64,000 nucleotides of DNA from Macrostomum lignano (lineage: Eukaryota). Where the stretch lies: assembly GCA_002269645.1 (NCBI GenBank), contig NIVC01000446.1, positions 496,001 through 560,000 on the forward strand. The letters are read 5' to 3'. Under the pieces are notes generated by a model. The model had not been told where the DNA came from. It did not search any database and saw only the letters and a program-made list of their open reading frames with translations. This document shows positions 1 to 64,000 of the stretch, one piece after another. Each line of letters begins with the position of its first letter. Within the stretch, counting starts at the first letter, position 1. The position numbers and the translations under genes are program-made.

Positions 1-3000
1 TCAATGGTCTCCTCAGTTGTCTCCTCGGTGGTCTGCTCGATCTCCTGAGAAGTCTCAATGGACTCCTCAGTTGTCTCCTCGGTGGTCTGCTCGATCTCCT
101 GAGAAGTCTCAATGGTCTCCTCATTTGTCTCCTCGGTGGTCTGCTCGATCTCCTGAGAAGTCTCAATGGTCTCCTCAGTTGTCTCCTCGGTGGTCTGCTC
201 GATCTCCTGAGAAGTCTCAATGGTCTCCTCAGTGGTCTGCTCGATCTCCTGAGAAGTCTCAATGGTCTCCTCAGTGGTCTGCTCAAACTCCCGAGAAGTC
301 TCAATGGTCTCCTCAGTTGTCTCCTCGATCTCCTGAGAAGTCTCAATGGTCTCCTCAGTGGTCTGCTCGATCTCCTGAGAAGTCTCAATGGTCTCCTCGG
401 TTGTCTGACCAATGTCAGTTGTATCTATGGTCTGCTCAATGGTCTGCCCGATAATCTGCTGTGTCCCAGAGTTCGTACTGGTGACCCTTCCTGTCTCTGT
501 AGTCACTGAGTCCACTATTCGGTTTCTTTTAATTTTGTAGATTTCCGTCTCGAAGTAAAAGTCGCTGCTTTCAACGGACTTCTCTGAGCCGCTAACTGTT
601 GTTAGCAGCTCAGTCGATTCTTCGATGTTTCGAGAACCTCTGCACCGGAACTCTCCGAAAGATTCTGTCTCTCTGCCAGTGGATGTGCCGGTTATAACGT
701 AGGCATAGCCAGCGACTTCAGAATCGTCCGAGTTGACTGAGGCATGCGTTGATGCTGTTGTCCTTTTTCTGGACTCCTCAACGGTTTTCTCGATCTCCTG
801 AGACGTCTCAATTGTCTCCTCAGTTGTCTCCTCGGTGGTCTGCTCGATCTCCTGAGAAGTCTCAATGGTCTCCTCAGTAGTCTCCTCAGTGGTCTGCTCA
901 ATCTCTTGAGAAGTCTCAATGGTCTCCTCAGTTGTCTCCTCGGTGGTCTGCTCGATCTCCTGAGAAGTCTCAATGGTCTCCTCAGTTGTCTCCTCGGTGG
1001 TCTGCTCGATCTCCTGAGAAGTCTCAATGGTCTCCTCAGTTGTCTCCTCGGTGGTCTGCTCGATCTCCTGAGAAGTCTCAATGGTCTCCTCAGTTGTCTC
1101 CTCAGTGGTCTGCTCGATCTCCTGAGAAGTCTCAATGGTCTCCTCAGTAGTCTCCTCAGTGGTCTGCTCAATCTCTTGAGAAGTCTCAATGGTCTCCTCA
1201 GTTGTCTCCTCGGTGGTCTGCTCGATCTCCTGAGAAGTCTCAATGGTCTCCTCATTTGTCTCCTCGGTGGTCTGCTCGATCTCCTGAGAAGTCTCAATGG
1301 ACTCCTCAGTTGTCTCCTCGGTGGTCTGCTCGATCTCCTGAGAAGTCTCAATGGTCTCCTCAGTTGTCTCCTCGGTGGTCTGCTCGATCTCCTGAGAAGT
1401 CTCAATGGTCTCCTCAGTTGTCTCCTCGGTGGTCTGCTCGATCTCCTGAGAAGTCTCAATGGTCTCCTCAGTGGTCTGCTCGATCTCCTGAGAAGTCTCA
1501 ATGGTCTCCTCAGTTGTCTCCTCGGTGGTCTGCTCGATCTCCTGAGAAGTCTCAATGGTCTCCTCAGTTGTCTCCTCGGTGGTCTGCTCGATCTCCTGAG
1601 ACGTCTCAATGGTCTCCTCAGTGGTCTGCTCGATCTCCTGAGAAGTCTCAATGGTCTCCTCGGTTGTCTGACCAATGTCAGTTGTATCTATGGTCTGCTC
1701 AATGGTCTGCCCGATAATCTGCTGTGTCCCAGAGTTCGTACTGGTGACCCTTCCTGTCTCTGTAGTCACTGAGTCCACTATTCGGTTTCTTTTAATTTTG
1801 TAGATTTCCGTCTCGAAGTAAAAGTCGCTGCTTTCAACGGACTTCTCTGAGCCGCTAACTGTTGTTAGCAGCTCAGTCGATTCTTCGATGTTTCGAGAAC
1901 CTCTGCACCGGAACTCTCCGAAAGATTCTGTCTCTCTGCCAGTGGATGTGCCGGTTATAACGTAGGCATAGCCAGCGACTTCAGAATCGTCCGAGTTGAC
2001 TGAGGCATGCGTTGATGCTGTTGTCCTTTTTCTGGACTCCTCAACGGTTTTCTCGATCTCCAGAGACGTCTCAATTGTCTCCTCAGTTGTCTCCTCGGTG
2101 GTCTGCTCGATCTCAGTAGTCTCAATTGTCTCCTCAGTAGTCTCCTCAGTGGTCTGCTCAATCTCCTGAGAAGTCTCAATGGTCTCCTCAGTTGTCTCCT
2201 CGGTGGTCTGCTCGATCTCCTGAGAAGTCTCAATGGTCTCCTCAGTTGTCTCCTCGGTGGTCTGCTCGATCTCCTGAGAAGTCTCAATGGTCTCCTCAGT
2301 TGTCTCCTCAGTGGTCTGCTCGATCTCCTGAGAAGTCTCAATGGTCTCCTCAGTTGTCTCCTCGGTGGTCTGCTCGATCTCCTTAGAAGTCTCAATGGTC
2401 TCCTCAGTGGTCTGCTCGATCTCCTGAGAAGTCTCAATGGTCTCCTCAGTGGTCTGCTCGATCTCCTGAGAAGTCTCAATGGTCTCCTCAGTTGTCTCCT
2501 CGGTGGTCTGCTCGATCTCCTGAGAAGTCTCAATGGTCTCCTCAGTTGTCTCCTCGGTGGTCTGCTCGATCTCCTGAGAAGTCTCAATGGTCTCCTCAGT
2601 TGTCTCCTCAGTGGTCTGCTCGATCTCCTGAGAAGTCTCAATGGTCTCCTCAGTTGTCTCCTCGGTGGTCTGCTCGATCTCCTGAGAAGTCTCAATGGTC
2701 TCCTCAGTGGTCTGCTCGATCTCCTGAGAAGTCTCAATGGTCTCCTCAGTGGTCTGCTCGATCTCCTGAGAAGTCTCAATGGTCTCCTCAGTTGTCTCCT
2801 CGGTGGTCTGCTCGATCTCCTGAGAAGTCTCAATGGTCTCTTTAGTTGTCTCCTCGGTGGTCTGCTCGATCTCCTGAGAAGTCTCAATGGTCTCCTCAGT
2901 GGTCTGCTCGATCTCCTGAGAAGTCTCAATGGTCTCCTCAGTGGTCTGCTCGATCTCCTGAGAAGTCTCAATGGTCTCCTCGGTTGTCTGACCAATGTCA

Positions 3001-4560
3001 GTTGTATCTATGGTCTGCTCAATGGTCTGCCCGATAATCTGCTGTGTCCCAGAGTTCGTACTGGTGACCCTTCCTGTCTCTGTAGTCACTGAGTCCACTA
3101 TTCGGTTTCTTTTAATTTTGTAGATTTCCGTCTCGAAGTAAAAGTCGCTGCTTTCAACGGACTTCTCTGAGCCGCTAACTGTTGTTAGCAGCTCAGTCGA
3201 TTCTTCGATGTTTCGAGAACCTCTGCACCGGAACTCTCCGAAAGATTCTGTCTCTCTGCCAGTGGATGTGCCGGTTATAACGTAGGCATAGCCAGCGACT
3301 TCAGAATCGTCCGAGTTGACTGAGGCATGCGTTGATGCTGTTGTCCTTTTTCTGGACTCCTCAACGGTTTTCTCGATCTCCTGAGACGTCTCAATTGTCT
3401 CCTCAGTTGTCTCCTCGGTGGTCTGCTCGATCTCAGTAGTCTCAATTGTCTCCTCAGTAGTCTCCTCAGTGGTCTGCTCAATCTCCTGAGAAGTCTCAAT
3501 GGTCTCCTCAGTTGTCTCCTCGGTGGTCTGCTCGATCTCCTGAGACGTCTCAATGGTCTCCTCAGTAGTCTCCTCAGTGGTCTGCTCAATCTCCTGAGAC
3601 GTCTCAATGGTCTCCTCAGTTGTCTCCTCGGTGGTCTGCTCGATCTCCTGAGAAGTCTCAATGGTCTCCTCAGTTGTCTCCTCGGTGGTCTGCTCGATCT
3701 CCTGAGAAGTCTCAATGGTCTCCTCAGTGGTCTGATCAATCTCCTGAGAAGTCTCAATTGTCTCCTCAGTGGTCTGCTCAATCTCCTGAGAAGTCTCAAT
3801 GCTCTCCTCAGTGGTCTGCTCGATCTCCTGAGAAGTCTCAATGGTCTCCTCAGTTGTCTCCTCGGTGGTCTGCTCGATCTCCTGAGAAGTCTCAATGGTC
3901 TCCTCATTTGTCTCCTCGGTGGTCTGCTCGATCTCCTGAGAAGTCTCAATGGTCTCCTCAGTTGTCTCCTCGGTGGTCTGCTCGATCTCCTGAGAAGTCT
4001 CAATGGTCTCCTCAGTTGTCTCCTCGGTGGTCTGCTCGATCTCCTGAGAAGTCTCAATGGTCTCCTCAGTTGTCTCCTCGGTGGTCTGCTCGATCTCCTG
4101 AGAAGTCTCAATCGTCTCCTCAGTTGTCTCCTCAGTGGTCTGCTCAATCTCCTTAGCAGTCCCAATGGTCTCCTTAGTTGTCTCCTCAGTGGTCTGCTCG
4201 ATCTGAGTAGTCTCAATGGTCTCCTCAGTTGTCTCCTCAGTGGTCTGCTCGATCTCCTGAGAAGTCTCAATGGTCTCCTCATTTGTCTCCTCAGTGGTCT
4301 GCTCGATCTCCTTAGAAGTCTCAATGGTCTCCTGAGTTGTCTCCTCAGTGGTCTGCTCGATCTCAGTAGTCTCAATGGTCTCCTCAGTTGTCTCTTTAGA
4401 GGTCTGCTCAATCTCCTGGGAAGTCTCAATGGTGTCCTCAGTTGTCTCTTTAGAGGTCTGCTCAATCTCCTGGGAAGTCTCAATGGTGTCCTCAGTTGTC
4501 TCCTCGGTGGTCTGCTCAATCTCCTGAGAAGTCTGAATCTTCTCCTGAGTTGCCCGTTCA
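1..4560 (-). repeat. Coding tandem repeat: 54-bp (18 aa) and 42-bp (14 aa) units nested in ~1.26-1.32-kb super-repeats
   Basis: Units TSQEIEQTTEETTEETIE and TSQEIEQTTEETIE. A near-identical ~380-bp spacer recurs at ~407, ~1670 and ~2990 (offsets 1263 and 1320, both multiples of 3). Confidence 0.95.
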
Positions 4561-6421
4561 GTCTCCTCAGTAGTCTCAGTGCACTCTTCAGTTGTGTGCT
4601 CGATTTCTTCAGCGGTCGGGATCGTAGAAGCTTGTTTTGTTGTTTCGGCATACTCTTCTTTGCTCTCCGACTTTATTTTGCGATAGCGCTTCTTCTCTGG
4701 GTCTGTAGTAGTTATTGTAGATTGAATTTCGATGCCAACCAGATCCTGATTAACTGGAAGAAATTCGGTTTCAAGCGACTCTTCAGTCGGACTATCCCTT
4801 GCTGTTCTTTTGTGAAGCACAGTCAGTTCAGCTTTCTCCTCGTTTGTTCGAACGGCGCTCACGCTGAGATCGGCAGTTGTAGTTTTCGTAGCATCAGTGA
4901 CAAATGATGACTCTGCATTCTTTTCGGACTGCATTGTGACGATAGTCGTGGTTTTGATTGTAGTTGTTGTTGAGTTTTCATCCCAAGAATTTTTATCAAG
5001 CTGGCTGTTTTCATGCTCAATGGTCTTTTCAAGTGTGGATTTTGTGACTGCATCTTCTGAGGTAAGAACTGCTGCCTGTTTTTCCGTCACGTCTACCTCC
5101 AAGTAGCGGCACACCCAAGTTGAGCAGGCGGCAGTGCTTTCCTCTGTTACATACTTGACAGAATGGTTGGCTGGAATGAATAGATCGGCCCAGAGAGCAT
5201 TGATGTCCACACAGTTCGGCGCCTTACTGTCCATTTTTGCGTAGCGATCGATCTCGCCAGCGAATGATTTAGAAAACCAAGTTCCTCCCAAGGCTGGTTC
5301 AACAGACTTTTGTAGGATGTGCTCACTCTCTGCAGTTGAAAAGGCAGATTTTTGCTCTTTCATAGCCGAATTTGAAGAAAACTTTTTCACGACTTTAGAG
5401 CCCCTTGCTTCTCCTTTTCCAACAGTCGTCACAATTGTTCGAGTCTTCACGGTTGTCAGATAGGTGGAGGTTCGCTCTGCGTCTTGAGCGACGTCGGTAT
5501 ACTGAGACGCTGCAATTGAAGCCGGGTATCCAGAGTCCTCAGTCAGCTCATCCACCATTTCAATTGTAGCGTCACTTTCCGCACCATCTGAGCTTCGTTC
5601 CAGAGCTCCGTCAGCTCGCAGTTCTTCAGTCAGTTCCGAGGTCTCGACCATTGTTGCATCAGTCAACGTGTCATCGATTTCGCTACCATCAATCGTCAAG
5701 TCGGTTGTAATATCTGTTTCGTCGGCACTATCCGCTTCGGTGCGAATGCCCTGCTTCTTTACCACAACTGTCACATTTCCAGTGGTAATTACTTCACATT
5801 CAGAGCTTGTCTGATTCGAATTTCCAGCTACCTTGGTAGACAGCGAGTCAGTAGTTTCGGAATCAATAGTGTCTTTTGTGACTACGGTGGGGCAGACAGT
5901 CACCGATGGTTCGAGTTGGTAAATATTTAGCTTCACCATGCTATTATCTGTCGATTCGTCCGTCTTTCCGGTGCCAACATTCTGATCGAATGATTCATTG
6001 ACATCTTGTTCTGTCACAAATACGAATTCATCGGTAATCGATTGGTCCTTCTGTGCTCTTACAGATTGGGTTGTAGAAATTTTCTGCGTCGAATCTTCAC
6101 TCTGTTCCGTCACTTCCTTTGTTCCTATTTTTTGCGTTCGCTCGGATCCACCGACAGAAATATCATCATTGCCTTCTTTCATGACTTCGATTGTCATCTC
6201 CGTTACTAGTTGCTCCTCAGCCCTCGGCGAATTCTCTGTGATTCCTTTCACAGTCACTCTAGTGCTGGCTTCGCCTGTTCGTGACTCAGAAGCGGCCGAA
6301 GCAATGTTGGTCGTGATGATAGTCTCCTCTGTCACTTCTTTCGTTTTAGTAGTGGATGATAGTTCAGTGGTAGATTTGCGCTGCGAACTCTCCATAGTAG
6401 ATGTTGAGGTGATTGTACTTT
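1..6421 (-). CDS. Giant exon (3'-partial) of a Thr/Glu-rich repetitive protein
   Basis: The minus-strand frame shows no stop wherever I translated it (4560-6421, a 421-790 spacer copy and the repeat units). It is absent from the ORF track because it runs off the window. Acceptor catttttag|AA at 6421 (phase 1). Unique part ESTITSTSTMESSQRK...TAEEIEHTTEEC, then TSQEIEQTTEETTEETIE repeats. Confidence 0.85.
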
Positions 6422-8461
6422 CTAAAAATGGTTCGCCAGTAGCATATTTCCATAACTTGCGCACTTACGTAATAATGAGTAGGAAACAATCTACCGTATT
6501 TTTAGCTTTAAAACTTATCTTACCGTTTATTTTTCCGTTAGTAACACATGCAGGTGAATATTCACGCAAAACAGTATGGATGGAACGATGTATAAAGAGG
6601 GGGGTTTCACAAACTCGAAATTTCAAAACGTCGAAAGCACCTTCTTTCACAAGATCGAAATTTCACTAGGTCGAAATTTCGAGTGAAAGCACCCCTATAA
6701 AGATAACCCGCTGAAAACGTTACTGTGACCAGAATTGCTAAAGAGTCATCGCAAACAACTCACTAGTGACTCTAGAGACTCTTAGGCGACCTTTGTGACT
6801 TTTCAACGACTCAAACGACTGCGATGCGACCGAGAGGCGACTGTTGCGTCAACAATTAGCGCATCACGTGAGTCGTAGTATCCTAAAAAAGTCTCGAAAA
6901 ATTTGAAAGTACTAGCGCTTAACTAAGTGAGTCGTTTCTGAGTCGCAGACAATAAAACGTCTCAAATTGACACTTTGGCGACTTTTTGATGACTTTTTGG
7001 CGACTCACTACCGTGACATCTAGTCACGTTGCCAGAGTTGTGACGTTTAGAGTTGTGACGTTGCCAGTTTCAGTAGCCCCGCCAAGGGCCGTTTTGACAT
7101 ACGGTACCAATCTTTAATATTACCAGTCTCGTATTCTCACGTCTGCTTAAAGTAGTGCCCTAAAATTTTAATCAACTGCGCACAATTGTAAACTCTGCGT
7201 ACAGCGCGCGATCGATAATTTCTATTCCTGTTTTTCTCAGTTGGCCAATAGAAATGCACCGCATTAATTATACTAATTTCTCTCGCGCGCCACCCCCAGC
7301 CCGGTCCTTATCAGTTCTGTCTGGCCGTGCGCTCGGGGCCTTTTCACTTTCGCTCCTCCCGTTTGCCTCATTGCCTTTAGCTCCGCCGCCACCCCGTCTG
7401 GGGCCTTCGCCTGTTTCGACTTTGTTAGCCTCTCGCACCCTTGCGAGCCCGTGTAGCTTGTAGGCTCTGGCTGCCTTCACTTGGTCACTTGCCTTCTCTC
7501 CGCCACGGTTCTAGCCACGCCTCTGCCACTACCAGCCACGCCACTTCTACTTAAGCAAATTACTTTATTGTTGTGTAGCCGCGCATTGTTATTCAAAGTA
7601 CAAGACGTAACAATAAATTAAGTCTGCAACCAGCGTTCGTATTAACGCTAATCCAAATTACTGCCAAGTGCTACCGCTACAATTCCCCCTTTGCCACACT
7701 CATTTGTCTTCGCTCGTTCGCGAGGCCGCCACGCCAATATCGTCACAGAGTCTTCTCGAGTCACTTCTTTCTTATTTCACCTGTGTTACTTGCAACGACT
7801 CTGAGGCGACGGAGAAGACTTTGGGTTGGGATGCTTCTTGGCCTAGGTAACGTTTTCATCGGGTAATCTTGACAACATAAAATAGTATGCATTTAAACCA
7901 CGATTCTGAAGCAAACAATTCAGTTGGCCAGCTTTGGCATAGGCCTTGGTATAACAGCTTTGCTACTTTCAGTTCAGTAGCAAGGAAGAATGTGTTAGCT
8001 ATTTTTTTTAAGAAAAGAAAGGCGGTTGGACTGACTGAAGGTCATAAACAACTTTTTTATCGGTACAGCCTTACTAATGTACATTTAGCCAGCGCCGATA
8101 AAAATGTACATTGTAGCTTTTAGGCTAGATAGCGCAAAGGAGGACAGTAAAAACTGGGCGGAGAGAGGGAGGGGGTGGCTTTTCCTGGAAGGACGCTGTC
8201 GGTTGGCCGTTAGGTTAGTAGAATAGTAACATTGAATTAAAATTACTCCTACTAAAAATTCTACTTATTCTATTTAACTGAATCTGCTGCTTGGCCTAAC
8301 TAGACATTATAGCTATCTAGTGTTTGTCTATTTTTGTAATATTAACAACTAAACGACTAAGCTAGTAGTTAATCAGAGATGAAGCATTCTCTTTGTATTA
8401 CGATACCTACTGAACCATTGTAACAAAGGGCACCAGGGTTTTTGTTTGTTTAACTACGGCC

Positions 8462-8859
8462 CAGGGATCAGCAAACTTTTTAACCTCAAAGGCCAGATGG
8501 AGAACCTAGAGAATGACTGCGCGCCGGAGGAGGGGAGAGAGGAGAGGGAATAATAAAGCGATAATGGAGATAAGAGGAGAGGCGAGAGAATAAAGGAGAA
8601 GAGAGGATGAGAGAGAAGAGGGGAGATACGAGAGGAGAGGAGAGGGAAGAGAAGAGAGAAGAGAAGACAGAAGAGGAGAGGAAAGGAGAGAGGAGAGGAG
8701 AGGAGTGAAGAGGAGAGTAGAGATATAAGAGATATAAGAGAAGAGATATAAACATTGAGCGGACCGGATTCCTATTGTGAACTTTCAAAGGATCCAAAGG
8801 GCCGGATGGAGCCCTTGCGGGCTGCATGTAGCCCTCGGGCTGGAGTTTTCCCAACCATG
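8462..8859. mobile_element. Degenerate hAT-like non-autonomous element (MITE)
   Basis: Ends CAGGGATCAGCAAACT and AGTTTTCCCAACCATG (11/16 inverted match). Subterminal gggccggat...gcgggctgcatgtagccctcgggc resembles hAT MITE ends. AG-rich interior. Only an offset 7/8 flanking direct repeat (aactacgg/aactacgc). Confidence 0.45.
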
Positions 8860-9039
8860 AACTACGCGAACAGCCTATTATTTAGGCCCTTAGTGATAAC
8901 TAAGGCTACTATAAACATCAAGGATGACACATGTGTGGTATGATAAGAAACAGTTAATGAAAGGCTAAACGATTCCGAATGCATTAAAAAGGCAAAATGG
9001 ATATTCATGCAAAGCTAAAAAAACAGTTGAAAATCTTAC

Positions 9040-9676
9040 CTGAGGAGCCCTTAGAGATTGCTTCTCCGTGCAAATTGCGCTTGATGACGAAGCGATAGGC
9101 GCTGCTGGTGCTACCGAAGCACTTGCCGCCCGAAACGGACACCGAGTTGTCGAATTCTTGCTCGTTGTAGCCTTCGGAGGCTTCCGTCGAATACCGGTCG
9201 ATGCAGCGACCTTCGACGACTCGCTCGTCTACAAACTCGACCTCGCCGTCGCCTTCGCCTTCGGGCAGTAGTACCTCGTACTTTTGCCCGAACGTCTCGT
9301 CGATGGAGTTTGACGAAGTTGACTCGTCCTCGTCTAGGAGTGGGCACGCCTCGGCCACCGTCGCCTCGACTGTAATCGACGTTCTCACCGGCTTGTCACT
9401 TGTTGCCGATTCGACAGTCTCAGTCCTGGTCTCAGCCAATTCCTGCTGGCTCTCCTCGCCCTTCTCAGTGACTACCATGGTCACGTCATCGGACAGAATG
9501 CGCTCGTGGATTACAACTCCGCTTTGTCCGATTGTTTCAGCCGACTTCTGCTCCTGCCAGATCGCCTTCGATTGGCTCTCCGACTGCTGCTTCGGCTGCT
9601 GCTCTTGACGTCTTTGCTTCTGCTGCGACAGCTTCTGCTGTCGCGTCTCTCTCTGCCTATCAGCCATTCCGCGTTC
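9040..9676 (-). CDS. Probable upstream exon of the giant Thr/Glu-rich protein (Q/R-rich start, then E/T/S-rich)
   Basis: ORF 9005-9667 (MADRQRETRQQ...). Acceptor ctctttggcag|GAA at 9676 (phase 0). Donor TCA G|gtaaga at 9040 (phase 1) matches the phase-1 acceptor at 6421. Confidence 0.7.
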
Positions 9677-10629
9677 CTGCCAAAGAGTTCGGTGCTGACA
9701 AAAGCTTTGGCACCGATTTGGTCAGGAAAATGAAGGGAGGGTTGAAAAACAGCTAAAAAACTGTGCCTCGAAAGTTCGACAATTTTTTTTCACTAGTATC
9801 GCTCGATGCAACTCTGCGTCGTCTGCTGTCTCTGTTTAAATAGAGCTCGCCGCGCGCCAGCAATCTCAACTCCCCTCCCCACCTGCGGCAAACTCGTGTA
9901 TTGTTGGTTTTCGAGATGGCGCGATTTGTTAGCTCTAGGCGCAAACTCTAAAAAGCAGACGTCACCAAGCCCTTATTGTCCATCCAGTGGCTTATAGAAA
10001 ACATACCGCGGGCGAGGGGGGGGAAGGCTAAAGAGAGTGGGCCATTGTCTGAGCAGACTAGCTATTTCGCAATCTTAGAGTGCGCTCCTGCAAAAATGGA
10101 CTTTGCTTTGAATAGAGATTTGCCACTAAAATGGGACTTGCTCGTAAATGCAGGGCAGGGGCTAGCGAACCAAAAAGTGGCAGTTTTAGGGTCTGTATTA
10201 CATCAGTTCGGCAGAGAACTGGTTAACTGGTTTAGACTAGTTTGCGTTTTTGTGTCAGACCAGTTGGATGTTCTTCAGGTACATTTCTGGTGTTTTTCCG
10301 CTTCATTTGCCTGCTGCGAAATGGCCCCCAGGCAAGGTGGCCCTGTTTTTGGCATTCTGCCCCTGAAGCAAAATGCATCTCTGCACCTGTGCTCACTGAA
10401 GTAGAACCGAGATAAAAAGCTAGGATTGGAGTTTTAAATGGGGGACGATGCAAGGAGAGTTAAACAGTGATTGTGGGGCATTGTGTTAGCATTGGAGCTT
10501 TACGTCCCCACGCACTTTCCGCTGACGCAGATGGGGAAACATTTTCACTTCACGTGACACTTTTTATTACCTTAACAAAGATCTTTTAGGTTTTTGTAAA
10601 TGTTTCTCAAATCTTTCTGACCAAATCAC

Positions 10630-11517
10630 CTGACTGACTGACTGACTGACTGACTGACTGACTGACTGACTGACTGACTGACTGACTGACTGACTGACTG
10701 ACTGACTGACTGACTGACTGACTGACTGACTGACTGACTGACTGACTGACTGACTGACTGACTGACTGACTGACTGACTGACTGACTGACTGACTGACTG
10801 ACTGACTGACTGACTGACTGACTGACTGACTGACTGACTGACTGACTGACTGACTGACTGACTGACTGACTGACTGACTGACTGACTGACTGACTGACTG
10901 ACTGACTGACTGACTGACTGACTGACTGACTGACTGACTGACTGACTGACTGACTGACTGACTGACTGACTGACTGACTGACTGACTGACTGACTGACTG
11001 ACTGACTGACTGACTGACTGACTGACTGACTGACTGACTGACTGACTGACTGACTGACTGACTGACTGACTGACTGACTGACTGACTGACTGACTGACTG
11101 ACTGACTGACTGACTGACTGACTGACTGACTGACTGACTGACTGACTGACTGACTGACTGACTGACTGACTGACTGACTGACTGACTGACTGACTGACTG
11201 ACTGACTGACTGACTGACTGACTGACTGACTGACTGACTGACTGACTGACTGACTGACTGACTGACTGACTGACTGACTGACTGACTGACTGACTGACTG
11301 ACTGACTGACTGACTGACTGACTGACTGACTGACTGACTGACTGACTGACTGACTGACTGACTGACTGACTGACTGACTGACTGACTGACTGACTGACTG
11401 ACTGACTGACTGACTGACTGACTGACTGACTGACTGACTGACTGACTGACTGACTGACTGACTGACTGACTGACTGACTGACTGACTGACTGACTGACTG
11501 ACTGACTGACTGACTGA
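10630..11517. repeat. (GACT)n microsatellite, ~220 units
   Basis: Uninterrupted tetranucleotide run. Confidence 0.99.
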
Positions 11518-12080
11518 GGTAATCTCAAATGGATCCCGGTTTCCTCGGCTGACCTGCTGGCCAAGTCTGGCTCTGCCGGGACGCTTCTGAGGCCGGACCC
11601 AGTAGCTCCATCCCCGTCTCGGTGATCAACTCTGTGAGCAAAAATTTATGTCAAAGCTGCTGATGCCAGCTTTGTGCAACTGCTCAGCACACTGGTTGAT
11701 GGCCATGACTTTGGATTAAAAAACCGAGACATTCTTACCGACATGAAGACTCTCTGGCAGGATAGCCTCACCCTTGTGGAAAACGGAAATGCGGGATTGT
11801 CTGGAAGTGAGAATTCATGGTAATGGCCATAGACACGAGCCGTTCCAGCTAACTTCCAGCGGTTTTCTCACTTCCAGCTAACTTCATTGGTCTATTTGTC
11901 CATCAGGATCCGAGTGGGAATGGGGAATGGGGCTGTTGGGGGCGAAAACCCCACTAACAACCATAGACTATTTTATTTTGCGCTCATAGACTCGTTCGTT
12001 TTCTAAAATGATATCCCATGCAGTAAATAGCTTTAATTTCAATTTCAAACAATGACCGGTCATTGCTTGAATGCCATTAC

Positions 12081-12683
12081 CTTAACGTAAATTACCATAG
12101 ACATTTTGAGTAATACCCGCGCCAGCCAGGCCGTCGCACAGGGATCCGTCAGTGAAGCAGTGAATGCCGCGACTTCTCCGGCATTGGTGCCCACGTCTGG
12201 TGGGTAGTTCCAGAGTAGCTCGTACATTTGAAGCCCTTCCTGAGAATTAGTGAGGGGGGGTTTACAGTTCACCACGTTTAAATTGAGGTGGATGTGTTGA
12301 ACGTCGCGACTGATATAATCCAGGTGTGGAATGAGTGTCTTCTCAGGCGTGAAGCCCGAGGGGAAATTAGTAATGAACTTGTCACAAATTAGACACTTCT
12401 GATGCGGACCCAGTAGCTCCACACCCGTTTCGGTGATCAACTCCCGCTTCAGGGTTAACCCCGAGTATCTTCGCAGATGGCACAATTCACCTGGAATTAC
12501 AGACAATCGCGTGTCCCTCTCCCCTCTTGCGATTTCTGAGTTCTTCCCCACAGTTGGCGACGAGGGCCGCGCTGCAGGCAAGACCCACGGGTGTGCCCGA
12601 GAAACATTACTTTGGTCGCCAGGGGTTTGCGAACCGGGCAGTTCCCTCCTCCTCCTCGCTGCATCCGCCACGATCGGTGCCCC
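12081..12683 (-). CDS. Internal exon (201 codons) of unknown function, possibly part of the giant repeat-protein gene
   Basis: Open frame within ORF 12060-12707, bounded by acceptor cttaacttatctgcag|GGG and donor GTT AAG|gtaatg. Phase 0 at both ends. Confidence 0.5.
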
Positions 12684-14082
12684 CTGCAGATAAGTTAAGT
12701 AAGTCAAGACAGCCTGTCTGTGGTCAACACACAGAAGACCATCGTGCTCTGCGAGCCAGACGACATCAAGGCCGACACTTTCTGGTTCCCGACGTTCGCG
12801 AAGAGCTGGCCTGCCTGAGCTGCTTATCGTTCCGTAAAGGCAGTCCCGCAGTCCGAGGCAGTACCCAACTGCCAGAGGGCGGCGTTGTGATCCAGGCTTT
12901 TATGTGCCCTGCATCTGCGCATAGAAGGTCATCTAGTTGAAGCAACTTTGGTAAAAGCGATATCTGCATGGCTACATCAGCAGAGTTCACGACAGAATAA
13001 AATTTCAAGGCATAGCGCCACAGGGTTCCCGCCCTGCAATTATTATTATCAAGCATGCCAGTCTTGCATCTCGACTCGGATGAACTTTCATCACTTTGAC
13101 GATATTAACTGGTTTGACCAGATTCGGTTTGGTCTTCAATGATGCGTAACCCGCCGCAATGAAAATTCAACCTACTTTCGTAGCTTTTCTACCCCCAGCT
13201 AACCTGGCGCTCGACCAACTTTTAAAAATAACAAACAAGACGGTTTTCTTTCGTCAGAAAGGACAGCAAGTTATAATGTAGTTGAGCTGTGCAAAGCACT
13301 GAGATGGTTTTATAGCCTATACTGAGTGCAGTGCAATTCAAGCAATAGCCTGGGGGCATTTCAGCGTCTTTTTTAGCCTACACGAATCTCTCGAGGCTTT
13401 TAGAAGAAAATACACTCGTCGAGCGGTTTAAATGCATATACGAGCGTAGAGTGGGCAAGGCGTATCGCCGAATGAAGCCAGCTCCATTGTATTCCTACGG
13501 GCATCGGCTATTCAATTGTATGCGGCATACAAACAGCGACTATAGCTCTATAGCTCGCGTCAGGTGGATTTACTGTAGCCTAGTCTAAATGGACCATCTT
13601 AGCGAATTGCTTTTGGGACTTGATTGTTCAAGACTTTGGTGCGTAAAAGAAATGCGGCTGACAATAATAACAGTTGTATTATGTAAACACCCTTCTCGCT
13701 CGACAGAGGCAGATGCAAGCCCTAATAGTGGGAGTACATAGCCATGGCTAGTTTTTGTGTTTTGCAAGCTCTTATGCGTCCTAAAGCGTTTATTGTCCAA
13801 AATTTTACTACCCACACTGCTTGGTTTTGCTCACTGCCACTTTAAAAAGTATAAGCTTAAAACTGGTACCAATGATACTGAAATGTGTAGAATTGATTGT
13901 TATTCTACATTTTACCTAGCCTCTAAAACAAATATTCACATAAGCATTTTCAGCAATTATTATTCACAATAAGTTTTTTGATTAGAAAAACAATATAAGT
14001 TTTGCATTCGATATTGAGTATGTCTAAGCAATTAAATTGTTAATTCTCTTTGGAGCGTGCATGGTTTATGTGATATGTCTAT

Positions 14083-14742
14083 GGCTACTCCTCTAACCGG
14101 ATCATGCAGAATTGGTTATGTCTATGGCTAATTCTCTACCCAGAGAGTGCAGAATCGGTTATGTCTATAGCTAATTCTCACCGTAGCGTGTAGGATTGGT
14201 TACGTCTAAGGCTAATCCTCTACCCGGATCATGCAGAATTGGTTATGTCTATGGCTAATTTTCTACCCAGAGAGTGCAGAATCGATAATGTCTATGGCTA
14301 ATTCTCGCCGTAGGGTGTAGAGTTGGTTATGTCTATGGCTGATTCTCCCCGTAGCGTGCTGAGTTGGTTATGCCTATGGCTAATCCTCTACCCGTTGCGT
14401 GCAGGATTGGTTATGTCTATGACTAATCCTCTACCCGTAGCGTGCAGGATCGGTTACGTCTATGGCTAATCCTCTACCCGGAGCGGACATGATCGGTTAC
14501 GTCTACGGCTAATCCTCTACCTGGATAATGCAGAATTGGTTATGTCTATGGCTAATTCTCTACCCAGAGAGTGCAGAATCGATAATGTCTATGGATGGCT
14601 AATCCTCTACCCGTAGTGTGTAGAATTGGTTGCCTATGACTAATGTCCACCCGTAGCGTGTAGAATTGGTTGCCTATGACTAATGTCCACCCGTAGCGTG
14701 TAGAATTGCTTATGCTGATTCTACCCGGAGTCTGCAGGATTA
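14083..14742. repeat. Degenerate ~41-43-bp minisatellite
   Basis: Recurrent gtctatggctaattctctaccc...gcagaattggttat, ~15 copies. Confidence 0.9.
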
Positions 14743-15864
14743 TTTTTAAAGAGAGTTGCCACCATAAATATTGACCAATGACCAGTGTCGTTAAATTACG
14801 AATATAAGAACCAAGAAACAGGTTAACAGTTAAAGAAACATATATTTAAGATTTAACAAACTCATAAAGCCACCACATGCTGAAATAGGTAGCCAACACT
14901 GCACACGGCAGAGTACAAATATAACAAGAGCATATATTTTTCTTATCGAAGTAACAGATCTGATCGGGAAGTGCACTCAGACACGCTTTAGTTGCTAGAA
15001 AGAAAAGTACATTGCTTCGCGACTTGTTTTGGCGATATTAAAAATAACTACCTTACGATCCATCACACACTGGTTTAAATAAACGAGCCTAAAATTTGTC
15101 TTACATTACATTTTTTCTCTTGACGAGCATAAAAATGTAATTAAAATTAGAACAAGATTACTTAAGAGTAGTTAACTGAGTTTTCGGGGCCTAAAACAAC
15201 TCGTACCTTAAACCTTGCAATTTCAAGAACAAATTAAAAAGATATATTTTACCATAGCAGAAAAAATAGAAAGTTTTACTCTGAAATGCCCAACTCATAC
15301 ATTAGTTATAAGTTTATAAGACTCAAAGAAATTAATAATAATAGCGGCACCCAAAACTTTTTACTCAGCAATATTTTGTTATAAATTTGCAATGCAAATT
15401 TTTGACTAATAGTTCGTTTGTTTGCTTAACGAACGAGTAGTAAATAAGTAAAAATTATTTACTTAACAAGCAAGCAATAGTACAATTAACTAAAGTAAAA
15501 GCCAGCAAAATTTCTTATATAAGTAACCTTTGTTAAAGTCTGGGACGAAAATTGTCCCTTGAATAGTCTTGACAGTCTTGACAGGCTTAAAAGGGAAGAA
15601 AAAACATACTAATGGCAACATAATAATGTTAAAGAATGTGATTTGTGTTTTGTGTGACAAATATCAGCATAACTGAATACGCCACGCGCAATTAAAGATG
15701 TGAAAAAAGCAGCGCGTTTACTTTTTTTAGTAGTTTGTTTGCGCAGTGTCACTTAAATTTAATCTGGCAGCTAAAATTTCCTTTCCTTCCTCTGGGGTTT
15801 GTGACCTCAGGAGAATATGAGATTAAGAACGACAAGCATATAACTTGATGTGCACAAGTGAACG

Positions 15865-16075
15865 CCTAGGGGGCAGGCCCAATCTAGCTCAGCCAATGAG
15901 AGAGCAGTAAGGAGAGAGACCAAAGTCAGACGGACGAAACTCAGCCTAGGGGCGGGCCCAATCTGGCTCAGCCTATGAGAGAGCAGTGAGGAGAGAGACC
16001 AAAGTCAGACGGACGAAACTCAGCCTAGAGGACAGGCCCAATCTGGCTCAGCCTATGAGAGAGCAGTGAGGATAG
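15865..16075. repeat. ~79-bp tandem repeat, ~2.7 copies
   Basis: gcctagggg...gcccaatct(a/g)gctcagcc..tgagagagcagt.aggagagagaccaaagtcagacggacgaaactca starting at ~15865, ~15944 and ~16023. Confidence 0.9.
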
Positions 16076-16408
16076 AAGTCGACACCAGCGCGGGCAGAGC
16101 CAGGAAAGCCAGAGGCGATTGGTGCAGATTCAACGGGTGACAAATCCAGCTATCCTAGTATCTGTGAATAATACTTAACATTGTTATCATTAATATTATT
16201 GTTATTAGCAGGCGAGCTTGAAAATCAGCTCTGCGACTTTTTTGCTTCATAAATAAAACCTCTGCTCTACATTTGCTTGTTAGCCACAGTGACTTGCAGC
16301 ATTAGTTCAGAAAAAGGGATGCATACTGATAAATGGAATGCGGACACAGGGATTACTCGCGCATCCGTAGCAGCGGGGAAAGGGGTGCCGTAGATCCTTC
16401 TATCCGCG

Positions 16409-16723
16409 TCAGTCCTCTTCCATTCTGTGCGAGGAAGCTCCGCTGCCGCCGCCGCCGCTGCCAGACCCGTCACCGCCGCTTCGGTCGCGACTTCGCGACG
16501 CAGTCGACCCGGCGGTGCCGCCGGACGGCAACACTGAAGCGGCGGCAATTCTGCGGCGTAGATTCCGACGCGGCGGCGGCGGCGTCTGCACAGCGACGGA
16601 TGATCGACGCGTGCTGGCGCCGCTGACAGTAGCGGCAGCGGCCGGGGCGCGCCGGTCGGCAAACGACTGTGTGGAGGTGTCCTCACCGGAGAGGCGCTTG
16701 CGGCACACTGGACAGGTGCCGTG
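16409..16723 (-). CDS. RNF115/RNF126: RNF115/RNF126-like E3 ligase, last coding exon (HGTCPVCRK...MEED*)
   Basis: Acceptor ctctgtag|CAC (phase 0) completes the RING-H2 CPVC. Stop TGA at 16409. Confidence 0.9.
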   Translation of the reverse strand, partial: HGTCPVCRKRLSGEDTSTQSFADRRAPAAAATVSGASTRRSSVAVQTPPPPRRNLRRRIAAASVLPSGGTAGSTASRSRDRSGGDGSGSGGGGSGASSHRMEED

Positions 16724-17026
16724 CTACAGAGTTGAGAATCGGATTTCAAATAAAAGCAAAAATTCGCCAACTTTATACTACTACTGTTGCTGCTGTGTGC
16801 AGTAGTATTTTAGAGAAAGATAATCTAAATTTACTTAAAAAGCAACTTTGTTTTAATTGATTATTTCGAAGACTTGCTTGTCGAAATTAAGGATAATTAA
16901 AGAATTAAACCATGGTTTTGTTTATTCGCAACCTATGGCCATCATTTTATCGCTCGATAATTTCTCCTTGCAGACAAATAATCAAGCAGAAAAGCTATAA
17001 GTGGCTATAAATCAATTTAAGCAAAC

Positions 17027-17615
17027 CTTCTCCAGCCATGGCCGAATACAGTTGTGATGAAAGCAGTGCTGGCAGGGCAGCTGGTCAACATAGCAGCCTA
17101 GTAAAAATTCGTCGAAGCACACGGAGCACTGCAGCTTGTCCGACTGCTGCTGTTCAGTGACGGCCACTGACTGGATTCGGCGCATATCGTCAGGCGTAGC
17201 CGGAGGCGGCCCGCCGCCATCGAGCTGGTTCATCAGCTGCGTGACCACATTGTCCAGACTTTCAACGCCTAGTGCGTAATTGTCTAAATCGCCAACAATG
17301 CCAAACACCTGCTGGAACAGGCTCTGGATGAGCTGGTCCAACTCGCCCTGCCCAACTACACTGGCGCTGGCACCGCCTGAAGCACCGCCGCCGGTCGCTC
17401 CGCCGCCAGATCGGCTTAGTCGCAGTCTGTACACCTCGCTGCCGGCGCCAGCTGACGAGCTGGAAGCTCCGGCGGCACCGCTGTCAGACACTTCGGTGCC
17501 CGCGCGGTCAGACGAGGCGCTAGAGAATAGTGAATAAGCGTAGGGATGATGACGCTGGTGATGATGCCGACCGCTCGAGGAGCCCGACGACTGGTCGAAT
17601 ACTAACGACGGGAAA
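17027..17615 (-). CDS. RNF115/RNF126: RNF115/RNF126-like E3 ligase, coding exon 3 (LDNVVTQLMNQLDGGGPPPA + RING-H2)
   Basis: CSVCFDEF...LPCQHCFHHNCIRPWLEK. Acceptor ttgcttcag|T (phase 2), donor AAG|gtttgc (phase 0). Confidence 0.92.
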
Positions 17616-18761
17616 CTGAAGCAAATGGTATCACGGCACAGAATGCTAAATCCCGAATTTTGAGAAAAATTTCTTGCACAAGAATTACATTCTATCCTAG
17701 TAGCTACTCTCATTGTGAAGAAAAGAATCAAGTTAGAGCAGAATGGAACTTTGCAAACTATATCTTTCAAACTTTTGATTGGCGCCTAAACGCCAGGGTT
17801 ATGACACTCAGCAGCCAAATGCTAACTAGCTCTGTACGCATGCAGGGAGGAAGACCGAACACCTATACTAGCGCATATGCTTTGGGCCATAGACAAACCG
17901 AATGGTAAGTATGAATTTTACAGTCATGGTCTCAAATCCAGGTTTCTAAGTTTTCATGTTTTTGGAGAGGGGGAGCTATCTTAGGTTTTTTGAGGCTACG
18001 GACACCCTGTAGAGTATCATCGAGTATACAGGTAACTTGCTGGGTAGACTAACAACTTCTGCCTCAACTAATCTCATCCCAATACTAAAATCAATGGAGT
18101 CACATACTTTCATTCTATCATTTTCACAAAGTTATATGTCATCATGACGCATCAACTAATTTTGGCATCCTGTCCTGAATTCGAACCTCTGATCGGATAC
18201 CAAGTTGGCATCCTGTTTTTTTCTAACCTGGATGCATTTAAATAGTTCCATATTTTCTATAACTCATTTTGTTTAAAATACCTATACTGAAATAATTACT
18301 GGGATTTAAAGGCTTCTATTAACTGTTAAATTTGAGTAATCTGTAGGTGATAGACTCGGCAGTGTAAAATATATTGCAGATATGTTGAGGTTTTCAATTT
18401 GGCTGAATTTCCTGAATTTGATGGACCTAGGACGTCGAAATGGCACTGCGATTCTAGAGGCAACTTCAACGTACATACAGAGTGCTTTTTTATAAATTTG
18501 GTTCAAAACTCATAGGTCTTAACATGACGCTTTAATATCACTGGGGGGGGGGGTACTGGACTCCGCAATAATCTCCATATCAAAAAGCAGCTGCCCCTTT
18601 GCCCTCCGACTCTGTCACGCGGTGTCTGACACCACGGAATTACTAATAGTAGTGCTTCCTGACTCAGTCGTAATAAAATGTAAAAAAAACATGATTTTCC
18701 AATGATAATATCTAAAACTCGATGCCTTCTATGGCATCATGAAAAGAGACAGGATACTTAC

Positions 18762-18817
18762 TGCTGTTCATTTAGCTCCTCCAGGAAGTCTGACCTGCAG
18801 TCTCTGCACACGAGGCC
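18762..18817 (-). CDS. RNF115/RNF126: RNF115/RNF126-like coding exon 2 (GLVCRDCRSDFLEELNEQ), second half of N-terminal zinc ribbon
   Basis: tttcag|GGC...CAG CA|gtaagt. Phase 0 to 2 fits both neighbours. CxxC...FLEEL matches the family N-terminal zinc finger. Confidence 0.85.
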
Positions 18818-19019
18818 CTGAAATTGGCGATCCAAGTGAAATATCAATTTAAGTATGAGCCTACATTTAAAAACAAAAAAACATAAACTAACTGGAATGC
18901 ACTTTTGAATACAACAGAAAATTTCATATTAGCTTTCTTAAATTCTACTTAATATGTACATATTTTATCATAGCATATAATTGCTAATTGCATTGTTTTT
19001 TTACTCAAAGCAAAATATT

Positions 19020-19760
19020 ATTGCTAAGATGCCAAGGCTCATTGGGGCGATTGCTGAGATGCAAAGGTTCATTGGGGCGATTGCTGAGATGTCAAGGCTC
19101 ATGAGGGAATTGCTGAGATGTCAAGGCTCATTGGGGCGATTGCTGAGATGTCAAGGCTCATGAGGGAATTGCTGAGATGTCAAGGCTTATGGAGGGATTG
19201 CTGAGATGTCAAGGCTCATGAGGGATTGCTGGGATGTCAAGGCTCATGGGGGAATTGCTGGGATGTCAAGGCTCATGGGGGAATTGCTGGGATGTCAAGG
19301 CTCATGGGGGAATTGCTGGGATGTCAAGGCTCATGGGGGAATTGCTGGGATGTCAAGGCTCATGAGGGAATTGCTGAGATGTCAAGGCTCATTGGGGCGA
19401 TTGCTGAGATGTCAAGGCTCATGAGGGATTGCTGGGATGTCAAGGCTCATGGGGGAATTGCTGGGATGTCAAGGCTCATGGGGGAATTGCTGGGATGTCA
19501 AGGCTCATCGGGGAATTGCTGAGATGCCAAGGCTTATGTAGGGATTGCTGGGATGTCAAGACTCATCGGGGAATTGCTGAGATGCCAAGGCTTATGTAGG
19601 GATTGCTGGGATGTCAAGGCTCATCGGGGAATTGCTGAGATGCCAAGGCTTATGGAGGGATTGGTGGGATGTCAAGGCTCATGGGGGAATTGCTGAGATA
19701 TTAGACTCATGGGGGAATTGCTGAGATATTAGACTCATGGGGGAATCGCTAAGATATGAC
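19020..19760. repeat. 28-29-bp minisatellite in RNF intron 1
   Basis: GGCTCATGGGGGAATTGCTGGGATGTCAA and variants, ~25 copies. Confidence 0.95.
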
Positions 19761-20742
19761 TCATGGGTAGATTTACTAAACTGCTGTGGCTCAGGGGGAT
19801 TGCTTAGATGCCAATGGTCGATTAGGAGTTGTTGATAGACCTAGAATCAAAGGGAGAGTTAGGGAAGGTGAAGCCATGGCTTAAAGGTATCAAAGTTCAA
19901 ATGAGGTCCTGATATCTTAGGCTAGATAGCTGCTAGCTTTTAGGGCTAATGCTTTTTACTTTAACTATTATTTTCCTTAAAAAAACTAATAAAAGTGAGT
20001 ATACAAAGTATAAAGCTACATGTAGTTTATCTAAACATTTTTCTGTCTACAACAAAGGAGAGGCAAATATTATTAGAAATATTCTATTGGCAACACACAC
20101 ATGTAAGCCGCTATTGGATGGAATAGTAGTCACGTGACTGCTTTCAAGTCTTAGCCAATAGCAACTTACATGTATGCCAGGGTCAGGATTGTGTACCACT
20201 ATATGTCGGAACGAAAATTGCTTTTATAGCTTATGTATGCCAATGTACACTCCAACAAACTTTTTATTGCATACAAAAATATGCCAAAATAAAAATACAA
20301 GTTATGATCAATATTAATTAGCTTGCAAAGTTTTAATATTAAAAAATTATTATGTTAAAGGAGGAAATTTTTTACTAAACTATATAAAACTAGTTCATTT
20401 TTACTATTTTTGTTTTACTTTTAACTACTTGGAAAAGTTAAATCTGGGTTTTTAAATTAGTTTGAATCTGTTTTTTTCACAAGGGGCTGGCGGGCTGTTC
20501 TTTCTGATCAAAATTTAGCCATTGTACATGGAGACTATGCCAAATGTAAACTTAATCATTTTTGTATGCTGATAGATTGTATAGATTGATGGGGACTTAG
20601 AACTTTTGGTCCTACTCATACATGCACAACCTTCAAAATTTGGTCAGCCATGCAACTTAGTTTTAACAAAAATGCGACGTAGTTTTTGGCCAAAAATGAG
20701 ACTTACATGTAAAAAACCCTAAAGCAAAATTAACGCAACTTT

Positions 20743-20805
20743 GGGTAAACGGCAGGAGTAACTATGACTGTCTTATTAAGTCAAAATGCCTCATCAGCTA
20801 CTTAG
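20743..20805 (+). pseudogene. 63-bp fragment of 28S rRNA (domain IV, R2/I-PpoI target region)
   Basis: Colinear with the conserved eukaryotic LSU sequence as recalled (GGGTAAACGGCGGGAGTAACTATGACTCTCTTAAGGTAGCCAAATGCCTCGTCATCTAATTAG): 31/33, then 0/6, then 20/24 matches. Confidence 0.8.
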
Positions 20806-22044
20806 CACTACTACTTGGGTATTTTTTTGGATGGGCATTTTTGCGACTTCTTTGGTTGGCCGCCAAATTAGTCGGCTGGATCAGCCGACTCGGCCGACTG
20901 TTGCGCATGTATGGTCCTACTGCTATCTTGGCAATCTCTATATGCCAAGCTATATAGCAAGAAGGCATGCCAGGCCCCTTTGTATGACAAGTTGTACACA
21001 AATGGTGTACTCTAGGTCCCTCTATACACTAGAATTTTCTGGCATAAATGTACCATCGGGAGTCTAGCATGTATGTGTTGCCAATATAAATGGCCAAATG
21101 ATTCCCAAGGTTGCACATGTATGTTTGATAAATATTGATAATTACTGAATTTTAGCTAGAAAAAATCTTATAAATAACCAAAATGGCAATAGGCTATAAT
21201 GTTATTATTATAAATATAAATTACATATATATAGGCCTAGGTTATAGTATTGGCCTTATAAAATTACCATATCTTAGGCCTATCTTAGACTTGTCTAAGC
21301 CAATAGACTATGGCTATTTATGGTTTATAATACAACTTATTATAATAACCATAGTCTGGATCATACTGGGTGCACACTGGAACAAAAATTCAATAATTAC
21401 AAATACATGCCAAAAAATATAGTGCAAGCCCATTCTCAAAAATATGCCGGTGTTGCAACAATAAATGACCTTTTTTACGTTGTGACAATAAAATTAAAAT
21501 ACCTTTTTTGAATTGTGCAATAGACCCATTACCAGATAATTTGGTTGCTTTTTATGTTTTTTTAGTGATACTTTAACTAGTGGAAAATTTACACAAGAAA
21601 AGATTTATTTAAATAATATTTTATAAGCTTCAAAAACCGGAAAGCTAGAAATTTGCACTTAAAAAATTTTTAAATCTTTTTTCTACTTTACAATAACTTT
21701 TACGCATGATTCTATAAAGTGAATGCCAGGTATGCACAATGCACATATACTATTTTTTCAAGAATGATACATGCCAACTGTGCATGCCTAATTTTGGCGT
21801 GCAAGGCCAATGCACGCCTGAATTTTTGGGCATAAACTACATGATCTGGAGTTTGGCATAATAACTTAGTTAAATATATAAGCCTACTTATAATATATAA
21901 AGCTAAAAATTGATTAAAAAACTATGCAATTATAATCTAAAAAGTTTTAATAACCAAATTGTTTAAATATTTAACATCAATAAAATTAACAACATTTATT
22001 GTTCATTAGTAATTTAGTATTAATTAAAAAATCCATTAACTTAC

Positions 22045-22110
22045 ATCAGCACAATGTTCAATTTTGCTTTGCTGCTTGGCATCTTGGCAGCTATGACAAT
22101 AGTAAGACAT
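22045..22110 (-). CDS. RNF115/RNF126: RNF115/RNF126-like coding exon 1 (MSYYCHSCQDAKQQSKIEHCAD)
   Basis: ATG at 22110, YYCHSC zinc-ribbon half, donor GAT|gtaagt (phase 0). The four exons total 1026 nt, giving 341 aa. Confidence 0.85.
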
Positions 22111-23421
22111 TGAAATAGGTCTACTAGCTAGGCCAGGTAACAGATAGCTAGGTGTTGAATAAAAATTATGTTGGATTGAGTAACTGGTTTTTATATTTAC
22201 TTTCAATGCTTAAACATAGAAACAGGTGCTAGTAAGGGCCTATTATATCAGAATTCACTATTAGTTATCTTCATCTTCCAGCTTAATCAAATCAAGTTAA
22301 TCAACTACCAAATAAACTGCTAAGTGCTAGCTAGGCCTAGGTAATTAAGGACAGTTTGCTGTCAATTTGGATACCTTAACTGTATCAAGTCAAAATCGAA
22401 AATTGGTCAACTGGTAGTGGTAGGGCCTAATGTAATTTAATACAACTGCATAGGCTACACCTGCATTATTGGGAAAATTTAGCGATACACTGTAAGTAGC
22501 CTAAATAATTAAAACCTGATTTTAACTTTCAGTGCCTTATGGCTAAGTTAAGATGGCCTATGGCAAGATATTCTAATGTATGACCAATGTAAGTCCCTTA
22601 TTTCGCCCAGTTCGACTAAATTTTGGTTTCCGGGAAAAAGACTTCAAACGTCTTCAACGCTAGTTATAACTCTCATTTTACGATGACGATTTGAGAAGCG
22701 AGGACATGCCTACAGATAGAGATAATACACTAGTAAATTATTTAAACACGAATAAGTCATCATGATTCAATCAATTGCCATCACTTGAAATTATCAGCAA
22801 ACCTAGCTGCGTTACCACTTACCTGCCAACCAGCAATCCCAACCATAGCACGCATCTAAAATGTCAAATCATTTACATGTGCATGTACAAATTCAATCGA
22901 TAAGGACGAGCATTTATTTGAAGTGAAGTTCTCTACTCACATGCAATAGCTGTCAGTTTTTATTGATATTGCTATAGCGATTCGATCATGCTTACATTTG
23001 ATTATGTCTGTAGATACATGTACATGTATAAGCGCGTAATTCGATTTCTATATCTTTATACTTTTTACTTGTTATCTTCTCAAATATTAAATCCAGTTGC
23101 TTGCCCTCACGCTACATTAGAGTCGGCAAACACCGGTCGGCGGGCTACATCTGCAAAAACACTGTGGGTGCAGTCAGTGCAGTCAGTGACTGTGAAAATT
23201 TATTTAGCGATGGATTTACAGCTTTACAGCGATGGAGACATTAACGAAGAGACACTTAGCGATGGATCGGAGACAATATAGAGATTGAGGCATTAGCGGT
23301 GGAGACATTATAGCGATGTGGACAGTTAGCATCGGACAATGGATCGAGACAGTTACATGTAGCAGTGGAGAAGTACCTAGAACGTACATGTATAGCCAGA
23401 AACTTAAGTTTATAGAAGCAA

Positions 23422-26400
23422 CTAGCAATCTTCGCCCCCCGTTGGGGGACTTGGGGTACATCTGTATAGAATCTCTGTTCTCTACAAGTAACAAAAAGAT
23501 AGCCAAATAAAGCCTTCACAAAGAAAACACAAAATACTCAAATGAAGTGCAATGCAAAAAGAAATCATCCCAAGACAGCAAGCATCCCCCAGATAGCAAG
23601 CATTCCCCAAATTGCAAGCATCCCCAGATAGCAAGCATCCCCCAAATAGTAAACATCCCCCAGATAGCAAGCATCCACCGGACAATAAGTAGCTAGTGCG
23701 ACAATTTCCTTAGCTCTATAGTGGCTCCTTTAAAATTCGCTTACTTTTACGTTTGAAATTGTCTATCTTTTATGTTTGACATAGTGGCTCTTTAATGTTT
23801 AACATGGTGGCTCTTTTATGCTGATATGGTGGCTCTTTAATGTTTGACATGGTGGCTCTTTTATGTTGACATGGTGGCTCTTTTATGTTGACATGGTGGC
23901 TCTTTTATGTTGACATGGTGGCTCTTTTATGTTTGATACGGTGGCTTTTCAATGTCTGACATGGTGGCTGTTCTATGTTTGACGTTGTGGCTCTTCTATG
24001 TTTGACATTGTGGCTCTTCTATGTTTGACATGGTGGCTCTTAAATATTAGACATGGTGGCTCTTACATGTTTGACATGGTGGCTCTTTTGTGTTCGACAT
24101 GGTGGCTCTTTTTTGTTTAACATGGTGGCTCTTTAATATTCTACATGGTGGCTCCTTAATAGTCTACATGGTGGCTCTTTAATGTTTGACATGGTGGCTC
24201 TTTAATGTTCGAAATGGTGGCTCTTTTATGTTTGACAAAAAGTCACATATATGTTTGACCTGGTGGCTCCTAAATGTTTGACATGGTGGCTCTTAAATGT
24301 TTACCATGGTGGCTCTTTAATGTTCGACATGGTGGCTCTTTTATGTTCGACATGGTAGCTCTTTTTTGTTCTACATGGTAACTCTTTTATGTTTAATACG
24401 GTGGCTTTTTAATATCTGACATGGTGGCTCTTTTATGTTTGACATGGTGGCTCTTCTATGTTTGACATGGTGGCTCTTTTATTGTTTGACATGGTGGCTC
24501 ATTAATGTTTTACATAGTGGCTCTTTTATGTTTGACATGGTGGCTCTTAAATGTTTGACATGGTGCTCTTTTATGTTTGCATGGTGGCTCTTTAATGTTT
24601 GACATGGTATAGCTCTTTTATGTTAGACATGGTGGTTCTTTATGTGTGACATGGTGGCTTTTTAATGTACGACATAATGGCTCTTTAATGTTTGACAATG
24701 TGGCTCTTTAATGTTTTACATGGTCGCTCTTTTATGTTCGACATAATGGCTCTTTTTTGTTTAACATGGTGGCTCCTTAAAATTCTACATGGTGGCTCTT
24801 TAATGTTCTTTATGGTGGCTCTTTAATATTCTACATGGTGGCTCTTTTATGTTTGACATGGTGGCTCTTTCTTTTTGACATGGTGGCTCTTTATTGTTTG
24901 ACATAGTGGCTTTTTAATGTTCTACATGATGGCTCTTTAATGTTTGACATGGTGGCTCTTTAATGTTTGACATGGTGGCTCCTTAAAGTTAGACATGGTG
25001 GCTCTTTAATGTTCGAAATGGTGGCTCTGTAATGTTAGACATGGTGGCTCTTTAATGTTGACCTGGTGGCACTTTACTGTCTGCAATGATGGCTCTTTAA
25101 TGTTTGACTTGATGGCTCTTTAATGTCTGACATGGAGTCACGTATATGTTGGACATTGTGGCTCTTTAATGTTTGACATGGTGGTTCTTTAATGTTTGAC
25201 ATGGTGGCTCTTTAATGTTTGACATGGTGGCTCTTTAATGTTCGACATGGTGGCTCTTTAATGTTCGACATGGTGGCTCTTTAATGTTTGACATGGTGGT
25301 CCTTTTATTTTTGACACGGCGGCTCTTTAATGTTTGACATGGTGGTCCTTTTATTTTTGACATGGCGGCTCTTTTATGTTTGACATGATGGCTCCTTAAT
25401 TTTTGACATGGAATCACATATATGTTGGACTTGGTGGCTCTTTAATGTTCGACATGGTGGCTCTTTAATGTTTGACATGGTGGCTCTTTAATGTTCGACA
25501 TGGTGGCTCTTTAATGTTTGACATAAAGTCACATATATGTTTGACATGGTGGCACTTAAATGTTTGACATGGTGGCTCTTTAATATTTTACATGGTAGCT
25601 CTTTTATGTTCGACATGGTGGCTCTTTAATATTCTACATGGTGGCTCTTAAATGTTTGACATGGTGGCTCCTAAATTTTTGACATGGTGGCTCGTTATGT
25701 TTGACATGGTGGCTCTTTATGTTCGACATGGTGGCTCTTTATGTTTGACATGGTGGCTCTTTAATGTTTGACATGGTGGATCTTTTTTGTTCTACATGGT
25801 AACTCTTCTATGTTTGATACGGTGGCTTTTTAATGTCTGACATGTTGGCTTTTTATGTTTGACATGGTGGCTCTTTAATGTTCGACAAAGTGGCTCTTTA
25901 ATGTTTGACATGGTGGCTCTTAAATGTTTGACATGGTGGCTCTTTAATGTTCGAAATGGTGGCTCTTTTATGTTCGACATGGTGGCTCTTAAATGTTTGA
26001 CGTGGCGGCTCTTTAATGTTCGAAATGGTGGCTCTTTTATGTTCGACCTGGTGGCTCTTAAATGTTTGACATGGCGGCTCTTTAATGTTCGAAATGGTGG
26101 CTCTTTTATGTTTGACATGGTGGCTCTTTTATGTTTGACATGGTAACTCTTATGTTCGATATGTTGGCTCTTCTATGCTTGAAATTGCGCTTCTTTGATG
26201 TTTAGCAGTTTTGTTGTGTTTTTCAGGTTTTAATAAAAAAAATCTTTTTGTACTACTAAGATTCGAACCCAGGTTGCTACATTAGCATTCCAGTCTGTTC
26301 GCATCAGGGCTATCTCTTTTCAATTGGAGAACATGAATTGTGGCCCATATAATTCAATTCTTACAGCAAGTCGGTTAGAGTAAAAAGTTATGACATAATC

Positions 26401-26793
26401 AATTTCTCAGTCAGCCAGTATCAGTCTCATTTCAAGTTAGCAATATGGTTACGCAATTTTAATCAAGTCGTGTGTGCATTTTTTCGGCACTGTTTTCAAC
26501 TTGTTGTGATGCAATCTTTATCACAATCGGAATTGAGCCAGTCAGTTTTTTCTCTAGCATTCTTACAATGCATTTCAAGTCGAAAAGTTTGCTTGACCTT
26601 TGCAAAAAAGCATGTTTTTCGAATATTTATTCCCTTTAACATTGAGCAATTTCTTAGCCAAGATGCATGTACCGTCCCAGGAAAATTTCTGATCGAATGG
26701 TGCAAGTTTGAAGAAAATCGGTTGAGCCAATTTTTCTGAAATCAATCGCATAGCTACAAACATTTCATTTTTAGTATATTGGTGGAGGAAGGA
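23422..26793 (-). mobile_element. Non-autonomous Helitron-like element, family A, copy 1
   Basis: Minus-strand 5' TCCTTCCTCCACCAATATACTAAAAATG. 3' hairpin ccccc-aac-ggggg, then gcgaagattgCTAG|T. Internal 18-bp (AGATAGCAAGCATCCCCC, ~23570-23680) and 22-23-bp (TTTAATGTTTGACATGGTGGCTC, ~23760-26190) minisatellites. Confidence 0.8.
26257..26315 (-). other. tRNA-like (Pol III B-box) segment inside family A element; also at ~29528-29586 and ~31809-31867
   Basis: Minus strand agatagccctgatgcg...cctGGGTTCGAATCtt: good B box, weak A-box-like TAGCCCTGATG. Confidence 0.5.
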
Positions 26794-29700
26794 CTAGCAA
26801 TCTTCGCCCCCCGTTGGGGGACGTCTGTATAGAACCTATGTTCTCTACAAGTAACAAAAAGATAGCCAAAAAAAGCCTTCACAAAGAAAACAGACAAAAT
26901 ACTCAAAGGAAGTGCAATGCCAAAAGAAATCATCCCAAGACAGCAAGCATTCCCCAGATAGCAAGCATCCTCCAGATTGCAAGCAACCCCCGGATAGCAA
27001 GCATCCCCCAGATAGCAAGCATCCCCCAGATAGCAAGCATCCCCTAGATAGCAACCATCCCCCAGATAGCAAGCATCCCCCAGATAGCAAGCATCCCTCA
27101 GATAGCAAGCATCCCCAGATAGCAAGCATCCCCCAGATAGCAAGCATCCCCCAGATAGCAAGCATCCCCCAGATAGCAAGCATCCCCAAGATAGCAAGCA
27201 TCCCCCAGATAGCAAGCATCCCCCAGATAGCAAGCATCCCCCAGATAGCAAGCATCCCCCAGATAGCAAGCATCCCCCAGATAGCAAGCATCCCCAGATA
27301 GCAAGCATCCCCAAGATAGCAAGCATCCCCAGATAGCAAGCATCCCCAAATAGAAAGCATCCCTCAGATAGCAAGCATCCCCAAATAGCAGGCATCCACC
27401 AGACAATAAGTAGCTAGTGCGACAATTTCCTTAGCATTATAGTGGCTCCTTTAAAATTCGCTTACTTTCACGTTTGAAATTGTGTAAATTTTATGTTCGA
27501 CATGGTGGCTCTTTTATGCTTGACATGGTGGCTCTTTTATGTTCGACATGGTGGCTCTTTTATGTTCGACATGGTGGCTCTTTTATGTTTGACATGGTGG
27601 CTCTTAAATGTTTGACATGGTGGCTCTTTAATGTTCGACATGGTGGCTCTTTAATGTTAGACATGGTGGCTCTTTAATGTTTGACATGGTGGCTCTTTAA
27701 TGTTTGACATGGTGGCTCTTTAATGTTCGACATATGGTGTCTCATTTATGTTTGACATGGTGGCTCTTTAATGTTTGACATTGAGTCACGTATATGTTTG
27801 ACATGGTGGCTCTTTTATGTTTGACATGATGGCTATTTTATGTTTGACATGGTAGATCTTTTATATTTTACTTGGTGGCATTTCTATGTTTGACATGGTG
27901 GCCCTTTAATGTTTGACATGGTGGCACTTTAATGTTTGACATAAAGTCACTTATATGTTCGAAATGGTGGCTCTTTAATATTTTACATTGTGGCTCTCAA
28001 GTGTTCGACATGGTGGATCTTTTAGGTTTAACATGGTGGCTCTTTTAGGTTTAACATGGTGGCTCTTAAATATTTGACATAAAGTCACTTATATGGTTGA
28101 CATGGTGGCTCTTTTATATTCTACATTTTGGCTCTTAAATTTTCGACATGGTGGCTCTTTTAGGTTTGACATGGTGGCTCTTTTATGCTTGATATGGTGG
28201 CTCTTTAATGTTTAACATGGTGACTTTTAATGTTAGACATGGTGGCTCTTTAATGTTCGACATGGTGGCTCTTTGATATTCGACAGGGTGGCTCTTTAAT
28301 GTTCGACATGGTGGCTCTTTAATGTTTGACATCGTAGCTCTGTTATGTTCGAAATTGTGGCTCTTTAATGTTTGACATAAAGTCACATATATGTTTGACA
28401 TGGTGGCTCCTAAATGTTTGATATGGTGGCTCTTTATGTTTGACATGTTGGCTCTTTTATGTTTGACATGGTGGCTCTTTTATGTTTGACATGGTGGCTC
28501 TTTTTTGTTCGAAATGGTGGCTCTTTTTTGTTCTACATGGTAACTCTTTTATATCTGTACGGTGGATTTTTTAATGTCTGACATGTTGGCTCTTTTATGT
28601 TTGACATGGTGGCTCTTTAATGTTCGACAAAGTGGCTCCTAAATGTTTGACATAGTGGCTCTTTAATATTCAAAATGGTGGCTCTTTATGTTTGACATGG
28701 TGGCTCTTTAATGATTGACATGGTGGCTCTTTTATGTTCGAAATGGTGGCTCTTTAATGTTGGAAATGGTGGCTTTTTAATGTTCAAAATAGTGGCTCTT
28801 TTATGTTCGACATGGTGGCTCTTTAATGTTTGAAATGGTGGCTCTTTAATGTACGACATAATGGCTCTTTAATGTTTGACAATTTGGCTTTTGAATGTTT
28901 GACATGGTGGCTCTTTAATGTTCGAAATAGTGGGTCTTTAATGTTCGAAATGGTGGCTCTTTATTGTTTGACACAAAGTCACATATATGTTTGACATGGT
29001 GGCTCTTAAATGTTTGACATGGTGGCTCTTTATGTTTAATATGTTGGCTCTTTTATGTTTGACATGTTGGCTCTTTTATGTTTGACATGGTGGCTCTTTA
29101 ATGTTCGAAAAAGTGGCTCCTAAATGTTTGACATAGTGGCTCTTTGATGTTCGAAATAGTGGCTCTTTTATGGTAGACATGGTGGCTCTTTAATGTTCGA
29201 AATGGTGGCTCTTTAATGTTCGAAATAGTGGCTCTTTTATGTTCGACATGGTGGCTCTTTAATGTTCGAAATGGTGGCTGTTTAATGTTCGAAATGGTGG
29301 CTCTTTTATGTTTGACATAAAGTCACTTATATGTTTTACATGGTGCCTCTTAAATATTAGACATGGTGGCTCGTTTAGGTTTGACATGGTGGCTCTTTTA
29401 TGTTTGACATGTTGGCTCTTTAATGTTCGACATGGTGGCTCTTCTATGTTTCACATTGCGCTTCTTTTATGTTTAGTAGTTTTGTGTTTTTTAGGTGTTT
29501 TAATAAAAAAAAACTTTTTTGCACTACTAAGATTCGAACCCAGGTCGCTACATAAGCAATCCAGTCTGTTCGCATCTTGGCTATCTCTTTTCAATTGGAG
29601 AACATGAATTGTGGCCCTTATAATTCAATTCTTACAGCAAGTCAATTGGAGTAAAAAGTTATGACATAATCAATTTCTCAGTCAGCCAGAATCAGTCTCA

Positions 29701-30062
29701 ATTTAAGTTGGCAATATGGTTACGCAATTTCATTCAAGTCGTGTGTGCATTTCTTTGACACTGTTTTCAACTTGTTGCGATGCAATCTTTATCACAATCG
29801 GAATTCAGTCAGTCAGTTTTTTCTCTAGCATTCTTACAATGCATTTCAGGTCGAAAGAGCTGCTTGACCTTTGCAGAAAAGCATGTTTTTCGAATATTTA
29901 ATCCCTTTAACATTGAGCAATTTCTTAGCCAAGATGCATGTACCGTCCCAGGAAAATTTCTGATCGAATGGTGCAAGTTTGAAGAAAATCGGTTGAGCCA
30001 ATTTTTCTGAAATCTATCGCATACCCACATACCCACAGACAACTCATTTTTAGTATATAGGA
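26794..30062 (-). mobile_element. Non-autonomous Helitron-like element, family A, copy 2
   Basis: 5' TCCTATATACTAAAAATGAG. 3' hairpin + CTAG joined directly to the TC of copy 1. 18-mer array ~26930-27400, 23-mer array ~27490-29450. Confidence 0.8.
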
Positions 30063-32356
30063 CTAGCAATCTTCGCCCCCCGATGGGGGACATCTGGATA
30101 GAATCTCTGTTCTCTACAATTAACAAAAAGACAGCCAAAAAATCCTTCACAAATACAACAGACAAACTGCTCAAATGAAGTGAATTGCAATAAGAAATCT
30201 TCCCAAGACCACAAGCATCCCCCAGATAGCAAGCATCCTCCAGATAGCAAGCATTCTCCCAGATAGCAAGCATTCCCCAGATAGCAAGCATCCCCAAGAT
30301 AGCAAGCATCCCCCAGATAGCAAGCATCCCCCAAGATAGCAAGCATCCTCCAGATAGCAAGCATCCCCCAGATAGCAAGCATCCCCCAGATAGCAAGCAT
30401 CCCCCAGATAGCAAACATTCCCCAGATAGCAAGCATCCCAAGATAGCAAGCATCCCCAAGATAGCAAGCATCCCCAAGATAGCAAGCATCCCTCAGATAG
30501 CAAGCATCCCCCAGATAGCAAGCATCACTCAGATAGCAAGCATCCCTCAGATAGCAAGCATCCACCAGATAGCAAGCATCCCTCAGATAGCAAGCATCCC
30601 CCAGATAGCAAGCATCGCCCAGATAGCAAGCATCCCCCAGAAAGCAAGCATCCTCCAAATAGCAAGCATCCCCCAGATAGCAAACATCCACCAGACAATA
30701 AGTAGCTAGAGCGACAATTTCCTTAGCTTTATAGTGGCTCCTTTAAATTGGCATGGTGCTTTATACCTTTACATTTGAAATTGGATATCTTGAATGTTTG
30801 ACATGGTGGCTCTTTTATGTTTGAAATAGTGGCTCTTCTATGTTTGACATGGTGGCTCTTTTATGTTTGACATGGTGGCTCTTCTATGTTTGACATGGTG
30901 GCTTTTTTAGGTTTGACATGGTGGCTCTTTTATGTTTGACATGTTGGCCTTTTAATGTTCGACATGGTGGCTTTTTAATGTTTGACATGGTGGCTTTTTA
31001 ATGTTCGACATGGTGGCTCCTTTAGGTTTGAAATGGTGGCTCTTTAATATTTGACAATGTGGCTCTTTAATGTTTGACATGGTGGCTCTTTTATGTTCTA
31101 CATAGCTGCTCTTTTATGTTCGACATGGTGGCTCTTGTATGTTCGACAGGGTCGCTCTTTTAGGTTTGAAATGGTGGCTCTTTAATATTTGACAAGGTGG
31201 CCCTTTAATGTTTAACATGGCGGCTCTTTAATGTTCGACATGGTGGCTCTTTAATGTTCTTAATGGTGTCTGTTTTATGTTTGACATGGTTGCTCTTTTA
31301 TGTTTGACATGGTGGCTATTGAATGTTCGACATGGTTGCTCTTTAATGTTCGACATGGTGGCTCTTTAATGTTTGACATGGTGGCTCTTTAATGTTCGAC
31401 ATGGTGGCTCTTTAATTTTCGACATGGTAGCTCCTTTAGGTTTGAAATGGTGGCTCTTTAATGTTTGACATTGTGGCTCTTTAATGTTCGACATGGTAGC
31501 TCCTTTAGGTTTGAAATGGTGGCTCTTTAATGTTCTTAATGGTGTCGGTTTTATGTTTGACATGGTGGCTCTTCTATGTTCGACATGGTGGCTCTTTAAA
31601 GTTTGACATGGTGGCTCTTTAATTTTCGAAATGGTGGCTGTTTTATGTTTGAGAAGGTGGCTCTTTTATGTTCGACATGGTGGTTCTTTAATGTTCGACA
31701 TGGTGGCTCCTTTAGGTTTGACATGGTGGCTCTTCTATTGCGCTTTTTTTATGTTTAGCAGATTTTTTGGTTTGAAAGTGTTTTAATAAAAAAATTATTT
31801 TGCGCTTCTAAGATTCGAACCCAGGTCGCTACATTAGCATTCCAGTCTGTTCGCATCAGGGCTATCTCTTTTCAATTGGAGAACATGAATTGTGGCCCTT
31901 AAAATTCAATTCTTACAGCAAGTCAATTGGAGTAAAAAGTTATGACATAATCAATTTCTCAGTCAGCCAGTATCAGTCTCACTTCAAGTTAGCAATATGG
32001 TTACGCAATTTAAATCATGTCGTATGTGCATTTCTTCGGCACTGTTTTCAACTTGTTGTGATGCAATCTTTATCACAATCGGAATTCAGTCTGTCAGTTT
32101 TTTCTCTAGCATTCTTACAATGCATTTCAAGTCGAAAATTTTGCTTGACCTTTGCAAAAAAGCGTGTTTTTCGAATATTTAATCCCTTTAAAATTGAGCA
32201 ATTTCTTAGCCAAGATGCATGTACCGTCCCAGGAAAATTTCTGATCGAATGGTGCAAGTTTGAAGAAAATCGGTTGAGCCATTTTTTCTGAAATCAATCG
32301 CATACCCATATACATACATACATACATACATACAGACAACTCATTTTTAGTATATA
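30063..32356 (-). mobile_element. Non-autonomous Helitron-like element, family A, copy 3
   Basis: 5' TATATACTAAAAATGAG followed by (TATG)n. 3' hairpin + CTAG|TC junction at 30063/30062. 18-mer array ~30205-30690, 23-mer array ~30790-31735. Confidence 0.8.
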
Positions 32357-35178
32357 CGAGTGGAACTCCTCCTTCGGAGGAGAAAGGGGAAGAACTCCCA
32401 TCACCGGAATTCCATTCCCTGAAATATCCATCAACTGAAATTCCATGTCTTGAACCCTATCTTCCAAATCGTCTGCAAATTCTTTACAAACCTTTCAAGG
32501 ACCATAGCTCAAAGACTCTTACGTCTCTCATATCTCCTCTCTCCTCTCTTAACTATTATCGTGACTCTCTTCTCTCTCCTCTCTCTCATCTCATCTCTAC
32601 CCCTACTCTCTTATTTATCTCTACTCTCTACTCCTTGTCTATCGTCTCTCTTAACCCTCTCTCTCTTCTCTTTTCTCTCCTCTCTGCTCTCATTTTTCAT
32701 ATCTCATATACGCTCTCACACTCTACTTTCTTGTCTCCCATCTTTCTTTCCTCCTTTCCACTATTCCCTGTCTCTTCTCTTCTCTCTTTTCTATTCTCTC
32801 TATTCTCTCTTTTCTCCTCTCCTTGCTCCTTTCATCTTCTCCCCTCTCTTCTCTAATCTCTAATCTCTTCTCTCTTATGTTCTCACTCATCTCTTCTCAT
32901 CGCATCTCTCATCTCTCCTCTCCTCACTACTTTCCTCTCTTAACTCTCTCATCTCTGATCTTTCATCTCTCTCCTCTCTCTCCTCTCATCTCTACTACCT
33001 TATTTATATCTTCTCTCTGGTCTTTCGTCTCTACTCTCTCCTGTCTCATTTCTCCTCTCTTTTCTCCTCTCTTCTCTCTCCCCTCCTCTCTTATCTCTCC
33101 TCCCTCATCTCACTCTTTCTTTCTCCTCTACTCTCCTTTCTCTTTTATTTCCTCTGTACGCTCTTATCCCTCCTCTCTTCTCTCTCCTATCATCTCTCTT
33201 GTCTCCCTCTGCTATCTCATATCTCCCCTCTCATCTCCTCTCTCCTCTTCTCTTCTCTCCCCTTCGTTCCCGCCTTACTCCCCTCTTCTCTCCCATCTGT
33301 CATGTCTAATCTCTGCACTCATTTCTACTCTGTTGTCTATCATCTCATCTCTCTTCTCTTTTCATTGTTCTCTTTACTCTCTTCTCTGAGTGATGAAGAT
33401 GCCAAATCCATCAAGATCCTCTCCGCGAAGCAGTCTGTGCAACTGAAAATCAAAATCGTTTCCATAAAACAGAAATCAATCATAAATTATCTCCGCGAAA
33501 CAGAAATCCTGTCTGTGCAACTGAAAACCATCGAAATCCTCTCCGTGAAACTGGACTCCTTCAAAATCCTCTCCTTGAAACTTAAATTTATCAAAATCGT
33601 CTCCATAAAACAGAAATCAATCATAAATTAACTCCGCGAAACAGAAATCCTCTCCGTGAAGCTGAACATCATCGAAATCCTCTCCACGAAACAGAAATTC
33701 TCTCCGTCAAAATTAAAACATTGAAATCGTCTCCGCTAAACTGGACTTAATCGAATTTTTTCCGTCAAACAACTCAACTCTCCGGATTCATTGGTTAGGG
33801 TTAGGGTTAGGGTTAGGGTTAGGGTTAGAACTGCGCACAGGTTCGTGTTAAAAGGCACTGATAAAAATATTGAACTAATTGAATCAATTCATTGCGCAAC
33901 CGATTTCACAGTCAGTCAGTATCAGTCTCAGTTAAAGTTAACAAAAACATTGCGCAATCTAAATCAACCCTCCAATACACAGCAGCAGTGAGAAGTTGAA
34001 CCCTCCCCCCAACTTTATCTATTACGTCTCGCAAAACTGAGTACAATCTTTGCAGCAAGTTAAAAGTATGGAAATAGTTTTTCAAATGCTGTGCTTTTTA
34101 TTTTTTATATTTAAAGCAAACAACTTATATCCCCGAACTCAGCGTTGCAAGATCTTTCCAGCAATATAAGTCTCTCCTCTCAAAGTTTAAAACTCGAGGA
34201 ACAGTTAGCGTTTGAAATTTACCAATTTCCCGACTGCTTGACTGAGAGGCTCGCAAGTTTGTTCATTGAATTTCATTGCCAAGCTAATACACAGGGCCGA
34301 TAATAAAACCAATTGAATCTCGACACAGTCTATCTATTTACACTGTACAACTGCTATGTACACTCAGCCCAAGCCCTACCCCCGTTCTGGGAAAACCATT
34401 AAATTTAACTCAACCCACTCAATATGAAAATCAGTCTATAGCCCATGCACCTCCCCAAATGCACAGGGAGAGTCTAGGCTTGTGCATTGCACAGTCAGAA
34501 TTGAAATTAATGAAACCCCTCCCCAGCCACTTAACGTTTTCACAATTGAAATCAAGAAATTTTCTATGACAAATTGCTCTGATGCAGTTGAGATTTCGGA
34601 ACAGAAAAGTATACCATTCTGTTCAGTTTTTCAAACTCTTTCCAACGGTGTGATTCACTTTTCTGTAGCTTCAAAATTGAAAGCAGAAATTAAGGTGCAA
34701 GTTTTCCCGTTTCTTACTTACAGAGCGCAATGTACACTCGGAGTTAAAATCAAGCCAATCCATTCTCGCGCAGTGTGCACCTCCACCCCATTTTAACACT
34801 GAGCAAGTAGGCAGGCCCGACCGCCGCCAACCAATTCTCGTCTCAAATGCCGGTACCCCTCCCACAGCTGAAATGAAATACACTGCAGAGATAGGAGAAA
34901 AGTTGTGGCGCAACCATACAAAATAGCGCCAAGTGGCAAGTCCATGGAATGCGATATATAGACATCTGGTTGTCTGGTTTGTGCTGTTTTCTGCTTTTTT
35001 GAAGCACTTAAAATTGAAATTTGAAAATGAATTTTAAACTGTAGCATCGTCGGGACATTTGACATGTTTTGGTACCGGTTTGAAAGTTGAGTTGCAAGAA
35101 TCCTAGGAGGAGATCGTCGACAAACCCGGCCCACCGGCCCACCCTACCACCGGACCACGACGTCAGCTTTAGTAAAGA
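32357..35178 (-). mobile_element. Non-autonomous Helitron-like element, family B, copy 1
   Basis: 5' TCTTTACTAAAGCTGACGTCG. 3' 7-bp hairpin ctcctcc-gaa-ggaggag, then ttccaCTCG|T. Contains a CT-rich tract, ~30-bp degenerate repeats and TTAGGG x5. Confidence 0.75.
33795..33828 (+). repeat. Interstitial (TTAGGG)n; also at 35459-35480, 38798-38825 and 41730-41763
   Basis: 3-5 perfect telomeric hexamers plus TTAG at the homologous position of every family B copy. Confidence 0.95.
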
Positions 35179-37169
35179 CGAGGCCAACTCCTCCTTCGGA
35201 GGAGAAAGGGGAAGAACTCCCATCACCGGAATTCCATTCTCTGAAATTCATCAGCTGAATCCCATGACCCGAATCCCATCATCCAACTGTTATCCAAATC
35301 TATCAAAATCCTTTCCGCGAAACTGAACACCATCGAAATCCTCTCCGCAAAACAGAAATCCTCTCCGTGAAACTGAAGAACATCGAAATCCTCTCCGCGA
35401 AACTGGACTCAATCAAAATTTTCTCCGTCAAAAAGAATAAAATATCAGGATTCATTGGTTAGGGTTAGGGTTAGGGTTAGAGTTTGAGCTGCACAGAGCT
35501 GCGACTACAGGGCCCGATAAAAAATTGAGCTAATTGAATGTATAGATTGCACAATTTATTTCTCAGTCAGTCAGTATCAGTTTCAGTGAAAGTTAACAAA
35601 AATACTGCGCAATCTAAATCAACCCTCTAATACACAGCGACCGACACCCCTTTTCAATACGCAGTGGCAGATAGAAATTGAAGCCTCCCCCGCCTAACTG
35701 CTCGGGGTTCGGTTGAACGCCATTGAACCCGAAAATGAGTACAATCTTTGCAAATCGTTTGTTGGATGCTGTGCTTTAAGTTTTCATATTTAAAGTAAAC
35801 AACTTATATCCCCGAACTCAGCGTTGAAAGATTTTTCCAGCAATATAAATCTCCTCTCTCAAAGTTTAAAACTCAAAGAGAATTTAGCGTTTGAATGATC
35901 CCGTTTTAAAGCATTGAAAAATCCAGTGTACGTGCACTGCGTACTAAAGAGGCTCGCAAGTTTATTCATTCATTTCACAGGCTGGCTATAACACAGGGCA
36001 GCCTATTGAAAGGCAGAGATAATAAAACAAATTTATGGCGCAATCAATTTATTTCTCAGTCAGTCAGTAAGAGTCTCAATTAAAATGATCGCGCAATATA
36101 AATCAACCCTCCAATACACAGCGACCGCACCCCTCCCCCCCCCCCACTAAAGCACACTGAGCAATTAGAAATTCAACCCTCGAACTTTATCTATTATGTC
36201 TCGCAAAAATGAGCACAACTTTAAAAAAAGTTAAAAGTATGAAAATAGTTTTTCGAATGCTGCGCCTTTTCTTTTCATATTTGACTTGACTTGAGAAGCA
36301 TCAGTTTATATGGAATTCAATCATAGGAGAGTTGAAAAATCAATGAGCTTTCGCTATTTGGACTGTGTACACTGCGGTAATTTATTTATTTAATCTCAAT
36401 ATTATCTCCAGCCAATCACTCAATATGAAAATCAGTCTATAGCCCATGCACCTCCCCAAATGCACAGGGAGAGTCTAGGCTTGTGCATTGCACAGTCAGA
36501 ATTGAAATTAATGAAACCCCTCCCCAGCCACTTAACGTTTTCACAATTGAAATCAAGAAATTTTCTATGACAAATTGCTCTGATGCAGTTGAGATTTCGG
36601 AACAGAAAATTATACCATTCTGTTCAGTTTTTCAAACTCTTTCCAACGGTGTGATTCACTTTTCTGTAGCTTGAAAATTAAAAGCAGAAATTAAGGTGCA
36701 AGTTTTCCCGTTTCTTACTTGCAGAGCGCAATGTACACTCTGTGATGAGTTAAAAAATCAAGCCATCCATTCTCGCGCAGTGTGCACCTCCACCCCTTTT
36801 TAACACTGAGCAAGTAGGCCGCCAATTCTCAAGTGCCGGCGACCCTCCCCCAGCTAAAATGAAATACACTGCAGAGATAGGAGAAAAGTTGTGGCGCAAC
36901 CATACAAAATAGCGTCAAGTGGGAAGTCCATGGAATGCGATATATAGACATCTGGTCTGGCTGTCTGGTTTGTGCTGTTTTCTGCTTTTTTGAAGCACTT
37001 AAAATTGAAATTTGAAAATGAATTTTAAACTGTAGCATCGTCGGGACATTTGACATGTTTTGGTACCGGTTTGAAAGTTGAGTTGCAAGAATCCTAGGAG
37101 GAGATCGTCGACAAACCCGGCCCACCGGCCCACCCTACCACCGGACCACGACGTCAGCTTTAGTATATA
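35179..37169 (-). mobile_element. Non-autonomous Helitron-like element, family B, copy 2 (short, lacks CT-rich tract)
   Basis: 5' TATATACTAAAGCTGACG. 3' hairpin + ttggcCTCG|TC junction at 35179/35178. TTAGGG x3. Confidence 0.72.
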
Positions 37170-40100
37170 CGAGTGGAACTCCTCCTCTGGAGGAGAAAGG
37201 GGAAGAACTCCCATCACCGGAATTCTGAAGGGGAAGAACTCCTATCAGCTGAAATTCCATGAATTGAATCCCATCTTCCAAATCATCTCCAAATCCTCTA
37301 CAATCTATCAACTCCCATCTCTCATCTCTTGCGCCCTGCGCTCTGATTTTTATTTTTACTCTCTTCTTTCTCCTCACTAATTACTCCTCTCTACACTTTC
37401 ATCTCTCTCATCTCTGATCTTTCATCTCTTTTCTCCCTCCTCTCTCCCTTCTCTCGCTTCTCTCTCTCCTCTATTCCTACTCTTCTCGCTTATCTCTTCT
37501 CTCTCATATCTCATCTCTACTCCCTTATTTATCTCTTCTCCCTCGCCTTTCGTCTGTACCCTCTCCTGTCTACTCTCATATCTTCTCTCTTATCTCTCCC
37601 CTTTTCTCTCCTCTCTCATATCTCATCTCTACTCACTTATCTATCGTCTCCGCTCTACTTTCTCTCTTCCCTTTTCTCTCTTCTCTCTGCTTTCATTACT
37701 CGTATCTCTTATACGCTCTCACCCTCTCCTTTCTTATCTACCATCTTTCTTCCCTTTCTACTGCATCACCTGTCTCCTCTCCTCTCTTTTCTCTCCTCTC
37801 CATTCCCTCTTCTCTCCTCTTATCTCCCCTCATCTCTTCTCTAATCTCTCCTCTCTCCTCTCTCATATCTCTTCTCTACTCACTTATCTATTCTCTCTCC
37901 CCTTTTACACTTTCCTATATGCTCTCACTCTCACCCTCTCCTTTCTTATCTCCTGTTTTTTTACACTCTTTTCTATCACCTGTCTCCTCTCGTTTCTCTC
38001 CTCTCTGCACTCTCATCTTTACCCTCTTCTTTCTCCTCACTACTTTCTTCTCTTAAATCTCTGATCTCTGATCTTTCATCTCTCTCCTCTCACCTCTCAC
38101 CTCTCTCCTCTCTTTCCTCTCTTCTATTGCCTCTGTACGCTCTTATCCCTCCTTTCTTTTCTCTCCTGTCTCCTCTCTGCTATCTCATATCTCCTCTCTC
38201 ATATCCTCTCCCTTCATCTCCTCTCTCCTCTTCTCTCTCCCTCTTCGTTCCCGCCTTACTCCCCTCTTCTCTCCCATCTGTCATGTCTAATCTCTCCACT
38301 CATTTCTACTCTGTTTTCTATCATCTCATCTCTCTTCTCTTTTCATTCTTCTCTTTACTCTCTTCTCTGACTGATTGAAGATGCCAAATCCATCAAGATC
38401 CTCTCCGCGAAGCAGAAAAATCCTGTCCGTGCAACTGAAAACCATCGAAATCCTCTCCGTGAAACTGGACTCCTTCGAAATCCTCTCCTTGAAACTTAAA
38501 TCCATCAAAATGGTCTCCATAAAACAGAAATCAATCATAAATTATCTCCGCGAAACAGAAATCCTCTCCGTGAAGCTGAACATCATCGAAATCCTCTCCG
38601 TGAAACTGAACATCATCGAAATCCTTTCCACGAAAGTGAACGCCATCGAAATCCTCTCCACGAAACTGAACACCATCGAAATCCTCTCCACGAAACAGAA
38701 ATCCTCTTCGTCAAAATTAAAACATTGAAATCGTCTCCGCTAAACTGGACTCAATCGAATTTTTCCGTCAAACAACTCAACTCTCCGGATTCATTGGTTA
38801 GGGTTAGGGTTAGGGTTAGGGTTAGAACTACGCACAGGTTTGTGTTAAAAGGCACCGATAAAAATATTGAACTAATTGAATCAATTCATTGCGCAACTGA
38901 TTTCACAGTCAGTCAGTCAATCTAAATTAACCCTCCAATACACAGCAGCAGTGAGAAGTTGAACCCTCCCCCAACTTTATCTATTACGTCTCGCAAAACT
39001 GAGTACAATTTTTGCAGAAAGTTAAAAGTATGGAAATAGTTTTTCAAATGCTGTGCTTTTTCTTTTCATATTTAAAGCAAACAACTTATATCCCCGAACT
39101 CAGCGTTGCAAGATCTTTCCAGCAATATAAGTTTCTCCTCTCAAAGTTTAAAACTCGAGGAACAGTTAGCGTTTGAAATTTACCGATTTCCCGACTTCTT
39201 GCTAGAGAAGCTCGCAAGTTTATTCATTGAATTTCACTGCCCAGCTAATACACAGGGCCGATAATAAAACCAATTGAATCTCGGCACAGTTCTATCTATC
39301 TTTTTACACTGTACAACAGCTATGTACACTCAGTCCAAGCCCAACCCCCCGTTACGGGGGAAGCATTAAATTTAACTCAACCCGCCAACACGCGGGGGGT
39401 TTTATTTGCATTGAACGTAGAACACGCGCACCCACCACCCCTCAATACACAGCGGCCCGCGGGCGGAGGTTGGGGTGGCTATTTTTACAAACTGGCTGAA
39501 GCCCCAGGCAGAGTGGCAAAAGAAGGTTATTGGGGGTCAAAAAAGCAGTTTACACTGCGGTGATTCATTTATTTAATCTCAATATTATATCTAGGCTTGT
39601 GCATTGCACAGTCAGAATTGAAATTAATGAAACCCCTCCCCAGCCACTTAACGTTTTCACAATTGAAATCAAGAAATTTTCTATGACAAATTGCTCTGAT
39701 GCAGTTGAGATTTCGGAACAGAAAATTATACCATTCTGTTCAGTTTTTCAAACTCTTTCCAACGGTGTGATTCACTTTTCTGTAGCTTGAAAATTAAAAG
39801 CAGAAATTAAGGTGCAAGTTTTCCCGTTTCTTACTTGCAGAGCGCAATGTACACTCTGTGATGAGTTAAAAAATCAAGCCATCCATTCTCGCGCAGTGTG
39901 CACCTCCACCCCTTTTTAACACTGAGCAAGTAGGCCGCCAATTCTCAAGTGCCGGCGACCCTCCCCCAGCTGAAATGAAATACACTGCAGAGATAGGAGA
40001 AAAGTTGTGGCGCAACCATACAAAATAGCGTCAAGTGGGAAGTCCATGGAATGCGATATATAGACATCTGGTCTGGCTGTCTGGTTTGTGCTGTTTTCTG

Positions 40101-40291
40101 CTTTTTTGAAGCACTTAAAATTGAAATTTGAAAATGAATTTTAAATTGTAGCATCGTCGGGACATTTGACATGTTTTGGTACCGGTTTGAAAGTTGAGTT
40201 GCAAGAATCCTAGGAGGAGATCGTCGACAAACCCGGCCCACCGGCCCACCCTACCACCGGACCACGACGTCAGCTTTAGTATATAGATAGA
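37170..40291 (-). mobile_element. Non-autonomous Helitron-like element, family B, copy 3
   Basis: 5' TCTATCTATATACTAAAGCTGACG. 3' hairpin + ttccaCTCG. Diverged CT-rich tract. TTAGGG x4. Confidence 0.72.
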
Positions 40292-43126
40292 CGAGTGGAA
40301 CTCCTCATTCGGAGGAGAAAGGGGAAGAACTCCCATCACCGGAATTCCATTCCCTGAAATATCCATCAACTGAAATTCCATGTCTTGAACCCTATCTTCC
40401 AAATCGTCTGCAAATTCTTTACAAACCTTTCAAGGACCATAGCTCAAAGACTCTTACGTCTCTCATATCTCCTCTCTCCTCTCTTAACTATTATCGTGAC
40501 TCTCTTCTCTCTCCTCTCTCTCATCTCATCTCTACCCCTACTCTCTTATTTATCTCTACTCTCTACTCCTTGTCTATCGTCTCTCTTAACCCTCTCTCTC
40601 TTCTCTTTTCTCTCCTCTCTGCTCTCATTTTTCATATCTCATATACGCTCTCACACTCTACTTTCTTGTCTCCCATCTTTCTTTCCTCCTTTCCACTATT
40701 CCCTGTCTCTTCTCTTCTCTCTTTTCTATTCTCTCTATTCTCTCTTTTCTCCTCTCCTTGCTCCTTTCATCTTCTCCCCTCTCTTCTCTAATCTCTAATC
40801 TCTTCTCTCTTATGTTCTCACTCATCTCTTCTCATCGCATCTCTCATCTCTCCTCTCCTCACTACTTTCCTCTCTTAACTCTCTCATCTCTGATCTTTCA
40901 TCTCTCTCCTCTCTCTCCTCTCATCTCTACTACCTTATTTATATCTTCTCTCTGGTCTTTCGTCTCTACTCTCTCCTGTCTCATTTCTCCTCTCTTTTCT
41001 CCTCTCTTCTCTCTCCCCTCCTCTCTTATCTCTCCTCCCTCATCTCACTCTTTCTTTCTCCTCTACTCTCCTTTCTCTTTTATTTCCTCTGTACGCTCTT
41101 ATCCCTCCTCTCTTCTCTCTCCTATCATCTCTCTTGTCTCCCTCTGCTATCTCATATCTCCCCTCTCATCTCCTCTCTCCTCTTCTCTTCTCTCCCCTTC
41201 GTTCCCGCCTTACTCCCCTCTTCTCTCCCATCTGTCATGTCTAATCTCTGCACTCATTTCTACTCTGTTGTCTATCATCTCATCTCTCTTCTCTTTTCAT
41301 TGTTCTCTTTACTCTCTTCTCTGAGTGATGAAGATGCCAAATCCATCAAGATCCTCTCCGCGAAGCAGTCTGTGCAACTGAAAATCAAAATCGTTTCCAT
41401 AAAACAGAAATCAATCATAAATTATCTCCGCGAAACAGAAATCCTGTCTGTGCAACTGAAAACCATCGAAATCCTCTCCGTGAAACTGGACTCCTTCAAA
41501 ATCCTCTCCTTGAAACTTAAATTTATCAAAATCGTCTCCATAAAACAGAAATCAATCATAAATTAACTCCGCGAAACAGAAATCCTCTCCGTGAAGCTGA
41601 ACATCATCGAAATCCTCTCCACGAAACAGAAATTCTCTCCGTCAAAATTAAAACATTGAAATCGTCTCCGCTAAACTGGACTTAATCGAATTTTTTCCGT
41701 CAAACAACTCAACTCTCCGGATTCATTGGTTAGGGTTAGGGTTAGGGTTAGGGTTAGGGTTAGAACTGCGCACAGGTTCGTGTTAAAAGGCACTGATAAA
41801 AATATTGAACTAATTGAATCAATTCATTGCGCAACCGATTTCACAGTCAGTCAGTATCAGTCTCAGTTAAAGTTAACAAAAACATTGCGCAATCTAAATC
41901 AACCCTCCAATACACAGCAGCAGTGAGAAGTTGAACCCTCCCCCCAACTTTATCTATTACGTCTCGCAAAACTGAGTACAATCTTTGCAGCAAGTTAAAA
42001 GTATGGAAATAGTTTTTCAAATGCTGTGCTTTTTATTTTTTATATTTAAAGCAAACAACTTATATCCCCGAACTCAGCGTTGCAAGATCTTTCCAGCAAT
42101 ATAAGTCTCTCCTCTCAAAGTTTAAAACTCGAGGAACAGTTAGCGTTTGAAATTTACCAATTTCCCGACTGCTTGACTGAGAGGCTCGCAAGTTTGTTCA
42201 TTGAATTTCATTGCCAAGCTAATACACAGGGCCGATAATAAAACCAATTGAATCTCGACACAGTCCTATCTATTTACACTGTACAACTGCTATGTACACT
42301 CAGCCCAAGCCCTACCCCCGTTCTGGGAAAACCATTAAATTTAACTCAACCCACTCAATATGAAAATCAGTCTATAGCCCATGCACCTCCCCAAATGCAC
42401 AGGGAGAGTCTAGGCTTGTGCATTGCACAGTCAGAATTGAAATTAATGAAACCCCTCCCCAGCCACTTAACGTTTTCACAATTGAAATCAAGAAATTTTC
42501 TATGACAAATTGCTCTGATGCAGTTGAGATTTCGGAACAGAAAATTATACCATTCTGTTCAGTTTTTCAAACTCTTTCCAACGGTGTGATTCACTTTTCT
42601 GTAGCTTCAAAATTGAAAGCAGAAATTAAGGTGCAAGTTTTCCCGTTTCTTACTTACAGAGCGCAATGTACACTCGGAGTTAAAATCAAGCCAATCCATT
42701 CTCGCGCAGTGTGCACCTCCACCCCATTTTAACACTGAGCAAGTAGGCAGGCCCGACCGCCGCCAACCAATTCTCGTCTCAAATGCCGGTACCCCTCCCA
42801 CAGCTGAAATGAAATACACTGCAGAGATAGGAGAAAAGTTGTGGCGCAACCATACAAAATAGCGCCAAGTGGCAAGTCCATGGAATGCGATATATAGACA
42901 TCTGGTTGTCTGGTTTGTGCTGTTTTCTGCTTTTTTGAAGCACTTAAAATTGAAATTTGAAAATGAATTTTAAACTGTAGCATCGTCGGGACATTTGACA
43001 TGTTTTGGTACCGGTTTGAAAGTTGAGTTGCAAGAATCCTAGGAGGAGATCGTCGACAAACCCGGCCCACCGGCCCACCCTACCACCGGACCACGACGTC
43101 AGCTTTAGTAAAGAGAGAGGAGGATT
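40292..43126 (-). mobile_element. Non-autonomous Helitron-like element, family B, copy 4 (near-identical to copy 1)
   Basis: Outer 5' end A|TCCTCCTCTCTCTCTTTACTAAAG at 43127/43126. 3' CTCG|TC junction at 40292/40291. Matches copy 1 at offset 7935-7936. Confidence 0.78.
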
Positions 43127-44959
43127 GTAAGACAATTAGCGCCTGAAAAATGAGCACTCGCAGATCGTGACCTACTATTTTAGCTAAATCAACTATTATA
43201 GTTACAGAACCCAAAAGGAGATTATAAAAAGTACGTCGTAGATACGATCGACTTTTGTACTCGGCTGGTGTATAGTAATTGCCATCTGACTTTTATGAGA
43301 TATTGCGCGATTCTTTAGCTGAGCTCCCGCGTTGCAAAAATTGGCACGATTTTGTACAAAAATAATCATCCATATTATTCGTCAAAGTTGATCCTTTTCT
43401 AGGTAATGTAATGAAAAAAATATAAGTTTCGACAGACAAGTATATTGCCAATATTTTAATTGATTTTAAAGTGCGCAAACTAAAGGCTTCATACATTTAC
43501 ACTTACGAAACGGTATAAAAGTAGTGCATATAAAGCCACTAAGCATAATTAATCAGCGCTAGCAAGGAAAAAAGCATAAAAATTTCCGTTATTAATTAAG
43601 CCTCAATAAAAAAGCGGGTGTCTACTAAAAATAGTAAGGAAAGCGTATGGAGAGCAGTTTTTTACTAAAAAAATCGTTGAAAAATATTAAATGGACAGTA
43701 TAACAATTTTAAACGTACTACGTACACGTACGAGCATAAGAGTACATAAGCGGATAATGCACTGATATATGAAATATTTTCAGAAGTCTCTCAGGCCACA
43801 CTATTAATGTACAAAACTTAAAATACACCAGAAACCAAAAGAAGGTTTGTTATTATACAGTACACAGGTAATTGATGACTTATGAGCCAAAATGTGGCAA
43901 GAGAATTAAAATATTGCTCCACATAATATCTTTTACACAATATCTATACATACACTTATTCATACATCCATACTTCCAGGCCGTCAACCCCCCTCCCTCA
44001 AGCGTCAGACTCTTGCGACACAACCCTATGGTTCCATTCCGTGCCCGGCCACATTCATTTGAGACTAATTGCAGGAGTGCGCGAAAATCGGCCCTGGGGG
44101 GGGGGGGTTGAGATTCACAGCCATGAGGGACAACCTCTAAAGACACAGAGATTGTATTGAGTACATGCCTGACGATTTGACAGTCAAAGGGCCGCATGTA
44201 CACCCTGTGTGAGCGTGTGTATGAGTGCGTATGAGTGATTATAAAATGACTATTCATAATAAGAAATCACCAGATAGATAAAATATTAAAAAATAGACAT
44301 TAAAAACAAAGTTGACATTGAGATTACAAGTTTATTAGGCAATTAGCTTCTGGACTTAATATAATCGTAGCTATTAAGCTTCACAAAAATGTTTAGCGAT
44401 AGCTAATAGCAGTAGGACTAGAAGAAAAAATTCTGAACCGATGCTAATTAATGCCACTTATAACTTGCCACTATTTTCGTATGCAACACGAATTAGGTGT
44501 AAAAAATAGGTTAATTGATAAATGGCTCAGGTAAAAGATACAGATTCATCTTTTTACGAAGTCAAAGATACACACTTAAATTGAATAACTATACAATATA
44601 ACATATCATAAGTTAGAAATGGTCTGGTTGATTTATATCAACCAGATAAATAATAATAAATAAGAAGCTTGTTAACAAGTACTACAAAGCAAGATAGTAA
44701 TTATTACGTAACAGCTTACGTCATCGTTTTCGGAAAACTACACGGCTTGAAGCAGGCAGAGGAACTAATAAAAATTACTCAAAATTCATTCAGAATTTTA
44801 AAGAAAAAAACATGCTTGAAAAAGTCTCCTTGCCCGTGGCTATGGTTACTAGATTGACTATTCTAGTTAGTAGTAAGTTACAGCCTAGGGCAGCTAGAAA
44901 AATATGGGCTTTTCCCCTAGTTCTGTTTATAAAAATTGTTTCAGAATTCCTTGGAGACC

Positions 44960-45450
44960 CCCCGGGCGCTACATTTGGCGCTGAAATTCCCTCTTCAGTG
45001 GCGCTACATTTGGCGCTAAAATCTACCCGTGGCGCTAACCTCTCTCTTGTGGCGCTAAATCTGGCGCTAAGATCTCTCTTGGCGCGCTGTTTGGCGCTAA
45101 GATCCCCATTGAGGCGCTACATTTGGCGCTAAAATCCACCCGTGGCGCTAAGATCTCCCTTGTGGCGCTACATTTGGCACTAAGATCCCCATTGTGGCGC
45201 TAAATTTGGCGCTAAGATCCCCATTGTGGCGCTACGCGCTAAGATCCCCTTGTCGCTAAGATCTCTTTGGGGCGCTACATTTGGCGCTAAAATCCACCCG
45301 CGGCGCTAAATATAAATCTCCAGCTCCCGCTATGAGCGTAAAATCCTCCACGCGGCGATAAATTGGGAGCTAAAAGCCCCTCCCAGCGGCGCTACATTTG
45401 GTGCTAAAATCTCTCTCTTCACCCCTAAGCGCTACATCTGGCGCTAAGTT
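44960..45450. repeat. Degenerate GGCGCT-based minisatellite
   Basis: Recurrent ggcgctacatttggcgctaa(g/a)atc(c/t)c... modules. Confidence 0.85.
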
Positions 45451-45508
45451 CTCCTCTGTGGCTCTCCTCTGTAAGTTCTCCTCATTTGGCCGTAAAAAGT
45501 TGCGTATA

Positions 45509-46217
45509 TCATTGGTACGATTTGTCCTCCGGGGGAGAATAAGCTGGCGGCGGCGCCTGGAGCGCTGGGTAGCCGCTGAAACCGGCATCGGCAGGTGGAG
45601 CGGACGCTGGCACAGCAGGATCGTGTCCCATAGGCTGTCTAGGATAAGCAGCCGTAGGTAAATTAGTAGCGACAGCACTGCCTGGAACAGGAGCGTAGGG
45701 CACAGGCGGGCCGGCCATTTGCATCGGTGGATGCGCAACGGCGTTTGGCTGCGGCACGTTTCGATTGCGTTGATTCTGTCGCGAGATGTATAGGTAAATG
45801 CCGAAACCGGCCCCGCAGCAACAGCAACAGCACAGTATAATTGACACTAACAGGACTGCCAACACGGGCCCGAATACAGCAGCATCGCCGTGATATCTAT
45901 AAAATTCCTCTTCATCGCAGCATCTCTGTTTCTCTTTACCGCAGCAATATTTAGAATCTTCATCATAATCCCATCCGATAGCGTCAGTGGGGCACACAAA
46001 ATATGAGTAGTTTTTCCCAACGCTAGGCCTGGTGGACAAGTCTTTATTAACTGGCGCCTTGAAACTGGGGCTCTCGCAGACGGCGATGTCATCGTAGGTA
46101 TTCAGATAGCTGTAGCCGTTCCCGTCACCGGTGGAGCTGAACTTGTGTCGCATGCGGCTGCCCACGTACACTGACCCAGCTAGGAGCAGCCGCTCCTTCT
46201 TCAGCGTGGACACGCCG
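45509..46217 (-). CDS. Shisa/CX-module-like type I membrane protein, exon 3 (Cys-rich ectodomain, TM, poly-Cys, Pro-rich tail with PPAY)
   Basis: C...C...CC...CC pattern, TM GPVLAVLLVSIILCCCCCCGAGFGIYLYI, PPPAY. Acceptor tgtttaacag|C (phase 2) matches the upstream donor. Confidence 0.85.
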
Positions 46218-46290
46218 CTGTTAAACATTGAGGGAATTTGCCACTTGTTGGTTTATAATTTGAGTCTTCGCAGTCAGAGACCGTGGGGAG

Positions 46291-46482
46291 GGGGGTTGTA
46301 GCCTAGTGGTTGTTAAGAGCGTAGGACTCACGACTGAAAGGTCGGGGGTTCGATTCTCCACCCATTCGGAACAATTTGTGTCCTTGAGCAAGACACCTAA
46401 CTCTGCATTGCTTCAGTTCACCCAGCTGTAAAATGGGTGCCAGCATTAGCTGGGCAAGTGTAATCAATTATTATTATATTTT
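46291..46482 (+). mobile_element. tRNA-derived SINE with CORE-like central domain (in intron 2 of the Shisa/CX-like gene)
   Basis: A box TAGCCTAGTGG (46299), B box GGTTCGATTC (46347), then tgtgtccttgagcaagacacctaac...cacccagctgtaaaatggg resembling the MIR/CORE consensus. AT-rich (TTA)-type tail. Confidence 0.8.
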
Positions 46483-46723
46483 TGGTTTCATTGATAAAGA
46501 AATAATAAACCGCCCAGGGTAAATTTGCATTTATAGAAAGCCGGACCATCGCAATATACAAAAATCGAAAACATTGCAATATTAAAATTAATGATATTAA
46601 AAATAGGCCTAGTGAAAATAACTAACTAGTTTAATTCCTTTTCAAAACTACGAGGCGCACTCGTAAGCACACAAGTATCAGCAATCACTAAAGGAATAAA
46701 ATTTAAAACCAATATAAACTCAC

Positions 46724-46910
46724 CCCATTCGTTGGAGAATGCCAACTGGCATGATGTAGTCTGACTTGCGAAATCCTCCACTTTTATATGGCGTGTAATA
46801 TGAGCGAGTATTCGATTGGAAAGAGCTTAAACGATTGCTTTGATCGCTTCTATAAGAGAAACTGCTGGAGTACCGATCAGAGGACACATAGCGCGTGGCT
46901 GCAGTGGCAT
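46724..46910 (-). CDS. Shisa/CX-like protein, exon 2 (Ser/Tyr/Arg-rich: ATAATRYVSSDRY...MPVGILQRMG)
   Basis: Acceptor ttttttgtaaacag|AT (phase 1), donor ATG GG|gtgagt (phase 2). Open throughout. Confidence 0.8.
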
Positions 46911-47417
46911 CTGTTTACAAAAAAATGATGTACATTTTCAAGTTTGTTAAGATGCAATATTTAATTTAATGCAATAAAAACTACATGTTCAAATAGTAGG
47001 CTAGTAGAATATATAGTACATTTACTATATGTACTATATAGTACAATACAATGTGAACATAATGTAATGAAAATGTTCTTCATAACCATTTTATTTGTAC
47101 ATTAATTAAACTTGAATCAAGGCTTAAATATATTGATAGTGTGCTATGTTGATTGCTATATAAAATTAAGCATTATATTGCATATAAAGTTTCTACTAAA
47201 CTAATAAATATAGACTTTGTAGGACATTATACATACTTGGGCATTAAATTGATAGTTATATTGTTTTTTGCAATAGGGATGCTATAGCATCTTTAATTTC
47301 GAAATTGCATCTTGAAATTTGACCTTATATACAATTTTGCATCTTAGTGCCAAAAAACCCCAGCTTATAAACCTAGATTAAAAAAGATTAATTTTTAATC
47401 TTTTTTAATCTTTTTAT

Positions 47418-47455
47418 ACCCTGACGACGGCCCTAGTGGGTTGAAACGCGTTGGT
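47418..47455 (+). ncRNA. Decayed minimal type I hammerhead ribozyme of Penelope-like-element type
   Basis: acc-CTGACGA-c-ggccc(tagt)gggtt-GAAAC-gc-GTT-ggt: conserved core, stem II with two G-U pairs, palindromic AACGCGTT stem III, 3-bp stem I. Confidence 0.6.
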
Positions 47456-48656
47456 TTTCGCCATAAATGTTGATCTTAAGCTTTATTTATTTGCTATTAA
47501 TTAAGCGAGCAACTCTACCACAATTAATTTTTTTTATTTTGATTCAGAAGACTTTTAAAATAAAAAACTACAAACTATTATCATAGACAAGAAATTCAAG
47601 AAAAGTTCTGACAAAATTACTGTTGTCCATATTGATTTAATTAGTTCTATATGAAGCCAGTCTATGCTGAAATCATATGATTTTATATTATTGAATATTT
47701 AAAAAAGAAATTTAAAAATTAAAAAAAACTTTGAAGAGCTTAGCTTAATTTAATGTTTTTAATCTCTAAAGATAATAAATAATAAATAAATAAAGTTACA
47801 GTTATAAAAGTTTTAAATAAACTTTCTACAAAACATACATTTGCTCTATTAGTGAACCTTAAAAGTTTAGAAATCAAGATATAAATATGTTTATCTAGTT
47901 TTTATCTGAAATTTACTTTCAAAAATATTTACAAAAAGCATATGTTTGGTAGAAAAACTAGAGTTATTAGACACTGGAGTCTAAGTCTTATGTTAGACTA
48001 TGGAGTCTCACTTAAACTTATACAATTGGACTATGTAAGAATTTTATAGTTTAAAGTTATATATATAATACACATAGATATATAACCTATGCATTTATAA
48101 ACCCTAGATTAGAATCATTTTGCTCTTGCTATAAACAACTAGAATAATTTAATGATTATAGTAATGATCATAGTAATTATAGTAATGTAATGATATGATT
48201 CAGATTAATCATTGCTAACCAATTGTTTTAAATAAATAAAAAATATCTAGGCCATTTATTATAATTTTTTCTTTGCTGGGTTGAATAAGGTAATTAAATT
48301 AAAACATTAATCTTTGTTCTTCAAAATTTAAAGCACCATTTTTTCTTTACAGTACAGATACAGTGCTATAGTGTTAGTGGCAAATAAGTAGAAAAACTAA
48401 CTATACAATTTCTCCATAGTATAGGACTCTCAAGCTTAATTTCTAGGCATTCTTTTTGTAAAATAATGAAGCCATTTAAGGCAAATATTAAAATATATAT
48501 TTTTCAAGTGTTTTGGTGCAATGACACTTTGTCCATCTAAGAAAAGCTATAGTTATAACTATTATATAATGCATATCTCAGTAAGTCTTTTTTACAGACA
48601 CTTACATTAGGTACGAAAGAAAACTGAATAGAAATCGCGAAGACGCGAATGTGTAC

Positions 48657-48720
48657 CTTGAGATAGCAGCGTAAGTAGGCCTAAACCAAACGCAATCACC
48701 AGATTCCGAATTCGATCCAT
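48657..48720 (-). CDS. Shisa/CX-like protein, exon 1 (signal peptide MDRIRNLVIAFGLGLLTLLSQ)
   Basis: ATG at 48720, hydrophobic core, donor CAA G|gtacac (phase 1). The three exons total 960 nt, giving 319 aa. Confidence 0.72.
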
Positions 48721-51603
48721 TTCGTAGTGCTCTGTAACTACAAAGTAAAAAAACCAGTCAGTTTGAAGGTAAATCCAAAATGCTTATTGTGACGGGTTGT
48801 TTTTTGCTTATTTAATGACTTGAAAACTTCCTAAAATTTTCACAAACACAGAGAAATCTAATGGCGCTATAGCCTCAACCAGCCCCAAGGTCAAGGCCAA
48901 AACCAAAACCAAAATTGTAAAAAGTTAGCTGTACTGTCTAAGAAATCTGCTGTTTAACATTTTAGGAATTGGTAACTCAATGACCATTAGAATGCTTAAT
49001 ATAGTAAGATACAAATAAAATACAAATCGAAAATATAGATTTAACAATTGAAGTTATTTTTCATTGTGTGTATTAGAGAAACACGTTACTTGTTGTTTTA
49101 CTTTTATTTTTTTCGGTGAATCAAAGACGAGTAAAAGATCCAAAGCATCTTAATCAGGGAACAGCAAACTCCGCGACGCCGCGTACCAAATCCCGCGAAG
49201 CCTCTTTATCCAGCCCTTTGGTCCAGCCCGCTTCAAGTTTAAACGCTTCTCAGCTTTCTTCTCTCTAATCGTCCTCTCCTATATCCTCTCCCTTCTCTCC
49301 TCCAATCGTTTTCTCTGCTTAACTCTCTCCTCTTGTCTCCTCTCCTCACCCCTGTCCTCTCTTTTCTGTTGTTGCTCCTCTCCTCTCCCCCTCTCCGATC
49401 TCTCCTCTCTCCTCTCTCCTCTCCTACATGTGTACATGTATGTATTGATCGCCTCTCCTCCCTTTCCTTATTCTCTCGCCTCTCCTTTCTCCTACTGTAT
49501 CTCTCTTCTCTCTTCTCTCTCCTCTCTTTTCCCTCTACTCTCCCCTTCTCTTGTTATGCGGCATATTCTCTATCTGGCCCTTGGGGCAAAAGGCGTGAAA
49601 TGATGTACATGTACATGTAGATGTAAAGATTTTCAGACTTTAACTCAAGGCGCCATAGTCCAAGCTTTATCAAACCGCGATAACTTTTCCGTTTACCAAG
49701 CGTAAGATCAGATAACAAGAAAAACAAATTGAGACACCTCATTCTATCTCTCATGCGGCAATTATGGCACTGTAGAGAAAATACTAACGATTGAATTATG
49801 AGATATTTAAATTAGAGTTAAATTGAATCTAAGATAAGCCAGTAAGTGGGCGCAGGGCCCAAACAAGTATATTTATATGACTTAATTTAGAGGGGGGTTG
49901 ACTCCAGATAATAAGGAGAGGGGTGAAGTGCGCGACTGAAGAGAGAGGCGAGAATGGAGAGCCAATCAGAAGGCAGCAAGGGAGAGAGAGAGATAAGAAT
50001 AACAAGATTGAGCTAGACAGAGAGAGAGAAAACAGAGTAAACAGAGACAAGTGAAGGTGAACTAAGAAATGACTAGGAAAGTCGCGACAGGCACTAACAC
50101 CTTTTTTACCTCCTATTTTGAACCAAAGTACGTCTTGTTCAAAAGAATTAAACAAGCAGAACTTCCACTTAAACACTTGAGAAATCTCAGCGCTTGTGGA
50201 AGTTTAACTCAAGCAAAGTCCATTTCTAATTGAAACAGATGAAATCCAATTCAGACTGACTGTGGCCGAAACTGTCCCTGAGTGAAGCGCACGCACAGAT
50301 TTGAAATTCAAAAGAAAAAAGTTTTCAAACAAACAAACATTCTATTTCGACAGAGATTTTTGCAGACTAGATACATTTTTTAACGACACCGAGTTAACGA
50401 CACCGAAGACTTGTAGATTCCGGACTACGTGCAGGTCAAGCGGCTTTCACCATACAGTCCGTTTATGACTCCTATGGACCAGTATAGACAAAGACATACG
50501 AGTAGACAAGAGGTGATATTCATATTGACATTTTGTCCTAAGTTTTCTTGAAATGGTCGAATTCCGGCCCTTGCCTTAAGCATGTATAAAATGCTACGTA
50601 CATGAGAGTGTGTAATATACATGTATAATTACTACCACATTTAGAGTCGAGAGGATTAAAAATATGAGGTTTTAGGCAAGTTAATTAAGGGCTCCATTGT
50701 TACAAACAGGCGTTTAAAGTAAAACAGGATGGCTTCGATCGCATTATATTTTTAATTGATGCCTTATCCATACAGCAGTTCCTATGGCTACATAGTTGCA
50801 ATCCACTGTTAATAAAACATTTCATATGAGCACTGAGTTTATAGTACTTTTAGAATCTAACGCACATGTGATGTATATCGAACAAATCCAATTCGATGGC
50901 AAATTTCTTCAAAATCTCATTAAGCACTATATATGCTTTATGCCTCAAATAAAAGTAATAATTTCGTGGAAAATATTTTCTGCTTTTTACCAGTAAAAAA
51001 GAATTAATTCATTCCAGCAGCTGCTAATGCATGTATCCATATTATATTGTAGCCCTTGGCAGTTTCTGACGAATGGCATTGAGCATGAGGGGCTCGCCTG
51101 CCCCTGCAGAATAGGACACATTCTTCCATTGAAAGCCAGGTCACGATATATGCATGCATATCCCAGGAGTTTAATGAATCAGCTTCATGAATGCAGCTTC
51201 ATGAATCGAAAATGAGATGTATAGATGATGTACATCATAGCTCAGTTCTGCAACACCCCCTACGGCGGGATACTGAGAATCAAGTAGATAAAGCCATTTG
51301 TCTTACCATCATTTTAGAACATCAGCATGTGATTACGAGCGTAAAGTTTATGTGTCGGAACAGTTTTACATCCTGTCAGCAAACTATAAGCTTGTAAATT
51401 AAATAACAACACGAAAGTGGTGCATGTGTTGTAATTGCAGAAGCTCAATTTTATGTGCTTACTTCAATAAGTCCATTGGGTTGGGAAAAGATCTTTCCTC
51501 AATCAGGTGGTAAAATACATCCAATAATCAAATGTCCTTATTTTGTTAAAGACCCTTCAATTTTGTTGTTTTGACGCTCGTGTCTTTTTCCGAGCAGACC
51601 GGG

Positions 51604-51969
51604 CTACATCTCTCGCTTTCCAAGCAGACCAGAGTACATCTCTCGCTTTCCAAGCAGACCAGAGTACATCGCTCGCTTTCCAAGCAGGCCAGAGTACATC
51701 TCTCGCTTTCCAAGCAGACCAGAGTACATCTCTCGCTTTCCAAGCAGACCAGAGTACATCGCTCGCTTTCCAAGCAGGCCAGAGTACATCTCTCGCTTTC
51801 CAAGCAGACCAGAGTACATCTCTCGCTTTCCAAGCAGACCAGAGTACATCTCTCGCTTTCCAAGACCGCGCTCCAACACCCGCTTAGAAGCAAGAGCGCT
51901 CTCTAGTTGACCAAAATTGTCCAGCAGAACATAGACTACCAGCAGCAGAAGCAGTGGATACTTCATCAT
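51604..51969 (-). CDS. Neuropeptide precursor: signal peptide, VLERGL-amide, 6x EMYSGLL-amide, 2x AMYSGLL-amide
   Basis: Hydrophobic N-terminus MMKYPLLLLLVVYVLL. 30-bp repeats encode KR-(E/A)MYSGLL-G-KR (dibasic cleavage plus Gly amide donor). A TAG at 51604-51606 cuts a ninth copy. Confidence 0.93.
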   Translation of the reverse strand: MMKYPLLLLLVVYVLLDNFGQLESALASKRVLERGLGKREMYSGLLGKREMYSGLLGKREMYSGLLGKRAMYSGLLGKREMYSGLLGKREMYSGLLGKRAMYSGLLGKREMYSGLLGKREM

Positions 51970-52603
51970 CTGATTTCTAGGAATGATTCTGTGCCAATCT
52001 AAAAAAATAATTGCTTGGTTTTTTGATCAAACTCAGAAAATGATGGACACAAACATTGACAAATAATCTTTTAAATTATTAAATGAAGTGTTGTTATAGT
52101 AAGGACATAGTTTAGGAGGTAATTCAAATTTGCTTTTGCGCTACTTTGAGTAGTTTTATTTCCAGAAATACCAGTAGATAGGTTAGTGAAGGCTTTGCGG
52201 GATGGGGGCACATGACGAAACCTGACGAGAGCTGCCCATTTGCAACGTTTTCCCAGATTTGAGAGAGAGTAAGCAAAATTTTAGAAATTTTAAGCATAAT
52301 TTTTCTTAAACCGACAGTCAATCTGAAGAAATGTCCATAAAAATTCGAGCACATTTCCTGAGCCATCCCAAGTGAAGAGAAGTACTCTAGCATCACGGAA
52401 TTTACATGCCTAGTCAGACAGTATTAAGAGGACTCAAGATAAGAGTAATGACTGCCGCAACTTCAGCGGAAAATGATTTCTAAGAAATACTGATTTTCTT
52501 GGTAAGCAAATAAAATGCAATTCGAAATATTTCCACTGACAAAATCAATACTGGTAGAGCCATTGAAATAGCTACTCAATCAGCGGGTTATTATGAGCGT
52601 AGA

Positions 52604-54138
52604 TTGGGACAGGTGAGGTTGAGGCTATTAGTGAGTGCAGTTGAGGCTATTTGTGAGGTGGAGTTGATAGTGAATTAGTGAATGGGACAGGTAAAGGTGA
52701 GGCTATTAGTGATTGGGACAGGTGAGGGTTGGGCTATTAGTGAATGGGACAGGTGAGGGTTGGGCTATTAGTGATTGGGACAGGTGAGGGTTGGGCTATT
52801 AGTGATTGGGACAGGTGAGGGTTGGGCTATTAGTGATTGGGACAGGTGAGGGTTGGGCTATTAGTGATTGGGACAGGTGAGGGTTGGGCTATTAGTGAAT
52901 GGGACAGGTGAGGGTTGGGCTATTAGTGATTGGGACAGGTGAGGGTTGGGCTATTAGTGATTGGGACAGGTGAGGGTTGGGCTATTAGTGATTGGGACAG
53001 GTGAGGGTTGGGCTATTAGTGAATGGGACAGGTGAGGGTTGGGCTATTAGTGATTGGGACAGGTGAGGGTTGGGCTATTAGTGATTGGGACAGGTGAGGG
53101 TTGGGCTATTAGTGATTGGGACAGGTGAGGGTTGGGCTATTAGTGATTGGGACAGGTGAGGGTTGGGCTATTAGTGATTGGGACAGGTGAGGGTTGGGCT
53201 ATTAGTGATTGGGACAGGTGAGGGTTGGGCTATTAGTGATTGGGACAGGTGAGGGTTGGGCTATTAGTGATTGGGACAGGTGAGGGTTGGGCTATTAGTG
53301 AATGGGACAGGTGAGGGTTGGGCTATTAGTGATTGGGACAGGTGAGGGTTGGGCTATTAGTGATTGGGACAGGTGAGGGTTGGGCTATTAGTGATTGGGA
53401 CAGGTGAGGGTTGGGCTATTAGTGATTGGGACAGGTGAGGGTTGGGCTATTAGTGATTGGGACAGGTGAGGGTTGGGCTATTAGTGATTGGGACAGGTGA
53501 GGGTTGGGCTATTAGTGAATGGGACAGGTGAGGGTTGGGCTATTAGTGATTGGGACAGGTGAGGGTTGGGCTATTAGTGATTGGGACAGGTGAGGGTTGG
53601 GCTATTAGTGATTGGGACAGGTGAGGGTTGGGCTATTAGTGATTGGGACAGGTGAGGGTTGGGCTATTAGTGATTGGGACAGGTGAGGGTTGGGCTATTA
53701 GTGATTGGGACAGGTGAGGGTTGGGCTATTAGTGAATGGGACAGGTGAGGGTTGGGCTATTAGTGATTGGGACAGGTGAGGGTTGGGCTATTAGTGATTG
53801 GGACAGGTGAGGGTTGGGCTATTAGTGATTGGGACAGGTGAGGGTTGGGCTATTAGTGATTGGGACAGGTGAGGGTTGGGGCTATTAGTGAGTGGAGTTG
53901 AGGCTATTAGTGAGTGGAGTTGAGGCTATTAGTGAGTGGACTTGAGGCTATTAGTGAGGTGGAGTTGAGGCTATTAGTGAGTGGAGTTGAGGCTACTAGT
54001 GAGGTGGAGTTGAGGCTATTAGTGAGTGGAGTTGAGGCTACTAGTGAGGTGGAGTTGAGGCTATTAGTGAGTGGACTTGAGGCTATTAGTGAGTGGACTT
54101 GAGGCTATTAGTGAGGTGGAGTTGAGGCTACTAGTGAG
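52604..54138. repeat. 31-bp G-rich minisatellite (~39 copies, ~52690-53890) flanked by related 23-24-bp repeats
   Basis: GGGACAGGTGAGGGTTGGGCTATTAGTGATT core array. Both sides carry gtggagttgaggctattagtga(g)-type units. Confidence 0.97.
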
Positions 54139-54703
54139 TAAAATTTAGGGCTGTTAGTGAAAAATGCAACTGAAAAGTGATCAATTACCAGTATTTTGAA
54201 GCAATCTTGCTGGAATTCAGAACCTAGCTGTGTTCAGTAAGTTGATGGCTCTTCAAATTATTCTTCCTGCAGTTGCCAAGCGGCGCAATTCTTCAAAGAA
54301 ATGGAAATGCTTCGCAAATAAAGATGCGAGTCTGAGATGATGGCAGCCGAGAATCCACGGGTTCCGTTTCTGATTGGATATTTGCAATTTTCTTAACGCG
54401 AATTGGTCGGAAATTTCTGGGCTGGTAAGGTTGTCAAATTTGTTTTTTTCTAATGGATTTTGGTTCCAAATTCAAAATCAATTCATTTTGCGGTTCTTTA
54501 ATACTTTATCCACTGGATTAAACTAAAAAACCGATCATTAATTTCCTGAATAAATAAGACAACACTGAAAAAGAGAGGGCGGGGTGGAATGACAAGCGAC
54601 TTACATGTAATTAATTTGCGATAGCACGAACTTTCAGTTCTGAGCCAACAAATCTAGCCCTAATTGGGGAATCTCGATTTTCAGAAACCATAAAAAACTC
54701 TGC

Positions 54704-55032
<329 letters not shown>

Positions 55033-55207
55033 TATGCAGAATTCCTAGACTTGAAAATCTCTTTACAAACTTGACTGAGCATTTTAGTCTATGTCACAAA
55101 GGCTTTACGATTGAAAGCTGATGTTACTGGAGCTTATTCCGGTAAAGTCTGAATCTCGCATTAATTGTTAATTAAGAACGACCTCCTCTTTCAAAACGGA
55201 CGCGGCA

Positions 55208-55895
55208 ATGAAATCCTCAATGCCTGCACCTTCGAATGCGCACTTGAATGTCCGCTTCGCCGACACAGCCGTCGTTCATTATCCGGCCCCGGAGCCGCTG
55301 TCCCCCACGCCGCTGGAGGTTGCAGCGGCTTCGATAAGCGACGGAGGCGGCGGCGGCGGCGGCAGCGGCGAGACTGGAGCGGAGGACAGCGGCTTGGCCA
55401 GCTTTTCAGGACCGCCTCGTTGCGGCCGAATCATTTCAAAGCGCGAGCTGCTGCAGTGCTTGAACGGGCCAGACTTTGATGCCAACATTGGCTGCCAGAA
55501 TGACCCAGAAACTGCAGTTGCAGACTCGTCTAACGTGAGCAACCTGAGCGGCGACTTGAACGCCATGGACCAGCAGTCTCAGCAGCGGCAGCAGCAGCTG
55601 AGCATGATACCGAAGTACCAGCCGATTAACAACGTACCGCCGCAGGTGGACAATCGAGGTGGCCGGGTCGCACGAGTAGCCACTGACAACATCAGGGAGG
55701 TGGCAGCTGCGGCAGTTGCAGCAGCAGCAGCAGCAGCCGCAGCCGCAGCCGCAGCGGCCGCCGCGGCCGGTGGTACAGACAAATCCAACATGGTCGGAAA
55801 GTCGACCGGAACGATGTCGTCCGCCCTGCGCCGCCGCAACCTTGCCAGCGAGAGAACAAGAAGCAAACAGTCCACCGTGTGCGCGATTCTGCTTG
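55208..55895 (+). CDS. TMEM272-like 4-TM protein, coding exon 1 (low-complexity N-terminus with poly-Gly/Gln/Ala)
   Basis: ORF from ATG 55208. Donor CTT G|gtgagg (phase 1) falls at the start of a hydrophobic stretch (TVCAILL). Confidence 0.7.
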
Positions 55896-56630
55896 GTGAG
55901 GCCTTCGACGATGTGGGTCACTTCTGGCACAGAGGCAGGACTGCCCATTCCGCTGACTTCTGAGCTCCCACAGGGTTTACAGCGGCGGTGATAGAGTCAG
56001 ACATTGATCTTTTGTTTGGTATGGCAATAGTTTTAAGCACCCATGGCCTGTTTGAAATTCCCATTGTTAAACCCAATGATAGCTATATAGAATTCCTACG
56101 AGAAAATTTGATGCTGAAAACACCCAAAACTGGTTAAACCATTGGTCAAAAAAGGAATTTTTAAAATTCAAATGTTGTTTACAAGTGTTCTAATGGTCTT
56201 TAAAAAAACTAACTTTGAAATCAGCAACCCCCCCCCCCCCCTACAAAAACTGCAAAACAATTCTTGGTACTTGCCTAAAAATCATGAACTTACAGGTTAC
56301 AGCAGTAGCAAGTGATGCTATTATAAGTAGTATCGTGCAAAAGAAAAACAAGGGGCAATTATAAATCTTTCTCGCAACCAAGAACGGCAGAGTTTTTGTG
56401 GAACTTTTTAATTAAACACCCATTATACTCATTTGGTTAGTGAAGAGAAAAGTCAGCAAACAATGAACAATTATCAATATTTATTATTGTTGATCAAGCG
56501 CGTCGCCACCGGAGGGTCCAGGGGGGCAGGTCTCCCCAGTGAAAGCTATGTGGGGACAGGCCAATGCTTTGTTCCCCCACTCAACCTTGTGACCCGTTAT
56601 GGAAATTAATAATCTTGCTTCAGGGCGACA

Positions 56631-57354
56631 AAATGAGTGCCTGCGGCGCTAAAATGAGTGCCTGCGGCGCCAAAATGAGTGCCTGCGGCGCCAAAATGAG
56701 TGCCTGCGGCGCCAAAATGAGTGCCTGCGGCGCTAAAATGAATGCCTGCGGCGCCAAAATGAGTGCCTGCGGCGCTAAAATGAATGCCTGCGGCGCCAAA
56801 ATGAGTGCCTGCGGCGCCAAAATGAGTGCCTGCGGTGCCAAAATGAGTGCCTGCGGCGCCAAAATGAGTGCCTGCGGCGCCAAAATGAGTGCCTGCGGCG
56901 CCAAAATGAGTGCCTGCGGCGCCAAAATAAGTGCCTGCGGCGGCAAAATGAGTGCCTGCGGCGGCAAAATGAGTGCCTGCGGCGCTAAAATGAGTGCCTG
57001 CGGCGCCAAAATGAGTGCCTGCGGCGCTAAAATGAGTGCCTGCGGCGCCAAAATGAGTGCCTGCGGCGGCAAAATGAGTGCCTGCGGCGGCAAAATGAGT
57101 GCCTGCGGCGCTAAAATGAGTGCCTGCGGCGCCAAAATGAGTGCCTGCGGCGCCAAAATGAGTGCCTGCGGTGCCAAAATGAGTGCCTGCGGCGCCAAAA
57201 TGAGTGCCTGCGGCGGCAAAATGAGTGCCTGCGGCCTCAAAATGAGTGCCTGCGGCGCCAAAATGAGTGCCTGCGGCGCCAAAATGAGTGCCTGCGGCGC
57301 CAAAATGAGTGCCTGCGGCGCCAAAATGAGTGCCTGTGGTACCAAAATGAGTGC
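56631..57354. repeat. 21-bp minisatellite (~34 copies) in the intron, preceded by a GC-rich MITE-like end at ~56495
   Basis: AAAATGAGTGCCTGCGGCGCC repeats. Confidence 0.97.
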
Positions 57355-57477
57355 TGAGAACACCGATTCTGAAAATAATGAAAACTGCAAGTCTAACACA
57401 AACTCAGCAAATTAAGTTGCAGTTTCGGCCGGCGCGAGTTTCTGTCATTTGTACCCACCTCAAAATTTGCCTTCCAG

Positions 57478-57890
57478 TGTTTCTGCTGCTCATCCTGCCC
57501 ATCACTATGGTGGTTGGCACTGTGACTCAGATCTCATCCGGCTGCCGAATCTGGTTGGACTCGCCCATCCTGCTCCTGGTCATCGGCCTGTGCTCAACCG
57601 TCATCGCAGTCATGGCGCCGCTGTTTCTCTTCCGACTGATGGGAATTCGCTGCCTTGAGGATCTGATCTCCATCTGCACGATTGCTGTCATCACCATTGC
57701 CCTGGGTGCCATCATCTTTGCGCTGTTGCTGGTGATCACCGGTGGCATGCTGTTCCACCCGGAGAAGCAGGAGCAGCACCGGGTGTGCAGCCAGTTCATT
57801 AAGAAGTTCATCATTGCCAGCGTCGCGGTGCTTTGGTTCTTCATAGCGCTGGCTCTACTGCTGTTCTGCTGCGACGTCATCATGTCCTGA
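57478..57890 (+). CDS. TMEM272-like 4-TM protein, coding exon 2
   Basis: Acceptor tttgccttccag|TG (phase 1) gives TVCAILL-V-FLLLILPITMVVG. Four hydrophobic helices, loop cysteines and a terminal CC resemble TMEM272 (from memory, not searched). Total 366 aa. Confidence 0.75.
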
Positions 57891-60800
57891 CAGCCGCGGT
57901 AACAACCTGAAAGGGATATTTACTTTGAGTATAGAATTACAAATTGTCATTCTTATTGGGGGTGCTTCAAAAGAAAAATATTAGTTAAAATTCGGTTTTT
58001 TTGTCAGTGCAACGTACAGGGCAAAAGTATATGGTCTGATGTAAGCTAATTTTTTGTATCGAATAAGTTTAGTTTTATTCGCAAAGCAAATGCAAAATGA
58101 GCGCACAATGATATCAAAACTACTATTGACAATTAGTGATTTTACAAGTGATTTTTTTACAAACCGGAATTCTATGCTTTCCCAACTGGTTATGAATAGT
58201 CTAACATGTTACTTGAAATCCTGCCTCAATAATACGAAAATCGATAACTTCAACTTGCAGCCTTCAGCATTGCTTCCTTGTACTGGGCTTGCAGAAATTG
58301 TTGCTATTTGAAAAAAAAGGTAGAAATATTTCAAGTGGCATCTCTGCGTACACATCAAACCAATGCAAAATGGAGTGCATCTGTATAATTCGGAGTTGAC
58401 AAGCGGACAAACAGACTTATTTTGTGTGGAGTTAATAGCTGGAGTAGAGTCCATCGTAGAAGTCGGCGTTTGAATACGGCGACAGGAAACAGAATGGATG
58501 GTCCGGGACCATCGCTTGGAACAGAGCCAACCTCTCTGGCATCAACGCCCTCACAGGACAAAAGGCGAGCATCGCAGATTCACGCGGACGTCAGGAACCA
58601 GACCGTTTAAGGTAGAAGAACTGCAGACAACTTCGCTGTAGCTCCCCATTGCCTGTCCACCATCGCGATCTCAGCGCCTTGTCTCGAAGTCGTCCGGAAT
58701 GCAGAGGCCGAAAAGCAGCTCGGCAGCATCCAGTCTGGAGTGACTCTGACGTCATTGAGAATTTTTAACGCAGCTGATAGTTTGCCGAGGCTGAAGTGCA
58801 GCTTTTATTGACTAAGAAGGACAAATTTTTCTTATCTGCTAAAGTACACTCAGATTACTCACTACAGCTTGTGTTTCATCTGATTTTGCCAACAAAAAGC
58901 GGGTTTTTGCTGAAGCATTTCTGCAAATACTTTATTTTCTGTCTTTGGGACAATTCTTTCCATATTTTGCCTCTGCTGAAGAGAAATCTCCCTATAGCGG
59001 CTTGATTTCATCGCTTTTGCTTGAAAACGCTTTGCCTATTTTCAAAGATACGAGACAGGGATACAGTGAGCTCACATCCTCTCTGAAAAAATGTGACAAC
59101 CTGAGCAATTTATAAAGTAATCTTTTCTTTAATCTCCCTGCATCTCCCTATTCTTTTCAGCAAATTCAAATCTATGCAAGCATCGGGGACGCATGAGAGA
59201 GGCTGTGGGTATTTTTGGTAGCGAGAAAGCAGATCGCCAGCGCTTCAATGCTTAAATGCAGCCTCCCCCCCCAGGTGATTCGCTTTTGAATTATGTAGCG
59301 CGCAAAACGGTGAGCTGGGGGAGTCGACCGGCTGTTTATTCCCCTCTTATCTCTCTCTCCCTATCCTCTCCATGCATAGTTCGGATACAAACGCAGTCAA
59401 TACGCTTTGTGCATCTGGGAAGGGCTCAACTATAAGCCTCAAGCACCTGGGTCTGCACAGTCAAAGTCGAGTAGAAAGAGAAAGGATGGCGGACACAGAG
59501 AGCTGCACGCAAAACGCAGCAATAAGGTAGAGGGAAGAGTCGGAACACACCTGAAGTCCTAGCCTAAGCCCTCGACAGAGGAGAGAGACAGTTTAAGATG
59601 AGGTTTAGTTAAACTCTGCCAATCTTCAGTGTCGCAGCGGTGTCTGCTATATAGTGCGACGTCAAGGATGCGGTCACGAATTTTCGGACAGCAGCTTGTT
59701 CTCAAAGGATTGTATTTGAACTTTGAGTACTCGTATAAGATGAAGCTAATTATGCTTAAATATGCATAATTTTTTAATACTTACAAGTGGCATTGGCTCA
59801 ACTTTAGTTCCTACAAGCCCATGAAACTTTAGGCTTATGAAATTAACAAAATAGTATGAAAATGAAACTTTCCTGTTGCGCTTGTTAAATAAAAAGAATG
59901 CTAATCTTCACTGCACCAAATCAAATGCAATCATTGATTTTTCCTATCTCCGCAGTGTATTTTTTCGAGGAATTTGGCCTTCAAAAATACACGATCGTTG
60001 AGTTTAACGTCCTGTTATATTACAGTGATCCTTTTGGGGGGGGGGGGTAAATGGTTCTCCGTAAATCGAATTCTTAAGAAAAGAGGCCGACAATAAATCT
60101 CAAAAAAATGATTTTGACTGGCTAAGATTTTGGCCTTAGCCTGTCACAAATTATTGATTAATTTGGTCAGCTTTTCAGTGCGAATTTCCTTGGAATAAGA
60201 AGACTTTAAATTCTTCGGCTCCACTGCCGAAGATGCTGACAATCATTTTTGTTGTGAGCAGCATCCTCGTTGTGCGTAAAAAATCAGACACTCTAGCTAT
60301 GTTAAAACCGCAGGTTACAACAGCTTCTGTTACAGGCGTCAGTGCTGATCAGCTGACCATCTCATGGCTTACATGTCCTATATACTATATAGGCTCTATC
60401 CAGACAGTCTTCTTATCTCTGGCCAAGGAGAACCACAGCTAGAATCTGGAATGACTTGCACAGCAGGAGCACAACAAGTAAGCTGTCGGCTGACTGACAG
60501 GCAGCGCAGACAGCAGTTGATAATCACCTGACAGGTGGGAACAACCACTGCCCTGAGCTGCCCTCGGCGCCTTCGCCATTCTGTGAGACAGGGAGGCTGA
60601 ATGCTCACCCACGCGCCCCCTCACTGAGCCTCGTCCTCGCCTCACCTACCCAACTGTTCCCCAGCTACTCCCCATCCCATGCCTCAGCCTCTCATCTTCA
60701 TTGCATCCTCTTCTTCTTTCTGTCGTCTCCGTTTTCTATTTCTCCCCTATCTTCCAGCGGGTTCCCAGAGCTCTGTTTAAATGTGAGCGCGACTGTCCCC

Positions 60801-60990
60801 ATGTGTGGAACGTTCACCTCGCACTAGAGTATCCAAAGTTCTTTGATTGCAGATCCCTCTGACTCCTCTGTTACTGCTGCTGTCCCGTTGACCCTGCCCG
60901 CATCCTAACTGGGGAGCTGAAAATTAATACACTGAGCGACTGGGAGAAGCGATCAAAGGCGTAAGAAGACACTGAAGAAAAGGTAATTGT

Positions 60991-61806
<816 letters not shown>

Positions 61807-62029
61807 ATCCATCTATATACACTTGTCTATAGTCTAATGTGCGGAATATGCAGCTCATTGAATTTTATTGAATGAAATGAATTTAGTTCCTAAAAAGGAA
61901 TTCATCAAAAAGTGAATTAAAAAGCCAAGAAAATCCTCATTGAAAAGATCGGAAGAAGTGATGGAAATTGCACTTTTGCCTAATTAATTCCAATGCTTAA
62001 TGGCTAGTTTTTTACATTATTTTTTACAG

Positions 62030-62397
62030 AAGACAAGCTGAAATTTAACTGCGACTTGTTAATCAGCAAGCAGGCAATGAGTCAAAGCTGGGACGTGGCT
62101 GTGAAGCCGAAGCTACTCACAGTAGTCAACTCGCACAAGATCGTTCGGGCACGGCAGTCGACTTTCACGCCGAACTGCCTGCAACGGTTGCGCGAGTTCT
62201 CCGCCCAGTGGCCGCAGGAAGCCAGCGGCAGTTCAGCGGCGGTTGGCGCGGATCCCGAAGCCTTCCAGGTGGCGCCCAGCGAAATTTTGCTGCCAGACTT
62301 CGTCTGCGAGGTTCGGCTGGGGCCTCCGGTGGAGCCGCTTCGAGTGCTGCTGGTTCTGGCCGACTCTCTGGCGCTGCTCACCCACACTAATGCTCAG
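62030..62397 (+). CDS. Internal exon of a PH-domain-containing gene
   Basis: Acceptor ttttttacag|AA, open frame DKLKFNCDLLISK...LTHTNAQ, donor CAG|gtgtgt (phase 0). Confidence 0.75.
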
Positions 62398-62421
62398 GTG
62401 TGTTGTGCTCTGCAATAATTC

Positions 62422-62933
<512 letters not shown>

Positions 62934-62967
62934 GAAATAACCTGCAACCGAAACAAACTCTCTGAAG

Positions 62968-63945
62968 GTCGCCGCCGAGATCACTCGCTGGACAGACCAG
63001 GTTATGAGCAAGGCGCAGTGGCAGGCACTGAGCAGCGAGATGACCTCGCACCTGACTGTGTTTCTCCACCACGCCAGGCTTGAAATCATAAACTGCTACT
63101 CAATCATGATCTCATCGCAATGCCTACGCATGGAGTTCACCCCAACCAGCTTCAACTCGCAGAGCCTATTCGAGCTGCTGTGCGCTGCCAAGCAGCTGGA
63201 CCTTACCAGCTTGTTCGTGTCTCTGCCGCTGGAGGCCAAGCCCAACTTTCTTGGCCTGCAGTCGCAGTCGCGTCACGTTTCCCAGGCGTCCTTGCTGTCG
63301 CAGGTTCCGCTTTCGTCCAGTCCTTGCTCCACCAAGTTCTTTAAAAAGAAATTCGACTCGCTGTGGGGCTACTTCAACTTCAGCGCCCCGGTCATTGAGA
63401 ACTCGAAAATGTTTTACGGGGCCATCGCCAATGCCGATCTGGAGAGCAATATGAACGTAGCCAGGAAGGCCAAGGCCAAGCGTCAGAAACTGTGGACGGT
63501 GCTGAAAGGCGGCACGATGTACATGTTCAAGAAGCGGAGCGGCGCCTGTAATGCCGAGTACGAAATAGACTTGGAAAACTTATCGGAACTGGACGTGACT
63601 GAGGACACGGTGGGCGCCGGTAAGAAGGACCTTCTGGCTGGTGCCATAGCGATGACCGGAGGCGCGGCCAAAACTCTCGTGCTGCGCTTCTCAAACTCAA
63701 AGAAGTGCGTCTACCTGACACCGCTCGATCGGTTCGACTTCAAACGCTGGGAGGAGGCGCTCAACGCTGTGCTGCGCGGCGAGCGACGCCTCGAACAGCG
63801 CACGCTGGAGTGCATGAACAAGCTCCAAGCCAGGCGCATTTCCGGCCTGAGCAACTCCTTCCACAACCTGTCCTCGGCGAATGACAGCAGACAGGAGTCG
63901 CCAACGACTTTCAGGCGAAACGACGGCAAGCTCGGGCTTACGATA
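62968..63945 (+). CDS. Internal exon (326 codons) containing a PH domain
   Basis: Open frame not in the track because it runs to the window end. KRQKLWTVLKGGTMYMFKK...YEIDL...LVLRF...VYLTP...FKRWEEALNAVL is a PH-fold pattern. Donor ATA|gtaagt. The acceptor ctctctgaag is weak. Confidence 0.8.
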
Positions 63946-64000
63946 GTAAGTGAACCCCCCCCCCCCGAACACACTGGGGAACGGCTATTCCAGACGGGTC

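Follow-up and report, generated by a model that had tools for sequence, protein, structure and literature searches.

The minus strand of the 64-kb stretch of contig NIVC01000446.1 analysed here (Macrostomum lignano, assembly GCA_002269645.1; referred to below as the window) carries an open reading frame at 51604–51969 that has the form of a precursor of MYSGLL-amide peptides (Table 1). The existence of this frame, referred to here as the EMYSGLL gene, was confirmed. Its translation reads MMKYPLLLLLVVYVLLDNFGQLESALASKR-VLERGLGKR, followed by eight copies of (E/A)MYSGLLGKR, the dipeptide EM and the stop codon TAG; the N-terminal part consists of MMKYPLLLLLVVYVLLDNFGQLESALAS-KR and then VLERGL-G-KR. 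The earlier note on this DNA had described one VLERGL-G-KR unit and eight (E/A)MYSGLL-G-KR units, and the translation, the unit table and the TRF analysis all bear this out. The frame stays open upstream as far as 52026, with no earlier in-frame ATG. The GenBank annotation of the contig has no gene model at the locus. The models nearby are the Mlig029235 gene at 45509–48720 on the minus strand and a gene for a 366-residue product at 55208–57890 on the plus strand. An open reading frame within the former (45509–46228, minus strand) matches M. lignano BOX15_Mlig029235g2 at 100% identity; we take its product to resemble the VOPP1/WBP1 family, in that it combines PPxY motifs with a transmembrane segment and a Cys-rich region. 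Over 35509–58720 the window agrees with the contig sequence at 100%. A search of the 64-kb window for tRNA genes found none.

Table 1. Features of the EMYSGLL locus, in window coordinates.
Feature	Position	Strand	Description
EMYSGLL gene CDS	51604..51969	-	Single exon, complete; 121 codons plus TAG at 51604-51606; predicted prepropeptide
Predicted signal peptide, residues 1-27	51889..51969	-	n-region MMKY; h-region PLLLLLVVYVLL
h-region, residues 5-16	51922-51957	-	12-residue hydrophobic core
First dibasic cleavage site, S-K-R	51880..51888	-	Closes the short pro-segment QLESALAS; from translation
First unit, VLERGL-G-KR	51853..51879	-	Decayed 27-nt repeat copy; predicted product VLERGL-amide
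Eight perfect 30-nt units	51613..51852	-	6 x EMYSGLL-G-KR and 2 x AMYSGLL-G-KR; unit table, TRF
Two identical 90-bp higher-order blocks	51643-51732 and 51733-51822	-	Exact identity on comparison
Degenerate ninth unit GAGATGTAGCCCGGTCTGCTCGGAAAAAGA (EM*PGLLGKR)	51583..51612	-	Its TAG is the stop codon
Polypyrimidine-AG tract TTATTTTTTTAG	51999..52010	-	30 nt upstream of the ATG

The signal peptide proposed in the earlier note holds by a hydropathy heuristic: the first ATG opens a basic n-region on which a hydrophobic core follows at once, and the Kyte–Doolittle mean over 11 residues reaches a maximum of 3.45 at residues 6–16. By this heuristic the precursor has the N-terminal signal peptide of an amidated prohormone; candidate sites for its removal lie after NFG (residue 20) or ALA (residue 27). 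The polypyrimidine-AG tract upstream of the ATG is a possible acceptor for cis-splicing or for SL trans-splicing and is offered as a lead only; in M. lignano, trans-splicing affects 38.8% of the genes (PMC5730564). Downstream of the stop codon no canonical AATAAA is found within 430 nt, in which the variants AATAAG (+62) and ATTAAA (+429) are the only ones present.

The peptide-coding part is a tandem array, to which TRF assigns a period of 30 bp, 9.3 copies, 95% matches and no indels. The characteristic elements of an amidated prohormone recur along it, with a Gly amide donor before a dibasic pair at nine G-KR sites and eight units of equal length. Variation among the eight units is confined to two nucleotide positions, one of which exchanges Glu and Ala (GAG/GCG) and the other of which is synonymous (GGT/GGC). 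Units 4 and 7 carry GCG and encode AMYSGLL, and units 3 and 6 carry GGC, so that a GGC unit directly precedes each Ala unit and each 90-bp block runs E(GGT), E(GGC), A(GGT). The two blocks are identical, in agreement with the higher-order duplication that had been proposed from the A variant and the GGC codon. This exact duplication was probably produced by unequal crossing-over that enlarged the array. Both ends of the array are degenerate. The 3′ half of the decayed first unit, GGTCTTGGAAAGCGA, retains homology to the repeat, and the TRF array extends to 51864; in the ninth unit a TAC>TAG change creates the stop and a second change replaces Ser with Pro.

A search of 1.84 billion representative proteins with HMMER placed two M. 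lignano proteins, PAA49395.1 and PAA58165.1, at the top of the matches, and YSGLL units occurred in M. lignano only. The first protein (BOX15_Mlig004832g1, `hypothetical protein, partial', contig NIVC01003891.1; E = 3e-73) has about 16 units of the form (D/A)MYSGLL-G-K(R/K) or AVYSGLL. The same peptide core is therefore encoded by a second, longer M. lignano gene. Outside its array, Mlig004832 has its own signal peptide, a SIFSGVL-G-KR unit, an acidic spacer and the C-terminal tail SGSFASSKENNIRD. One of its units is 29 nt long in the assembly, which shifts the frame and explains why the GenBank model is truncated. The two genes share an identical MYSGLL core, G-K(R/K) sites and a 30-nt unit, and their arrays are 84–89% identical in DNA. 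They differ in that position 1 of the Mlig004832 peptides is Asp or Ala and never Glu, in the larger number of units and in the additional SIFSGVL-amide of Mlig004832. Among the loci examined, EMYSGLL-amide and VLERGL-amide are encoded solely by the gene at 51604–51969.

The second protein, PAA58165.1 (Mlig014178g1), matches the EMYSGLL precursor with E = 1e-31 across the repeats only. Its probable true reading frame (12670–13275 of the retrieved sequence L003) encodes a signal peptide and then GAYYGLL, GPYHRLL, twelve copies of AG(Y/F)RGLL and VYQRLL, with a G-KR after every unit. A further precursor (P0020), with ten GS(M/L)RGLL-G-KR units among which there are many synonymous differences, is encoded on a 976-bp JGI contig. 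Judged from their repeats, the EMYSGLL gene, Mlig004832 and Mlig014178 are three M. lignano loci of a single family of [Y/F]xGLL-amide precursors. Mlig004832 and Mlig014178 can be aligned at their N-termini (E = 2e-5), whereas the 39-residue N-terminus of the EMYSGLL precursor has no detectable similarity to either. A BLASTN comparison of the EMYSGLL and Mlig004832 loci likewise found no DNA similarity beyond the arrays. Since the homology to Mlig004832 is restricted to the array, the EMYSGLL copy probably arose by an array having been moved to, or retained beside, a different 5′ end coding for a signal peptide.

The absence of a GenBank model at the locus can be understood from the way in which the annotation was made. 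The deposited M. lignano models are derived from transcripts, and transcripts that overlapped repeats were removed before submission (Wudarski et al. 2017, PMC5730564). A gene that consists mostly of a tandem repeat is expected to be lost at this step, and the missing model therefore says nothing about whether the EMYSGLL gene is expressed. By the same reasoning Mlig004832 and Mlig014178, which do have models, are supported by RNA. The exact EMYSGLL precursor is absent from the gene-call collection in an exact-product look-up; the look-ups for the neighbouring open reading frame and for the homeologue P0002 also returned no record. A word-indexed homologue search with the precursor gave no candidates, even though the database contains a paralogue that shares many 5-mers with it, and this miss is attributed to the index coping poorly with repeats. 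A profile search added P0020 and one junk open reading frame only. A Pfam match to ITAM (E = 6.6e-13, 0 stretches) was rejected as an artefact of the YxxL that is repeated throughout the array. Beyond the top two M. lignano proteins, most HMMER matches were either L-amide precursors or junk repeat open reading frames, and they were rejected as orthologues. The L-amide precursors comprised those of GSEFL-amide, AstA, myomodulin, APRFL-amide and protostome tachykinin (FxGMR-amide); their matches are without value for orthology because they are driven by the periodicity of ...LGKR alone.

No relevant paper was found in the searchable literature for MYSGLL, YSGLL, SGLLamide, RGLLamide or the Mlig gene identifiers; the 2009 EST survey of McVeigh et al., which is said to have mined M. 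lignano ESTs, lay outside this scope. A match to `GLLamide' in the coral literature proved to be a synthetic control peptide. The suggestion that the precursor might be undescribed or lineage-specific thus holds as far as it was checked.

The window is rich in microsatellites and contains dozens of minisatellites with periods that are multiples of three, which give rise to open reading frames of 100–450 residues, and the EMYSGLL array itself is open in four of the six frames. An open frame at this locus therefore proves nothing by itself. When the whole 64 kb was scanned in six frames, a single open segment contained at least three G[KR][KR] motifs; this segment is the EMYSGLL open reading frame, which has nine.

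The pattern of substitution between the paralogues likewise points to the EMYSGLL frame. The eight units of the EMYSGLL gene were compared with the 15 intact units of Mlig004832. In the reading frame, pS is 0.357 and pN is 0.053 over the whole unit (pN/pS = 0.147), and over codons 2–10 (MYSGLLGKR) the values are 0.359 and 0.013 (pN/pS = 0.038). The other two sense frames give pN/pS ratios of 1.5 and 8.4 and the antisense frames give 0.37, 1.55 and 6.35; the value of 0.37 belongs to the antisense frame that shares its wobble positions with the reading frame. Apart from a single M>V change and two R>K changes, variation within codons 2–10 is synonymous, at third positions or at the first position of Leu codons; the R>K changes preserve the dibasic cleavage site. 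On these substitution patterns, the comparison shows the peptide and its processing signals to be under purifying selection within the M. lignano family. For the EMYSGLL lineage taken alone the signal is thin, at about three substitutions. The array consensuses of the two genes differ at three sites, one of which is the E/A position and two of which are synonymous, and the EMYSGLL array has one further synonymous polymorphism, so that the lineage signal amounts to two fixed and one polymorphic synonymous change. We estimate the neutral chance that three of three changes in MYSGLLGKR would be synonymous at approximately 0.02, using a synonymous-site fraction of 0.27. The intactness of the eight units carries little weight, because concerted evolution homogenizes arrays.

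Peptides of a similar kind have been described in other flatworms. In Schmidtea mediterranea, the Smed-spp-13 precursor contains ...KK-FRGLL-GKR-VHAKR-FRGLL-G, and the peptide was detected by mass spectrometry as KK.FRGLLa.GKR; Smed-npp-2 encodes six to seven copies of RGLI-GKR, with expression across the whole CNS as well as in the penis papilla; the two precursors were listed under `miscellaneous amidated peptides' (Collins et al. 2010, PMC2953531). The cestode Npp-24 precursor ends in ...KR-FKPKMPIFLGLI-GKRK. Like the EMYSGLL gene, spp-13 and Mlig014178 combine an aromatic-x-G-L-L-amide end with G-KR processing in a flatworm, and the units of these precursors and of Npp-24 place an aromatic residue at position −5 ahead of G-L-[L/I]-amide (Y-S-G-L-L-G-KR here, F-R-G-L-L-G-KR in spp-13 and Mlig014178, and F-L-G-L-I-G-KR in Npp-24). 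The G-L-[I/L]-amide ending is also shared with npp-2, which in addition resembles the EMYSGLL gene in that its short N-terminal region is followed by closely packed repeat copies.

There are also clear differences. Position −4 is Arg in spp-13, npp-2, Mlig014178 and P0020, whereas it is Ser in all eight units of the EMYSGLL gene. The spp-13 precursor contains only two copies of its peptide, compared with eight units here, and its pairwise alignment with the EMYSGLL precursor (E = 0.01) reflects the motif only. The peptides of npp-2 and Npp-24 end in Ile rather than Leu; those of npp-2 are three to four residues long, and Npp-24 is a single-copy 12-mer, FKPKMPIFLGLI-amide. What the EMYSGLL gene itself shares with the flatworm group is just the Y-x-G-L-L-amide frame. 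Mlig014178 contains an exact FRGLLGKR and thereby connects the M. lignano family to a flatworm-wide group of [F/Y]xGL[L/I]-amides. The motif had previously been considered unassignable to any named family; this stands in so far as YSGLL does not appear in the literature searched, but the ties to spp-13, npp-2 and Npp-24 give it relatives. Similarly, a comparison with published catalogues did not turn up an identical precursor in the literature searched, but the related spp-13 and npp-2 had already been catalogued (PMC2953531). What is new here is an unannotated EMYSGLL gene of a kind already known from planarian spp-13 and npp-2.

The earlier note had also pointed to a loose likeness to buccalin and AstA. 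AstA ([Y/F]xFGL-amide) and buccalin ([F/Y]xGGL-amide), as the terms are used in PMC6188537 and in general, are both L-amides encoded in multiple copies; they have an aromatic residue at position −5 and a Gly near the C-terminus, and to this extent the likeness is valid. The EMYSGLL peptides, however, end in YSGLL and lack the FGL or GGL ending. On motif comparison the nearest named relatives of MYSGLL-amide appear to be the flatworm [F/Y]xGL[L/I]-amides, which are closer than buccalin or AstA. Tachykinins share a pattern of aromatic-x-G-L-hydrophobic-amide (FxGLM-amide in deuterostomes and FVGLL-amide in zebrafish NKBb), into which FRGLL-amide and FLGLI-amide fit better than does YSGLL-amide. 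The latter agrees with tachykinins at Gly(−3) and Leu(−2) only and lacks the Met- or Arg-amide, and relative to the deuterostome peptides it has Tyr in place of Phe and Leu in place of Met. Since the C-termini that define AstA, buccalin and the tachykinins are absent, the EMYSGLL gene was filed under none of these families. The molluscan LASGL[V/I]-amides share with MYSGLL-amide an ending of the form -S-G-L-aliphatic-amide and multi-copy precursors, with 11 copies of YxxxSLASGLI-amide in a scallop precursor of this type, but they have L-A where MYSGLL-amide has M-Y, and the likeness is at the level of the motif only.

Our preferred interpretation, to which we assign a probability of about 0.72, is that the locus is a small single-exon M. 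lignano gene for a secreted, multi-copy amidated prohormone. The earlier note had arrived at the same multi-copy amidated precursor; the analysis supports it in that every sequence-level feature required of such a precursor is present and the frame is under purifying selection when compared with Mlig004832. Passage through a signal peptide, a convertase, a carboxypeptidase and Gly-directed amidation is the established general route for prohormones. In the EMYSGLL precursor, the hydrophobic N-terminus would direct entry into the ER, prohormone convertases would cleave after each KR, a carboxypeptidase would remove the basic residues from the resulting fragments and peptidylglycine alpha-amidating monooxygenase would convert the C-terminal Gly of each peptide to an amide. 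The predicted products are six copies of EMYSGLL-amide (possibly pyroglutamylated in part), two of AMYSGLL-amide and one of VLERGL-amide. The computed [M+H]+ values are 811.402 for EMYSGLL-amide, 793.391 for its pyroGlu form, 685.436 for VLERGL-amide and 753.396 for AMYSGLL-amide; DMYSGLL-amide, which is peculiar to Mlig004832, has a value of 797.386. The detection of FRGLL-amide by mass spectrometry in a planarian indicates that flatworms process G-KR sites of this kind in the way assumed. By analogy with known prohormones, the gene would be transcribed, its product processed and its expression neuronal, and the mature peptides would act on a GPCR.

Three alternatives to this interpretation were weighed. 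The first, and the main one, sees in the locus a duplicate that is silent or has died recently, in which a piece of a Mlig004832-type array was copied, is not transcribed or not translated and looks intact only through homogenization of the array. The restriction of homology to the array beside an unrelated N-terminus is consistent with such an origin, as are the premature TAG and S>P change in the ninth unit, the lack of a GenBank model and of a record in the gene-call collection, and the absence of AATAAA from the 430 nt that follow; in addition, the DV1 line of M. lignano is rich in duplicated DNA (PMC5730564). However, an array inserted at random would not be expected to lie beside an in-frame ATG that leads straight into a 12-residue hydrophobic core, with both a KR site and an extra G-KR unit after it. 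The 121 codons also contain no frameshift or internal stop, and MYSGLLGKR differs from its Mlig004832 counterparts almost entirely by synonymous changes. The missing model, moreover, is accounted for by the repeat filter of the annotation (PMC5730564). We regard a dead duplicate as unlikely, if still a reading to be taken seriously.

The second alternative accepts a real secreted gene but assigns its products a role other than that of neuropeptides, as exocrine or pheromone-like secretions of a non-neural gland (reproductive, adhesive or pharyngeal). The sequence specifies no cell type, and planarian prohormones are also expressed outside the CNS, as is the RGLI-amide precursor npp-2 in the penis papilla (PMC2953531). 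The same npp-2, however, is expressed throughout the planarian CNS (PMC2953531). In general, multi-copy G-KR precursors of amides of six to seven residues are typically neuronal or endocrine, and a purely exocrine role is in our judgement quite improbable. The third alternative, that a 30-bp minisatellite in a genome full of repeats is open by accident and has no coding function, draws on the long open reading frames of the other minisatellites, the four open frames of the array and the many junk repeat matches to the precursor, but it is close to refuted by the third-position periodicity of the substitutions with the lowest pN/pS of the six frames in the reading frame, by the occurrence of the same peptide in different codons at the transcript-supported Mlig004832 locus and by a signal-like N-terminus together with nine G-KR sites, a density of such sites that is unique within the window.

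Returning to the prohormone interpretation, a broader evolutionary connection can be considered. AstA-like receptors are present in flatworms and their ligand is unreported (PMC6114109). Protostome tachykinins end in FxGxR-amide, and tachykinins are reported not to have been found so far in flatworms (PMC6880623). The MYSGLL-, FRGLL- (spp-13 and Mlig014178), RGLI- (npp-2) and FLGLI-amides (Npp-24) might conceivably form the flatworm branch of a bilaterian family for which the flatworm ligand is missing, either as tachykinin-type peptides or as ligands of the orphan AstA-like receptors. We consider this link speculative and unlikely on balance. If it were true, the Macrostomum genes would show how such a branch expanded, by duplication of arrays combined with the capture of a new signal-peptide exon.

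M. lignano serves as a flatworm model that is both transgenic and able to regenerate. Its neuropeptide complement is sparsely documented in the accessible literature, and to this complement EMYSGLL-amide adds a locus-specific and directly testable peptide. The locus also illustrates that a repeat-filtered public annotation can miss multi-copy neuropeptide genes altogether. The practical impact of the finding is incremental unless the proposed bilaterian connection is demonstrated. Linking the MYSGLL-, AG(Y/F)RGLL-, FRGLL/RGLI- and FLGLI-amides defines a flatworm-wide [F/Y]xGL[L/I]-amide group, which could be paired with orphan receptors, themselves candidate targets for drugs against parasitic flatworms.

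The frame of the paralogue Mlig004832, which lies on contig NIVC01003891.1 and carries (D/A)MYSGLL-G-K(R/K) units, is shifted because a single repeat unit is 29 nt in length, with one A missing in GGAAAGCGA. As a consequence of this shift, the GenBank model ends at 180 aa and is labelled 'partial'. When the in-frame reading is continued past the short unit, five further units are found, followed by the tail SGSFASSKENNIRD and a stop codon. Either a homopolymer error of long-read sequencing or a genuine frameshift may account for the 29-nt unit.

Coordinates of the precursor genes and of neighbouring genes in the window
Feature	Sequence	Positions	Strand	Remark
Mlig004832 locus	NIVC01003891.1	10001-10794		
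Short repeat unit of Mlig004832	NIVC01003891.1	10571-10599		29 nt
Mlig014178 ORF	NIVC01002405.1	12670-13275		third family member
GS(M/L)RGLL-G-KR precursor	JGI sample 3300030741, contig Ga0265459_10692127	98-787		
Mlig029235g2	window	45509-48720	-	Cys-rich, single-TM, PPxY-containing protein
Exon encoding RING-H2 finger	window	17012-17770	-	zf-RING_2, E = 4e-7

The third family member, Mlig014178, encodes the units GAYYGLL, GPYHRLL, AG(Y/F)RGLL (12 copies) and VYQRLL, each followed by G-KR. Its GenBank protein seems to include a 5' leader translated upstream of the likely true start, MLTLKLF. The stretch FRGLLGKR is identical in Mlig014178 and the planarian FRGLL-amide precursor Smed-spp-13. 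An xRGLL-amide precursor that does not come from the named flatworms is encoded by the JGI contig (976 bp, GC 37%, eukaryotic), with numerous synonymous differences among its ten units.

We take the cestode peptide FKPKMPIFLGLI-amide, from the precursor Npp-24, to resemble the substance-P-type tachykinins (pattern xPKxxxFxGL-hydrophobic-amide). This peptide is predicted for Taenia crassiceps (PMC11196405 supplement), and no flatworm tachykinins are known according to a 2019 review (PMC6880623).

In the window, Mlig029235g2 lies 2.9 kb downstream of the MYSGLL precursor on the same strand. No Pfam match was found for its protein, which to our eye looks VOPP1/WBP1-like. Elsewhere, a 2.8-kb segment is present in two copies (32348-35182 and 40284-43117; 99.8% identity, ~7.9 kb apart) with identical ORFs, reflecting either segmental duplication or assembly redundancy. 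Positions 1-4651 hold three blocks of ~1.3 kb, each with a 54-bp array and with long ORFs in several frames; on the minus strand all three close with a common ORF tail, ...QRMPQSTRTILKSLAMPTL. The region 23569-31734 contains alternating arrays of 23-bp units (as many as 105 copies) and of 18-bp units, which together form a higher-order pattern of ~3.3 kb.

Both the window precursor (51604-51969) and Mlig004832 score above the cut-off of the Pfam ITAM model itself (PF02189), a match that is already precomputed for the Mlig004832 protein PAA49395.1. An ITAM identity for the MYSGLL precursors was rejected, the match being an artefact of the repeated YxxL. Such a match can mislead annotation.
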